The notes beneath the pieces are model-generated. The model was not told the DNA's origin. It made no database searches and worked only from the letters and a program-made list of their open reading frames with translations. The position numbers were made by a program, and so were the translations under genes. Positions 1-56,072 of a DNA stretch of 56,072 bases are shown one piece after another. How positions within the stretch are numbered: position 1 is the first letter of the stretch; the number at the start of each line of letters is the position of its first letter. The stretch lies in sequence record SRR20825019_2782, one strand, 5' to 3'.

Positions 1-147
1 GTGTGCAACTGCTGTTCCCATAAGTTCTGGCCAAGCTGCAATCACGTCCATTTCTTTGATTCTTTTATCAAAGCCATACGCCTTCAACCAGCGATCTATC
101 ACTTCTTTGAGTGGCGCTTCGTTTGATGTACGTTTGAAATCATTCAT
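1..147 (-). CDS. DUF721/DciA-family protein, 5' part (runs off window start)
   Basis: Manual translation from ATG at 147 gives MNDFKRTSNEAPLKEVIDRWLKAYGFDKRIKEMDVIAAWPELMGTAVAH. The W-x-x-x-x-G motif is typical of DUF721, and the position near recF is typical of Bacteroidota. Confidence 0.75.
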   Translation of the reverse strand, partial: MNDFKRTSNEAPLKEVIDRWLKAYGFDKRIKEMDVIAAWPELMGTAVAH

Positions 148-190
148 AATGCTAATTTAAGGATAAGATCCGACAGAAATAAATTCAATC

Positions 191-1003
191 TTAATTCTTT
201 AAACCTCCAAACAGTTTTCCAAAGCCTGAATACAAAGCCAGATGCAAAACATCACCGTGGTTTTGCTCCTGAAAATAATCGTAATAAACGGCTGAATTTT
301 TGCTCTTTAATTTCTTATAGAGTGTTTTTGCATCCTTCTTCATAATCTTCCCTTCAGCTCCCACCGCCACAAAAATAGATTGATTCTCTGAAAGAGTTGG
401 GACGTTCATTTCAAGTAGACTTTGGTTATTCCACCACAAACTTGGACTTACAATCATATAATGATCAAACATCGTTGAATGATTGTAAACAATCTCAGCG
501 ACCAAAAGTGCACCTAGCGACTGTCCAATAATCGTTTTCTCTGGTTTAGTTCGGTACTCTTTTTCAACAAGTGGTATTATTTCTTCCGAGAGGCATTTAA
601 TAAAGTTCGCAGAACCTCCCGTTGTTGGAAAGTCAATCTTGTCCTGTTCTATCGTTGTTGGAAATGTAAAATCTCTTTTTCTATCACGGTTGGAAATTCC
701 CACAATGATTGTTTCCGGCATTATGTTAATCCACGAAAAGGAGCAAAACTGTGTTAATCCTGAAACATGAATAAAGTCTTCATCAGCAGAGCCGTCTAGC
801 AAATAGATGACTGGATAATTCTGAATGGAATCGCCTGAATAACTTAACGGAAGATAAACGTTCAATACTCTTTCTTCACCAAGAATTTTGGATTGAAAAG
901 TAACTATTTCACCAATACTAAATGGCGCATGAGTGACCGTTTCATTCTGAGAAAATGATGCACTCCATGAGAATGTAATGAGTGTTAAAAGGAAAAATTT
1001 CAT
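191..1003 (-). CDS. Exported alpha/beta hydrolase (IroE/BesA-like esterase)
   Basis: Signal peptide; YPVIYLLDG; nucleophile elbow GQSLG; SPSLWW; C-terminal NHG His. Confidence 0.85.
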   Translation of the reverse strand: MKFFLLTLITFSWSASFSQNETVTHAPFSIGEIVTFQSKILGEERVLNVYLPLSYSGDSIQNYPVIYLLDGSADEDFIHVSGLTQFCSFSWINIMPETIIVGISNRDRKRDFTFPTTIEQDKIDFPTTGGSANFIKCLSEEIIPLVEKEYRTKPEKTIIGQSLGALLVAEIVYNHSTMFDHYMIVSPSLWWNNQSLLEMNVPTLSENQSIFVAVGAEGKIMKKDAKTLYKKLKSKNSAVYYDYFQEQNHGDVLHLALYSGFGKLFGGLKN

Positions 1004-2133
1004 AGTACTTCTTTTATTGATTTGATTTCTGAGATTTCCATAATCTCACCCTCCGCAACAGAGAACAATTTACTTTCCAGTTCGTTTGATGCAAAAACAT
1101 CTTTTACACGCTGAGCATCCGTATCTGTAACGAGTACTTGTCCGAAGAAATTATCGGCTACCAACTTCATTAATCGCTCCACGCGCACATGATCGAGCTT
1201 ATCAAAAATATCGTCTAACAACAAAACGGGCGTTACTCCCAAGTGATGCTTGAGCCACTCGTACTGCGCCAATCGCAGAGCAATGATGAACGATTTCTGT
1301 TGACCTTGTGAACCGAATTTCTTCACTGGATGTCCTTTGATTTCAAACACCAAATCGTCCTTGTGAATTCCTGCATTCGAGAAACGTGTTTGCGCATCTT
1401 TTTTCTCATATTTCGCGAGCAATTCGTCCATTGAATGCTCTGAAAGTTGCGATTTATACACTAAATGCACCTCTTCATTCGGAGAACCTATACTATCGTA
1501 ATGACGTTGAAAGACAGGGATGAATTCTTCTAAAAAGTGTTGCCGTTTCTCAAATATTTGGTGTCCAAGTTGACTCATTTGAATATTCCAAACCTCTATA
1601 GATTCACGGTCAAACAAGCGATGTTCCGCCATGTTTTTCAACAATGCATTTCGCTGAACAAGTACTTTATTATATCGTTGAATGTCCTCCAAATAACGTC
1701 TATCAAACTGCGAAATAATTCCGTCCATCCATCTTCTGCGAAGTTCGCTTCCCTCAGAAATTAAATCGCGATCATACGGGGAAATCATCACAGCAGGAAA
1801 TTGACCGATGTGATCCGCCAACTTTTCGTATTCTTTCTTATTTCTTCGGAAAATTTTCTTTGTACCTTGTTTTACAGCGCAGTGAATATTCACCGAAACA
1901 TCTTCCTTTACCCAATCGCCTTGAATCACAAAAAACGGTTGGTCGAAGCGAATATTCTGACGATCAACCACATTCATATATGATTTACAAATGCTCAAAT
2001 AGTGAACTGCATCAAGGATATTTGTTTTTCCAGATCCATTTCTTCCAACGAAACAATTGATTCCATCTGACAGCTCAATTTGAGCTTCTTCATAATTCTT
2101 AAAATTTACGAGATGGAGACTTTTTAAATGCAT
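1000..2133 (-). CDS. recF: DNA replication and repair protein RecF
   Basis: NFKNY; Walker A GRNGSGKTN; GSQGQQKS signature; LLLDDIFDKLD Walker B. Confidence 0.97.
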   Translation of the reverse strand: MHLKSLHLVNFKNYEEAQIELSDGINCFVGRNGSGKTNILDAVHYLSICKSYMNVVDRQNIRFDQPFFVIQGDWVKEDVSVNIHCAVKQGTKKIFRRNKKEYEKLADHIGQFPAVMISPYDRDLISEGSELRRRWMDGIISQFDRRYLEDIQRYNKVLVQRNALLKNMAEHRLFDRESIEVWNIQMSQLGHQIFEKRQHFLEEFIPVFQRHYDSIGSPNEEVHLVYKSQLSEHSMDELLAKYEKKDAQTRFSNAGIHKDDLVFEIKGHPVKKFGSQGQQKSFIIALRLAQYEWLKHHLGVTPVLLLDDIFDKLDHVRVERLMKLVADNFFGQVLVTDTDAQRVKDVFASNELESKLFSVAEGEIMEISEIKSIKEVL

Positions 2134-2203
2134 CAGCGTAAAATTAGTCGAAATAGCTCGAAATCTAATCCTTATGAATGCTTCTTTTATTAAAAAATAA
2201 AAC

Positions 2204-2211
2204 TATTTTTG
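2204..2211 (+). promoter_or_regulatory. Bacteroidota sigma70 -7 element for the TPR-ribH-glmM unit
   Basis: TATTTTTG matches TAnnTTTG, 19 nt upstream of the ATG at 2231. Confidence 0.6.
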
Positions 2212-2230
2212 CTCCGCTTAATTTTATACA

Positions 2231-2878
2231 ATGTTAGAAGATCTTACAAGAGAACAATTAAAGAATCAATTCAAAACGAATAAAACACTCCGTTTCGTTA
2301 CTATCGGCGTTGGAGCGCTTATCATCGTGATCCTTGGTTACTTCGCTTATCTCCAGTTTATCTGGAAGCCTGCAAACGAGAAATCGATGGATAGTTACTG
2401 GATTGGTTTGAACTATGCAGCGAAAGATTCTACAGATGTTGCCATTGATGAGTTAAACTCAGCAGTGAAAAAATACGATGGTAAAATCGGTGGTGAAGTT
2501 GCGCAGTTCGTTTATGCACGTCAATTGATGGCTAAAGGAGACTTCAAAAAAGCATTGAGTGAATTGGAAAGTGTTAAATTGACTGATACCTACACAAAAG
2601 TTATGTGTGTTGGTCTTCAAGCTGACTGCCTTTCTGAAATGGAAAAATACGATGACGCAGCAACGCGCTATTTTGAAGCTTCAGAAATGGACGAAAATGA
2701 CTTAACAACTCCGCTTTACTTATGGAAAGCTGGTTTGTGTGCTGAAGAAATTAACAACTTCGATAAAGCAACTGAATTCTATCAAAAAATTAAGGATTAC
2801 TATCCAGGATTTGCTTCTAAAAAACAAATCGACAAATATTTGGCTAGAGCTTCATCTAAAAAAACTTCGAAAAAATAA
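2231..2878 (+). CDS. Membrane-anchored TPR protein (YfgM-like)
   Basis: N-terminal TM helix followed by TPR-like helices; sits between recF and ribH; TAATG overlap with ribH. Confidence 0.8.
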   Translation: MLEDLTREQLKNQFKTNKTLRFVTIGVGALIIVILGYFAYLQFIWKPANEKSMDSYWIGLNYAAKDSTDVAIDELNSAVKKYDGKIGGEVAQFVYARQLMAKGDFKKALSELESVKLTDTYTKVMCVGLQADCLSEMEKYDDAATRYFEASEMDENDLTTPLYLWKAGLCAEEINNFDKATEFYQKIKDYYPGFASKKQIDKYLARASSKKTSKK

Positions 2879-3366
2879 TGGCGACAATTCATCGCAATTT
2901 ATCAGAATACGATAAGGAATTTATTCCAAACGGTGCCGATTTTAAGATCGGCATTGTTGTTTCTGAATGGAATGAGAACATTACTCTAAATCTTCTTAAA
3001 GGAGCAAAATCTGTGCTTCTCGACAATGGCGTAAAAGAAGAAAACATTATTGTGCGCTTCGTTCCTGGAGCATTTGAACTTCCACTAGGATGCCAGTTTA
3101 TGTGCCAAAATGGTAATGTAGATGGCGTAATTGCTATCGGAACCGTTATTCAAGGGGAAACAAAGCATTTCGACTTCGTATGTGACGGCGCAACCCAAGG
3201 AATTAAGGACGTAAATCTAAAATACAACACGCCAGTTGCCTTTTGTCTTCTCACCGACAATACACTTCAACAATCCATTGATCGCTCTGGCGGAAAGCAC
3301 GGGAACAAAGGAATTGAATGCGCGGTGGCTTGCATGAAAATGATCGAATTGAAACGCTCTTTTTAG
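2878..3366 (+). CDS. ribH: 6,7-dimethyl-8-ribityllumazine synthase
   Basis: VPGAFELP, GTVIQGETKHFDFV, GNKG motifs. Confidence 0.97.
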   Translation: MATIHRNLSEYDKEFIPNGADFKIGIVVSEWNENITLNLLKGAKSVLLDNGVKEENIIVRFVPGAFELPLGCQFMCQNGNVDGVIAIGTVIQGETKHFDFVCDGATQGIKDVNLKYNTPVAFCLLTDNTLQQSIDRSGGKHGNKGIECAVACMKMIELKRSF

Positions 3367-3372
3367 AAAATT

Positions 3373-4758
3373 ATGACACTTATTAAATCTATTTCAGGGA
3401 TTCGCGGAACTATCGGCGGACCAGTAAACGACGGACTTACTCCTGTAGATGCAGTAAAATTTGCTGCGGCATACGGAACTTGGCTTTTAAATCGCAATTC
3501 AACGTCGAAAGTAAAAGTGGTGATCGGAAGAGACGCACGTATTTCAGGAAAAATGATTTCTGACTTAGTCGTATCTACACTTATTGGACTTGGAATTGAT
3601 GTCGTAAACCTTGGACTTTCAACAACACCAACTGTTGAAGTAGCTGTTCCATTGGAAAACGCTCAAGGTGGAATCATTCTTACGGCAAGTCACAACCCAA
3701 AACAATGGAACGCACTGAAATTACTGAACGAAAAAGGTGAATTTATTTCAGGTGATGATGGTCAAGAAGTATTGGCAATCGCTGAGCAAGAAGCTTTCAA
3801 TTTCGCAGATGTTGATTCTCTAGGAAAAGAAACCCAAGACGATTCATACCTTCAAAAGCACATAGACGCGATTTTAGCGCTTCCAATTGTGAACAAAGAG
3901 AATATTGCTGCGGCAAACTTTTCCATCGTTGTAGATGCCGTTAATTCCACTGGAGGAATTTTCGTTCCTGCACTGCTTAAAGCATTGGGCGTTCATCAAA
4001 TTACAGAATTATACTGTGACCCAACGGGACATTTCCCGCACAATCCTGAACCTTTACCTGAACATCTAACGGATCTTTCTTCAAAAATTAAAGAAACGGG
4101 GGCTGATTTTGGTTTAACGGTTGATCCAGATGTAGATCGTCTTGCTTTTGTGTGCGAGGACGGAACTATGTTTGGTGAAGAATATACGCTTGTTGCTTGC
4201 GCGGATTATGTTTTGAGTAAAACTCCTGGAAGTACGGTTTCCAATTTGTCTTCAACGCGCGCGCTGAGAGATGTTACTGAAACACGTGGACTTTCCTATT
4301 TTGCTTCGGCTGTTGGTGAAGTGAACGTTGTTACGAAAATGAAAGCTGAAAATGCCGTAATTGGCGGAGAAGGAAATGGTGGAATTATTTATCCAGAGTT
4401 GCACTACGGAAGAGATTCTTTGGTGGGAATCGCTTTGTTTCTTTCGCTTTTAGCAGAGAAAAAAATGTCTGTAAGTCAATTGCGCGACAGCTATCCAACC
4501 TACACTATTTCAAAAAATAAGATTGAACTTACGCCAGAAATTAATGTGGATGAAGTCCTCGAGAAAATGGCTATGAAATATGCGCACGAAGAAGTTGATA
4601 CAACCGACGGTGTGAAAATTTACATCGGAAAGGAATGGGTTCACCTTCGAAAAAGCAACACGGAGCCTATCATTCGGATCTATTCTGAAAGTAAGTCTGC
4701 TGAATCTGCCAACGCATTTGCTGAACGTATTATTGCGGAAATTAAGTCGATTCTTTAA
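3373..4758 (+). CDS. glmM: Phosphoglucosamine mutase / alpha-D-phosphohexomutase
   Basis: SGIRG; phosphoserine loop TASHNP; metal loop DPDVDR; GGEGNGG; RKSNTEP. Sugar specificity (GlmM vs PMM/PGM) is inferred. Confidence 0.85.
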   Translation: MTLIKSISGIRGTIGGPVNDGLTPVDAVKFAAAYGTWLLNRNSTSKVKVVIGRDARISGKMISDLVVSTLIGLGIDVVNLGLSTTPTVEVAVPLENAQGGIILTASHNPKQWNALKLLNEKGEFISGDDGQEVLAIAEQEAFNFADVDSLGKETQDDSYLQKHIDAILALPIVNKENIAAANFSIVVDAVNSTGGIFVPALLKALGVHQITELYCDPTGHFPHNPEPLPEHLTDLSSKIKETGADFGLTVDPDVDRLAFVCEDGTMFGEEYTLVACADYVLSKTPGSTVSNLSSTRALRDVTETRGLSYFASAVGEVNVVTKMKAENAVIGGEGNGGIIYPELHYGRDSLVGIALFLSLLAEKKMSVSQLRDSYPTYTISKNKIELTPEINVDEVLEKMAMKYAHEEVDTTDGVKIYIGKEWVHLRKSNTEPIIRIYSESKSAESANAFAERIIAEIKSIL

Positions 4759-4850
4759 TCGCTTATCTTGTCGATGAAAGGCTATTTCACTAAATCATTA
4801 ATTTAGGTACTGAACATGCTTATTCATCAAAAAGTAAATCCCCAGCCAGA

Positions 4851-5612
4851 ATGATCGCGAAACTCCTTCGCATTTGTACCCTTTTCATTCTTATGGGAAC
4901 AGGAATCACTCATTTTTCGGGTGGAGAACAGTATTTTTCGCTGTACGCCGACGTGAGTTGGATTCCTCAATTATTCGGATCGCTTTTTATCCTCTCGGCA
5001 TTAATCATTCTATCTCCTTTGTACGGAAGCAAAAAAGTATTGGATGTGTTGATTCCAGTTTCGGTACTAATGCTGCTTCATCTTAGTTTTGCATCTTTTG
5101 TTCACGATCACTTTGCACCAGAACAATTCATGGAACACGGCATAAAAATCGGTGCGCCTATCGCTTATTGGTTGTTTTTTACACAACGTTTTCCGTCAGA
5201 AAAAACCATCTTATTTTTAAAGTTCTGTACACTTTTCTGCTTTGTAGGACACGGTTTGTTCGCTGTTGGAATTCACTTTGTTCCTGAGTCCTTTACAAAT
5301 ATGACAACCACCATTTTGGGTGTTGATCTTCCTCAGGCAAAACACATTTTATTCGTTGTAGGAATCATCGATTTTATTGCTGCTATTTCGATTTTCTTTT
5401 CGAATAACTTCCTTATTTTCGGCTACCTTATCATTTGGGGGTTTTTAACTTCACTGGCGCGAGTTGTTTATGGAATAATGATCAATGAAGGCGATTTGAT
5501 TGAACTAGTTCATTACTTTTTCAATACAATTTACCGCATTCCACATGGTTTAATTCCGTTGCTTATTTTCCTTTTCTATCGTCACAAGAGGAGTAAATCT
5601 TTGCAGACCTAA
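4851..5612 (+). CDS. Multi-pass membrane protein of unknown function
   Basis: 253 aa with roughly 7-8 hydrophobic segments; FVGHG motif. Confidence 0.7.
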   Translation: MIAKLLRICTLFILMGTGITHFSGGEQYFSLYADVSWIPQLFGSLFILSALIILSPLYGSKKVLDVLIPVSVLMLLHLSFASFVHDHFAPEQFMEHGIKIGAPIAYWLFFTQRFPSEKTILFLKFCTLFCFVGHGLFAVGIHFVPESFTNMTTTILGVDLPQAKHILFVVGIIDFIAAISIFFSNNFLIFGYLIIWGFLTSLARVVYGIMINEGDLIELVHYFFNTIYRIPHGLIPLLIFLFYRHKRSKSLQT

Positions 5613-5735
5613 TTATTTATTTTACCTGTCAAAAGCTCGTCTGTAGCTCAAAATCTGTCTTTTTCTACCCCCAAGAAATCATAGTACATTGAACGAAATC
5701 ATGTTCTCATTGTATTAGAGAAAAAAGACTTTAAC

Positions 5736-7418
5736 ATGAGAAACATATTAACAGCAGTCGGATTTTCTTTCCTCGCTTTCTTGAGTTCAGCAGATGAAGA
5801 AAAAATTGTTCCGTCAGAAATCACCAACGTAACCGTATATGCACAAGGAGCTCAAGTGTACCAAACAGCATCTTATTCGATAGGAAAAGGAGTCACCCAA
5901 GTCATTATCGAAGGCATCAGTCAGTACATCGACCAAAATAGTTTACAGGTCAAAGCGACAGGAAATGTGGTTTTACTTGATTCGAAGTACAGCTTGTTTT
6001 ATCCAAAGCCTGAATCCATTCAACTTAATTCATTGCCTTCGTCGGTTCGGAAAAGCATTTCTCTGCTAGAAGATTCACTGAGAACTCTCGGTTATGATTT
6101 ACAGGAAATTCAAGATGAAATTGATGTATTGACTACTTCGAAATCCATTTTAACCAACAACGGCGCAGTACGTGGATCTGGAAAAGTAAACGACTCGATT
6201 GCTCTTTTGAAAGAAGCAATGGAATTCTACGCGCTCAAAATGAACGACATCAACAAAAAGTTATTGGCTCTCAGCAAGCGCAAAAATGCAAAAGTAACGA
6301 CTCAAAGTGAAATGAATCAGCGCTTGGCAGATCTTCGAAACTATCAAAACAATCCAGGCTTGAAACCTTCAGTAAATGGTCCTTCACATAGAATCACGAT
6401 CACTTTGTCTGCTTCTGATTACGCCAAAGGGAAATTGGACATTTCTTACCTTGTTTCTCAAGCTGGATGGACTCCACTTTATGATTTAAGAAGTGAATCT
6501 TCTAGCGGAAGTATCAACCTAAACTATAAAGCTCAAGTGTACCAAAACACAGGCGTAGATTGGGACAACGTAAAATTGAGTATTTCAACCAATAATCCTT
6601 ATCAAAACAAAACGAAGCCTGAATTACACCCTTGGTATGTGGATTTTTATTCAAATAATTATCAAAATCCAGTCAGACGTGATCAAAGTGGAATATTGAA
6701 AAAATCAGAAAGTTTGGGGTATTCACAACCAGCATCGACACAAGCGACAATGGATCAAAAGGAGTTCGCAGATGCAATGACGTCCTCAGATTTCATGCAG
6801 GTAGTCGATCACATGATTTCAGCGGAGTTTAGAATTGACCTCCCATACACCATTAAATCTGATAATCAGCAACACATGGTTTTGGTAAAGAATGTTGATC
6901 TCCAAGCGAACTTCAAGTACTACACAGCTCCAAAATTTGACAATGGCGCATACCTTGTTGCACAGCTATCTAAACTAGATGAACTTCAATTGGTTCCTGC
7001 AAAAGCAAATATTTTCTTCGATGGAAGTTACATGGGTGAAACATATTTGGATCCAACAACAATGGACGACACATTGAATCTGAGTTTAGGAAAAGATCCG
7101 AACATTATCGTTAAGAGAACTTTGTTGAAAAAAGAGCTTAAAGAGAAAATTGTTGGAACGAAGAAAGAACGCACTTTCGCTTATTCTATCGAAGTGAAGA
7201 ACTTGAAATCGCGAAACATAGAAGTCATTGTTCAAGATCAACTTCCGATAACTCAAAATAGTGAAATAGAAATTCAAGCCATCGATTTAGACAAAGGAAC
7301 AATCGACGAACGAACAGGAATTATTGAATGGAAATTCACTTTGAAACCGTCGGCTTCGAAAGACATCCTTTTTAAATATGGTGTAAAGCACGATAAAGAC
7401 AAACCTCTCACCTTGTAA
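5736..7418 (+). CDS. DUF4140/DUF4139 (mucoidy inhibitor MuiA-like) protein
   Basis: Signal peptide; VTVYxxGAQV N-terminus; coiled coil; AGWTPLYDLR, QNTGVDW, LSLGKDP, DQLP motifs. Confidence 0.9.
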   Translation: MRNILTAVGFSFLAFLSSADEEKIVPSEITNVTVYAQGAQVYQTASYSIGKGVTQVIIEGISQYIDQNSLQVKATGNVVLLDSKYSLFYPKPESIQLNSLPSSVRKSISLLEDSLRTLGYDLQEIQDEIDVLTTSKSILTNNGAVRGSGKVNDSIALLKEAMEFYALKMNDINKKLLALSKRKNAKVTTQSEMNQRLADLRNYQNNPGLKPSVNGPSHRITITLSASDYAKGKLDISYLVSQAGWTPLYDLRSESSSGSINLNYKAQVYQNTGVDWDNVKLSISTNNPYQNKTKPELHPWYVDFYSNNYQNPVRRDQSGILKKSESLGYSQPASTQATMDQKEFADAMTSSDFMQVVDHMISAEFRIDLPYTIKSDNQQHMVLVKNVDLQANFKYYTAPKFDNGAYLVAQLSKLDELQLVPAKANIFFDGSYMGETYLDPTTMDDTLNLSLGKDPNIIVKRTLLKKELKEKIVGTKKERTFAYSIEVKNLKSRNIEVIVQDQLPITQNSEIEIQAIDLDKGTIDERTGIIEWKFTLKPSASKDILFKYGVKHDKDKPLTL

Positions 7419-7431
7419 AACGAAATAATAC

Positions 7432-7464
7432 AAAAAACTCCTCAGCAATGGGGAGTTTTTTTTT
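7432..7464 (+). terminator. Rho-independent terminator (probably bidirectional)
   Basis: AAAAAACTCCTCA-GCAA-TGGGGAGTTTTTTTTT: stem, GCAA loop and U-tract directly after the MuiA-like gene. Confidence 0.85.
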
Positions 7465-7560
7465 GCCTTCATGTCGAATCCTTTCAACCATCGCATTCCT
7501 TTTAAAGGGAAATTGAACCTTTATGAAATTATTGACTTGCTTTTCTTATTTTTGAACTAG

Positions 7561-8772
7561 ATGAAGCAATTCGAAATTCCTGAATATTACAAGTCTCCAA
7601 TTATCAGTAAGGTAAAGGCAAAACGCAAGTTGGAAGATCCGCGAAAACAGGACTTCTCTCCTACCCTTCTTGATTTTGGAAATGTCGAGTTCGTTATTAG
7701 CCGCCATTTTGGCTTTTGCTATGGTGTAGAAAACGCCATTGAAAAATCGTATCGAGCGATTCAAGAAAATCCTGACAAGAAAATTTTTCTGCTCAGTCAA
7801 ATGATTCATAATCCTGAAGTAAATGAAGATTTACTAAGTCAAGGTGTTCGATTTATTCAAGATACAGATGGAAGTCAGCTGATCTCATGGGATGAAATTA
7901 CTTCAGACGACATTGTGATCATACCAGCATTCGGAACCACCGTTGAAACGAAAACGTTGCTCGAAAATAAAGGCATTAACGTTATTGATTACAACACAAC
8001 GTGCCCTTTCGTAGAAAAAGTATGGAATCGATCAGCCAAATTGGGTGAACAATCGCATACCATTATCATTCACGGAAAATATAAGCACGAAGAAACAAAA
8101 GCCACCTTTTCACACAGTAAGGAAAATGCTCCTTCACTCATTGTTAAGGACATGAAAGAAACAGAATTTTTGGCTGACTATATCCTTGGAAAACATTCCA
8201 AAGAGGACTTCTTGACCTTTTTTGAGGGGAAAATCTCTATCAATTTTGATCCAGAGAAAGATCTGACGCGTATTGGTGTTGTAAATCAAACGACAATGCT
8301 AGCCACAGAAACACAAGCAATCGCCGACTTTCTGAAAGACACAATGGTTCAAAAATATGGTGAGAACGATCTCAAAGCGCATTTCGCAGATACAAGAGAT
8401 ACGCTTTGTTATGCAACAAATGACAACCAAGCCGCAACTTTGCAATTACTCAATCAATCTGCTGATTTAGCGATTGTTGTCGGAGGATATAACAGTAGTA
8501 ATACGTCTCATTTGGTCGAATTACTTGAGCCGTCTTTCCCAACTTTTTTTATTAAAACACGGGATGAGATAAAATCAACTTCGGAGATTGATGCGTTCAA
8601 CATTCATTCGAAGAAAATAGAAAACCATTCGACGTTTTTACCTGAGAAAGATAAATTAAGAATCATTATAACTTCTGGAGCGAGTTGTCCAGATGCAACC
8701 GTAGACGGAGTGATCCAGAAAATATTAGCATTGAAAAAATCACCCATTACAATTGATAGTATCGTTTTTTAA
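7561..8772 (+). CDS. ispH: 4-hydroxy-3-methylbut-2-enyl diphosphate reductase
   Basis: Three Fe-S cysteines in GFCYGV, TTCPFV and DTLCYAT; NQTT; SSNT; GASCP. Confidence 0.95.
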   Translation: MKQFEIPEYYKSPIISKVKAKRKLEDPRKQDFSPTLLDFGNVEFVISRHFGFCYGVENAIEKSYRAIQENPDKKIFLLSQMIHNPEVNEDLLSQGVRFIQDTDGSQLISWDEITSDDIVIIPAFGTTVETKTLLENKGINVIDYNTTCPFVEKVWNRSAKLGEQSHTIIIHGKYKHEETKATFSHSKENAPSLIVKDMKETEFLADYILGKHSKEDFLTFFEGKISINFDPEKDLTRIGVVNQTTMLATETQAIADFLKDTMVQKYGENDLKAHFADTRDTLCYATNDNQAATLQLLNQSADLAIVVGGYNSSNTSHLVELLEPSFPTFFIKTRDEIKSTSEIDAFNIHSKKIENHSTFLPEKDKLRIIITSGASCPDATVDGVIQKILALKKSPITIDSIVF

Positions 8773-10475
8773 TGGAAAGATTCATTAACATACTTGTTGT
8801 TGATCAAGATCCTAAAATTAGGGTCGGGTTAAAGGAAATCCTTTCTGGAAGCGGGAATAATGTCCTATTGGCTGAATCCATGTCTGTTGCAGAACAAACC
8901 ATGCAAAAGAAAGGGATTGGAATTTTTTTAATCAACATTGATGAATTTTTCGAAGGGATAGAAATTCTCGAATCCATTCGTAAGAACAGTGTTCTCAAAA
9001 ACAACTATGTCATCTTATTGACAAAAGAGAAAACTCCAGCAGCCCGACTCGTCAAAGGAATTAACCGTGGAGCAATTGATTACCTTCCTGCACCGTTCAA
9101 CCCCAATTTGGTTCGAAGCAAAATTGAAGTCTACAAATCGCTCTTCTACAAAGATCAGCGCATTGGTCAACTTCTAGAAAATATATTTCCAGAAACGATA
9201 CTCGAAGAATTGAGTACTTCAGGAAAATACTCGCCAAAACGGGTTCAAAATGGAATTGTGTTGTTTACTGACTTCGTGGACTTCTCTACGAAAGCAAAAA
9301 AGATCAAACCACTTGGCTTAATTAAACGACTGGAAAGATACTTTACGAAATTTGACAGCATCATCGCCAAGTACAACTTAGAAAAGATTAAGACGATCGG
9401 AGATGCATATATGGCATTGGCTGGAGTAACAGAAAATGAACCTCGTCCTGCTATTCGTGCCTGCATGGCCGCCTTAGAGATTCAGAGTTTTATGCTCACC
9501 GAAAGAGATACAGCACTTGCACTTCGTAGAGATTTTTGGGAAATCCGGATAGGAATGCACATGGGACCGCTGGTGGCAGGAATTATCGGTTCTAGCAAGT
9601 TTAGTTTTGACGTTTGGGGAGATACCGTGAATGTTGCTGCGAGAGCCGAAGAAGTTTCGAGAAGTGGTCAAATTACCATTACATCTAACATTAACGATGG
9701 AATCAGTATGTACTTTGATACTGAACCAAGAGGAAAAATAGATATTCATAAACGAGGTGGAAGCATTGAGATGTTTTATTTGAAAAAAATAAAAGATCGT
9801 TATTCACTCGGTGGAGAAGGACGTTACCCTTCTGTGCAATTGCGGAAAACATGTGGATTGTCCACCATGGATTTCGATCAGATGAGAGCGAACATTCTCA
9901 CACGTTTGCGTTCTCTTTTACCAGAAGACGTGCTCTATCACGACCTCGCGCATACGTTAAATGTAGAAAAAGCCGCAATCCGTTTCGCAAAATTAGAAGG
10001 GGTGACCACCGAAGAAATGTTGATCCTTCGCACCGCTGTGCTTTATCACGATTCAGGATATATTTACGATTATCATGAAAATGAATCGTTCGGAATGCGA
10101 ATGGCTGAATCTACACTCCCTACTTATGGTTATACAGAGGAGCAAATAGAACAAGTCGTGAACATCATTCGATCGACACAAATGCAAACGGAGCCAGAAA
10201 CGCTGTTGCAAAAAATCATGTGTGATGCCGATCACGATTACCTCGGCAGACCAGATTACTATGCGATTGCAGATCGATTGAGAAGAGAAATTGCCATTTT
10301 CGACAGAGAAATGTCTGACGCAGACTGGACTGACTTTCAATTGGTCTTTTTAGAAAAAATTCATCGCTATTATACAGAAACGGCGAAAAACATTCGAGAT
10401 ATTGGGAAAGCAGCTCGAATCCAAGAACTCAGAAATACAAAAGAATTACTCGGAACGCATGAAAGTTTACACTAA
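8772..10475 (+). CDS. Receiver-like + class III adenylate cyclase + HD-domain fusion
   Basis: REC-like N-terminus (ILVVDQD...GAIDYL); cyclase motifs LFTDFVDF, KIKTIGDAYM, RIGMHMG, FDVWGDTVNVAAR; HD motifs YHDLAHT, YHDSG, DAD. Confidence 0.88.
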   Translation: MERFINILVVDQDPKIRVGLKEILSGSGNNVLLAESMSVAEQTMQKKGIGIFLINIDEFFEGIEILESIRKNSVLKNNYVILLTKEKTPAARLVKGINRGAIDYLPAPFNPNLVRSKIEVYKSLFYKDQRIGQLLENIFPETILEELSTSGKYSPKRVQNGIVLFTDFVDFSTKAKKIKPLGLIKRLERYFTKFDSIIAKYNLEKIKTIGDAYMALAGVTENEPRPAIRACMAALEIQSFMLTERDTALALRRDFWEIRIGMHMGPLVAGIIGSSKFSFDVWGDTVNVAARAEEVSRSGQITITSNINDGISMYFDTEPRGKIDIHKRGGSIEMFYLKKIKDRYSLGGEGRYPSVQLRKTCGLSTMDFDQMRANILTRLRSLLPEDVLYHDLAHTLNVEKAAIRFAKLEGVTTEEMLILRTAVLYHDSGYIYDYHENESFGMRMAESTLPTYGYTEEQIEQVVNIIRSTQMQTEPETLLQKIMCDADHDYLGRPDYYAIADRLRREIAIFDREMSDADWTDFQLVFLEKIHRYYTETAKNIRDIGKAARIQELRNTKELLGTHESLH

Positions 10476-11007
10476 AAAAGGAGATACAGGAACCACTCAA
10501 CTCATTGGAGGAACACGCGTTCCAAAAAGCTCCTTGCGCATTGAGGCATACGGCACTGTGGATGAACTAAATTCATTCATTGGACTCATTCGTGATCAAG
10601 CCATTGACGCTGTCATTAAAACGCAACTATTGGAAATTCAAGATCGACTTTTCACGATGGGTTCACTTTTGGCAGAAGATCCAGACGCATCAAAAATGAA
10701 ACTCCCTCAACTTCATGATTCCGACATCACTAATCTTGAAAATTGGATCGACGAAATGGATGCTGTATTGGAGCCAATGAAGAGCTTTATTCTTCCAGGC
10801 GGACATACAACGGTATCATTTACACATATTTCGCGTTGCGTTTGTAGAAGAGCAGAACGCATTTCTGTGGATTTATTTGCAGAACAACCCACTTATCCTA
10901 TCATTTTAACTTACTTGAACAGATTGAGCGATTATCTCTTCGTTCTAGGGCGAAAACTCAGTAAAGACTTGGGTGCTGAAGAATTTCCATGGGTAGCCAG
11001 AATGTAG
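10459..11007 (+). CDS. PduO-type ATP:cob(I)alamin adenosyltransferase
   Basis: KVYTKKGDTGTT, AYGTVDELNS, FILPGG, RRAER, LNRLSDYLF. Start reassigned to the ATG at 10459. Confidence 0.93.
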   Translation: MKVYTKKGDTGTTQLIGGTRVPKSSLRIEAYGTVDELNSFIGLIRDQAIDAVIKTQLLEIQDRLFTMGSLLAEDPDASKMKLPQLHDSDITNLENWIDEMDAVLEPMKSFILPGGHTTVSFTHISRCVCRRAERISVDLFAEQPTYPIILTYLNRLSDYLFVLGRKLSKDLGAEEFPWVARM

Positions 11008-11055
11008 TCAACCTCGTATTTTAGAAAAAAAAATTGAAAGATTTCAAGCATTCAC

Positions 11056-11085
11056 TTGTATTTTTTCAAATTAAAATTACTTTTG
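11056..11085 (+). promoter_or_regulatory. Bacteroidota -33/-7 promoter for DUF2795
   Basis: TTG at 11056-11058, 19-nt spacer, TACTTTTG at 11078-11085. Confidence 0.65.
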
Positions 11086-11115
11086 CGCCAAATAAACTGA
11101 ATAACAACGAGGAAT

Positions 11116-11337
11116 ATGTACTGGACACTAGAATTAGCATCATACTTGGAAGACGCGCCATGGCCAGCAGCGAAAGACGAGCTTATTGATTTCGCTATTA
11201 GAACTGGAGCACCTCTTGAGGTTGTAGAAAATCTTCAAGCATTAGAAGATGAGGGAGACATTTATGAAAGCATCGAAGAAATTTGGCCGGATTATCCTTC
11301 TCGAGAAGATTTCCTCTTCAACGAGGATGAATACTAG
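11116..11337 (+). CDS. DUF2795 family protein
   Basis: MYWTLELASYLEDAPWPA...FNEDEY, the highly conserved small acidic Bacteroidota protein. Confidence 0.92.
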   Translation: MYWTLELASYLEDAPWPAAKDELIDFAIRTGAPLEVVENLQALEDEGDIYESIEEIWPDYPSREDFLFNEDEY

Positions 11338-11344
11338 CAATACT

Positions 11345-11374
11345 AATCCCGCCAACTTGGTGGGATTTTTTTTT
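11345..11374 (+). terminator. Rho-independent terminator
   Basis: AATCCCGCCAA-C-TTGGTGGGATT followed by a T-run. Confidence 0.85.
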
Positions 11375-11388
11375 GATTATCTTGCGGG

Positions 11389-11979
11389 ATGAATTTTCTG
11401 GGACACCTCTATTTTTCCAATGACAACCACCGCTTGATGCACGCAAATCTCTTTGGTGATTTCATAAAAGGAAATGAACTAGATTACCTACCGCAGAAAG
11501 TTCAAGACGGGATTCGTTTGCACCGTACCATCGATTATTACGTTGATCATCACCCAGAAGTGTTGAAACTCATGCGTGAATTGTACACGATCCTACCCAA
11601 AGTTTCAGGCATTGCCATCGATCTTTTTTTCGATCATCTCCTCGCTAAAAATTGGGAAAACTATCATTCAATCCCGCTTGCTGATTTCATCGATTCTTTT
11701 TACAATTCTGAAATTACTGATCGTGATTTTTTTTCACCCGAATATCTTTTTGTGCTAGAAAAAATGAAAGAAAAAAACTGGCTCTATCAATATCAATTTT
11801 CCCATGGATTAATGAAAGCCTGCGCGGGAGTCTCTCAAAGAATTTCTTTCCCAAACGAACTTGGAACGGCCCATCGTGTTTTTGACGAATTCGAGGAAAG
11901 AATTACTGAAACATTTGTCATTTATATGCGAGATGCAAAAGAATATTTCAATAAATATTCGTTAGAAAATGGTCTTTAA
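11389..11979 (+). CDS. acpH: Acyl carrier protein phosphodiesterase
   Basis: MNFLGHLY, NLFGDFIKG, GIRLHRTID, DLFFDH motifs. Confidence 0.9.
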   Translation: MNFLGHLYFSNDNHRLMHANLFGDFIKGNELDYLPQKVQDGIRLHRTIDYYVDHHPEVLKLMRELYTILPKVSGIAIDLFFDHLLAKNWENYHSIPLADFIDSFYNSEITDRDFFSPEYLFVLEKMKEKNWLYQYQFSHGLMKACAGVSQRISFPNELGTAHRVFDEFEERITETFVIYMRDAKEYFNKYSLENGL

Positions 11980-12086
11980 ATAAGCAAGTAATCGATTCGA
12001 AAGCGACCAAGCATTCATTCTAAAAAAAAGATGTAACTTAACCTTCGAAAACTCAATTTAACGCTATCGAATCAATAGTAAAAATA

Positions 12087-13508
12087 GTGCCTCGCTTTGT
12101 CCTTTTCCTTGCCCTTTTCTCGATGGCGGCTTGTGTAATGGAAAAAAATAAAGATGAAAACTCCTTCGAGCGATCGTCCAAACTCATTGACCTTCAGGAC
12201 ATTCTCAGCAAAGGAAAGCTCACCATACTTTTTGAAAATAGTACGACCTCTTTTTTCGACTACAAAGGAAAAGAAATGGGATTCGAGTATGAACTTCTCA
12301 AATTGTTCTGCGAAGACCTAGGAGTTGATCTCGAAGTTGTGGTTGCAAAAAATTTGGATAGCATCACCGAAATGCTCAATACTGGTCAAGTGGACATGGT
12401 AGCTTGCAACTATACCATAACTGGTGAACGAATGAGAGAGATTAATTTCTCAGAACCTTTTATGAAAACGCATCAAGTTCTCGTTCAACGAAAACCTGAA
12501 AATTGGAATAAATTAACCGATAAAGAAAAAGAGAAATTAATCATCGTTAGTCCAGAAGAATTGGCCCAAAAAAAGGTCCATGTTTGGAAAAACTCGAGTT
12601 ATTATCAACGATTAATTCACCTTCAAGAGGAAATTGGTGACACCATATTTATTCAACCCGAAGATGGTTCAACAGGAGGTGAAGAGTTGATAGAAATGGT
12701 TTCGCAAGGAATCATAGACTATACAATTATAGAGGAAAATGTCGCGAACGTAAATCGACAGTTTTTTGATAATATTGATACAGACTTGCGCCTTTCGGTA
12801 GATCAACGCATGGCTTTCGGTATGCGTAAAACAAGTCACCTACTCAAAGCTAAAATCGACGAGTGGTTAATTGACTTTAAACAAACGTCTACCTTCAGCT
12901 ATATTTTCAAAAAGTACTTTGAGAAAAGACACGTGGGAATGACCACTGAAAAGAACTACGCTACTTTAAGTGGAAAAGCTATTTCTTCTTTCGATAACTT
13001 CTTTAGACAAGCTGGGAAGTCGACGGGTTGGGACTGGCGATTAATTGCTTCTGTGGCTTATCAAGAATCTAAATTCAATCCTGAAATTCAGTCGTTTGGA
13101 GGGGCATACGGAATGATGCAATTTATGCCAAACACAGGTCCACATTATGGTGTTTATCCAGATTCCCCACCTGAAGTGCAAATTATGGGAGGAGCGAAAA
13201 AACTGCTCGCAGATGAAAAATCGTGGAACGAAATTCCTGACCCTCTTCAACGGAAAAAGTTCGCATTAGCATCATATAATTCAGGACGTGGACACATTAT
13301 GGATGCTCAACGACTGGCAAAAAAACATGGCTTAAATCACCTTGTTTGGGACAACAATGTAGAAGAAATGCTACTGAATCTCTCCAAGCAAGAATACTAT
13401 CAAGACGAAGTAGTTCGACATGGTATGGTACGCAGCAGAATTACCTATCATTATGTCCGTCATGTCATGGAAAGATACCTTGAATGGATTTCAAAGTATC
13501 CCGTATAA
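12087..13508 (+). CDS. mltF: MltF-like lytic transglycosylase (SBP family 3 + SLT domains), lipoprotein
   Basis: Lipobox-like MAAC; GFEYEL binding-protein domain; SLT motifs YQESKF, GAYGMMQFMP, ASYNSGRGH. Confidence 0.85.
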   Translation: MPRFVLFLALFSMAACVMEKNKDENSFERSSKLIDLQDILSKGKLTILFENSTTSFFDYKGKEMGFEYELLKLFCEDLGVDLEVVVAKNLDSITEMLNTGQVDMVACNYTITGERMREINFSEPFMKTHQVLVQRKPENWNKLTDKEKEKLIIVSPEELAQKKVHVWKNSSYYQRLIHLQEEIGDTIFIQPEDGSTGGEELIEMVSQGIIDYTIIEENVANVNRQFFDNIDTDLRLSVDQRMAFGMRKTSHLLKAKIDEWLIDFKQTSTFSYIFKKYFEKRHVGMTTEKNYATLSGKAISSFDNFFRQAGKSTGWDWRLIASVAYQESKFNPEIQSFGGAYGMMQFMPNTGPHYGVYPDSPPEVQIMGGAKKLLADEKSWNEIPDPLQRKKFALASYNSGRGHIMDAQRLAKKHGLNHLVWDNNVEEMLLNLSKQEYYQDEVVRHGMVRSRITYHYVRHVMERYLEWISKYPV

Positions 13509-14441
13509 TTGGTATTTTTGACCAAAAAAATCAAACATCTTGTTGTCATATCAGGTCCAACGGCTAGTGGTAAAACTGCACTAAGTATCGCGCTTGCTAA
13601 ATACTTTAATACATGCGTTCTCTCCGCCGATTCTCGTCAATTCTACAAGGAACTAGAAATCGGGACAGCAAAACCAACCCGAGAAGAAATGGATGGTGTT
13701 CCGCACTTCTTTATCAACTCGCATAATTTGGTAGATGAAGTAACGGCTGCTCGCTTTGAAACCGAAGCGCTGGAAATCCTAGAAACACAATTTCAAACGA
13801 AAGACCTTATAATTCTTACTGGAGGATCGGGAATGTTCGTTGACGCGCTTTGCGAAGGTCTCGACCCAATTCCAACTTCGAAAGAAGCGAAAGAGCAAAT
13901 CCAAAAAGAATTCGAGGCAGATGGATTAGAAAACCTACTTGATGAATTACAACAAACTGATCCGACGTACTTTTCAGAAGTTGACAGACAAAACCCTATG
14001 CGAGTAATGCGCGCTATCGAAGTCATTCGCATCACAGGAAAACCCTATTCAGAATTCAGAAAAGCTGCGCCGAAAACACGACCATTTGCTATTACTCGTT
14101 TCGTCATCAATCATCCACGAGAAACGTTATACGAACGCATTAATTTACGCGTAGACCTAATGATGAAAGCGGGCTTACTCGAAGAAGTGAAATCTGTACA
14201 GCAACTTCGACCATTAACTTCCCTAAACACGGTTGGATATAGCGAGTTATTTGATTACCTCGACGGGCTCATTACGCTTGAAGAAGCCATCGAATTAATC
14301 AAAAGAAATAGTCGTAGATATGCAAAACGACAACTCACTTGGTTTAGAAGAAATGACAATGCTATTTGGATCGACTTCAAAACCAACGACTTAATGACCG
14401 AGGAAATTATTTCACACATTCGACGTCTAAACTTGGAATGA
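13509..14441 (+). CDS. miaA: tRNA dimethylallyltransferase
   Basis: GPTASGKT, DSRQ, IGTAKP, GGSGMF, YAKRQLTWF. The exact start is uncertain (TTG). Confidence 0.96.
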   Translation: MVFLTKKIKHLVVISGPTASGKTALSIALAKYFNTCVLSADSRQFYKELEIGTAKPTREEMDGVPHFFINSHNLVDEVTAARFETEALEILETQFQTKDLIILTGGSGMFVDALCEGLDPIPTSKEAKEQIQKEFEADGLENLLDELQQTDPTYFSEVDRQNPMRVMRAIEVIRITGKPYSEFRKAAPKTRPFAITRFVINHPRETLYERINLRVDLMMKAGLLEEVKSVQQLRPLTSLNTVGYSELFDYLDGLITLEEAIELIKRNSRRYAKRQLTWFRRNDNAIWIDFKTNDLMTEEIISHIRRLNLE

Positions 14442-14470
14442 TTCTTGAAATGCCTTAACAAAACCGAAAA

Positions 14471-15112
14471 ATGAACATTGTACTCGATAACATCATGCCC
14501 CAGCCACTTGCTTCTATAAAGCACAGCGCTGAATCAATTTGGGGAAACCATATTTCGTTAGAGGCAGGAAAAAAAATTCTTTTAAATGCTTCCAGTGGGA
14601 AAGGAAAATCAACGTTCACCACAACTATTGCAGGATTACGTGACGATTATACTGGCACGCTAACCTATGATGGAAAAGACATTAGAACGTTTGGTCCAGA
14701 CGAATGGACAGAGATTAGAATTTCGAAGCTTTCCGTCGTTTATCAAGATCTTCAACTTTTTCCAAAACTCACCGTTAGGGAAAATTTGATTCTTAAAAAC
14801 TCATTAACGGATGTTTATTCCGAAGTTCAACTGATACAACTTCTTGAACGACTTGAAATTGATAATAAGTGGGGACAGCAATGTGGATTGCTTTCTATGG
14901 GGCAACAACAACGTCTTGCAATTGTCCGAGCGATGGCACAGCCTTTTACATGGTTAATTATGGACGAGCCATTCTCTCATCTTGACGTGGAAAACACGAA
15001 AAGAAGTTTAGACATGATTCATGAAAGAACGACTGAGCAAGGAGCTGGGTTTGTACTCACAACTTTGGGAGACAGTCATGAATATGCGTACGATCAAGAA
15101 TTAAAACTGTAA
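14471..15112 (+). CDS. ABC transporter ATP-binding protein
   Basis: SSGKGKS Walker A, LSMGQQQR signature, MDEPFSHLD Walker B. Confidence 0.88.
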   Translation: MNIVLDNIMPQPLASIKHSAESIWGNHISLEAGKKILLNASSGKGKSTFTTTIAGLRDDYTGTLTYDGKDIRTFGPDEWTEIRISKLSVVYQDLQLFPKLTVRENLILKNSLTDVYSEVQLIQLLERLEIDNKWGQQCGLLSMGQQQRLAIVRAMAQPFTWLIMDEPFSHLDVENTKRSLDMIHERTTEQGAGFVLTTLGDSHEYAYDQELKL

Positions 15113-15114
15113 TT

Positions 15115-16290
15115 ATGCTTCGAAAACTGTTATTTAAGAATCAAGACCGAATGCAATTAGTGATTGCAGTGATCGGAGCGTTTTTGGGAATTACCTTCCT
15201 GATTACTTCAATGCATTATTTAATTAAGGTGAACGAATTTGGTGAGGGAGCTGAAATTCTCGGTCCAAACACGATTATCGTTCAGAAGAAAGTCTCCAAT
15301 TATAGCTTACTTGGATTGAATAAAACGGACTTCTCTCCTACTGAAATAGAAAAAATTAAATCGTACGCCTTTATTGAAGACGTGAAACCAGTTATTTCGA
15401 ACAATTTCAACGTTTCGTTTGAAACTGCAGATCCAATGGTTCCTAGATTTCGTTCAGATGTCTTCATTCAAACAGTTGACCAAGAGTTTTTGGATGTAGA
15501 ACTCACCGACTGGAGCTGGAAAGAAGGTGACGAATTCGTTCCAATGATTATGCCCCGCGATTTCCTTGTAATGTTAAACACGTTTATGAGCGCGAGTGGA
15601 ATCCCTCAAGTTTCGGATGAAATTGTAATGAAAATCAAATGTAAATTCACCCTAAACGACGATACCCAAAAAGAATGGGTAGATTGTAAGATTGTAGGAT
15701 TCACCAATGAAGTTTCTTCCATTCTTGTTCCTGAATCGTTTATGGACTATGGAAATAACAAATTCGCACAAGGGAAAGAACAAAAAATTACGCAGGTAAT
15801 GATTTCCGGGAAGGAAAACGAATTTGGACGTGTGGAAGAATTGTTGGAGGAGCGAGGCTTAGAATCGCGCAGTTCTCAAATGGTTGTCGGACGATTGAAA
15901 AGCATCGTTGGAACATTATTCTTGGTGGTACTTGCGATCTCTGTGATTACAGTTCTGCTCTCCGGATTGGTTCTTATTCAATACATGCAATTACTCATGT
16001 CTCGAAACGCGTACGAAGTTCGAACGTTAATGCGCATCGGTTATCACCCGAAAGGAATCATTCGCAAGTTCTTTGTTTATTTCACCGGTATTTTTGGAGT
16101 TATCGCAGGACTTGGGCTCGCTCTCTTCTTAGGAATCAAGATTCTTCTCGATGACATGTTCGCTTCAGGCGGTGTTTACATCGACAAACAAATTACAATC
16201 GGAAGTCTGGCGGCATTGGCTCTCGCATACGGATTGTTCATCCTTGCAAGCTATTTCAGCGCTCGAAAAGGTATCTTCAAAGAATATTAA
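15115..16290 (+). CDS. FtsX/MacB-like ABC permease
   Basis: One N-terminal TM, large periplasmic domain, three C-terminal TMs with the LMRIGY motif; 2 nt after the ATPase gene. Confidence 0.8.
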   Translation: MLRKLLFKNQDRMQLVIAVIGAFLGITFLITSMHYLIKVNEFGEGAEILGPNTIIVQKKVSNYSLLGLNKTDFSPTEIEKIKSYAFIEDVKPVISNNFNVSFETADPMVPRFRSDVFIQTVDQEFLDVELTDWSWKEGDEFVPMIMPRDFLVMLNTFMSASGIPQVSDEIVMKIKCKFTLNDDTQKEWVDCKIVGFTNEVSSILVPESFMDYGNNKFAQGKEQKITQVMISGKENEFGRVEELLEERGLESRSSQMVVGRLKSIVGTLFLVVLAISVITVLLSGLVLIQYMQLLMSRNAYEVRTLMRIGYHPKGIIRKFFVYFTGIFGVIAGLGLALFLGIKILLDDMFASGGVYIDKQITIGSLAALALAYGLFILASYFSARKGIFKEY

Positions 16291-16372
16291 CCGTTAAAGA
16301 AATGTTAACGCGACATTTGATGCATCCTTTTAACCCGCAAATCGTCTACATTTAAACAAATTGACACAAATT

Positions 16373-17911
16373 ATGAGATCTTTATTATTCCTTCTTTTTA
16401 TTCTAATTGGAACAAGCAGCTTCGCGCAAGAAATTAAATTTCGAGTACTCGGTCAGGGCGACACCACCGTAAATTTGGTTCGTTACTTCGGGAAAGGACT
16501 GTATTATTCTGATACCGCTGAAATCAAAAAAGGGATGGTAACATTTGATGGATCTAAGCAAAAGCCAGGAATCCTTGCTCTTTATTTGCCTGGAAACAGA
16601 ATGTTGGAGTTTGTGTACAATAATGAGGACATCTATATTGAGACACGTTTTCCAGACATCATGAAATTCGCGGAGGTAAAAAAATCTTCGGAGAACAAAT
16701 TGTTCTTCGATTACGTACACTTTTTGGGAGATGAGCGTGAGAAAACACTGGCGATGCAAGAAGAGCTTAAGAAATTAACAAAGGACACTGATGAATACAA
16801 CGCACTGCTAGAAAAAATCAAAGTATCCTCAGGAAGTGTTAAAGAATACCAAACGAATCTGATTGCTAAAAACCCTGAAAAGCTTGTTTCGAAAATCATC
16901 AAAATGTCTATGGACGTTGAAATTCCAGATGCTCCAAGAGATAACGCAGGAAATATAACCGATTCGAATTTTCAGTTCAATTACTACCGAGCACATTATT
17001 GGGACAATGTAGATTTTACTGACGACCGTTTGGTGAGAACTCCGATCTTTCACAACAAGTTGGAGAAGTTTTTCAGTAAGGAAATGATGATTCAACATTG
17101 GGACACCGTAATTCACTACGGTTATGAAGTCTGCGATAAACTGAATCAAAAATCGGACATGTTCCAATATACAGTATCGTGGATCACAAGCGAATACGAG
17201 AAAAGTAAAATTATGGGAATGGACAAAGTGTTTGTTCGCATGGGAGAACGTTATTACTGCTCAAAAAATGACGAAGGAAATTCTCCTGCGTTTTGGATGA
17301 ATGAAAAGCAATTGGATAAATTGTGTAATCGCGTTGGTGAACTCGAAAATACTGTGCTAGGAATTGTTCCTCCGAACATTATTCTTCGTGACACTACGGA
17401 CGTAACGTGGAGAGATTACTACAGTTTAACGAGTGAATACACTATTATTTACTTCTGGGATCCCGAATGTGGTCACTGTAAAAAAATCACTCCAAAATTA
17501 CAGACGCTCTACGCTGAAAAATTCAAAGATCGCAACATTGAGATCTTCGCAATAGGAAAAGCGGTTGGAGATGACTTCGAAAAGTGGAAAGCATACATTA
17601 AGAAGAATAACTTGGAATTCATCAACGTTGCTGTGACAGACAAAATGTACTCAATGGCAATGGAAGATGCACGACAATTGGTTCCGAAATACACCACGTT
17701 AGAATCACTCAATTACCAACAAACGTTCGACGTGTTCACTACGCCAAAAGTCATTATTCTCAATAAAAACAAGGAAATCATTGGTAAAAGTCTTTCTATT
17801 TCTCAGGTTGAAGAAATGCTCGATCGTTTGCAAGGAAAAGCAGATGCAAAGAAACTTTTTCCAATTTCTGAAGAGCCAAAAGATGAACGTGAGCAACAAA
17901 CTTCCAACTGA
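16373..17911 (+). CDS. Exported TlpA-like redoxin (DUF5106-type central domain)
   Basis: Signal peptide; HYWDN...RLVRTP domain; thioredoxin motif WDPECGHC. Start taken at ATG 16373. Confidence 0.8.
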   Translation: MRSLLFLLFILIGTSSFAQEIKFRVLGQGDTTVNLVRYFGKGLYYSDTAEIKKGMVTFDGSKQKPGILALYLPGNRMLEFVYNNEDIYIETRFPDIMKFAEVKKSSENKLFFDYVHFLGDEREKTLAMQEELKKLTKDTDEYNALLEKIKVSSGSVKEYQTNLIAKNPEKLVSKIIKMSMDVEIPDAPRDNAGNITDSNFQFNYYRAHYWDNVDFTDDRLVRTPIFHNKLEKFFSKEMMIQHWDTVIHYGYEVCDKLNQKSDMFQYTVSWITSEYEKSKIMGMDKVFVRMGERYYCSKNDEGNSPAFWMNEKQLDKLCNRVGELENTVLGIVPPNIILRDTTDVTWRDYYSLTSEYTIIYFWDPECGHCKKITPKLQTLYAEKFKDRNIEIFAIGKAVGDDFEKWKAYIKKNNLEFINVAVTDKMYSMAMEDARQLVPKYTTLESLNYQQTFDVFTTPKVIILNKNKEIIGKSLSISQVEEMLDRLQGKADAKKLFPISEEPKDEREQQTSN

Positions 17912-18002
17912 TTTATCCCTAAAACTCATTTTTTCTGTGTAAATTAAAATCGAAAAAAGATATTTCCTTTTTTTATTACAAACAACCAAAATATATTAAC
18001 TC

Positions 18003-18335
18003 ATGGGAAAATTTGAAATCAAGGTAGCGAAGAATGATCAATTCTATTTCAACTTGAAATCCGGGAATGGACAAGTCATCCTTACTAGCGAGATGTATAC
18101 AACCAAAGCAGCTTGCAACAATGGCATTGAATCAGTAAAAAACAATGCTGAAGATGATAGTCGCTACGACCGTAAAGAAGGTGCAAATGGCAAATTCCAC
18201 TTCAATTTGAAATCTGGAAATCACCAAGTAATTGGTTCTAGTCAAATGTACGCTGATAAAAATGGAATGGAAAACGGAATTGAATCAGTTAAGAAAAATG
18301 CTCCTGGCGCAGACGTGGAAGAAGTAGAAGCTTAA
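18003..18335 (+). CDS. yegP: YegP family protein (two DUF1508 repeats)
   Basis: Tandem repeats FNLKSGN-QVI-S-MY...NGIESVK. Confidence 0.92.
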   Translation: MGKFEIKVAKNDQFYFNLKSGNGQVILTSEMYTTKAACNNGIESVKNNAEDDSRYDRKEGANGKFHFNLKSGNHQVIGSSQMYADKNGMENGIESVKKNAPGADVEEVEA

Positions 18336-18355
18336 TTGCACTCAACATAATTTTG

Positions 18356-18388
18356 AAAAGGGAGGTTTGGAAAGAGCTTCCTTTTTTT
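18356..18388 (+). terminator. Rho-independent terminator
   Basis: AAAAGGGAGGTTT-GGAAA-GAGCTTCCTTTTTTT after yegP. Confidence 0.7.
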
Positions 18389-18527
18389 ATGGAGCAAGTT
18401 TTAATTGAGCGAACCCAATGGATTAACCTCAATAACCAATCTCCTACTGAAACTTAAAGTCTAGCAATCCTTGTCAAACATTAATATGTTTAAAATTATA
18501 TACCCTCAATCCAGATAGAAATATACC

Positions 18528-18722
18528 TTGGAACGATTTCCCCTCTTTACCTATAAAGGAACGATGGTAGAAGAATTTGAATCCGTTGCAAGAAGTCTGA
18601 AAAAAGGAGAAGTCGCTAAAGTCGATGTTCCAGAGAACTTCTGGTACTTCGTTGTTCTTAAACTTGAGGATAATAAAACGTTAGCCTCCGCTGAGTCTAT
18701 CTATATCAAAATTGTTGACTAG
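18528..18722 (+). pseudogene. Remnant of a parvulin/PpiC-type peptidyl-prolyl isomerase (C-terminal part only)
   Basis: GTMVEEFESVARSLKKGEV...WYFVVLK resembles the rotamase C-terminal consensus G-x-M-V-x-E-F-E...L-x-x-G-E-V...Y-H-I-I-K; the N-terminal half is absent. Confidence 0.5.
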
Positions 18723-18767
18723 TCTAACTGTCACCAACCTTTTCCAATTAGCATGCGTTACACAAGT

Positions 18768-19700
18768 ATGAGAAACAATATCCTGACATTATTCCTCTTT
18801 CTTACTTCCACACTCAGTTTTGGACAATCCAATTATATTTCCTTCGAAGAAAACATACGTTGGCGAATTGACCAAACAAACGATGCTCAGGTTCAAGCGT
18901 TGAATTGTTCAGACACATATCATTATCACCTCGAATTTCAAGGCGACACAACCATTTTGGCGAAGACGTACATGAAAATGTTTCGATCGGATGTTTTTGA
19001 AAGCACATACAACGGACAAAGTAACTGTTTTCCATATCCTGAATATTCAACTAGTGGATACGCTGGGGCAATCTACGATGATTCTGTCGCAAATATCGTT
19101 TATTTCATTCCTGCCTTTTCAGGTACAACAGAATATGTATTGTATGATTACAACTTGACTATCGGCGACACGATAAATTCTGCAATGGTTCTTTGCGACC
19201 GAGTTGTGACGGACATTGACACCGTTAGCATCGGTGGAATCGATCGGAAACGTTGGCATTATTTGAGTTGTGATCTTGAGCCAGAATTTTACATCGAAGG
19301 ACTCGGATCGTCGCATGGGTTGATTGAACCAACAGGTTTTATTTACATGTACTCCGATTTAATATGTATTCAACAAAATGGAAATACAATCTATGAAACT
19401 GGTGTAAATTCGGCTTTTGGCTGTTATGGCGTTTTCGTAGAGATTGACGACTTAAATAAGCATTACGTTTCTATTTATCCTAATCCTGCGTCAGACATGG
19501 TGATCATTCAGAATCTTTCCAAAACGGAATTAACTGGTATTGAACTCATCAATCAACTTGGACAAAAACAAGCCGTTGAAATCTCCTTCTCTAAGGATCA
19601 ACTTCAAATAAACACGTCGAAACTGGTGAACGGAATTTATTTTGTTAAACTCACTTCTCAGGGAGGCTCGGAATTAGGACGGTTTACTGTTTATCACTAA
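18768..19700 (+). CDS. T9SS type A cargo protein
   Basis: Signal peptide; LYDYNLTIGD and IEGLGS motifs; C-terminal IYPNPAS...GIYFVKL sorting domain. Confidence 0.88.
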   Translation: MRNNILTLFLFLTSTLSFGQSNYISFEENIRWRIDQTNDAQVQALNCSDTYHYHLEFQGDTTILAKTYMKMFRSDVFESTYNGQSNCFPYPEYSTSGYAGAIYDDSVANIVYFIPAFSGTTEYVLYDYNLTIGDTINSAMVLCDRVVTDIDTVSIGGIDRKRWHYLSCDLEPEFYIEGLGSSHGLIEPTGFIYMYSDLICIQQNGNTIYETGVNSAFGCYGVFVEIDDLNKHYVSIYPNPASDMVIIQNLSKTELTGIELINQLGQKQAVEISFSKDQLQINTSKLVNGIYFVKLTSQGGSELGRFTVYH

Positions 19701-19858
19701 AATAAATCCCACCGTCTGTAATTTCCTAATAAATCCTAATTGAATCTTTGATCACCACTTTATTTCGGGTGATTTCGTAACTTTCAAAGTGTTTGAGCCA
19801 TTTTTTCTCAGAATGAAAATCTCGGACAACCCATAAGTTCACTTTAAGAAACCGTTAC

Positions 19859-20569
19859 GTGAAAAAGATTCTCCTATTATTGCTTGTGCTCCCAATGATT
19901 GTATTCGGACAGACTTCTCATGCAACATTTTCGACAGACACCACGCGTTTCGGCAAAGAACGAAACAGCAGAATGGACATTTTTGAAAAAATAATGGAAG
20001 CCGAATGGAAGATTAACGGTCAAACGTTGAACTATGGCTCCGATCCTATTCATGTTGAAACAGACGCAATCTTGGATACCATTTTTTACAAGCAATCCAA
20101 AAATGCTCTTTGGGACACAATAATCTGTTCTATAAACCAAGCCAAACATTACACATTTCACTATAATGAATGCTGCGGAGGTTTCAATGTTTCCGACGAA
20201 ACAGGAGCATTCATTTCAGGAACAGCACAATTTGAAGTTCAACATTCGAACAAGAAAAAGCATTATCTCGGAACGTTAGGAGAAGCGGGCGTTTTAGTCG
20301 CCAAGAAATCCGACACCCTAAAATCGACGTGCAGAAGCGCGATGTCACCAAATATTTACTCCATTACCCTAAAGGAAATAGAACTTTGTAAAGATTCGTT
20401 GGGATGCGCTGAGGAAATTTGTTTAACCGAAATCGGAAAAGAAGAACCCAACTATGGATTTGGTTTTCGTACGATGACTCAATTCATTGAATTCTTATTC
20501 CTGCCGCTTAGCGATGATCCAATTCAGGTGTGTTATGATGCTAAATCAGACAAGGTCAGTATAAATTAG
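19859..20569 (+). CDS. Exported hypothetical protein, Cys-rich
   Basis: GTG start, signal peptide, ECCGG motif; family not recognised. Confidence 0.7.
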   Translation: MKKILLLLLVLPMIVFGQTSHATFSTDTTRFGKERNSRMDIFEKIMEAEWKINGQTLNYGSDPIHVETDAILDTIFYKQSKNALWDTIICSINQAKHYTFHYNECCGGFNVSDETGAFISGTAQFEVQHSNKKKHYLGTLGEAGVLVAKKSDTLKSTCRSAMSPNIYSITLKEIELCKDSLGCAEEICLTEIGKEEPNYGFGFRTMTQFIEFLFLPLSDDPIQVCYDAKSDKVSIN

Positions 20570-20581
20570 AACGATCTATTT

Positions 20582-21160
20582 ATGAAAAAAGAACTCTTAA
20601 AGAATGAATACTGCAAAGAAAAGTGGGATCAAATGTCTCCTACTCATTCTGGGAAATCCTGCGAGAAATGCAAGGTTGATTTGTTAGATTTGAGCGAATT
20701 ACCAATGAGTAAAATTGTGAAAGATCACCTTGGAAGCAACAAATGTGTAAGACTAACTGATACACAAATTGACTTTTTATCTTTCTACAAAAGACTTGGA
20801 AAAACAGCCGTCATCTCTTCAATTGTTGTGAGTAGTTCGTTTTTCAATAGTTCGTATGCACAATCCATAGAAAGTGCTGTTCAACATAAAGATTCATGTT
20901 TAATTACCGGAAGAGCATTTTTCAATGACAGTAAAAATGACCCATCACGAAATGTTTCAATTTACATTACGGCAAACGGGGTAACCTATGAAACAAAAAC
21001 AGATAATGACGGAAATTTTGCGTTGAACCTACCTAAAAACAGTACAATCTTCTACAGTAACTTAAAAAAATTGGAGGCGAAAAAGATTAAAAATCGAAAC
21101 AAGATTAATTTAGGAAAAAGCAAGATTCCAAGGGATAAACGAAGAATGGGATGGCTTTAA
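20582..21160 (+). CDS. Protein with an N-terminal Cys motif and a carboxypeptidase-regulatory-like domain
   Basis: CKEKWDQM...CEKC...C motif common in Bacteroidota; TKTDNDGNFAL beta-sandwich motif. Confidence 0.65.
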   Translation: MKKELLKNEYCKEKWDQMSPTHSGKSCEKCKVDLLDLSELPMSKIVKDHLGSNKCVRLTDTQIDFLSFYKRLGKTAVISSIVVSSSFFNSSYAQSIESAVQHKDSCLITGRAFFNDSKNDPSRNVSIYITANGVTYETKTDNDGNFALNLPKNSTIFYSNLKKLEAKKIKNRNKINLGKSKIPRDKRRMGWL

Positions 21161-21747
21161 ACAAACTGAAATTCATCAAATTTAGCGTTATCTTTCTCTG
21201 CTTCATTTGTATCGTAGCGTGTAATGACCCTTCATCCGTAATAGAGGCCAAGATTAAAACCGAGCAACAAAGTAACATTACATGTGATGCAAATGGATGT
21301 CGTGGAACATACATCGGTCCCGAATTTATTGGTGATAGTGATGTTGCACATCAATTCTCGAATAAAATGTCGGAAAAGGTAGGTGACCAATTAAAAGAAC
21401 TGTATTCAACTGGCGATTTTTCGAAAGTTGATTTTGCTGCCATTTCCATGTCGACCAGAGGAATGGGAACTGGAGAAGTGATTTATCGATTGTCAATTCC
21501 ATTTATTCACGTTGATGAAAAATGCGAAGCATACACTTCATTCGATCACGTTGGTGGATGGAATCACTCGCCTGCCCTTGACGAACGGAAAATACAACTC
21601 GAATCCCTTTTACTCAGAGGCGATTCTCTCAACATTAGCCAATTAAAAACAACTTCCGAAGGACTGCAAGAATACTGGATTCAGTGGAAAAACAAAGAAA
21701 TTCAGGCAAATTGTTTGACTAAAAGAAATAAATCTAACTCTCTTTAA
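21151..21747 (+). CDS. Hypothetical lipoprotein
   Basis: Lipobox IVAC; no family recognised. Confidence 0.7.
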   Translation: MALNKLKFIKFSVIFLCFICIVACNDPSSVIEAKIKTEQQSNITCDANGCRGTYIGPEFIGDSDVAHQFSNKMSEKVGDQLKELYSTGDFSKVDFAAISMSTRGMGTGEVIYRLSIPFIHVDEKCEAYTSFDHVGGWNHSPALDERKIQLESLLLRGDSLNISQLKTTSEGLQEYWIQWKNKEIQANCLTKRNKSNSL

Positions 21748-21751
21748 AAAC

Positions 21752-22852
21752 ATGAAACATTACTTTTTGATCCTTCTGTCCTTCTCCATGAATGTAACTG
21801 TCTTCGGGCAGAACGATACACCTTGGGTTTCATACTATAACGAAGATTCTACATTAGTGGGTTTTAAAGACAAGAACGGAGTCATTAAAAATGAGCCTGT
21901 CTTTATGCCAGGATTCTCCCCAAGTAAAATAGATCATATCGCCGCGGTTTGGCAACAAAATGAAGACGGCATATCAGAATATCATTTAACGAGCACCGGA
22001 AAAATCGTTGGAATAGATAGCGCATACATGATCGACCTGACTTTCGATTGTGAAAACGAAGGATTCCTTCGGTTTAGAAATAAAGAAACGGAACTCGTCG
22101 GAATGTTTGATCGTCACGGTAATGTGGTTATTCCCGCAGAATATAGTGGGCTGACCAAAGTCCATAATGGGATGTTAGTTGGTTTGAAAGGTGCGAGAAA
22201 GGAATATTGGGACAAAAACGATCATTCTGGATGCAATCATTTTAGTTTAGTTGGCGGAAATGAAGTGCTCCTTGATACCCTAAACAACGTAATAGCCGAG
22301 AATTTCTCTTACGATAATAACTTAAATTTCTACTCACTTCTCAAAACCAAATCAATCATTGCTGACTCCATCAGAACCACTTTTTTGGCGCGAGATGGCT
22401 CCTATTATTCGTTTATTGATTTTGAAAAAGAATTCGAGCAATGGATAAAAAACGATTTGCTGAAGAATCTAACTATCGATCGACTTTACGAGGCCTCCAG
22501 TGATTCAATTAGATGGTCATCCGCTCAAGGATGGGAAAAGAGTAACAGACGAGAATTTATCGATCATAATTTTCCCGTACTCAAAAAAGGGCTATCGGAA
22601 TTACTCGATCCAGCGTGTGATTATTTTATTTCCATCGACTATTTTCGCTCATACTTGTGCATCGAATCAGAAATGAACACCTACTTCGACAATTGCGGAA
22701 ATGCTAAAATCTGGCTGTATCCCGTTATGAACGTTGTTATCTCTCACAAAGAGCCAAGTGGGTTTTCTCAAAATCACTATGACTTTCTAAGAACCGAAAA
22801 TGGATACAAGTTGATTTCGGTTACCGTAAGAAATGAGGAAATACAGAAGTAA
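21752..22852 (+). CDS. WG-repeat-like exported protein
   Basis: Signal peptide; repeats VGFKDKNGVI and VGMFDRHGNVVIPAEY. Confidence 0.75.
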   Translation: MKHYFLILLSFSMNVTVFGQNDTPWVSYYNEDSTLVGFKDKNGVIKNEPVFMPGFSPSKIDHIAAVWQQNEDGISEYHLTSTGKIVGIDSAYMIDLTFDCENEGFLRFRNKETELVGMFDRHGNVVIPAEYSGLTKVHNGMLVGLKGARKEYWDKNDHSGCNHFSLVGGNEVLLDTLNNVIAENFSYDNNLNFYSLLKTKSIIADSIRTTFLARDGSYYSFIDFEKEFEQWIKNDLLKNLTIDRLYEASSDSIRWSSAQGWEKSNRREFIDHNFPVLKKGLSELLDPACDYFISIDYFRSYLCIESEMNTYFDNCGNAKIWLYPVMNVVISHKEPSGFSQNHYDFLRTENGYKLISVTVRNEEIQK

Positions 22853-22961
22853 AATTCCACATGAATCTAACTGACTTTCCAATTTTTCTTTAAAAAACAA
22901 CTTAAACCAAACGAATTTCACATTTGTTTCGTTAGGTGTGTACACTTATACCATTCACTTA

Positions 22962-23789
22962 ATGCAATCGGCTTATCTCGAGTTACTAAAGAGAACACTT
23001 ATTGATTATTCAAATATCGGGAAGGAAGAATTCCATCCTCTGGAAAATATAGAATCTAATTGGAAAATAGCTCCTTTATTCCTATTAAATAAGATTCTGA
23101 AAACGCGAAATTTCTCTATTAGTAAGATGAAGTTGGTCGATAAGAATGAAAGACTAAATGGTTACGACTGGCCGTCCAACGCCATCACGATGATTGGATT
23201 AAACCGTTTGAACAATATTGAATCATGCATTCAGACAATTCTAAAGGATAAAATTGAGGGTGATTTTATTGAAACTGGTGTTTGGAGGGGTGGGGCAACC
23301 ATTCTAATGAGAGCAATTCTCAAAGAGTTCAATATCACTAACAGAACTGTATGGCTTGCAGACTCATTCAAAGGCTTACCTTCTCCAAATGTTAGCCAGT
23401 ATCCTGCTGATAAAGATAGCAACTTACACAAAAAGAAGATTCTAACTTGCTCCATAGAGGAAGTCAAAAATAACTTCCAAATCTACGATCTCCTTGATGA
23501 ACAGGTTAGGTTTGTAGAAGGATGGTTTAAAGACACCTTACCTAACTGTACTATTGAGAAGTTATCACTATTGAGGTTAGATGGAGATCTATATGAATCA
23601 ACTTTTCTCGCTTTAGAACATTTATATCCCAAACTTGTTTCAGGCGGATTCGTCATCATTGACGATTATTATGCTTTTAATTTTTGTAAGTCCGCGGTTG
23701 ATGATTACCGTCGAATTCATAACATTCATGAATCAATAATTGATATTGATAACGAAGCTATTTTTTGGAGGAAGAATGAGCAAAATTAA
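22962..23789 (+). CDS. TylF/MycF/NovP-family SAM-dependent O-methyltransferase
   Basis: TMIG, ETGVWRGG, DSFKG, GWFKDTL, RLDGDLYEST, IIDDY motifs. Confidence 0.92.
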   Translation: MQSAYLELLKRTLIDYSNIGKEEFHPLENIESNWKIAPLFLLNKILKTRNFSISKMKLVDKNERLNGYDWPSNAITMIGLNRLNNIESCIQTILKDKIEGDFIETGVWRGGATILMRAILKEFNITNRTVWLADSFKGLPSPNVSQYPADKDSNLHKKKILTCSIEEVKNNFQIYDLLDEQVRFVEGWFKDTLPNCTIEKLSLLRLDGDLYESTFLALEHLYPKLVSGGFVIIDDYYAFNFCKSAVDDYRRIHNIHESIIDIDNEAIFWRKNEQN

Positions 23790-24837
23790 ACACATCTATT
23801 GGTTTGCTTTTTACAATGAAGACTCTCCAAGTGTACGCTACCGAGCTATATTTCCGCTAGAATATTTTCATAACGTTCATCAAGTTCAGTACTCTTTAAT
23901 CATCCCAGGTTATCATCCTGCAAAAGTATGGCGTTTTATACGTGCGTATATTTCGGCATTGCTTTTCCGCAAAAAGGACTCCCTAATTGTCGTACAACGT
24001 GTGCATTCCAGTTTCATATACTCGACCTTGTTAAAACTGTTGGTGAGTGTGCAACGAAAAGACACTATTTATGATATCGATGATTCAGACTATCTTTATT
24101 GGCCCAGTAAAACCATCTATTCATTTGTCAAAAAATGCCATTACGTGAGTGTTGGAAGCAGGGCAATTGGCGTTCACTTATCACGGTTTAATCCGAACAC
24201 CATCTTTGTCACCTCTCCCACTCCGGACCTGGGAATCATAAAAGAAAAAAGAAACGAACGGTTTACAATTGGATGGATTGGTGCATTTGGCGGAGATCAT
24301 AAAAAGAGTCTAATGGAACATGTATTTCCTGCACTTCTTTCGCTTTCTTTCGAAGCTAAATTCACCATCATTGGCGTAACGAATGACGAAGACCAAAAAT
24401 TAATCCATGATTACTTCGCACCAAATAACATACTAGTAGTAGATATTCCGCGAAACATTGACTGGAAAGATGAACTTTCTCTACAGAGTAGAATTGTTCA
24501 GTTCGATGTTGGGATAGCAACACTTCTCAATAATGAAATTCAACTTTCAAAATCGGGGATAAAAGCAAAACAATATCTCAACAATGGCGTTCCCGTTCTT
24601 GGAACAAACCTCCCGGAAAATGATTGGGTAATCAAAGATGGAATAAATGGTTTTTATTGCTCTAATCGTAATGAATTTAAGGTTCGAATAGAACAACTAA
24701 AATCGATGAGCGTCGAAGAATATAGTCAGTTTTCAACCCGTTCTCGCGCCAGTACTGTTGAATTCGATTTGGAACACTATTTTTCTGATTTTCAAAAAAT
24801 TAAAGAACTCGATACATTGCCCCCCCCTACTAAATAG
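23776..24837 (+). CDS. Glycosyltransferase (GT-B, GT4-like)
   Basis: PSVRYR, IYDIDD, IGWIG, KSGIKAKQY...GVPV, DGINGF; overlaps the TylF stop by 14 nt. Confidence 0.8.
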   Translation: MSKIKHIYWFAFYNEDSPSVRYRAIFPLEYFHNVHQVQYSLIIPGYHPAKVWRFIRAYISALLFRKKDSLIVVQRVHSSFIYSTLLKLLVSVQRKDTIYDIDDSDYLYWPSKTIYSFVKKCHYVSVGSRAIGVHLSRFNPNTIFVTSPTPDLGIIKEKRNERFTIGWIGAFGGDHKKSLMEHVFPALLSLSFEAKFTIIGVTNDEDQKLIHDYFAPNNILVVDIPRNIDWKDELSLQSRIVQFDVGIATLLNNEIQLSKSGIKAKQYLNNGVPVLGTNLPENDWVIKDGINGFYCSNRNEFKVRIEQLKSMSVEEYSQFSTRSRASTVEFDLEHYFSDFQKIKELDTLPPPTK

Positions 24838-24912
24838 TAATTTGTCTCCTAATGTAATATTCATGACAATTCCAACACCTTACCTCAAATTATCACATTA
24901 CCCCACCTTGCT

Positions 24913-24948
24913 CCTCCCTCCACTTCGAGAACCTCAGTGTTCGGGAGG
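24913..24948. repeat. Isolated GC-rich hairpin, REP-like element
   Basis: CCTCCC-TC-CACT-TC-GAG-AAC-CTC-AGTG-TTC-GGGAGG nested stem in an AT-rich spacer, with no U-tract. Confidence 0.45.
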
Positions 24949-24980
24949 AAACTTAATTTTAGTATTTTAAAGCACCTTAT

Positions 24981-25334
24981 TTGAACGTGAAAACAATTTC
25001 ATTTTCGGGTGACACTCCCGTGGATGACTACAGTAAATGGGACGGCTCCGAAATTCTGATTCATGAATCAACTTTTTTGGAAACTGAAAATGATGCCAAA
25101 TTTGCCTTCAAAGGAAATAGGCACAGTAGCATTCAAGAAGTGGTGAAAATGGTGAGTGAAATTAATGTTCAACACCTGATTTTGAATCATTTCTCGAGTC
25201 GCTATTCGAAGGATGAAATTGATAGAGTTGTCCGAAATCTTCTCAAATCGCATAATATTCAAATCCCTGTTTATTTAATGTATCCAGGCGAGATCAAAAG
25301 AGACATTTTAAACACACAGGCGATTAACGAATAG
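24981..25334 (+). pseudogene. RNase Z (metallo-beta-lactamase fold) C-terminal fragment
   Basis: SGDT, HESTF, HS and NHFSSRY motifs are present; HxHxDH is absent; in-frame TAG at 24960-24962 upstream. Confidence 0.75.
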
Positions 25335-25349
25335 GTAATTTGTCAATCA

Positions 25350-28013
25350 TCACTCCTCAAATACTTCGTTTACTCTATTAGGACACGTTTCACAAAATGC
25401 ATTGTGCAACTCTTTGTTATCCATCACTTGAAATGGAATCCCCAAATTTCCGTAGAATAACTTGCACCATTCCTGCGAAGAAATCCGTGACTTCGCCTCC
25501 ATAAGTAACTTTTGAAAATAAGCCTCTGTCAATACTTCAGTATGACTACTTAAATAAGACGAATGCCTATACGCAAGCGGTAGATATAGTTTCAGGACCT
25601 CGTTGTCGTACAGAAAATCTTCACAAAGATCAACTGCGAGTCCGATATTCTTAAAATAGCACAGCAGTTTTGCTAAAGAAACAGCAGATTCTGGATTCAA
25701 TTGATTCGTTCTTCGATAATATTCTACGATTTGAATCAGACTGTGATTAACTGTTTCTTGATATTCGAAAATTTGATCTGGATCAATTGTTTCACAGAGA
25801 ACATTGATAATATTGAGATTCGCCATAGCTACATTCAATTTAAACGTAGAGTCTAGGTCGTACCAATTCAGAAGTAAACTCAATCTGTCAAATGCTTTTT
25901 GAATATCTGGATTATCTGCAGTGTTATTTTGATTCTTCTTGACCTTTTCCATGAGTAAACACGCCGAGAGGTAATGAAACTCAGGGCTCAGATGCTCAGC
26001 CGCTCCACACATCGAAAATACGGACTCAACCTTCGATTCCAATTTCGCTAATTCACTCTTATTGGCTTCATCTTTCAAGATCTCATAGTGATAGAATGCC
26101 ATTTCATGCTGCAATCGATGAGACAATCCACCTTGAAATTTAGGGATTATGATTTCTAAAAAATCCTTTTCCGATAAGGTGTCCACAGTGGATAAATAAT
26201 ATGCTTTTTCATACAATCGCTCTAGTTTATCAGGATTCTTGCATTGAATATTTCCACGTTTATCTTTTTCAAAGAGATTGTTCATGTCGCGCTTAATGTA
26301 ATACAAAGCATTTCTAGGACTCAAATCTCGCACGCCTTGAATTTCTACCTTCACCCTTCTTTCCTTACTCAAGATGTCAAGTGGTCGCTCATTTTTTGTG
26401 TCAGTCAGGTATGCTACGATCTCATCTTTGGACAACGGATGTAAAAAATTCCATTTGGGATGATCTTGAACACTTGTGTAAAAATGATCCCACGCTACCT
26501 GAGAATGAACGCTATAAACGGTATCCGAATTCATAAATAATTTCAACTCAGAAAGAATGTTCTCGGCTCTTTTCTGATGTAATAGTTCATTCGTTTTAGC
26601 ATCACCTTCCACTGAGCAAAATCCCTCAATATGCACATTATAAATCGTTAGATTTTTCGCTTGGTATTTGACAATCAATTGAGTTAACTCTTTACTCGAA
26701 GTCAGTGTTTCTCCAGGTCCATAAAACACATCCACCGTATCTCTGAAATATTCCAATTCAAACGTGTATTTGTCTATAGGAATGGGAGGGTAGTACGAAA
26801 CATCGATCATTTTCAAGTCTAATTCACCGGGATAATTCGTTAAATAGACAAAGTGACAAATCTGTTTATCGTGAATATACATGAGGTTATGATTCCACCA
26901 GGTATTCATATTCTTTGGAACCTTTCCTAATCTGATCTCAAAATACTTCGCATCAAAATTTACCAGTTTGTACCTTTTAAATCGCTTGAAAAAACTTACA
27001 GAATCGGCAGTGAGCAAATACTGGACAAAATTGATGTCCTTTTTACGCTTGCGTTTTTTGAATCCTTTCATCAAGTCCTTCCGGTACACAGGCTCTAATA
27101 GTTTACCTGAGGTACGTTTCATCTGATTTCTTCGACTGGGTTCGGTATCATACGCAGGATTTCCACACCCGAACGCATCGAACGGGACTATTTCAATTGC
27201 AAAGCCATCGTGTCTATTTTTAATCAGCTCTTTTACAAAGTCCGCTTCTTCAATTCTAAGGACAAAATAGTTTCTGGAGATTCGAACAGACATTGTTGGA
27301 TAGGTTTCCCAAGTGTCCTTACACTCTTCGCATTTTTCGGTTTTATCATCTTTCAATCCAAATGGATACGATCTTTCGTATTCGACACGTGACTGCATCG
27401 CGTTCACAGAATCTTGGGTTAGCTGCGAATAGGGGAAAAAAGCCGTGCTTTCCTCAAAAGCGTACGTAAACATCACCTTAGCGAATTTTTGACAGGCGTA
27501 TATGCGTTTCTCCTTGAGATCAATTCCAATCGCTAAACCTGTCACTTGGTAGTCAGGATTGATTATGTTTTTAAAGTGACCTTTCGAGTTCACCCAAGAA
27601 TGTACCAAACTTCGCGCAATTTCAGTGTAATTATCTGTAACGAAGGTTTTTCCTTTCGACCTCACGGAGGCATTGTAATGCGTATAAACGATATTCTCTC
27701 CTACTAAATATGATTTCGGTGCGCCATAATAATTCGCGCGGTCTTGTGGAGAATAAAACTCTTTTTTTTCAACTTCTTCGTGACTTAAAACTCCTTTTGA
27801 AACAAGGTAATCGGCGTGATGATTCGAAGCAACATACAAAATTGAGTCATTGAATAACGGCACGAGATTATTTGCCAATCGTGTAGAGTCGACCAACACT
27901 TTTATTTCGTGTTCGAGCAATTTTTTATTGAAATTTGAGTCATCGATCTGTGCATGACCGACATTAAACGCTGTAAAGACAGCAAAAAACAATAAAAATC
28001 TCATTAGGCTCAT
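25350..28013 (-). CDS. Exported CAP (SCP) domain protein with a central OmpA-like segment
   Basis: Signal peptide; HADYL...SHEE...GENI...WVNSKGHFKNI CAP motifs; EGFCSVEG...NELLHQKRA OmpA-like motif. Confidence 0.75.
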   Translation of the reverse strand: MSLMRFLLFFAVFTAFNVGHAQIDDSNFNKKLLEHEIKVLVDSTRLANNLVPLFNDSILYVASNHHADYLVSKGVLSHEEVEKKEFYSPQDRANYYGAPKSYLVGENIVYTHYNASVRSKGKTFVTDNYTEIARSLVHSWVNSKGHFKNIINPDYQVTGLAIGIDLKEKRIYACQKFAKVMFTYAFEESTAFFPYSQLTQDSVNAMQSRVEYERSYPFGLKDDKTEKCEECKDTWETYPTMSVRISRNYFVLRIEEADFVKELIKNRHDGFAIEIVPFDAFGCGNPAYDTEPSRRNQMKRTSGKLLEPVYRKDLMKGFKKRKRKKDINFVQYLLTADSVSFFKRFKRYKLVNFDAKYFEIRLGKVPKNMNTWWNHNLMYIHDKQICHFVYLTNYPGELDLKMIDVSYYPPIPIDKYTFELEYFRDTVDVFYGPGETLTSSKELTQLIVKYQAKNLTIYNVHIEGFCSVEGDAKTNELLHQKRAENILSELKLFMNSDTVYSVHSQVAWDHFYTSVQDHPKWNFLHPLSKDEIVAYLTDTKNERPLDILSKERRVKVEIQGVRDLSPRNALYYIKRDMNNLFEKDKRGNIQCKNPDKLERLYEKAYYLSTVDTLSEKDFLEIIIPKFQGGLSHRLQHEMAFYHYEILKDEANKSELAKLESKVESVFSMCGAAEHLSPEFHYLSACLLMEKVKKNQNNTADNPDIQKAFDRLSLLLNWYDLDSTFKLNVAMANLNIINVLCETIDPDQIFEYQETVNHSLIQIVEYYRRTNQLNPESAVSLAKLLCYFKNIGLAVDLCEDFLYDNEVLKLYLPLAYRHSSYLSSHTEVLTEAYFQKLLMEAKSRISSQEWCKLFYGNLGIPFQVMDNKELHNAFCETCPNRVNEVFEE

Positions 28014-28046
28014 TTTAGCAAATAGAATTGATTCATCTTACAACTT

Positions 28047-29555
28047 TCATGCCCTCAACATCTTCATCAATTCCTCATGATTGATCTTTCCATGATGTCG
28101 TCTGTCTAAGGGGATTTTTTTGAAGATCAACCTGAACGGGAAATCAAATTTTGTGTTTAATTCCGCGCGAACCTCTTCACGTTTTGCGCTATTTTCTAAT
28201 TCAATAATGATTAAAATCTCTTGTTCTCGTTTGATAATTGTCCCTCGAAGGACATTTTCTATTTGTTGAAGCTCATACTCAAACAAGAAAGGATAGATAA
28301 TTTGTCCGTTAACCTCAATGGCTTGCGTGCTTCTTCCAACCAAATACAACTGACCATTTGCATCCAAATATCCGCTATCTCCAGTGCGGTGATAAATCTT
28401 GTCTTGAGACCAAATCTTCGCGCGGAGTAATGCCTCTGGATTATTGAAATAAGACGTCAATACATGGTTTCCTGCGACGATGATTTCTCCAATTTCACCA
28501 TTATTGCAGGTTTCCAACGTTTCATTTTCTTCCAACTGAATTGCTTCGTCGCGGAAAGGAATAATTTTCACCTCCGCTGATTGATCAGGAAATCCAACGA
28601 GTAATCCTTTTTGTTTTCCTTCCGCAGAAATTAAATCGTTCACAGGAACTGCGGAAATGGGCTCCGCTTCCGTTGAGCCATAAATAATCTCCACTTTTGC
28701 TTCTGGAAATGCTTCTGCATAGCGCTTTGCTTCCTTCGGAAAAACGGGTGCTCCACCTGTGTAAATGGTCTTCAAAGAATTTACTGATTGCTTCGCTGAA
28801 ATAGAATAATTTGCAAGTACATTCACAAAAGAAGGAGACGAAATCAATTGGTTGACTTGATACTTCTTCATCAGTTCAAACACATCTTCGGGTTTAATGG
28901 AACTCAGTTTTGTTGATTTGTAGCGATAAATCACAGAAGTTGATCCAACGCCCAAATTGATGAAAAGAACAATGGGAAGAACTGGCATCACAACATCCGT
29001 GGAAGAAGGATTTATCTTCGTCCGAATTGCTTCAAATTGAGCGATCAAAAAGGCATGTGTTCTATTCGCCGCTTTTGGTGTTCCCGTACTTCCAGTTGTG
29101 AATGTGATTAAAGCAGAATGATCCAAGGAAGGATTAAACAATGAAAAATCTTTGTCAGCACGAAACGAATGCTTGATCTTAAGTCGAATTGGAATGGCTC
29201 GCAATTCTTTCGAGAAAAAACGTAAAACATGTGCTTTGGTAATGCCTATAAATCCGCGACAGTTTGCAATTTCGCAGCACATTTCCATTCTTTTTTTACT
29301 TACCCATTCGTCTAAAAAAACCGCCGTTGCTCCCATGCTAAAAAGCGCGAGCACTACTCTGTATAAATCAACGGACATTGGAATAAACACTAATACTCGA
29401 TCACTAGGGCGAATTCCCTTTGCTTCAAAATAGCGCACGGTTGCAATTACGTCTTGCTTTAAGTCAGCGTAAGAAATGGATTCATTATCCGCCACAATTG
29501 CTGTGTTGTCTGGATAATTTACCGCTGCGTTAAAGAAGTGTTGAACACAATTCAT
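28047..29555 (-). CDS. AMP-forming (ANL superfamily) ligase, OleC-like
   Basis: FTTGSTGTPK, GGAP, YGSTEAEP, HRTGDSG, and C-terminal DRRHHGKI (OleC-like D-x-RH-x-x-KI). Confidence 0.88.
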   Translation of the reverse strand: MNCVQHFFNAAVNYPDNTAIVADNESISYADLKQDVIATVRYFEAKGIRPSDRVLVFIPMSVDLYRVVLALFSMGATAVFLDEWVSKKRMEMCCEIANCRGFIGITKAHVLRFFSKELRAIPIRLKIKHSFRADKDFSLFNPSLDHSALITFTTGSTGTPKAANRTHAFLIAQFEAIRTKINPSSTDVVMPVLPIVLFINLGVGSTSVIYRYKSTKLSSIKPEDVFELMKKYQVNQLISSPSFVNVLANYSISAKQSVNSLKTIYTGGAPVFPKEAKRYAEAFPEAKVEIIYGSTEAEPISAVPVNDLISAEGKQKGLLVGFPDQSAEVKIIPFRDEAIQLEENETLETCNNGEIGEIIVAGNHVLTSYFNNPEALLRAKIWSQDKIYHRTGDSGYLDANGQLYLVGRSTQAIEVNGQIIYPFLFEYELQQIENVLRGTIIKREQEILIIIELENSAKREEVRAELNTKFDFPFRLIFKKIPLDRRHHGKINHEELMKMLRA

Positions 29556-30136
29556 TCCTTCGATTTTGATTCGATTTCCATTTTGATATTCTTTAAATTT
29601 TTCTCGAAAATCTTCTTAATCTTGAATGATGCGATGTGCATCCAGAATTGATTCCAATAGCTATCGTTTTCGGAATTAAAATAAAGTACCAATGATAGGC
29701 GTGTTGAATTTGAATTTACCTTTTCATAGCGTTGCTCTGTCTGCAATCCTTCTGCGGAAAGCGACATTTCATGGATATTGTAAATGGCTAGGGTTCTTAA
29801 TTGATTCTTTTTTACCTCCAAGATCCTTTCGTCCCAACGTGCGCCTTTCTCATTTGCTTTAACGAAAACACGTCGTTCCGAATTTACTGATCCATCCTCA
29901 AATTTCTCCTCATTTATTGGAGTAATATGATCAACATATCCAGACCAATCAGATGCGTATGATGAATTTCCCATGTATTCAAATACAACGTCGATGGGTG
30001 CCGCAAGATCTATGGTCGCTTCCACTGTTCGGAAATCATTGGTGTGTTTTTTATATGGACTGATTATCACTAAAATGATCCCCGCTAACGTTAAAATGGC
30101 AATCACATAAAGCGCTATTTTCTTCACTCTTTTCAT
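29552..30136 (-). CDS. Membrane-anchored SRPBCC/START-like protein
   Basis: N-terminal TM; IDLAAPIDVVFEY...W pattern; C-terminal helix LKNIKMEIE. Confidence 0.75.
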   Translation of the reverse strand: MKRVKKIALYVIAILTLAGIILVIISPYKKHTNDFRTVEATIDLAAPIDVVFEYMGNSSYASDWSGYVDHITPINEEKFEDGSVNSERRVFVKANEKGARWDERILEVKKNQLRTLAIYNIHEMSLSAEGLQTEQRYEKVNSNSTRLSLVLYFNSENDSYWNQFWMHIASFKIKKIFEKNLKNIKMEIESKSKE

Positions 30137-31134
30137 CTCTGGGTGACATTTTTGTTCAATAAAACGTATGTGCGAATTTTCTCTCCGTTAAATCGTTGAC
30201 TCAAATTTTTGGAAATATTGCCTTCGTGCATAAATGCGTGGATCACGGAAGTTACATTATTTTCACGTGCTTTTTTCATAAAGCGATTTCCTAAGAGTGT
30301 TCCCAGACCATTCATCCGAAACGAAGGATGTTTGGCGATTGTTTTTACAATCAATTCATTCTCTGTTGGATTTAGTTTATTTTCAAAAGCGAACAAAAAA
30401 CCAACGCATTCATTGTTTTCATTTTCTGCCAACCAAATATAGTCTTCGTTCAGCCACGTTTTCAACGGAGCATAGCTTGCAATGAATTGTTCTTCAGAAA
30501 TCTCCGAGTAAAGCACATTTTGACGAAACGCTAGCATACAGAGATCGTAAATCTTGCTCAATTCCGACTCAAATTTATTCAGATTAATCATCCGCAAGCG
30601 AATTTTTAGTTCTTCAAAATGACGTTCCAATTTCACCAAACGTTCATCGTTCGCCTCTAGCACTATGTCTTTGTAGGAATAGTACGACTGAAAAACCTGA
30701 AAATTGTTGTCAAGCCAAATTCTTGGGTAATAACTCGGATGAGGCGTCTCACTCAAAAACGGAATTCCCTGTTCTTGGATAATAAATCGATGCTCATTCC
30801 ACGTTGAGCCGTTCATTGGACCGATTAATTGATCAGTCTTCCGTTCTTTTGCATCTTCCTCGATTGCCAAAAACAATGAACTACAGTCACATTCCAACGC
30901 TTCAAAACTTCCAATGAGGAGAGTCTTTTCTTCGTCATTCGACAACGTGGGATTTTCATACATCGTTGCCGTTGCTATCACCGCACCGTTTTCAAAAAGG
31001 AAATAGCTGTTCTGCTGGTATTCTTCGAATCGCGGTAATTTATCTTGGCGCTCTACTCCATAAACTTTCTTCGTGAGCTCCAAAAACAATTCTGTCGGGA
31101 ATGCTGAATTTGAATATGTTTTTACGTTCAGCAT
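30133..31134 (-). CDS. GNAT-fold acyltransferase (two-domain, YghO-like)
   Basis: IGSFEA, LIGPMNGSTW, and C-terminal acyl-CoA motif HPSFRMNGLG...HAFMH. Confidence 0.7.
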   Translation of the reverse strand: MLNVKTYSNSAFPTELFLELTKKVYGVERQDKLPRFEEYQQNSYFLFENGAVIATATMYENPTLSNDEEKTLLIGSFEALECDCSSLFLAIEEDAKERKTDQLIGPMNGSTWNEHRFIIQEQGIPFLSETPHPSYYPRIWLDNNFQVFQSYYSYKDIVLEANDERLVKLERHFEELKIRLRMINLNKFESELSKIYDLCMLAFRQNVLYSEISEEQFIASYAPLKTWLNEDYIWLAENENNECVGFLFAFENKLNPTENELIVKTIAKHPSFRMNGLGTLLGNRFMKKARENNVTSVIHAFMHEGNISKNLSQRFNGEKIRTYVLLNKNVTQR

Positions 31135-31138
31135 TTCT

Positions 31139-31840
31139 TTAGAACGAAAAAAGAATTAGACAACCATAAACAGCGCTCGCTCCGATCAATGGAATGAATA
31201 AATTATCCAATCCGTTTCGACTAACCGCTTCCGAAATTGTCGTTAGCACTGCGATAATTAAACCACAGATCAACACTAAATGCAACGGAAAAACGATTTG
31301 AAAAGCATAAAAAGCACCGATTGAAATGCACAAAGCACTTCCAAAAAAAGCCAATGACCCAGCTACTGTTTTCGTTCCTTGACCAACTCGAAATGGAATC
31401 CAACTCCATTTTTTACCGATCAATGCTGCCAAGGGATCTGAAATCGCTAAAATCAATAATGGAAGATAATAGATTAAATATCCACCATAGAAATTGCTTT
31501 GTTTTCCGTACCAACTTTGAATTAAAAAACAACTGTAAACTGCCAATGGATAGCACAAACTTCCATAGGATTTCCGATCGATCGCGTTGATTGATTTGAG
31601 TAAGTTAAATTTTAAACTGAGGATTAAAATAATGGCAAAAGTCGCACATAGAGCTAATACAAACCAGTGATTGGTGAGAAGAACGGGAAAAAGTAAACTT
31701 AAGATTCCCGTGCCGAAATGAACCAGTTTTCGGGTCAATTCTGACTTTACTTTAAAAAAGTGATACAATACTTCAGCAACAGCGAATAGTCCTAAAAAAG
31801 CACCCGAAAGCAAAAGAGAACGAAAAATATCTTGACTCAT
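31139..31840 (-). CDS. CTP-dependent polyprenol/dolichol/phytol kinase-like membrane protein
   Basis: TRKLVH, SYGSLCYP, SDPLAALIG, KTVAGS, GLDNLFIP motifs; multi-TM. Confidence 0.82.
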   Translation of the reverse strand: MSQDIFRSLLLSGAFLGLFAVAEVLYHFFKVKSELTRKLVHFGTGILSLLFPVLLTNHWFVLALCATFAIILILSLKFNLLKSINAIDRKSYGSLCYPLAVYSCFLIQSWYGKQSNFYGGYLIYYLPLLILAISDPLAALIGKKWSWIPFRVGQGTKTVAGSLAFFGSALCISIGAFYAFQIVFPLHLVLICGLIIAVLTTISEAVSRNGLDNLFIPLIGASAVYGCLILFSF

Positions 31841-32931
31841 AGAATCGCTTTATCACAATAAAATCCCTGATAGAAAAATCCTTTATCCATCGCCGACAAT
31901 TTTTCTGAAAGCGGCTGATCGTATTTAAAATGCGTTGGCAACTGAGCACTCAATCGACGAGGCACCATTAAATTCCAATAGGCTACTTTTCCATTTTCCA
32001 ACAATCCTTCGCGCAGCTCCATTCCGATGGTCGTGAAAGTTTCAGTATTCATATATTCAAAGATATCCGAAAGGTTCATTGCATCAAACTTTCCAAAGAC
32101 ACTTATTGCCTCTTCAGCAGTACCCAGAAACAATTGAATTCGCTCCAACTGCGATTGAATTAACGTATAATTCTCTTCTTGCAAATAATATGGTAAGAGC
32201 TGACCAAAACTTCCTGTTAAGTTATATCTCAGAATAAAATTGTCTTGCGCCAGCGTGCTACTCAACTGACGGGCTGCTTTATTGAAAATAAATTCACCAA
32301 CATTCAACTTCACTTCTTTCAAGAACTCTGGATCCCTTCCTTTCTTGCCCATTATCGCCTTCGAGAAAAAGATTTTGAAAAGTAACCTCCATCGCCACGT
32401 ATTCCATTTTTGATTGTAATAGTTGATTTGCTCTTCTTCGCTCTTTTTTGCCAGGAGTTCTTCTACCCTTTTCTTGGTGTGAATAAATGGAAGAATTCTC
32501 CGGCTGAACAACTGGAAATACTTCTCAAACTTTCCATTGTGAACTACCCCATTTTCAATCAAAACATGGTTTTGTTCCCAAAAAGAAAGCGTGTTGTCGC
32601 TTAATTCGTGCTTGAAACGCTCGTAGACAGACAATCGGTTCTTGCTTTCGCTGAATCCTAAAAACGCGACAGCTTCCGCTCTCGGCAAAGACCTGATTGC
32701 AGCAATTTTTAACTCAACAAGGTACAATTGGACTGGATTCAAATCGAATGCCACAACTATTTCTGGTTGAGTTGTAAGCAATGAAAAAGAATTATCTCCA
32801 GCCGAAGCAATGGACAGAATCCGCTGGTTTACGGCTAGATTCAAACCTTTCAACAACACTTCAGGATCTTCCCAGCAATTTGCGTAGCGGATAAAATCGA
32901 GCTGAACCTTTTTTGAAATATCATCTTTCAT
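31837..32931 (-). CDS. DUF3419 / BtaA-like SAM-dependent 3-amino-3-carboxypropyl transferase
   Basis: YANCWEDP, SIASAGDN, DLNPVQ, LSDIFEYM, YWN, DKGFFY motifs. Confidence 0.82.
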   Translation of the reverse strand: MKDDISKKVQLDFIRYANCWEDPEVLLKGLNLAVNQRILSIASAGDNSFSLLTTQPEIVVAFDLNPVQLYLVELKIAAIRSLPRAEAVAFLGFSESKNRLSVYERFKHELSDNTLSFWEQNHVLIENGVVHNGKFEKYFQLFSRRILPFIHTKKRVEELLAKKSEEEQINYYNQKWNTWRWRLLFKIFFSKAIMGKKGRDPEFLKEVKLNVGEFIFNKAARQLSSTLAQDNFILRYNLTGSFGQLLPYYLQEENYTLIQSQLERIQLFLGTAEEAISVFGKFDAMNLSDIFEYMNTETFTTIGMELREGLLENGKVAYWNLMVPRRLSAQLPTHFKYDQPLSEKLSAMDKGFFYQGFYCDKAIL

Positions 32932-35494
32932 CTGCCTTCGAAATTCGTTTTACAATTCCTGTTGCGCCGTCCATTTCTACGACATCACCTGTTTTTAACG
33001 TGTCAAGCAATCCCGTTATTCCGACGATGCATGGTTTTCCCATTTCTCGGGAAACAATCGCAGAATGGCTCAATAAACTTCCTCGTTCAACTAAAATTGC
33101 CGCGGCCGTCGGGAACAATGGGACCCAACCTGGATCGGTGCTAGATGTAACCAAAATTCGTCCTTCCAAATGTTCAATTTCACTTGGGTCAAGCACTACT
33201 TGAACTTCAGCTCGAACGATGCCTGCGCAACAACCAATTCCTTTTAAGTCGCCTTCTGTTAGTGACGCATTTGCGGTCTGCGAAAAATCGTTTCCTACCT
33301 GAACATTTCCATACGTAGTGATTCTTTCACTCGTTCGCATTTGTTGTTGACTATTTTGCTCTTCCTTTCGAAGAAGAATCAGGGATTTTAAATCTATGGT
33401 GACGCTTGTTCCTTTCAAAACATCGAAAATTTCTGCTTTGGTGAGGTAAAATATATCCCGTTGCTCCTCAATGAGTTGCTCTGCTGCAAACTGTCTTCCG
33501 ATTGCCAAGAAAATTTTTCGCACCATTCCAAAACCTCGCGTGCGTTCGAATCGTAGGTTTTCTCTACCACTCACTAACGTCCGAGTTTTTCTCAGTACAT
33601 AATTAAACAGCCACTTTTTGATCCATTTCCCTTTCAATTTCTTTGATACCACTGCTTCTGCATTACTTCTCAGTTCAATCGAATGATTTTCATTGATGGC
33701 GTTCACTCCCTGCTTCACATACGACTGAACAATTTTGAGAAAAGCTGCAGGATTATCGCTGTAGGTGATCGTTTCCAATTTTAGTTCACCAACACATCGA
33801 TTCCCGAACTTATTCAAGTATGCGTCAATTTCATTGCGAACTTCTATTGAAAGTTCACCCCTTCGATTTTGAATTTCTGTTGGCGAATTGTTCAAAAACA
33901 ACTCCTTCGAAACTGGATCAATTTCAATTAATTGGGCAATTTTCACGCAGCGATGCATTGGTTCTACAGAGATAATGTCTTCGCTATTGCATAGTAAATC
34001 GTTGTGTAGATTTCCGTTTTCGTCGAGCTTATACTTTTCCGTCAGCTTTTGAAGAACTCCAAAATAGACCATTGCGTAGAAGTCATTTACGAGCGGTGCT
34101 TTCCATTTTTTGAGTAAGGTTTGTTCGAAACTGACGTATAATTCCATCAATTCAAACGCGGATTTTTGATTTAAATCAATCGCTTCGTATTCTACCATTT
34201 TCATGTTAAAATCGCGCTGAAATTTTCGACTCATCTTGGGAAGCTGTCTCAAATTTTTGAGCATGATTCGAATCATGTTGAGTACCCGTAATCGCTCCGA
34301 AAATTTAGATCGTTTTGGAAGATCTTTGAGTTCAAAACGTTCTTTTACACCCATCATTTTCTCCATGAATTCAGCATTTAGGGAATAACCAGGAAGTAAC
34401 GCTAACGCTCGGTACCAACTCAATAAATTGTAGTACACTCGACCATTCAAAAGTCCCAACATGTTCTCAAAAACGGCCGAATTATCGTTAATCGTTTTTT
34501 CGTCAACGCCCATAATTCCAGCAAACTGACGATATACTGCTTCGTAGACATCACGAATGAATGAAAAAGTCAGTGGACTCGTGATTCCCGGATAAGATTC
34601 AATGATGTTGCTACTGTCCCAAATAATGCGTTCTCCACTTGAATCTGCGAGAGAAACTGTGGTAATTGGTCGGGTTTGAAGTAAATAAAGTTCATCGTTT
34701 TTGATCGCAAATTCAATGTCTTGATACGCACCGAAATGCTCGTAAAGCTTAACAAGAAGCTCTTTAATTTCAATCAATCTCAAATCAGAAATTGCTGCTT
34801 TATTTCTTAATTCGGATGGAACCTCCACATAATAAACACCTTCATTTCCCGATTTATTAAGCACCAATTTTCGATCTTTTTCTACTAATTCGCATTGAAT
34901 TTCATTCTCTCGCGATACAGTAAAACTGTCTGCATTCAGTTCACCTGAAACAAGTCCTTCACCTAAACCGTAGGTTGCATTTACTATTATTTCAGAGCGA
35001 TTTCCCGTAACCGGATTGAATCCGAACGCCACACCTGATGCGTCGGCATCAACCATTTCCTGAACGATAATCGCAATTCCGCCAGAATCACTTAGGCCAT
35101 TTGCCTTTTTATATGCCAAAATGCGCTCCGAATAGGCCGATTTCCATACCGTTTTAAGTGCATCCGAAATTGTTTCACTATTCACGTGCAACACAGATTC
35201 AAACTGACCTGCAAAAGAAAATTGTTTTCCATCTTCGGCAAGAGCGGATGAACGCACCGCAACATTCGCTTGATCGAACGGCGCAAGAAGTTCCTTTAAA
35301 AAATTAGAATCAAAGCTGTATTCGTCAATAAATTTCTGGATTTCTAAAGGATCAAGATCAGTTGGGAGTTCTCGTTCTAACTCATCAGCAGGAAGAACCA
35401 AGAAGCTTGGGATTTTCAAATACAACGATTGTAATTCGAACAAATTATTCGCTTTCCCGCCAGTGAACTCCGTTTGTTTTGTCAAGAATTTCAT
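32921..35494 (-). CDS. PEP-utilising-enzyme family phosphotransferase with RPH/PigC-type domain order
   Basis: ATP-grasp domain (GGKA, VRSSA-ED-SFAGQ, GLGEGLVSG, DIEFA-LQTRPIT); large central domain; C-terminal His-swivel TDPGW...SHSAIVSRE; no TIM barrel. Confidence 0.9.
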   Translation of the reverse strand: MKFLTKQTEFTGGKANNLFELQSLYLKIPSFLVLPADELERELPTDLDPLEIQKFIDEYSFDSNFLKELLAPFDQANVAVRSSALAEDGKQFSFAGQFESVLHVNSETISDALKTVWKSAYSERILAYKKANGLSDSGGIAIIVQEMVDADASGVAFGFNPVTGNRSEIIVNATYGLGEGLVSGELNADSFTVSRENEIQCELVEKDRKLVLNKSGNEGVYYVEVPSELRNKAAISDLRLIEIKELLVKLYEHFGAYQDIEFAIKNDELYLLQTRPITTVSLADSSGERIIWDSSNIIESYPGITSPLTFSFIRDVYEAVYRQFAGIMGVDEKTINDNSAVFENMLGLLNGRVYYNLLSWYRALALLPGYSLNAEFMEKMMGVKERFELKDLPKRSKFSERLRVLNMIRIMLKNLRQLPKMSRKFQRDFNMKMVEYEAIDLNQKSAFELMELYVSFEQTLLKKWKAPLVNDFYAMVYFGVLQKLTEKYKLDENGNLHNDLLCNSEDIISVEPMHRCVKIAQLIEIDPVSKELFLNNSPTEIQNRRGELSIEVRNEIDAYLNKFGNRCVGELKLETITYSDNPAAFLKIVQSYVKQGVNAINENHSIELRSNAEAVVSKKLKGKWIKKWLFNYVLRKTRTLVSGRENLRFERTRGFGMVRKIFLAIGRQFAAEQLIEEQRDIFYLTKAEIFDVLKGTSVTIDLKSLILLRKEEQNSQQQMRTSERITTYGNVQVGNDFSQTANASLTEGDLKGIGCCAGIVRAEVQVVLDPSEIEHLEGRILVTSSTDPGWVPLFPTAAAILVERGSLLSHSAIVSREMGKPCIVGITGLLDTLKTGDVVEMDGATGIVKRISKADER

Positions 35495-36429
35495 AGCAGG
35501 TCTAAGAATTTAAGCAGCATGGGCACGCCGCCAAGTGTCAAGTAACTTCCAATGGTCCACAAAGCGGAACTCAATTCTAGCATTTTCGCTCCTTTTTTTG
35601 AAAACGATCGAAGAAAGAAAAACGCGGGAAGCAGACAAATCACGAAGAGAATTCCGACGATTAAATAACCGACGGTGCCAAATCCAGCGTAATACGTCGC
35701 GCACAGATTACTTGCCAACGCGATGACTAATACAAACATATACAACCAACTCGCTTTTTTCATTCCCAGCGAAGTTGAATAGGTATTGTGCTCTTCGTTT
35801 TCTGGGGATTTGATTTTTCGTCCAATTTCCAACACAATTCCGTTCATATAAGAAACAATGAAGAAAAAGATGAGTCCCGTTGGAGGATCGACATTTTCCA
35901 ATTTCCAATCGAAGCCACTTGCGTAAATGTCAATGATTGGAATGATAAACATGTGAGAAGTGATGTAGAAAAATGGATTTTTTTTCAGCCAATTCCCGAT
36001 GAAAAATTCCTTTCCCATCACAATTAAGTAGAGAATCACGGAAAGGTACATCCAGAACAAACTCTGAATAAAAAGGGCGTTGACGGCAAACTGAATTATG
36101 AAAACAATCAATCCAACTATTCCTAGCTCCTTCAGGGAAATTAATCCTCTTGGAATCGGTAAATGCGAACGAAGAACCGCATCTTCATTAGCATCTTTGA
36201 ATTCGTCAAACACACGGACCAAGAAAAACAGCGTTATCGTTGTAAAAGCGCAAAGTAAAAAATCTTGAAGCGAAATAAATCCTTCTTCACCGCGACAAAT
36301 TCTCGAATAAGAAATTGCTGAAAAACTGAACGTTGCGACGAGAACCCCGTGACTCAACGGAGGGAATCGTTCTTTCAGATAAATCCAAAATCGGCGCACA
36401 AAACTCGATTGATTCTCCGTGTTTGTCAT
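35491..36429 (-). CDS. UbiA-family prenyltransferase
   Basis: About 8 TMs; first acidic motif DEFKDANED followed by LPIPRG; second motif EIGRK...E..TYS. Confidence 0.8.
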   Translation of the reverse strand: MTNTENQSSFVRRFWIYLKERFPPLSHGVLVATFSFSAISYSRICRGEEGFISLQDFLLCAFTTITLFFLVRVFDEFKDANEDAVLRSHLPIPRGLISLKELGIVGLIVFIIQFAVNALFIQSLFWMYLSVILYLIVMGKEFFIGNWLKKNPFFYITSHMFIIPIIDIYASGFDWKLENVDPPTGLIFFFIVSYMNGIVLEIGRKIKSPENEEHNTYSTSLGMKKASWLYMFVLVIALASNLCATYYAGFGTVGYLIVGILFVICLLPAFFFLRSFSKKGAKMLELSSALWTIGSYLTLGGVPMLLKFLDLL

Positions 36430-36431
36430 TA

Positions 36432-37706
36432 TTACGATTTTCTTCCAAATTTCTTGTGAGCGCTCGCAAATTGTCCAGCAGATAAAGCCGCCGCGATTGA
36501 AAGTTCACCCGAGAGCACCAATGCTCCACAAATCTCTGCATATTTACGTGCATTTCCTGCTCCGTAACATTCCATTAATTCCAAACATTCTCGCTGTGTG
36601 GGTAAACCTGTTCCACCGCCAACCGTTCCAACCACCAGGTTTGGGAGAGTAACCGAAGCGTATAAACCGCCATTTTCCGTTAATTCCATTCGTGTGATTC
36701 CAACAGCTGCTTCCGCTACACACGCAACATCTTGTCCAGTAGCCATGAATAGAGCACACAGCCCATTCGCTACGTGTCCTTGCGCCCCAAAAGCACCACT
36801 TTGAATCACCCCGACTGTTGATGTTCGCCAATATTCCGCCATTAACTCAGGCGTCGTGCGGAGTACTTTCTCGACAATTTCTCTTTCCAAAGTTACCTCA
36901 GCCGACACTTTTTTCCCGCGTACATGGGTGAATGAACGCGCTGTGGCTTTCTTATCACCACTATAATTTCCTTCAATGAACCAAAAATTCGGTTGAATCG
37001 GTGCATTTTCAATAATGAACCTACAAATGGCCTCTGTGCACAAAGTGACCATATTTTGTCCAGCTGCATCACCCGTTTTGAACTCCATTGTTAAAATCAA
37101 ATGATTTCCTTCGATATTCGCTCCTAAATCGATCAGTTTTGCAAAACGACTATTTTCAGCAGTAATTGCCTGGAATTTTGGCATTTGTGGAATCACCCAC
37201 ACCAAAAACTTCCCTAAATCCCCCATGTCGTTAAACTTGAATACTGGACTCCGCTGCAAGGCCTCCAAATAACAAATTGACGTAATTCCTCCTGCTTTTC
37301 TCGTTGCTCTAGCTCCACGATTATAGGATGCAACTAACGCACCTTCCGAAGTCGCAAGTGGAACATAGTAATCCCCTTTTGCATCTGTTCCGATCACGTG
37401 CAACGGACCAATTACGCCAGTCGGAACCATTGTCATTCCTAAGAAATTCTCAATATTCCCTTCCAAACTTTTAATATCGGAAAATGGCTTTTTTCCTGTT
37501 AAGAACTCAAATTTCTTGCCTCTTTCTTCGAGAAAATCGATTCGTTTTTGCGTCCCTTCTACACTCGGCTTTACCTCCACTGGAATCGTACTTGCCGATT
37601 CTGAAATGGGTATTTTTTTCTTGATGGAATCAATAATCATTTCCAAGTTATGCGTACTACTTATGTGATCAAAAGCTTTCTTGGCTTCGCTATTTTCATT
37701 GGTCAT
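36432..37706 (-). CDS. Class I-type HMG-CoA reductase-like protein
   Basis: ENFLG, PLATSEGALVAS, TGDAAGQNM, GNYSGDKK, GQD, VGTVGGGT, GELS, C-terminal His (SAH). Confidence 0.9.
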   Translation of the reverse strand: MTNENSEAKKAFDHISSTHNLEMIIDSIKKKIPISESASTIPVEVKPSVEGTQKRIDFLEERGKKFEFLTGKKPFSDIKSLEGNIENFLGMTMVPTGVIGPLHVIGTDAKGDYYVPLATSEGALVASYNRGARATRKAGGITSICYLEALQRSPVFKFNDMGDLGKFLVWVIPQMPKFQAITAENSRFAKLIDLGANIEGNHLILTMEFKTGDAAGQNMVTLCTEAICRFIIENAPIQPNFWFIEGNYSGDKKATARSFTHVRGKKVSAEVTLEREIVEKVLRTTPELMAEYWRTSTVGVIQSGAFGAQGHVANGLCALFMATGQDVACVAEAAVGITRMELTENGGLYASVTLPNLVVGTVGGGTGLPTQRECLELMECYGAGNARKYAEICGALVLSGELSIAAALSAGQFASAHKKFGRKS

Positions 37707-37911
37707 GTGAACGAATTTAGGTTGAGATATCTCCTGCTAAAGATAAATTTTATCGCGAACAATCGATTAAGAAACGTTTAGAGAGCCTTTTAGTTAACAA
37801 AAATTGTTGAGTTTTAAGGGAATCTTTGAGACTTCTGACGACTCACTCATTTTGAATGGATTGTAGTAAATTTATCAATCGTTCATAACTGAATCCGTAA
37901 ACTGAATTACC

Positions 37912-38454
37912 TTGAGAATCTTAATTATATTGTCCGTTCTGTTTTTGGTTGCTATAAACACCAACTATTTTTGGAAGTATGCGCTTGGTTTAGCCGAAAT
38001 ACTGGCCTATCTCTTGCTACTAAGTGTATTTGTCTTTCTTTTAACAATGCTGATTTTACACTTCATTAAAGCAATCAAAGAAAAATTTCAATTTCGAAAA
38101 AGAAACATACTTGTAATCAGTTTAACAGCCGTCCTAGGACTAACCATCTACAAACCATTCGGATTAATTGATTTCAAACAATTTGAAGGCGCTGACTTGC
38201 TGGTTGCGAATAATGAAGGCGTCGCAAACTGTTTAACTTCTTTGCATTTGAAAGAAGATGGAATTTTCATTGAAGAAACATTTTGTTTTGGCCCAAGTAA
38301 AATATGCGGTACCTATGCGATTAAAAACGATACTATATGGTTTTCCCATAACTATGATTATTTGTATGCTACTGTGTCCAAAATGAACAACTTACATATT
38401 CTTAAACTACATCGAGAATATAAAAAAACTCCCGTCTTTTTTTATATTCTTTAG
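37912..38454 (+). CDS. Hypothetical membrane protein
   Basis: Three TMs, then a small domain with EGVANC...CFG. Confidence 0.7.
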   Translation: MRILIILSVLFLVAINTNYFWKYALGLAEILAYLLLLSVFVFLLTMLILHFIKAIKEKFQFRKRNILVISLTAVLGLTIYKPFGLIDFKQFEGADLLVANNEGVANCLTSLHLKEDGIFIEETFCFGPSKICGTYAIKNDTIWFSHNYDYLYATVSKMNNLHILKLHREYKKTPVFFYIL

Positions 38455-38509
38455 TGTTCACAGCAACAAAATCTTTACGATATTAGCACTATTAAAATTG
38501 CCCCCTCTG

Positions 38510-38932
38510 ATGACTCGTTTCTGCTCTATTTTGGTTTTCGTGCTCATTTCGGGTTGTGCTTTTAATCAAACAACGCTTTCTATTAATAATCATTCGTTTC
38601 AGATAGAGATTGAGGTGGTTGAAAATGATTGGGAATCGACGGATACGCTTTGTACATTATTCAGAATTGAAAATGGGAAACCTGTGAGCGTTTTGAAGTT
38701 CTACTCGTTTCAAGACAAGGGCGCAGATTGTAACAATGCATTTTGGTCGACAGAAAGTATGGAAATTAAAGCCGATAGTGTTTTCTTTACCACTCATTAT
38801 TTCCAAAGAACGGGTTTAGACCCAATTCCAGAATGGCGAAAACAAATTTATAAAGTGGACGAATCGGGCAAGTTTCATAAACTATACGATCGATACAAGT
38901 ACTACAATAGAAATGAATGGGTGATGGAATAA
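38510..38932 (+). CDS. Hypothetical lipoprotein
   Basis: Lipobox ISGC. Confidence 0.65.
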   Translation: MTRFCSILVFVLISGCAFNQTTLSINNHSFQIEIEVVENDWESTDTLCTLFRIENGKPVSVLKFYSFQDKGADCNNAFWSTESMEIKADSVFFTTHYFQRTGLDPIPEWRKQIYKVDESGKFHKLYDRYKYYNRNEWVME

Positions 38933-38974
38933 AGTAAACCCAAAACAAGCTAAAAACCTTATCAATTTACAGTT

Positions 38975-39532
38975 ATGCATAACAGTTCCTCAATGACCTT
39001 CGTATATAAGTACCTCTTCCCGATCTTTTTGATCGGTGGCTTCCTAATAGGCATTGTACTCGCTTGGAATAGCAGCAATTCGTTTTCCTATAATTGGTCT
39101 AGAAAGATGCTGCTCATCGTTGGTTTTGCTTCCATTTGGTTAGTAATAATGATGATGCGATTAAGGAGTGTGGAGGCAAAAACTGAGCATTTGGTTATTA
39201 AATCGGGAAGAAAACGTAAAATCGTTGAATATGAGAACATAGAGTGGATTACGCAATATGTCCTGATCAATCCCGTGATGATTTCAATGAAATACCGCGA
39301 TAAAGAAACGGGTGAATCAAAAAAGATTTTAATTCTCCCAAGCATACGTGATCAATTCTTTAAATTCAATTATTTTGGTGAACTGAAGATGACTGAATTT
39401 ATTCGGACACAAATTATAGCGAACAACTCGGGCTATTTGCAAAAAGAAGAACCTTCTCGTTGGCTTGCAGCACTTTTGATTTTTGCAACTGGTGTCCCCG
39501 TGGTAATTATCGCTGAGAGATATTTTAGTTAA
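38975..39532 (+). CDS. Hypothetical membrane protein (2 TM + PH-like soluble segment + TM)
   Basis: Hydrophobicity pattern only. Confidence 0.65.
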   Translation: MHNSSSMTFVYKYLFPIFLIGGFLIGIVLAWNSSNSFSYNWSRKMLLIVGFASIWLVIMMMRLRSVEAKTEHLVIKSGRKRKIVEYENIEWITQYVLINPVMISMKYRDKETGESKKILILPSIRDQFFKFNYFGELKMTEFIRTQIIANNSGYLQKEEPSRWLAALLIFATGVPVVIIAERYFS

Positions 39533-39577
39533 CACTTTGGGATGTATATGATTATTTCATTTCTAATTAAGCTCATT

Positions 39578-40132
39578 ATGAAATTTTGGATCATCAACAT
39601 TGCCGTTATTCTTCTTTTAGGATCATGCACTCAAACTCCCGAAAAAGAGCTAGAAACAGAAACGAAAAGCCCTCCACTTGGGTCAAATTCTACGCATCGT
39701 TCTTCATCAGGTATTAAAACAAAATTTACCCTAAATCATTCAATGCGTTATCCATATCACGAGGTAAGTATTTCAATTGAATCGCACGAAGAAGGCGCAG
39801 AAATTAATTTACATTGTGATCCCATGAAATACGACGGCAAAAAATGGACTTCCAATCCGTTAGACACTATCTACCTCATTTCGAAAAAGGAATACTATCA
39901 AATCACTCGATCCATTCGATCGATTGATGGTGGTAAAATGCTCCCCTATTTTAATACATCTGGAATGGACGGAACAGTTTGTACCCTAGAATACGGTACT
40001 TGGCAAAACTCGATCAAAATTTCAGTTTGGAGTCCTGGCTATGATACCAAAGAACGTGCGCTGGATGATTTTTTAGATGCTTGCGAAAAAATCATTAAAT
40101 CTGCCAAGTTAAATCCACGGGAGATTTTGTGA
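39578..40132 (+). CDS. Hypothetical lipoprotein
   Basis: Lipobox LGSC; GMDG...WSP motif. Confidence 0.7.
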   Translation: MKFWIINIAVILLLGSCTQTPEKELETETKSPPLGSNSTHRSSSGIKTKFTLNHSMRYPYHEVSISIESHEEGAEINLHCDPMKYDGKKWTSNPLDTIYLISKKEYYQITRSIRSIDGGKMLPYFNTSGMDGTVCTLEYGTWQNSIKISVWSPGYDTKERALDDFLDACEKIIKSAKLNPREIL

Positions 40133-40197
40133 GAAATGAAAATATGTAACGAGAAATAAATAGATTGGTTATTTCTTGAAGATTAAACGATAGTAAT

Positions 40198-40692
40198 ATG
40201 CGAACAATACCATTTTCATGCTTTGTGATTCTATTCTTTACTGGTGTATCGTGCACACGACAGGGTAAAAACGAGCAAAAGGAAAAAGAAGTTTTTCAGA
40301 TAAATATAGGTACATACTATACAAATGAGTGGAATCGAAGCGATACAGTTATTTTTAGTAAAACAAAGCCAAAATCAATCGTGCGTAACTGGAATCTACA
40401 CACTTGGGAGATTACGAAAGACTCCCTCTTTCAGCAAGACTGTCATGGTCTTAGTTCAAGTATGGGGGTAAGTAACGCCACATACACGCTTAATTTCGAC
40501 ACACTAGAGATTCAGTTCGATGGCATTGATTACGAAGGGCGTCAAGTAAACAATAACGATCCTATTATTGAAAAATATTTGATACTTCGCTCCAATGATA
40601 CTCTTCTGTCTCTAATTAGACTAGATGACAATTCACCGAATGGAAGAAGCCAAAAAACCAACAGGATTTCTGAAGAAATACGCTTGAAGTAA
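40198..40692 (+). CDS. Hypothetical lipoprotein
   Basis: Lipobox GVSC. Confidence 0.65.
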   Translation: MRTIPFSCFVILFFTGVSCTRQGKNEQKEKEVFQINIGTYYTNEWNRSDTVIFSKTKPKSIVRNWNLHTWEITKDSLFQQDCHGLSSSMGVSNATYTLNFDTLEIQFDGIDYEGRQVNNNDPIIEKYLILRSNDTLLSLIRLDDNSPNGRSQKTNRISEEIRLK

Positions 40693-40733
40693 TGTTTAAA
40701 TTCTTATCCTAGAAAAATCAATAAATTCACCCT

Positions 40734-41345
40734 ATGAGTAAACTCTTGATTTCAAGTTTAATCCTAATTCAGTGTACTTTTTTGAACGCCCAAAATGATT
40801 CACTAATAATCCACCCTTTTGATTTAAAAGTGGAATGTGGAATAGGAAACAAAAGTCACCTAGGTAATTTAGGAGTGTCTTCAAGTCTCTATTTTTCTCA
40901 ATTTACTAGTCTTCGAGGTTCCTTAGGGTTGGCCATCTTTAACTACGGAAGTATAATTGGATCAATTGGTCCAGAAGTAACATTTATTCATTGGAAAAAA
41001 AGCAATCTATCGATAGGAAGTACTTGGTCATATATAGGAGGATTATACGACATAATAGGAGATGACGATTCGTACGATCATTTTTTTTACCGTACTTCTA
41101 CGAGGCAAAACCTAAAGTTCTATATGAGTTACTCAATACTTACACAAAGTAATGCAGTGCTTGCTTTCCAGGTAGGATACAGTCACACAATTACCGAACC
41201 TTCATACAGCTTTAGTGGTCCCAGTGAGCCGACCGAAAAAGATATTCAAAGAATAGATCGGGGATTGAGTTCAGGATGGATGGCAACTGTTTCTATTGGT
41301 GGCTTAATCCGAAAAAAAATAGAAAATAGTCGTTGGTTAAAATAG
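40734..41345 (+). CDS. Exported protein, possibly a small outer-membrane beta-barrel
   Basis: Signal peptide; alternating Gly/aromatic beta-strand pattern. Confidence 0.55.
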   Translation: MSKLLISSLILIQCTFLNAQNDSLIIHPFDLKVECGIGNKSHLGNLGVSSSLYFSQFTSLRGSLGLAIFNYGSIIGSIGPEVTFIHWKKSNLSIGSTWSYIGGLYDIIGDDDSYDHFFYRTSTRQNLKFYMSYSILTQSNAVLAFQVGYSHTITEPSYSFSGPSEPTEKDIQRIDRGLSSGWMATVSIGGLIRKKIENSRWLK

Positions 41346-41391
41346 CAAACTATACCTGAATCATTTATTAAATTCCTGACTGAAATTTAAC

Positions 41392-41961
41392 GTGAGAAAG
41401 ACTTTCCAACCATATCAAAAAGCAGTTAATAAAGAAAAAATACCTCTAGAATACGATGAGTACTACTCTCAATCCATGTATCTAAATAGAATTTCAGACT
41501 TAGCTCCTGAGATGACCTTCATGTTAAAAAGGATGAGTAAAAAGCGCTTTATTTTAGGAGTTGTTCTGCTTTTCTCTCTGGGAGTAATCGGTGTTGCGCA
41601 AATTCCCGTTTTATTCGAAGAAATTGATTTAGTAATAGGTGTTGGATCATTCATGCTTCTATTCTTCTTTGTGACTTACGAATATTCTAAACGGAACATT
41701 TACACCTACACCGTTTCAGAAAAAGAGATTAGAATCAATCAATTCTCCTTTAAATGGGATTTAATTCAAGACATTCATCTACTCAAGGAAATTGAACCCA
41801 AAGCGATCAATTACTTTCTCGTTTTCAACTATGAGAACGTTGAACGAAAATTCCCATTGAACGATTTAACCGTTTCCGAATCCGAAATAAAACAGATTCT
41901 TTACATGTATCAGCGACTATGGATTAGAAATACGACCACCCAAGCGGACATTTTCCCATAA
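41392..41961 (+). CDS. Hypothetical membrane protein (2 TM + PH-like domain)
   Basis: Two TMs followed by a FKWDLIQDI pattern. Confidence 0.6.
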   Translation: MRKTFQPYQKAVNKEKIPLEYDEYYSQSMYLNRISDLAPEMTFMLKRMSKKRFILGVVLLFSLGVIGVAQIPVLFEEIDLVIGVGSFMLLFFFVTYEYSKRNIYTYTVSEKEIRINQFSFKWDLIQDIHLLKEIEPKAINYFLVFNYENVERKFPLNDLTVSESEIKQILYMYQRLWIRNTTTQADIFP

Positions 41962-42077
41962 ACGTTTCAATTCGCAACTAACTGTTAGAAATACAGAGGT
42001 TAATTCTATTCATAAAATGATAAGCGGTTGAATACATTACTTGAGAAAATTTATCTTTACTCATCTAAAAAATACCT

Positions 42078-45000
42078 ATGAGACTCCTCGCGATCTATCT
42101 TATTTTATTTTCATCACACTCCTTCGCTCAATCATATTTCCAACAAGAAGTGAATTATATTATTCAGGTGACACTTGATGATCAGAATCACTATTTGCGT
42201 GGTGAAGAAGAGTTTGAGTATGTAAACAATTCTCCTGATCAACTCGATAAAATATACATCCATCTTTGGCCAAACGCCTATCGAGATGGAAGCTCGGCAC
42301 TTGGAAAACAATTGTATGGGAACGGTGAAGATCTTCTGAAATTTGGAGCTGACTCTGTGAAAGGAAACATTGATTCACTCGATTTTAAGCTAAATCATCA
42401 ACCAGTAAAATGGAGCTACGATGCCGAAAACATGGATATCTGTATCATTGAACTTCCAATGCCTTTGAAACCAGGTGAAAGAATCTCTATCTCAACACCA
42501 TTCAGCGTGAAAATTCCTTCAGGAGAAATTTCTCGACTTGGACACATTGATCAGTCGTATCAAATTACGCAGTGGTATCCAAAACCAGCGGTCTACGACA
42601 AAAATGGTTGGAATCCGATTCCATATTTAAACCAAGGAGAGTTTTATTCTGAATACGGTTCCTTTGACGTCTCCATTACACTTCCTGAAAATTATGTAGT
42701 TGGAGCCACGGGAGATTTACAAACGGAATCTGAACTTGCCTTTCTTAATCAGAAAGCGAAAGAAGGTGAAACCAAGTACAGAAAAGAAGGGGTTGATAAA
42801 AAATCACTTAAAGGATCGAACGATTTTCCTCCATCGAGTAAAACAGTTAAAACAATCCGCTACAAGCAGTCGAACGTGCATGATTTTGCATGGTTTGCAG
42901 ATAAACGCTATCAGGTATTGAAAGGCGAAATAACACTTCCCCACTCTGGACGAAAAGTGAATTCATGGGCGCTCTTCACACCGAAAAATGCACCGTTGTG
43001 GTCCAACGCAATCGAATACATTAACGATGGTACTTATTATTATTCCCTTTGGAATGGAGATTACCCGTACAATAACGTAACCGCTGTAGACGGAACTATT
43101 AGTGCAGGTGGAGGAATGGAGTATCCAAATGTAACGGTGATTGGAAATGCTTCGAATGCCAACGAATTAGAAGTTGTGATTGTACACGAAGTTGGACATA
43201 ACTGGTTTTATGGGCAATTGGGAAGTAACGAGCGTGTGCACGGTTGGATGGACGAGGGAATGAATACACACAACGAAGTGCGTTACATGCAGACTAAATA
43301 TCCTGACAACACAGCGATGTCTGATATGGTAATGAACGGAAGATTTCACATGGATCATCTTTCTCATCATGATATGAACGATATTTTCTTCCGTACGGTA
43401 GCTATGTTGGGGGAAGATCAACCCATAGAGACACACTCAGCAGAATTTACATCTGCCAATTATGGGGTAGTAATGTATCAGAAAACGGGACTCGTATTTC
43501 ATTATTTAATGGACTATTTAGGGGAAGAAAAATTTGACGCTTGTATGCAAGAGTACTACCGTCAATGGGAATTTAAGCATCCGATGCCCGAAGATATGCG
43601 TAAAGTGTTGGAAGATTGTTCTGGTAAGGATTTATCTTGGTTATTTGATGATTTGATTAACACAACGAATCACATTGACTACAAAGTTGTGAGGGCAAAA
43701 ACGGTAGGAGATCAAACGCAAGTGAAAGTGAAAAATGTTGGACAAGTAAACGGCCCAATTCCTGTGAGTATTGTTAATGAAAAAGGCGAACGTGTTTCTG
43801 AAATCTGGATCGAACCTTCAACAGATAAAAAGACAACTTTAACAATGCCAGGGACTGGGGCGATTATGATTGATTACAATAAGCATGTCCCTGAGTTGAA
43901 CAGAGCAAACAATGGCTTCAAAAGCAGCGGATTGTTTAAAAAACATGAAAAACCTAAGTTCGAATTTCTTTTCGGAGATAACGAGCGTGAGCATTCTAAT
44001 GTATACTGGACTCCGCTTATCGGAGGAAATCAATACGATAACTTAATGCTCGGTGCGGCATTCCATAATTACTCGATTGCGCCAAGCAAGTATCAATATT
44101 TTGTGGCTCCACTCTATTCTTTTGGGCGAAATTCTGTTTCTGGCGTAGCTGATTTCAACGTGGTTTCTCACCCGAAAAAAGCATTTAAACTTTCGCGTTT
44201 CGGGTTCTCCGTAAAGTCATTCAAACACGATACAACTTATCGCAATAATGATTCTTATTTCATTACTGTTCAACCGTATTGGTTTGCAAAAATTGGAAGT
44301 CGAAATAAGAAAGCTGTTAATTACTCAAACAGCATTCGTATACAGTCGATGTATCGCAAGGATCAATTCGGTCCAACCCACTTTGAGCACGTTGGGGCCT
44401 ATGCACAATACGAGTTCAATTATGACGTGACTGATCATCGCGTAAATGTACAAGTTCGTAATACCTATCTAGCGAATGTTAAAAACTCAGATCAGTTTGC
44501 CCGAGCAACGGTTGAAGCACAATATGGCTTCCGATATTTACGTAAGAAAAAATCGCGAGAAATTGAGGTAAGATGGTTCGGTGGATTACAATATTTTGAT
44601 CAAATCAAGTTCAACAATTCCCCGATTGGACAATTTAACCCAGAACAATACGCAATGTCGCTGTCGGGAGAGTCTGGCGCTCAAGATTTATTTGTGGATC
44701 AATATTATTTCGGAAGAAATGCTACCTCAGGGTTGTGGTCGCAGCAGCGAAATTCAAACATGGGTGGATTCAGAAATGCAGGAAACTATGGAACGGTAGA
44801 CCAATGGATGACGACCGGAAATGTTTGGTTAGAACTTCCTTACATTCCTAAATTAATTGGTGGTTTTGCTGATTTCGGTGCATTTTACGATGGTTTTTCT
44901 GTAAAGACTGCCGCAAACATCGGAGTTGGTTTGCAACTCAAAGATGTCTTCGGGGTTTACTTCCCATTGTGGATGTCGAGCGATTTAGATGCATCGTACG

Positions 45001-45086
45001 GAAACGCCTCTTATAGTCAAAGAATCAAATTCACATTGAAATTTAATGTGTTGCAGAATCCACCGCGATTAAACAATATCTTTTAA
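42078..45086 (+). CDS. M1-family zinc aminopeptidase with a long C-terminal extension
   Basis: GGMEYP; HEVGHNWF...WMDEG (HExxH-x18-E); VHDFAW. Confidence 0.92.
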   Translation: MRLLAIYLILFSSHSFAQSYFQQEVNYIIQVTLDDQNHYLRGEEEFEYVNNSPDQLDKIYIHLWPNAYRDGSSALGKQLYGNGEDLLKFGADSVKGNIDSLDFKLNHQPVKWSYDAENMDICIIELPMPLKPGERISISTPFSVKIPSGEISRLGHIDQSYQITQWYPKPAVYDKNGWNPIPYLNQGEFYSEYGSFDVSITLPENYVVGATGDLQTESELAFLNQKAKEGETKYRKEGVDKKSLKGSNDFPPSSKTVKTIRYKQSNVHDFAWFADKRYQVLKGEITLPHSGRKVNSWALFTPKNAPLWSNAIEYINDGTYYYSLWNGDYPYNNVTAVDGTISAGGGMEYPNVTVIGNASNANELEVVIVHEVGHNWFYGQLGSNERVHGWMDEGMNTHNEVRYMQTKYPDNTAMSDMVMNGRFHMDHLSHHDMNDIFFRTVAMLGEDQPIETHSAEFTSANYGVVMYQKTGLVFHYLMDYLGEEKFDACMQEYYRQWEFKHPMPEDMRKVLEDCSGKDLSWLFDDLINTTNHIDYKVVRAKTVGDQTQVKVKNVGQVNGPIPVSIVNEKGERVSEIWIEPSTDKKTTLTMPGTGAIMIDYNKHVPELNRANNGFKSSGLFKKHEKPKFEFLFGDNEREHSNVYWTPLIGGNQYDNLMLGAAFHNYSIAPSKYQYFVAPLYSFGRNSVSGVADFNVVSHPKKAFKLSRFGFSVKSFKHDTTYRNNDSYFITVQPYWFAKIGSRNKKAVNYSNSIRIQSMYRKDQFGPTHFEHVGAYAQYEFNYDVTDHRVNVQVRNTYLANVKNSDQFARATVEAQYGFRYLRKKKSREIEVRWFGGLQYFDQIKFNNSPIGQFNPEQYAMSLSGESGAQDLFVDQYYFGRNATSGLWSQQRNSNMGGFRNAGNYGTVDQWMTTGNVWLELPYIPKLIGGFADFGAFYDGFSVKTAANIGVGLQLKDVFGVYFPLWMSSDLDASYGNASYSQRIKFTLKFNVLQNPPRLNNIF

Positions 45087-45676
45087 TGAAATACAAAAAA
45101 TGGCTTTGGTTAATCGGAATAACACTAGTAGTTTTTATTGGCTGTAAGCAAGTCGTTAAAAAAGTCAATTTAAACCCTAGCCATAGCGTTGGAGATGCGC
45201 TTGATAGCTTGAACCATGTGATTGTGTATTACAATGGTGGCGTTGGAAACGTGGAAGAACGAAATACTGTCGACGGTTACAATATTGGATTAAAATACCA
45301 ATGCGTTGAATTCGTTAAACGCTATTATTTTGAATTTTACAAACATAGAATGCCAGACAGTTACGGTCACGCAAAAAGTTTCTTTCAGGAAGGAATTTCA
45401 GACGGTGGACGGAATTCTCAACGAGACTTGCTTCAATTCACGAACCCTAGTAATCACCAACCAAAAGTGGGCGATTTGGTCGTGATGGATGGTACCATTT
45501 GGAACGACTATGGTCACGTGGCGATTATTTCTGAGGTCAGCGATACCGAGATTGAAATTATTCAACAGAATCCCGGTCCATATTCGCCTTCGAGAGTAAA
45601 ATTCGACCTTACGAAGGAGGGGGATTCATGGAACATTGACCATTCAGAGTTGTTGGGCTGGCTGCGAAAAGAATAG
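45086..45676 (+). CDS. CHAP-domain lipoprotein (Gsp-amidase-like)
   Basis: Lipobox FIGC; catalytic QCVEFVKRY, YGHVAII, QQN. Confidence 0.88.
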   Translation: MKYKKWLWLIGITLVVFIGCKQVVKKVNLNPSHSVGDALDSLNHVIVYYNGGVGNVEERNTVDGYNIGLKYQCVEFVKRYYFEFYKHRMPDSYGHAKSFFQEGISDGGRNSQRDLLQFTNPSNHQPKVGDLVVMDGTIWNDYGHVAIISEVSDTEIEIIQQNPGPYSPSRVKFDLTKEGDSWNIDHSELLGWLRKE

Positions 45677-45691
45677 AAATCAAGATGCTTA

Positions 45692-45740
45692 TAAAAACAA
45701 AACCCTGAAGTTTGCGTGAGCAGGGACGACAGGGGATTAC
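45692..45740 (-). ncRNA. Candidate small RNA divergent from the Abi gene (possible RNA antitoxin)
   Basis: The minus strand reads TACCTTTG (-7 box, 45752-45745), then GTAATCCCCTGTCGTCCCTGCTCACGCAAACTTCAGGG, then TTTTGTTTTT. No minus-strand CDS ends here. Confidence 0.5.
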
Positions 45741-45817
45741 AATACAAAGGTAAAGAAAAAATTAATATATTTAGTAGAACTTAACTAACTATTTTTAAAA
45801 ACCTAACCTATTACAGC

Positions 45818-46483
45818 ATGAAATATGCAGAATTCGAAGATATCTTTTCTTCTCCCCGAATTGGAAGATACGCCCTTGCCATGAACAATGACAAACATAA
45901 AACGATCATTTTATATCGTTATAACATCTATTTATCTCAAAAATTATTCGGAATTATTGGCATGTTCGAAGTTGCCCTTCGAAATAAAATTGATGCTCAT
46001 TATAAAAATTATTTTAATCAGGATGATTGGCTCTATCAACAATGTTCTCCTTCAGGTGCATTCCACGGATTAAGAACATCAACGACCGTTCGAGAATCAT
46101 ATTTAAAACTATGTAATAGAAATTCTTACACACACGACAGACTCATCTCCGAACTATCCTTTGGAGTTTGGACGAGTTTTTTTGACCGGCCACTTTTTAG
46201 AGCAGGAGGTCAAAATATTCATCTAATTTTCACTGAAAGGCCAATAGGTACAACACAGCGTCAGATAAACCATCAACTAGATAAAATAGGACAAATAAGA
46301 AACCGAATTGCTCACCACCAACCATTATGTTTCGATAGAGCTAATTGTAAGAATATCGATTATGTTCAGCACCACTACGATACCATAATAGAATGTACTA
46401 ACTGGATGGGGTTTGAGAACACAACATTTTATCATGGTATTGACCATGTTCAACAAATTATCCATAAAACAAATTTAATATGA
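45818..46483 (+). CDS. Abi_2 (AbiD/AbiF-like) HEPN-domain protein
   Basis: S-x-x-R-x-x-x-Y N-terminus, FEVALRN, ELSFGVW, HEPN R-x4-H motif RNRIAHH. Confidence 0.88.
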   Translation: MKYAEFEDIFSSPRIGRYALAMNNDKHKTIILYRYNIYLSQKLFGIIGMFEVALRNKIDAHYKNYFNQDDWLYQQCSPSGAFHGLRTSTTVRESYLKLCNRNSYTHDRLISELSFGVWTSFFDRPLFRAGGQNIHLIFTERPIGTTQRQINHQLDKIGQIRNRIAHHQPLCFDRANCKNIDYVQHHYDTIIECTNWMGFENTTFYHGIDHVQQIIHKTNLI

Positions 46484-46553
46484 TGCTTTGGAATTATTTG
46501 GGACTTCGTGAGCTTTAGTCCCTTTAATTAGTTTCAAAAATGGTCGTGAATCG

Positions 46554-46643
46554 TCACGGATTGCAAATCCGCGCCGACTTTTCTTTAGCAATCAGTTTTA
46601 GTGTAAAAAACACATATTGTTTTCGCGAATTTGCAATCCGTGA
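46554..46643. repeat. Inverted pair of 20-bp palindromic REP-like units
   Basis: TCACGGATTGCAAATCCGCG (46554-46573) and the reverse complement of 46624-46643 match 19/20; internal hairpin CGGATT-GCA-AATCCG. Confidence 0.8.
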
Positions 46644-46698
46644 AAACACTCGAGGCTATTATTAAATCGTAACAGAAGAAAGAGTTGACCGTAAAAAC

Positions 46699-47910
46699 TC
46701 ACTCTCTACTCTCCAACCACTTCAGCTCCTCAATCTTTTCGTAAATCGTTTGTCCAAACAGCGCGTATCCTTTTTCATTAAAATGAGTGTCGAGCGGCCA
46801 AAAGTAGTTCGAAACTTCACTTCCCTTTCTCTCAAATACTGGTGACGCGTCCACAAAATTAATCCCGTTTGATTTCAAGTATTTTTTGAGTTCTTCTTGT
46901 CCGAAAAAAGGAATATACGTTCCTCCATCAAAACTTCTTATTGAGGGCTGAAAAACAATTAGCAATTTCGCTTTTCGCTGATTAGTCAGTTCTTTCAGTT
47001 GATAAAATACATCTTTTAATACTTCTACAGCCTGTTTCTTATTCTCCTCGGCGTGGCTATCTTTTGATAAATCATGACCATATCCTAAAGCACCGTTCAT
47101 GAACATTCGTACCATGTGATTTGAAGCATATATCCATTCCCAAGATGGCGGCTCATTTCCCGCTGTTCCATCTGCCTTGAAGCGCTCAAAACCACCACGG
47201 GAAGAAATGTCGGTAATATCTGTCGAGTTGATTGTTAAAACTACAATGTCAGATTGAGTATTCGCTAGTTTATCACGGTAAAGCGCAAATTCATACACAG
47301 GATCACTCCCGCCAATTCCAGCATTGATCGCTTCCACATTCTTGTCTTTCCAACGGGTTTCCATCTGCTTTACCCACGTTTTTTCGTAGTCTAAACCGAC
47401 TCCTTCCGTAAAAGAATCTCCAAGTGCCAAAATTCGAATGCTCGAATCATTTTTGTTAGAGATCTCTTTCTCTGAGAGTCCCAAAGAATTAGTTGTACGG
47501 TAAAAAATAAACTCTTTTTTTACATTGTCAATTGTATCATTTGGTGGATGAACCCAATACCAACTATCTAACTTCTCTGCGCGAGCACCTGAAAAATAAC
47601 GCCCATCTGTGCGCTCGGGATAGGTTTGAATAATGCCCGAAAATCGTATGACAATCTCTGCAATGAAAACAAATACAATGCCCAGTCGAATGGAAATCAA
47701 TATATTTCTTCGCCTTTCTCTCAAATTGCGGAACATCCAGAAAATCAATTCAGAAAATGCTTCAATGAACAGTAAAACCCCGAGTGTTAAAAAAAAATTT
47801 GCGGTAAATAGGTAGTAGAACTGACTATGTTCAGCAACAAAATACGCCAAGCACACAAGTGCAATTGATACAATTATCTTCTTCAGGAAAGAGCTTATAA
47901 ATGAACTCAT
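46699..47910 (-). CDS. Membrane-anchored SGNH/GDSL hydrolase or acyltransferase
   Basis: Three N-terminal TMs; LGDSFTEG, NAGIGG, DTHFN. Confidence 0.85.
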   Translation of the reverse strand: MSSFISSFLKKIIVSIALVCLAYFVAEHSQFYYLFTANFFLTLGVLLFIEAFSELIFWMFRNLRERRRNILISIRLGIVFVFIAEIVIRFSGIIQTYPERTDGRYFSGARAEKLDSWYWVHPPNDTIDNVKKEFIFYRTTNSLGLSEKEISNKNDSSIRILALGDSFTEGVGLDYEKTWVKQMETRWKDKNVEAINAGIGGSDPVYEFALYRDKLANTQSDIVVLTINSTDITDISSRGGFERFKADGTAGNEPPSWEWIYASNHMVRMFMNGALGYGHDLSKDSHAEENKKQAVEVLKDVFYQLKELTNQRKAKLLIVFQPSIRSFDGGTYIPFFGQEELKKYLKSNGINFVDASPVFERKGSEVSNYFWPLDTHFNEKGYALFGQTIYEKIEELKWLESRE

Positions 47911-47965
47911 ACATTGGTTTTCGGATCAAAATACGCAAAAATTAAGCGGAATTCAGGCAATGTAA

Positions 47966-48655
47966 TCAACACATACATTTCGCTTTTTTACATGAGCTAC
48001 AGATCACAAAGATGTTTTCTGTGAGCTGAGGAGAAACGACAGCCGTTTTAGCGTCAAACTCAATCGTCATCAATTGATCAAACGGTTCTAGGTGAGTAAT
48101 CATCACTTCATCTCCCATTTTCAAACCAATCCGATCGACGTACCGTAAGAAGTCAGAACTATTGTCCTTTACAGCAATCACCTTAAAAGACTTTTGAAGT
48201 TCACATTCAGCCAATGTTCTCCTGAACGGAATGATAATCTCCCCTTCCCGATTCGGAATCGCATCTCCGTGAGGATCAAAATCTGGAAATCCTAAAAACT
48301 CTTCTAGGCGATTAATTAGCTTATTCGAGTGAATGTGCTCCAAATCTTCTGCCAACTCATGCACTTCATCCCACGAAAAATCTAGTTTGCTATGCAAAAA
48401 AGTCTCCCAAAGACGATGCCTTCGAATCACCATCATCCCAGCAAATTTCCCTTCAGGTGTGAGTGAGACTTTTCCATACTTTTCATAGTGAACAAAAGAT
48501 TTCTCCTTGAGCTTTCGAACCATGTCAGTTACCGTGGCCGGTTTAACATTCAAATTACTCGCTAATCGATTTACTCCAACCTCGGATTTGTTCTCACTAA
48601 ACGTTGTAAGTTGAACTAAAGCTTTTAAATAATTTTCTTCTGTGTATGAAAGCAT
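47966..48655 (-). CDS. mntR: DtxR/MntR-family metal-dependent repressor with FeoA domain
   Basis: TEENYLK, RRHRLWETFL, LEH, DPHGDAIP; C-terminal SH3/FeoA domain. Confidence 0.9.
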   Translation of the reverse strand: MLSYTEENYLKALVQLTTFSENKSEVGVNRLASNLNVKPATVTDMVRKLKEKSFVHYEKYGKVSLTPEGKFAGMMVIRRHRLWETFLHSKLDFSWDEVHELAEDLEHIHSNKLINRLEEFLGFPDFDPHGDAIPNREGEIIIPFRRTLAECELQKSFKVIAVKDNSSDFLRYVDRIGLKMGDEVMITHLEPFDQLMTIEFDAKTAVVSPQLTENIFVICSSCKKAKCMC

Positions 48656-48687
48656 CAATCAAAGCTAAAAAAAAAAAATCATTTTAA

Positions 48688-48719
48688 TTTGTTAGGTTAA
48701 TCTAACTTTTATAGTTTTG
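48688..48719 (+). promoter_or_regulatory. TonB-dependent receptor promoter with overlapping DtxR/MntR-type operator
   Basis: TTTG (48688-48691), 20-nt spacer, TAGTTTTG (48712-48719). The palindrome GTTAGGTTAATCTAAC (48691-48706) lies in the spacer. Confidence 0.8.
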
Positions 48720-48738
48720 CGGTATAAATAATAATTCA

Positions 48739-51024
48739 ATGAGGCTTCTCACTCTTTTTTTCCTTTTAGGATCATTTACACTAATTGCCCAACAAGAACT
48801 TGAAGGAAAGTTAGTATGTAATGCTGTCCCTATTCCTTTCGCAAAAATTGGAATTAGGAGTTTATCAATCTCCACAGAGTCTAATGTTGATGGAAGTTTC
48901 AAACTTTCAAACATTCCATCCGGCAGTTATGAACTTGAAATTAGAGCGCAAGGTTACAAGGCGCATACTCAACTCATTTCAATACCTACAAAATTTCTCG
49001 AGATTGAACTTACCTCTTCTTTTCAGGAATTCGACGAGGTTGTCGTTACTGGAACCATGAAAGAAATTTCCAAAAAAGAGAGCACCGTGAATGTTGAGGT
49101 TTACTCGCCTGCATTTTTCAAGAAAAACCCGTCTCCATCGGTCTATGACGCGCTTCAAAATATAAACGGAGTACGTCCACAGCTTAATTGCAACATTTGT
49201 AATACGGGCGACATCCATATTAACGGATTAGAAGGGCCATATACGATGATCTTAATCGATGGAATGCCAATTGTGAGCAGTTTAGCCACTGTTTATGGAC
49301 TTTCGGGAATTCCGAATTCTTTAGTAGAGCGAATTGAAATTGTAAAGGGGCCGTCTTCCACACTTTATGGTAGCGAGGCCATTGGAGGAATTATTAATGT
49401 AATCACAAAAAATCCGACAGGAGCTCCAGTTGTTGCCGCGGATGTATTCACTACGAGTTGGTTGGAAACTAATGCAGATCTTGCTTTTAAATTGAGTGGA
49501 GGAAAAACGAAAGATCAACGTGATAAATTGACTGTTCTCACAGGAATTAATTACTTCAATTATCAACTTCCGATAGACAATAATGGCGACAATTTCACTG
49601 ATGTGACTCTGCAAAATAGAATTTCTGTGTTTCAAAAATGGAACATTCGTAGAGCACAAAATCGCGTTTTTAGTCTCGCGGGGCGCTACTACTATGAAGA
49701 TCGTTGGGGCGGTGACATGAGATGGAATCCTTCTTTTCGTGGCGGCGATAGTTTGTATGCTGAAAGTATTTATACTTCGCGCTGGGAACTCATGGGAACG
49801 TATCAGCTTCCAACAAAAGAACGATTTTTCGTTTCTGGATCGGTAAATCGTCATGTGCAAAACAGCTTTTATGGAACCACGGCATTTATGGCTGAGCAAA
49901 ACATCGCGTTTGGTCAACTTTATTGGGATAAAAAATGGAAAAAGCACGATATTCTAGCTGGAACATCCTTACGATACACAGAATACGATGATAATACGAC
50001 AGCTACAGCGCTCATTAAGGATTCGAATCTTTTCAATAACCCATCCAAAACTGTGCTGCCAGGAATCTTCATTCAGGATGAATTTAAAGTCACCGACCGC
50101 CAAAAATTGCTCGTTGGAATACGTTACGATTACAATTCTCAGCATGGAAATATTTGGACTCCGCGCATTGGATACAAGCTTACCACTTCAAAAGAACACG
50201 TGTTTAGAATGAATTTAGGAACAGGTTACCGTGTCGTGAATATTTTCACCGAAGATCATGCTGCTCTCACTGGAGCCAGAAATGTCGTTCTTGCAGATGA
50301 TATCGATCCCGAGCAATCATACAATGCGAATTTGAACTATTCGAAATCGTGGATTACACCAAAAAATCGTTATTTCTCGCTTGATGCCACTGCTTTTTAC
50401 ACTTATTTCACCAATCGGATTATCGCGGATTACACGACCGATCCAAATGTGATTTACTATGCCAATCTTAACGCTCACGCCATAAGTCAGGGAGTGAGTA
50501 TGAATTTCACCACTAAAATTGACCATTTTACAGGAAACTTAGGTGTTACTTTAATGGACATTGGAATTTATGAAAATGGCGAAAAAAATCAGCAAATTCT
50601 TACTGAAAAAGTGACTGGAACATGGTCGCTGTCGTATGAGTTTCCGAAACTTCATCTTTCAATCGACTACACAGGAAACGTATATGGACCAATGCAACTT
50701 CCGTTACTTGGAGAGTTGGATCCACGTCCTGAATATTCTCCTTGGTGGAGCATTCAGAATGTTCAACTTACATTCGACAAGTGGAAGAAATGGGAAATTT
50801 ATGGTGGTGTAAAAAACATTCTCAACTGGACTCCAAACAAGCACGCTGATTTTATTATTGCTCGAAGTCACGACCCCTTCGATAAACTTGTTCAGTTTGA
50901 TGCCCAAGGAAATGCGGTTGCCACAGCGGAAAATCCAAATGCTTTGACGTTTGATCCATCGTACGTTTTTGCTCCCAATCAAGGAATTCGTGCATTCTTC
51001 GGTGTTCGGTATACAATTCGTTAA
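48739..51024 (+). CDS. TonB-dependent receptor, probably for metal uptake
   Basis: Carboxypeptidase-like N-domain; EVVVTGT TonB-box region; plug motif IEIVKGPSSTLYGSEAIGGIINVIT; C-terminal FGVRY strand; divergent from mntR. Confidence 0.92.
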   Translation: MRLLTLFFLLGSFTLIAQQELEGKLVCNAVPIPFAKIGIRSLSISTESNVDGSFKLSNIPSGSYELEIRAQGYKAHTQLISIPTKFLEIELTSSFQEFDEVVVTGTMKEISKKESTVNVEVYSPAFFKKNPSPSVYDALQNINGVRPQLNCNICNTGDIHINGLEGPYTMILIDGMPIVSSLATVYGLSGIPNSLVERIEIVKGPSSTLYGSEAIGGIINVITKNPTGAPVVAADVFTTSWLETNADLAFKLSGGKTKDQRDKLTVLTGINYFNYQLPIDNNGDNFTDVTLQNRISVFQKWNIRRAQNRVFSLAGRYYYEDRWGGDMRWNPSFRGGDSLYAESIYTSRWELMGTYQLPTKERFFVSGSVNRHVQNSFYGTTAFMAEQNIAFGQLYWDKKWKKHDILAGTSLRYTEYDDNTTATALIKDSNLFNNPSKTVLPGIFIQDEFKVTDRQKLLVGIRYDYNSQHGNIWTPRIGYKLTTSKEHVFRMNLGTGYRVVNIFTEDHAALTGARNVVLADDIDPEQSYNANLNYSKSWITPKNRYFSLDATAFYTYFTNRIIADYTTDPNVIYYANLNAHAISQGVSMNFTTKIDHFTGNLGVTLMDIGIYENGEKNQQILTEKVTGTWSLSYEFPKLHLSIDYTGNVYGPMQLPLLGELDPRPEYSPWWSIQNVQLTFDKWKKWEIYGGVKNILNWTPNKHADFIIARSHDPFDKLVQFDAQGNAVATAENPNALTFDPSYVFAPNQGIRAFFGVRYTIR

Positions 51025-51046
51025 GGACTATTTTCTATTTTCGAGG

Positions 51047-51562
51047 ATGAATTATCCAGAAATCATCACTGATCGACTTATTCTTCGTACAACTACCGAA
51101 GATGATGCATCATTTATTAATGCCTTAATGAACTCTCCGCTTTGGATTAAAAACATAGGTGATCGAATGATTCGTTCCGATGAAGATGCCGCGAATTATA
51201 TTCGAACAAAAATGTTAACACAATTCGATGAACTCGGTTTTTCCACGAACACAATTATTCGAAAAGAAGACGGAATAGCGATTGGCACTTGCGGTTTACA
51301 TCTAAAAGACGGGATTGAGGGTTATCATATTGGTTTTGCTTTCTTACCCGAATTTCAAGGTAAAGGATATGGATTTGAAGCCGCCACTGCAATCGTAACT
51401 TTCACCAGAGAAACATTAAAGCAACCAAAGCTGAGTGCTATTGTATTGGAAGAAAATGTGCATTCGAGAGCATTACTTGAAAAAATCGGCTTGCGTTATT
51501 CTCGACAAATTACGTTTGAAGACGATCCTGAGGATTTGATGTTGTATGAGGTTTGGTTTTGA
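51047..51562 (+). CDS. RimJ/RimL-type GNAT N-acetyltransferase
   Basis: TDRLILR, IGTCG, FQGKGYGFE, N-x-x-S-x-x-LLEKIG. Start reassigned to ATG 51047. Confidence 0.88.
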   Translation: MNYPEIITDRLILRTTTEDDASFINALMNSPLWIKNIGDRMIRSDEDAANYIRTKMLTQFDELGFSTNTIIRKEDGIAIGTCGLHLKDGIEGYHIGFAFLPEFQGKGYGFEAATAIVTFTRETLKQPKLSAIVLEENVHSRALLEKIGLRYSRQITFEDDPEDLMLYEVWF

Positions 51563-51588
51563 GTTCGCTGTTAGTAAAAATTGAGAAA

Positions 51589-51879
51589 ATGAAACTTCTG
51601 ATTAAACTGATATTGAAATTAATGCTCGCCTTTGTAATTGTTCTTGCCATTGGTCAGTTCCAAATAATGTATCAAATTAGGTTTTCCAAAGAAATCGATA
51701 TTGTATCAGGAATTCCTTTTAACTATTACTTTTTTTCAAAGAACTGCCAATTTGACCTTTACGGATTCAACATCTATCATTTTTTCTATGATTGTATAAT
51801 TACGCTCATACTGATCCTCTTGTCCTTCTGGTTAGGCAAACGGATAATGAAAACCGAACAAGAAAACATGTACAAATAG
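51589..51879 (+). CDS. Small membrane protein
   Basis: Two TMs flanking a GIPFNYY loop. Confidence 0.55.
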   Translation: MKLLIKLILKLMLAFVIVLAIGQFQIMYQIRFSKEIDIVSGIPFNYYFFSKNCQFDLYGFNIYHFFYDCIITLILILLSFWLGKRIMKTEQENMYK

Positions 51880-51886
51880 TTGTACA
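51869..51886. promoter_or_regulatory. YefM-YoeB operator
   Basis: Two TGTACA palindromes at 51869-51874 and 51881-51886, 12 bp centre to centre, upstream of yefM. Confidence 0.8.
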
Positions 51887-51933
51887 ACTTAACCATTCTT
51901 CTTAACTTTAATTTCAGGTTTAAAACGAAGAAA

Positions 51934-52185
51934 ATGGAAATCACGACATACAGTAACTTTCGACAGAACTTAAAGTCTTTTCTTGATAGGGTTTTTGTCG
52001 ATCACACACCTTTGTTTGTTACTCGTGCAAATGGTGAAGATGTGGTAGTTCTATCTAAAACAGATTATGAATCACTCACCGAAACATTGCATTTATTGAG
52101 CAGCCCTAAAAACGCCGAGCGATTAATGAAAGGTATTGAGGAGTACAAAGAAAATGGTGGTAAAGAAAGAGAATTGCTCAAATGA
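51934..52185 (+). CDS. yefM: Phd/YefM antitoxin
   Basis: MEITTYSNFRQNLKS...VTR...ETLHLLSSPKNAERL. Start at ATG 51934. Confidence 0.93.
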   Translation: MEITTYSNFRQNLKSFLDRVFVDHTPLFVTRANGEDVVVLSKTDYESLTETLHLLSSPKNAERLMKGIEEYKENGGKERELLK

Positions 52186-52436
52186 AGTTAATTTGGCTAA
52201 CAGCTGCTTGGGAAGATTACTTATACTGGCAGCAAAATGATAAAAAGACCCTTCGAAAGATCAACAACTTAATTAAAGACATCCAACGAACGCCATTTAC
52301 AGGAATTGGAAACCCTGAACCTTTAAAGCACTTACTGTCTGGTTGGTGGTCACGAAGAATTAATTTGGAAGATCGATTAGTGTACAAAGTTGAAAAGGAC
52401 AGTATTGTATTACTCCAATGTAGAAAGCACTATTGA
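52182..52436 (+). CDS. yoeB: Txe/YoeB toxin
   Basis: AWEDYLYWQ, GIGNPEPLK, WSRRI, C-terminal HY; ATGA overlap with yefM. Confidence 0.95.
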   Translation: MKLIWLTAAWEDYLYWQQNDKKTLRKINNLIKDIQRTPFTGIGNPEPLKHLLSGWWSRRINLEDRLVYKVEKDSIVLLQCRKHY

Positions 52437-52555
52437 TTTTCTTTTGCTAGACGCAGCAGTACAATTGCAGTGAAACTCGAGAAAGTTTTCAATTGGAGTC
52501 AATTTGTTACTTTTCAGACGCAGCAGCACAGCTACTACGAAACAGAAATAGAAGA

Positions 52556-52993
52556 ATGATAATAATTTCAGTAAATAACCAAAAAATTGTAATTGCGAGA
52601 AAAACCAAATTGAACGTGGTAGGAGTGCTGGGTATTTCCACAGTAGCATTTTTTAGTTTGATTTTCAATGTATGGCTTACTGTCATTTTGGTTCCAGTTT
52701 GCTTTTTGCTCTTAACCCTAAGAAATTGCCTTCTCATCGACATTCAAGAGAAAAAAATTACGCGATGTATTTTCTTTTTTAAATTCTATTTTTCACTTAG
52801 GGAATGGAACTTCTATGGTTCCACATTATTTATAGACTCTTACAATTATGATGGAGTTAGAAGGTTCTACCTAGGAATGGATGATGATATCAAAAAAGAT
52901 CAACTTATATATTATCTAGATCATTATGAAGATGTTACTACATTCATTTCATTTTTATCAAAAAAAATTGAAGTTCTTAATCGCCTTTCCTAA
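52556..52993 (+). CDS. Hypothetical membrane protein
   Basis: Two TMs; very AT-rich; start uncertain. Confidence 0.5.
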   Translation: MIIISVNNQKIVIARKTKLNVVGVLGISTVAFFSLIFNVWLTVILVPVCFLLLTLRNCLLIDIQEKKITRCIFFFKFYFSLREWNFYGSTLFIDSYNYDGVRRFYLGMDDDIKKDQLIYYLDHYEDVTTFISFLSKKIEVLNRLS

Positions 52994-53053
52994 CTCATCT
53001 TCCTAACAATTCAACTGTGACCAAATTCAAAAAAACACGAAGTTTAAATCGGG

Positions 53054-55291
53054 CTAAAGTTTCACTATTCTCTTTGTACACACTTGATGTTCTAACTCAA
53101 TTTGCAACACGTAGACTCCCTGATTCAGCTGCTCAATAGCAATACTTGTTTTGTTTTCATCAAGCGTCCCATTCATTATCTGCTTCCCGTTTAGATCAAA
53201 CAGTGAAAATGATTTCCCTTTAGCGTCGTTCGTTGCGATCGTTAATATGTTGGAAGTAGGATTCGGGTAAACAGCTACGTTAACGTTCGAAAAGCCAACT
53301 GCAGTGGAAACTGAACCGCTTGGATCATGTTCGAAATGCAACAATCCTCCCAAGTCTTGTCCAACGAATAAATTGTAATTTCCATCATTATCGATATCAT
53401 TGATCCAGCACGAACTGTATGTGTCCACATCGATCATGGCAAAATTGTCCGAAATCAGCGAGAAAGTACTTCCAGAAGAAAGGTTTCCGTCTATGCCTGA
53501 ATAATGATTAATTCGGCCATCAATTGAGCCCAAAAAACAAACCGTTTCTCCATTGTTTCTGAAAAAATGCGGAGCTGCATACCCGTTTGGTGTCGTTAGA
53601 GAAACATCAATGCCTCCAAGTGTATCATTCACCAATTGAAAACTTGGCACTGTTAATGTCCCAATGTTTTGATAGTAAGAGACATTCCCGTTTTTCTTTC
53701 CAAGAATAAGGTCCAATAATCCATCATTGTTCAAATCAAATAATTGAGGGTGACAATACGCAGTAGTCGATATTACCGTCGAATTATTGTCTGTATAATT
53801 ACTGACTGGATTGCTGAATATCGCTCCAGCGCCAACGGATGTGTTTTCATAGAAAGTCAATGTACCATCCATGCGTCCTAGGAAAAGGTCATCATCACCG
53901 TCATTGTCTATGTCCCCGAAAGTTGGAACTGAACGTAAGGACGAACTCTGCGCCGCTAAATTGAGAAAATCGTTATCGAATAGAGTAAACGCAGGCTCGT
54001 TTAATGTTCCAGTGTTTAGATACAAGGCGACAGTACTTTCCTTTTGGGAAACCGGTTTGTAACGATAATAATTCGCTACGATTAAATCCTCCAATCCGTC
54101 TTCGTTGTAATCAAAGAAAACTGGAATAGAGCCTGCTCCATGCTCAATCATTTCGGATTGAAGAAAGTTGTCTGTTACATAAACAAACACAGGTAAAATA
54201 TCTGTCCCGAGGTTTTTGTAGAAAAGGACGCTACGTTCATTCTCTGAAATATTATCTGTGTTGGGACAAACGATCAAGTCGCGAATTCCGTCAAAATCGA
54301 CATCCAAATAAAAAGACGCGGGGAACGAAGTGATATCTACGGGTGTTGAGTTTGAAGGGAACCCATATTCTACACTTGCCATTGCGGAATTTGCATTCAC
54401 CGTTGAGCCACTGTTCAATAATAGGCACAGGTTGTTTTGAGAAGCATCTCCAAGAATCAAATCTAGAACTCCAGAATTGTCATAATCCAATGCCAATAAT
54501 GTCGATCCAGAGTGTAAACCTTTCACATTAGTTATATCCTCCTCAGGATTAGGAATTTCACCACCCACGCATGGATAGTTCGGGTCATTTAAAACCACGG
54601 TATTGTTCAGCGGATTCTCCCCAAATTTCCCCCAGCATTCATTTCTCAAAACGAAAATGAGAGAATCTGGGATTCCATACAAATCCATGCTTTGATTCTG
54701 ATGATAATTGACGTGACTTCCTCCAATGTGAAAGGACAAAACATCTATATCTCCATCACCATCTACATCCACAATCGCGGGAATATCACTGGAGCTTACA
54801 TACAAGGTATTGTAAGTATTGGGAAGCTGTGAATAAACGGACTCTATAAACAATTCCCATTGCAAACCGTTTACAGGATCACCTATGTTTCTATAGACTT
54901 TTAATCCACCAACCCCGTAAGTAAAAATGTCTTTTCTCCCATCACCGTCATAATCGACAAGTGTAGTTCTGTACCTTAAATCTGTGGGAAAATGTGCTTT
55001 CGAATTGTTAGCAAGTTCATAGTGTTTCCCACCATTATCCTCTTGGGTGAAGACTCGGATATTGTCACTGCTTCTGTCAAAAACAAAAAGATCCGCGTCT
55101 CCATCAAAATCATAGTCAAAGTCGGAGAACTGAGCAAAATTTAGCCCGCCTCCCCAAGCGTTATCGAGTGTATCAACGCCCAATATGACTGGAATCGAGT
55201 TACTATATTCAAAACTATATTGCGACGATGCAAGAAACGACCAAGTGCTTGAAATTGCGATAAGAAAGAAGCAAACAGTTTTATGACGCAT
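53054..55291 (-). CDS. FG-GAP/VCBS-repeat T9SS cargo protein
   Basis: Repeated D-x-D-x-DG-x-x-D motifs; AWGGGLN; C-terminal VYPNPT...GVYVLQI sorting domain. Confidence 0.9.
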   Translation of the reverse strand: MRHKTVCFFLIAISSTWSFLASSQYSFEYSNSIPVILGVDTLDNAWGGGLNFAQFSDFDYDFDGDADLFVFDRSSDNIRVFTQEDNGGKHYELANNSKAHFPTDLRYRTTLVDYDGDGRKDIFTYGVGGLKVYRNIGDPVNGLQWELFIESVYSQLPNTYNTLYVSSSDIPAIVDVDGDGDIDVLSFHIGGSHVNYHQNQSMDLYGIPDSLIFVLRNECWGKFGENPLNNTVVLNDPNYPCVGGEIPNPEEDITNVKGLHSGSTLLALDYDNSGVLDLILGDASQNNLCLLLNSGSTVNANSAMASVEYGFPSNSTPVDITSFPASFYLDVDFDGIRDLIVCPNTDNISENERSVLFYKNLGTDILPVFVYVTDNFLQSEMIEHGAGSIPVFFDYNEDGLEDLIVANYYRYKPVSQKESTVALYLNTGTLNEPAFTLFDNDFLNLAAQSSSLRSVPTFGDIDNDGDDDLFLGRMDGTLTFYENTSVGAGAIFSNPVSNYTDNNSTVISTTAYCHPQLFDLNNDGLLDLILGKKNGNVSYYQNIGTLTVPSFQLVNDTLGGIDVSLTTPNGYAAPHFFRNNGETVCFLGSIDGRINHYSGIDGNLSSGSTFSLISDNFAMIDVDTYSSCWINDIDNDGNYNLFVGQDLGGLLHFEHDPSGSVSTAVGFSNVNVAVYPNPTSNILTIATNDAKGKSFSLFDLNGKQIMNGTLDENKTSIAIEQLNQGVYVLQIELEHQVCTKRIVKL

Positions 55292-55501
55292 TTATAAATT
55301 TTCTTTGGAGAAAATTAAATTTAAGAAAAATAAGTGAGTGTAGGAAGTTGGGTTATTCATCGCTTCGACACATATTTCAGCTTAATAACTTTTATGGCTG
55401 GAAACTTAGTTGTGGAACTATAGCATTTTTTTTACTCCTGATCCAGAATCTAGAAAAGTCCGCTTATCTTTATTTCCACTAACTCCTTTTATAGAAAATG
55501 T

Positions 55502-55912
55502 ATGGTGACAATAATTAAAAACTGTCTTATTTCAATTGATGCAATTAGGAAAACCTTGTTTCTAATAGTCGTGCTTTTTTCCTTTGGTTCTTTTTCTCAA
55601 GATACAAATTCCGTCTTCATCGAGACAAATGCTTCGTTCGTTGGTGGTCAAGAAGCTTTGAATAATTTTATCCACGAGAATATTATGTATCCAACAAAAG
55701 CAAAAAAGAATGGTATTGAGGGTATAGTACACTTGCTTTTTATAGTGGAAACCGATGGTACAATATCCAATATTACGATAGAGTCAGGACCCAAGGAATT
55801 AACCAATGAAGCGATTAGGGTTCTTAACTCTATGCCAAAATGGACCCCTTCAATGATGGGAAATACCGCGGTGCGAGAAAAAGTTAGACTACCAATTGAA
55901 TTTATTCTTTGA
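55502..55912 (+). CDS. TonB C-terminal domain protein
   Basis: ASFVGG, YPTKAKKNGIEGIV, EAIRVL, MPKWTP, LPIEF. Confidence 0.88.
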   Translation: MVTIIKNCLISIDAIRKTLFLIVVLFSFGSFSQDTNSVFIETNASFVGGQEALNNFIHENIMYPTKAKKNGIEGIVHLLFIVETDGTISNITIESGPKELTNEAIRVLNSMPKWTPSMMGNTAVREKVRLPIEFIL

Positions 55913-56002
55913 ATTGATTTCCAATAAAATCAATCCGTTAGACAAGAATAAATAATATCCTCTGTGGTTAACTGTTCTATGATACAGAAAGAAAAACTAG
56001 TT

Positions 56003-56071
56003 TTACCTCTTCCACTTCTCTATATCTCCTGTTTCAAAAATCAACTTTCGATATTTCACTGCAGCTTGATC
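56003..56071 (-). CDS. Possible 3' end of a gene entering from beyond the window
   Basis: Open frame DQAAVKYRKLIFETGDIEKWKR*; too short to identify. Confidence 0.3.
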   Translation of the reverse strand, partial: DQAAVKYRKLIFETGDIEKWKR

Positions 56072-56072
56072 C

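Follow-up and report, generated by a model that had tools for sequence, protein, structure and literature searches.

A patchily distributed bacterial operon that may build a polar membrane lipid on a fatty alcohol

Several described lipid pathways share individual steps with the operon reported here. The BtaA/BtaB betaine-lipid (DGTS) pathway is known from Rhodobacter and rhizobia, and a DUF3419/BtaA-family protein, like that encoded by the fourth gene of the operon (g4), would equip a lipid hydroxyl with the aminocarboxypropyl group from SAM. Phytol salvage in plants and cyanobacteria relies on the phytol kinase VTE5, the phytyl-phosphate kinase VTE6 and the UbiA-type phytyltransferase VTE2; its logic, in which a lipid alcohol becomes a phosphate and then a diphosphate before UbiA-family transfer, is common to our proposal. 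The archaeal phospholipid route also includes a UbiA-family enzyme, DGGGP synthase, followed by CarS and CDP-alcohol phosphatidyltransferases. In the bacterial ether-lipid routes of ElbD (Myxococcales) and AGPS, as cited in the portion of PMC11948995 available to us, a fatty acyl reductase provides the fatty alcohol for the ether lipid, as we propose here. The same portion of that paper (Grossi et al., ISME J 2025) describes FcrA (Pb-FcrA of Ca. Promineifilum breve; Natronomonas pharaonis), a fatty acyl-CoA reductase with an HMGR fold that derives from class-I HMGR and was first found in wax-ester synthesis. Pb-FcrA acts on acyl-CoA of at least C14 and not on HMG-CoA, and bacteria whose sole homologue is FcrA-type are described there as having no mevalonate pathway.

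The operon lies in a 56,072-nucleotide stretch of sequence record SRR20825019_2782 (hereafter the window), where eight co-oriented open reading frames (g1 to g8), all on the minus strand, occupy positions 28047-37706. From g1 to g8 the junctions are a 2-nt gap, a 4-nt overlap, an 11-nt overlap, a 4-nt overlap, a 4-nt gap and two 4-nt overlaps, exactly as listed in a first-pass annotation, and the eight genes form a real, translationally coupled operon, as that annotation had concluded. Its account of lipid-type enzymes without a PKS, NRPS or terpene synthase was also borne out. Among its family labels, Pfam confirmed HMG-CoA_red, UbiA, PPDK_N/PEP-utilizers, DUF3419, Acetyltransf_1 and AMP-binding, whereas the polyprenol kinase and SRPBCC labels are weaker than implied. 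Catalytic motifs are conserved across all families of the cassette in homologue alignments. We found no description of the cassette in the searchable literature, in line with the earlier statement that no described pathway was known to use this combination of genes.

The gene set is conserved together in other genomes, so the lack of conservation that would have refuted the first-pass annotation was not seen. We retrieved 80 loci with the DUF3419 protein, several of which end at contig ends, and looked in them for five partners that make up the core (UbiA, swivel-His dikinase, lipid-kinase-like membrane protein, GNAT and AMP-ligase). All five are present in 51 of the 80 loci and at least three in 65, while the 10 loci with none all encode distant DUF3419 proteins (26-29% identity). 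Because the full core occurs in 51/80 loci and 46 of these 51 keep the gene order and strand of the window, the arrangement exceeds chance. Cassettes occur in Bacteroidota, Melainabacteria, Kiritimatiellia, Lentisphaerae, Verrucomicrobia and Fibrobacteria, and a DUF3419 match at E<=1e-30 was detected in only 15 of 401 sampled Bacteroidota; the window operon is thus one copy of a cassette distributed patchily over several bacterial phyla. Natural fusions point to functional coupling among the partners: dikinase-BtaA in three clusters (P0009, P0010 and P0012), BtaA-tandem GNAT in seven (P0001-P0007), and ANL-UbiA in P0082, a representative of the UbiA family.

The first gene (g1, 36432-37706, 424 aa) belongs by family annotation to the HMG-CoA reductases. 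It matches PF00368 HMG-CoA_red (Pfam, E 6e-111), an archaeal HMGR is the closest to it among solved structures, and it adjoins the UbiA gene, all of which would suit a true HMG-CoA reductase supplying mevalonate to a prenylated lipid. We consider this highly unlikely. Against the NCBIfam HMGR model g1 scores 307.9 bits, under the cut-off of 441.8. In an alignment with the solved HMGRs 6hr7 and 8ecg it retains the catalytic Glu, Lys, Asp and His, as FcrA does, but three residues of the HMG-binding pocket are replaced (Ser684->Glu, Lys735->Thr and Leu862->Phe), matching all three substitutions given for the FcrA pocket in the available part of PMC11948995. The combined catalytic and substituted-pocket pattern recurs in all 41 class-I-like g1 homologues collected. 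From these residues, g1 is most likely an FcrA-type, fatty-alcohol-forming reductase and not a mevalonate enzyme. It differs from the FcrA proteins described there in its N-terminus, which carries just a short extension and neither a Lad nor an ACP domain, and in its setting within a UbiA/dikinase/BtaA-like cassette; the FcrA partners mentioned in that part of the paper are WS/DGAT, PlsC-like and AGPS only.

The mevalonate pathway was assessed in four related Bacteroidota genomes that carry the in-cluster reductase, rather than in the window's own genome. In all four, this reductase is the sole PF00368 match, and in these IspH-bearing genomes no HMG-CoA synthase was found, nor any mevalonate kinase or decarboxylase above cut-off, a background like that described for FcrA hosts in the part of PMC11948995 consulted. 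Across the five genomes searched, the MEP enzyme IspH was found in every one, HMG-CoA synthase (E<=0.001) in none, and neither mevalonate kinase nor mevalonate-diphosphate decarboxylase scored above cut-off in any. The first-pass annotation had left g1 open as an HMGR-like reducer of CoA thioesters, and had suggested mevalonate labelling; the FcrA signature and the related hosts do not support this. Because of that signature and the missing mevalonate pathway in related hosts, the chain is most likely a fatty alcohol, and the claim that the product is prenylated is not established.

On balance, we lean towards an operon whose product is a polar membrane lipid not yet described, with a fatty alcohol, and not mevalonate, as its building block; the substrates, step order and product are suggested by the chemistry of the enzyme families. 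The pathway would begin with the ANL-family adenylating enzyme (g8, 28047-29555, 502 aa), a presumed fatty acyl-CoA ligase that would convert a long-chain fatty acid to acyl-CoA. It matches AMP-binding (Pfam, E 8e-47) and scores 353 bits against PRK09274 'fatty acid CoA ligase family' (cut-off 478); alignment of 49 homologues shows conserved A3, A5 and A10 motifs. The g1 reductase would then use NADPH to produce the fatty alcohol. The two enzymes could instead serve synthesis of wax esters or another neutral storage lipid, the context in which FcrA was discovered, with the remaining genes as unrelated neighbours. This is extremely improbable given the overlapping genes and the synteny across phyla; moreover, WS/DGAT (PF03007) was found in none of five genomes, in a search that had no positive control, and fcrA often occurs without WS/DGAT according to the available part of PMC11948995. 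Compared with the ElbD and AGPS routes as presented there, the operon has a UbiA enzyme and two kinases instead of a PlsC-type acyltransferase, an AGPS-like FAD-linked oxidase and ACP, and none of its eight proteins has a Pfam match to these three domain types.

The fatty alcohol would next be converted to a monophosphate, and perhaps a diphosphate, by g5 and g3. The former (31139-31840, 233 aa) is a polytopic membrane protein of the CTP_transf_1 superfamily, presumed from weak profile matches, automatic names and fusions to be a CTP-dependent lipid-alcohol kinase of the VTE5/SEC59/DGK1-like type. The earlier label of polyprenol kinase fits its relatives better than g5 itself, which has no Pfam or NCBIfam match: 10 of the 35 proteins in the family match PF01148, the Atlas offers the names diacylglycerol/polyprenol kinase and phytol kinase (both with very high scores), and JGI names relatives, automatically, 'phytol kinase' or 'dolichol kinase'. 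The g5 model is confidently predicted (pLDDT 94.1), and its top Foldseek match, TmCdsA 4q2e, is weak (E 0.028). Fusions to CdsA-like (P0018-24) or DUF92 (P0036, P0037 and P0074) domains occur among relatives; in Flavobacterium relatives, the CdsA-like domain that Sphingobacterium-type copies encode as a separate gene is fused to the g5-like domain.

The second kinase (g3, 32921-35494, 857 aa) has the architecture of rifampin phosphotransferase (RPH) and PigC/RedH, comprising ATP-grasp, substrate and His swivel domains, and we liken its chemistry, in which ATP yields AMP and Pi and a hydrophobic substrate is phosphorylated, to that of these enzymes (as described in the part of PMC4844700 available to us). 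Pfam places PPDK_N at 75-281 (E 8.6e-61) and PEP-utilizers at 777-846 (E 1.9e-23); PEP-utilizers_C was not detected, and g3 is not a PEP synthase. Among solved chains, 5hv1 and 5fbs are the nearest (E 6e-61), and conservation across 53 homologues extends to the LSH phosphohistidine motif and to the middle domain. That middle, substrate domain is a conserved family of its own, unlike those of RPH, PigC and RedH. Scores against the NCBIfam equivalog models of all three fall far under the cut-offs, and the near-equivalog NF004881 reaches 761 bits (cut-off 883). The matches to RedH and PigC (E 3e-97 and 8e-92) and the patchy distribution suggest another reading, in which the dikinase drives a condensation by phosphorylation and the product is a small specialised metabolite such as a pigment, signal or antibiotic. 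The RedH and PigC scores are, however, a quarter of the cut-offs, the core holds two integral membrane enzymes, and no scaffold-forming enzyme is present. Phospholipid genes are also inserted in or adjacent to the cassette: Sphingobacterium-type copies carry, between g1 and g2, a CDP-alcohol phosphatidyltransferase gene as well as a second, dedicated CdsA-like gene, and in Melainabacteria the cassette neighbours an Aas-like MFS-acyltransferase-ANL protein. We therefore regard a specialised metabolite as very unlikely.

An integral membrane transferase of a divergent UbiA subfamily, g2 (35491-36429, 312 aa), would join the activated chain to an acceptor, probably in ether linkage. It matches PF01040 UbiA (48.6 bits, cut-off 34.2, E 8.5e-13), and its DExKDxxxD motif is conserved in 35 homologues, with a Glu-rich second acidic motif; a search of 1.84 billion proteins gave 177 representatives at E<=1e-30. 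NCBIfam scores lie far under cut-offs (best match PRK13592, 75.8 bits, cut-off 443), and there is a weak match to GGGP geranylgeranyltransferase (E 8e-5), reminiscent of the archaeal route, as are the Sphingobacterium-type insertions. In contrast to that route, the cassette includes no GGGP synthase, G1P dehydrogenase or prenyl diphosphate synthase (Pfam on the operon proteins and neighbourhood annotation for the last). The usual donors of UbiA enzymes are allylic prenyl diphosphates, and we know of no precedent for a saturated alkyl diphosphate in this role, which counts against the favoured reading, as does the lack of a glycerol-backbone enzyme in the cluster.

The fatty-alcohol reading must also accommodate the distribution of FcrA, which is encoded in only 28 of the 80 loci and is thus outside the universal core. 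Since it is missing from the other 52, and no PF00368 match was found in any of the six genomes searched that have FcrA-less cassettes, the cassette can work without fatty alcohol made by FcrA. The core might instead activate an isoprenoid alcohol such as phytol, geranylgeraniol or farnesol, supplied by the MEP pathway or by uptake, through a VTE5-like kinase and then the dikinase, with UbiA transferring an allylic prenyl group and FcrA a lineage-specific addition for a second chain or alternative alcohol. Besides the allylic preference of UbiA enzymes, the presence of IspH, the DUF92 fusions and the phytol and dolichol kinase names, automatic as these are, many FcrA-less loci are labelled as gut or rumen MAGs. 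We nevertheless consider this rather unlikely: no prenyl diphosphate synthase accompanies the core, and in the window and 28 loci the FcrA gene belongs to the unit, in a linkage that survives rearrangements. The reductase gene is directly upstream of the BtaA-like gene in five loci (L042, L043, L045, L060 and L063) and, as far as the incomplete locus extends, in L056; it is downstream in L061, and in L021 it lies in an inverted block. Under the preferred fatty-alcohol reading, the scheme departs from phytol salvage in that an unrelated swivel-His dikinase would take the part of the second kinase and the alcohol would probably be saturated.

The polar group would come from g4 (31837-32931, 364 aa), a BtaA-like protein and presumed SAM 3-amino-3-carboxypropyl transferase, which would add the 3-amino-3-carboxypropyl (homoserine) group. 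It matches PF11899 DUF3419 (E 9.6e-67, covering 10-382 of 385), its relatives are named 'BtaA family protein', and 47 columns, including an S-x-G-D-N stretch, are invariant in 29 homologues. In contrast to the BtaA/BtaB pathway, the acceptor is probably not diacylglycerol and Pfam detects no BtaB-type N-methyltransferase in the operon. The partner of g4 is instead a tandem GNAT (g6, 30133-31134, 333 aa), which would acylate or acetylate the amine of the homoserine group, blocking rather than methylating it. The earlier assignment of g6 to the GNAT family stands (Acetyltransf_1 at 215-301, E 4.5e-9), and Foldseek on a model with pLDDT 92.6 refines it to a tandem GNAT, with matches to 2wpw, 7q3a, MshD (1ozp/2c27) and the GlcN N-acetyltransferase 5kf1 (E 1e-14 to 1e-11). 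As these fold matches are mostly acetyltransferases, the predicted N-acyl transfer may be only N-acetyl transfer.

Lastly, g7 (29552-30136, 194 aa) is a membrane-anchored, SRPBCC-like putative lipid-binding protein that could perhaps shuttle a hydrophobic intermediate. Its Polyketide_cyc2 match (22.6 bits) is under the Pfam cut-off of 27.4, so that the SRPBCC label given previously is kept as a lead from the nearest Atlas clusters ('SRPBCC family', with a very high score). Homologues occur in only five of the 80 loci, which makes the protein an occasional accessory.

Eight open reading frames on the minus strand span positions 28047-37706 of the window, and their coordinates bear out the junctions reported in the first-pass annotation: a 2-nt gap, overlaps of 4, 11 and 4 nt, a 4-nt gap, and two further 4-nt overlaps. 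Searches against Pfam and NCBIfam recover most of the families proposed there (HMG-CoA_red, UbiA, PPDK_N with PEP-utilizers, DUF3419, GNAT and AMP-binding). The two exceptions are the fifth product, a 233-aa protein called a polyprenol kinase for which neither database gave a match of its own, and the seventh, an SRPBCC-like protein that falls below the Pfam cut-off (Polyketide_cyc2, 22.6 vs 27.4 bits) and is assigned by Atlas at 0.97 to 'SRPBCC family' clusters. Catalytic motifs are conserved within each protein family of the operon. The operon is real, widely conserved, of lipid type and uncharacterised; the enzyme families are known ones, but their combination and putative product are not.

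A ninth open reading frame on the same strand (25350-28013, 887 aa) lies 33 nt downstream and encodes a CAP/YkwD-like domain with a weak OmpA match. It was left out of the operon because the closest relative, L001, has no counterpart after its cassette. Divergent from the operon, seven consecutive small open reading frames (37912-41961, plus strand, 144-203 aa) have no Pfam match and do not resemble each other, and several have hydrophobic or lipoprotein-like N-termini. Scans for sigma-70 promoters and for terminators performed no better than shuffled sequences (35 promoter-like sites vs 33.2 expected, and 7 terminator-like sites vs 11.2 expected).

Using the DUF3419 protein as bait, we fetched 80 loci from other genomes and compared all proteins of the window to them by tblastn. 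The dikinase was matched in 65 loci, the membrane kinase-like protein in 64, the AMP-ligase in 63, the GNAT protein in 62 and the UbiA protein in 57; the reductase (28 loci) and the SRPBCC protein (5 loci) are less frequent. All five core partners, that is, UbiA, dikinase, membrane kinase-like protein, GNAT and AMP-ligase, occur together in 51/80 loci, and 46 of these 51 keep the gene order and strand of the window, so the gene set is conserved together elsewhere, a point on which the first-pass proposal could have failed. Ten loci have none of the partners, and in all ten the DUF3419 protein is a distant one (26-29% identity) of Aminicenantes/Acidobacteria type, located in a different cluster; several other partner gaps among the 80 loci are contig ends. 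According to record titles, the cassette is carried within the Bacteroidota by Crocinitomicaceae, Sphingobacterium, Parapedobacter, Saprospiraceae and Cytophagales, and outside this phylum by Melainabacteria/Gastranaerophilales, Kiritimatiellia, Lentisphaerae/Victivallis, Verrucomicrobia and Fibrobacteria. Its distribution in Bacteroidota is sporadic: a DUF3419 match at E<=1e-30 was found in 15 of 401 evenly sampled genomes, eight of them at identities of at least 38%. At E<=1e-30, the UbiA subfamily of the cassette accounts for 177 of 1.84 billion protein representatives clustered at 50% identity. In almost all arrangements, the rearranged ones of Kiritimatiellales and Verrucomicrobia among them, gene maps place UbiA and dikinase genes side by side, and the BtaA-like, kinase and GNAT genes also travel as a group.

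The first gene looks like an FcrA-type fatty acyl-CoA reductase, not an HMG-CoA reductase, judging from its active-site residues. The available text of the FcrA study describes a relative of class I HMG-CoA reductases that reduces acyl-CoA of at least C14 to the alcohol with NADPH, does not reduce HMG-CoA, and retains the catalytic residues Glu559, Lys691, Asp767 and His866 (human numbering)(PMC11948995). The HMG pocket is changed at three positions: Ser684 to Glu (in N. pharaonis), a conserved Lys to a small residue, and Leu862 to a bulky residue (PMC11948995, text available to us). We take this Lys to be Lys735; the accessible text prints Lys795, and the +51 offset between N. pharaonis residues fits 735 (PMC11948995). 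The product of the first gene matches PF00368, and phmmer alignment to the solved HMG-CoA reductases of Methanothermococcus (6hr7) and Arabidopsis (8ecg) shows that all four catalytic residues are kept, in the stretches tsEGalvas, gDKKa, tGQDva and saHkk. At positions 684/735/862 the same alignment gives Glu, Thr and Phe, vs Ser, Lys and Leu in both reference enzymes. We therefore rejected a true HMG-CoA reductase, since the HMG-binding Ser684, Lys735 and Leu862 are all replaced and the score is under the NCBIfam TIGR00533 cut-off (307.9 vs 441.8 bits). The pattern of Glu/Asp, non-Lys and Phe/Tyr was observed in 41/41 class-I-like homologues from cassette loci and an order-level genome sample.

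The genomic setting was checked by proxy, in four related Bacteroidota genomes that carry the cassette, which stand in for the host of the window. In each of them the reductase of the cassette is the sole PF00368 match, and the MEP-pathway enzyme IspH was found as well. These four genomes gave no mevalonate-diphosphate decarboxylase or mevalonate kinase above cut-off, and no HMG-CoA synthase match at E<=0.001, with a control that was matched in four known genomes.

Other FcrA-like genes are not followed by a UbiA gene (L088, L089, L091, L092 and L093); Glu559 is replaced by Gln in the first four, as is His866 in L093. In L094 (343-2736, minus strand) an FcrA-like domain with pocket residues Asp, Asn and Phe shares a single 798-aa open frame with a C-terminal part that we take, from an H-x-D-x4-N motif read by eye, to be APH/choline-kinase-like. 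An apparent fusion of FcrA to a BtaA-like protein (P0011) was set aside as a probable frameshift or gene-calling artefact: the alignment ends at residue 387, a low-complexity linker follows, and the catalytic His is missing.

The second gene product exceeds the PF01040 cut-off (48.6 vs 34.2 bits). It conserves DExKDxxxD, the first Asp-rich motif being a mark of the UbiA prenyltransferase superfamily, and its second motif is Glu-rich and atypical. The third product combines an ATP-grasp domain (PPDK_N) with a phosphohistidine swivel domain and, by Pfam, is without the PEP/pyruvate TIM-barrel domain; 53 homologues conserve its LSH motif. Among solved structures, 5hv1 and 5fbs lie closest to it, and we take both to be Listeria rifampin phosphotransferase. 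This phosphotransferase is described, in the available text, as a three-domain enzyme with an ATP to AMP + Pi mechanism (PMC4844700). Assignment as an orthologue of RPH, PigC or RedH was rejected on the NCBIfam equivalog cut-offs (286.9 vs 999, 308.5 vs 1300 and 326.6 vs 1350 bits, respectively), and the protein comes close to the cut-off of an NCBIfam model called 'phosphoenolpyruvate synthase' (761 vs 883 bits). The fourth product matches DUF3419 (PF11899) over its full length (10-382 of 385, E 9.6e-67). BtaA systems that give DGTS pair BtaA with BtaB; here, a protein with a BtaA-family domain occurs without such a partner, as no domain of a BtaB-type N-methyltransferase was detected by Pfam or NCBIfam in any of the eight products.

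For the fifth product, PF01148 is matched by 10/35 of its relatives, and the structural model has TmCdsA as its top Foldseek match, a weak one (E 0.028). Atlas and JGI name its relatives diacylglycerol/polyprenol, phytol or dolichol kinase, and these names point to a putative CTP_transf_1 superfamily member of the VTE5/SEC59/DGK1 lipid kinase type. Such kinases have the membrane fold of this superfamily without the C-terminal signature of CdsA. Relatives are also fused to DUF92 (P0036, P0037 and P0074) or, in the Flavobacterium proteins P0018-P0024, to the CdsA-like domain of Sphingobacterium-type cassettes; a true CdsA-like gene coexists with the kinase-like gene in, or fused to, some cassettes. 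In Melainabacteria and PVC-type cassettes the kinase-like protein reaches 371-470 aa through a hydrophobic, multi-helix C-terminal extension (A2 alignment columns ~290-580) that has no Pfam match.

In the 333-aa sixth product, the GNAT match from Pfam lies in the C-terminal half, and the model of this protein (pLDDT 92.6) contains two GNAT folds in one chain. Foldseek matches to 2wpw, 7q3a, 1ozp and 5kf1 (E 3.5e-14 to 1e-11) indicate a fold resembling MshD, the clavulanate tandem GNAT and GlcN N-acetyltransferase. The eighth product has intact ANL motifs, and its closest model is the 'fatty acid CoA ligase family'.

Gene context points to a membrane lipid as the type of product. In five Sphingobacterium species (L007, L009, L010, L011 and L065) a CDP-alcohol phosphatidyltransferase gene and a CdsA-like gene are inserted between the reductase and UbiA genes (193 and 236 aa, respectively, at L007 3071-4366), and crude gene maps place a homologous pair in L012 and L013, both MAG loci. 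The CdsA-like gene in the cassette of S. micropteri is a second copy besides the housekeeping CdsA. Melainabacteria cassettes adjoin an Aas-like gene: in L033 (12647-16120, minus strand) and 12 other loci of this type, a convergent gene for a 1157-aa MFS, acyltransferase and AMP-binding protein (Aas/LplT-like) directly follows the cassette. Natural fusions join the dikinase to the BtaA-like protein in three clusters from different phyla, and the BtaA-like protein to the tandem GNAT in seven clusters. For UbiA, a first search found no fusion among longer proteins, and an exhaustive search gave one, the ANL-UbiA representative P0082, whose junction is seamless. The candidate P0136 (UbiA with a dikinase fragment) was rejected, as it looks like a frameshift or gene-calling artefact, as P0011 does. 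PF07993 was discarded as a marker since it was matched in every genome and every control, and a WS/DGAT profile search gave no match, as did its positive control.

For this window, the most economical reading of the family chemistry is a fatty-alcohol route. The gene layout, its conservation and the residue signature of FcrA are observed, and each substrate and the order of the steps are deduced. The ligase would convert a fatty acid to acyl-CoA, which the FcrA-type reductase would reduce to a fatty alcohol. The membrane kinase-like protein and the dikinase may turn this alcohol into an alkyl phosphate, perhaps an alkyl diphosphate, and the UbiA enzyme would transfer the alkyl chain to an acceptor. 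The BtaA-like protein would then add an aminocarboxypropyl head group derived from SAM, which the tandem GNAT might N-acylate or N-acetylate, with the SRPBCC protein as an occasional lipid carrier. The proposed sequence of alcohol, phosphate(s) and UbiA transfer runs parallel to plant phytol salvage, the enzymes of which are VTE5, VTE6 and VTE2. Likewise, the Sphingobacterium variant parallels the archaeal lipid logic of DGGGPS, CarS and CDP-alcohol transferase.

Several points count against the fatty-alcohol reading. The reductase is absent from 52/80 loci, and PF00368 genes were found in none of the six genomes with FcrA-less cassettes (6/6), so another alcohol, perhaps isoprenoid, can serve the core. 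As a UbiA donor, a saturated alkyl diphosphate would be unusual, and the cassette contains no glycerol-backbone enzyme. Because of these points we retain as the main rival that the core cassette uses an isoprenoid alcohol, which is favoured both by the non-universal reductase and by the usual donors of UbiA enzymes.

Beyond the fatty-alcohol route of this window, it is conceivable, if rather unlikely, that the cassette as a whole represents a new bacterial ether-lipid route from an alcohol through an alkyl diphosphate and UbiA alkyl transfer to a SAM-derived head group, N-acylated homoserine. Gut lineages without FcrA would start from a salvaged isoprenoid alcohol, for instance phytol, and the others from a fatty alcohol. 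A CTP-dependent kinase and the swivel-His dikinase would make the alkyl diphosphate, and the UbiA-family enzyme would take the alkyl donor. The product would belong to a class of aminolipids that are ether-linked and poor in phosphorus, and its synthesis would require neither AGPS, PlsA/R or ElbD nor archaeal enzymes.

No description of the cassette was found in open-access papers and preprints, in agreement with the first-pass statement that no described pathway is known to use this combination of genes. In its available text, the FcrA study proposes ether-lipid roles for some FcrA via PlsC-like or AGPS partners, and by occurrence counts the words 'prenyltransferase' and 'UbiA' do not appear there (PMC11948995); the accessible text of PMC13001223 mentions neither FcrA nor the cassette. 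If the proposed lipid reading holds, a lipid pathway common to lineages from Bacteroidota through gut Melainabacteria and Kiritimatiellia is absent from lipidomic and genomic schemes, FcrA has a second, widespread role besides the wax esters to which it has so far been tied, and an explanation might be at hand for some of the non-isoprenoid ether lipids that lack an assigned producer. The labels 'HMG-CoA reductase' and 'phosphoenolpyruvate synthase' on these genes would mislead metabolic reconstructions, the first towards a mevalonate step and the second towards a gluconeogenic enzyme. As the cassette is compact (9.7 kb) and present in cultivable Sphingobacterium species, the question is directly testable.

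DUF3419 proteins also occur in other gene settings. A different cluster in Aminicenantes/Acidobacteria MAGs (L069-L080, e.g. L069 6298-13835 and L078 10228-13863) contains genes for a DAGK_cat/YegS lipid kinase, a PEMT-DUF3419 fusion (~612 aa), a 371-aa GNAT, an Orn/DAP-type PLP decarboxylase, a class II aldolase-like protein and a MacB/FtsX permease. A 727-aa open reading frame of L078 was dropped, as its frame differs from that of the DUF3419 match and it has no Pfam match. A variant without UbiA, membrane kinase and FcrA, found in MAGs titled 'Ruminococcus' (L064 2011-11888 and L066), holds an APH-family kinase, a GNAT, a PP-loop-like protein, the dikinase, the BtaA-like protein and two AMP-ligases.
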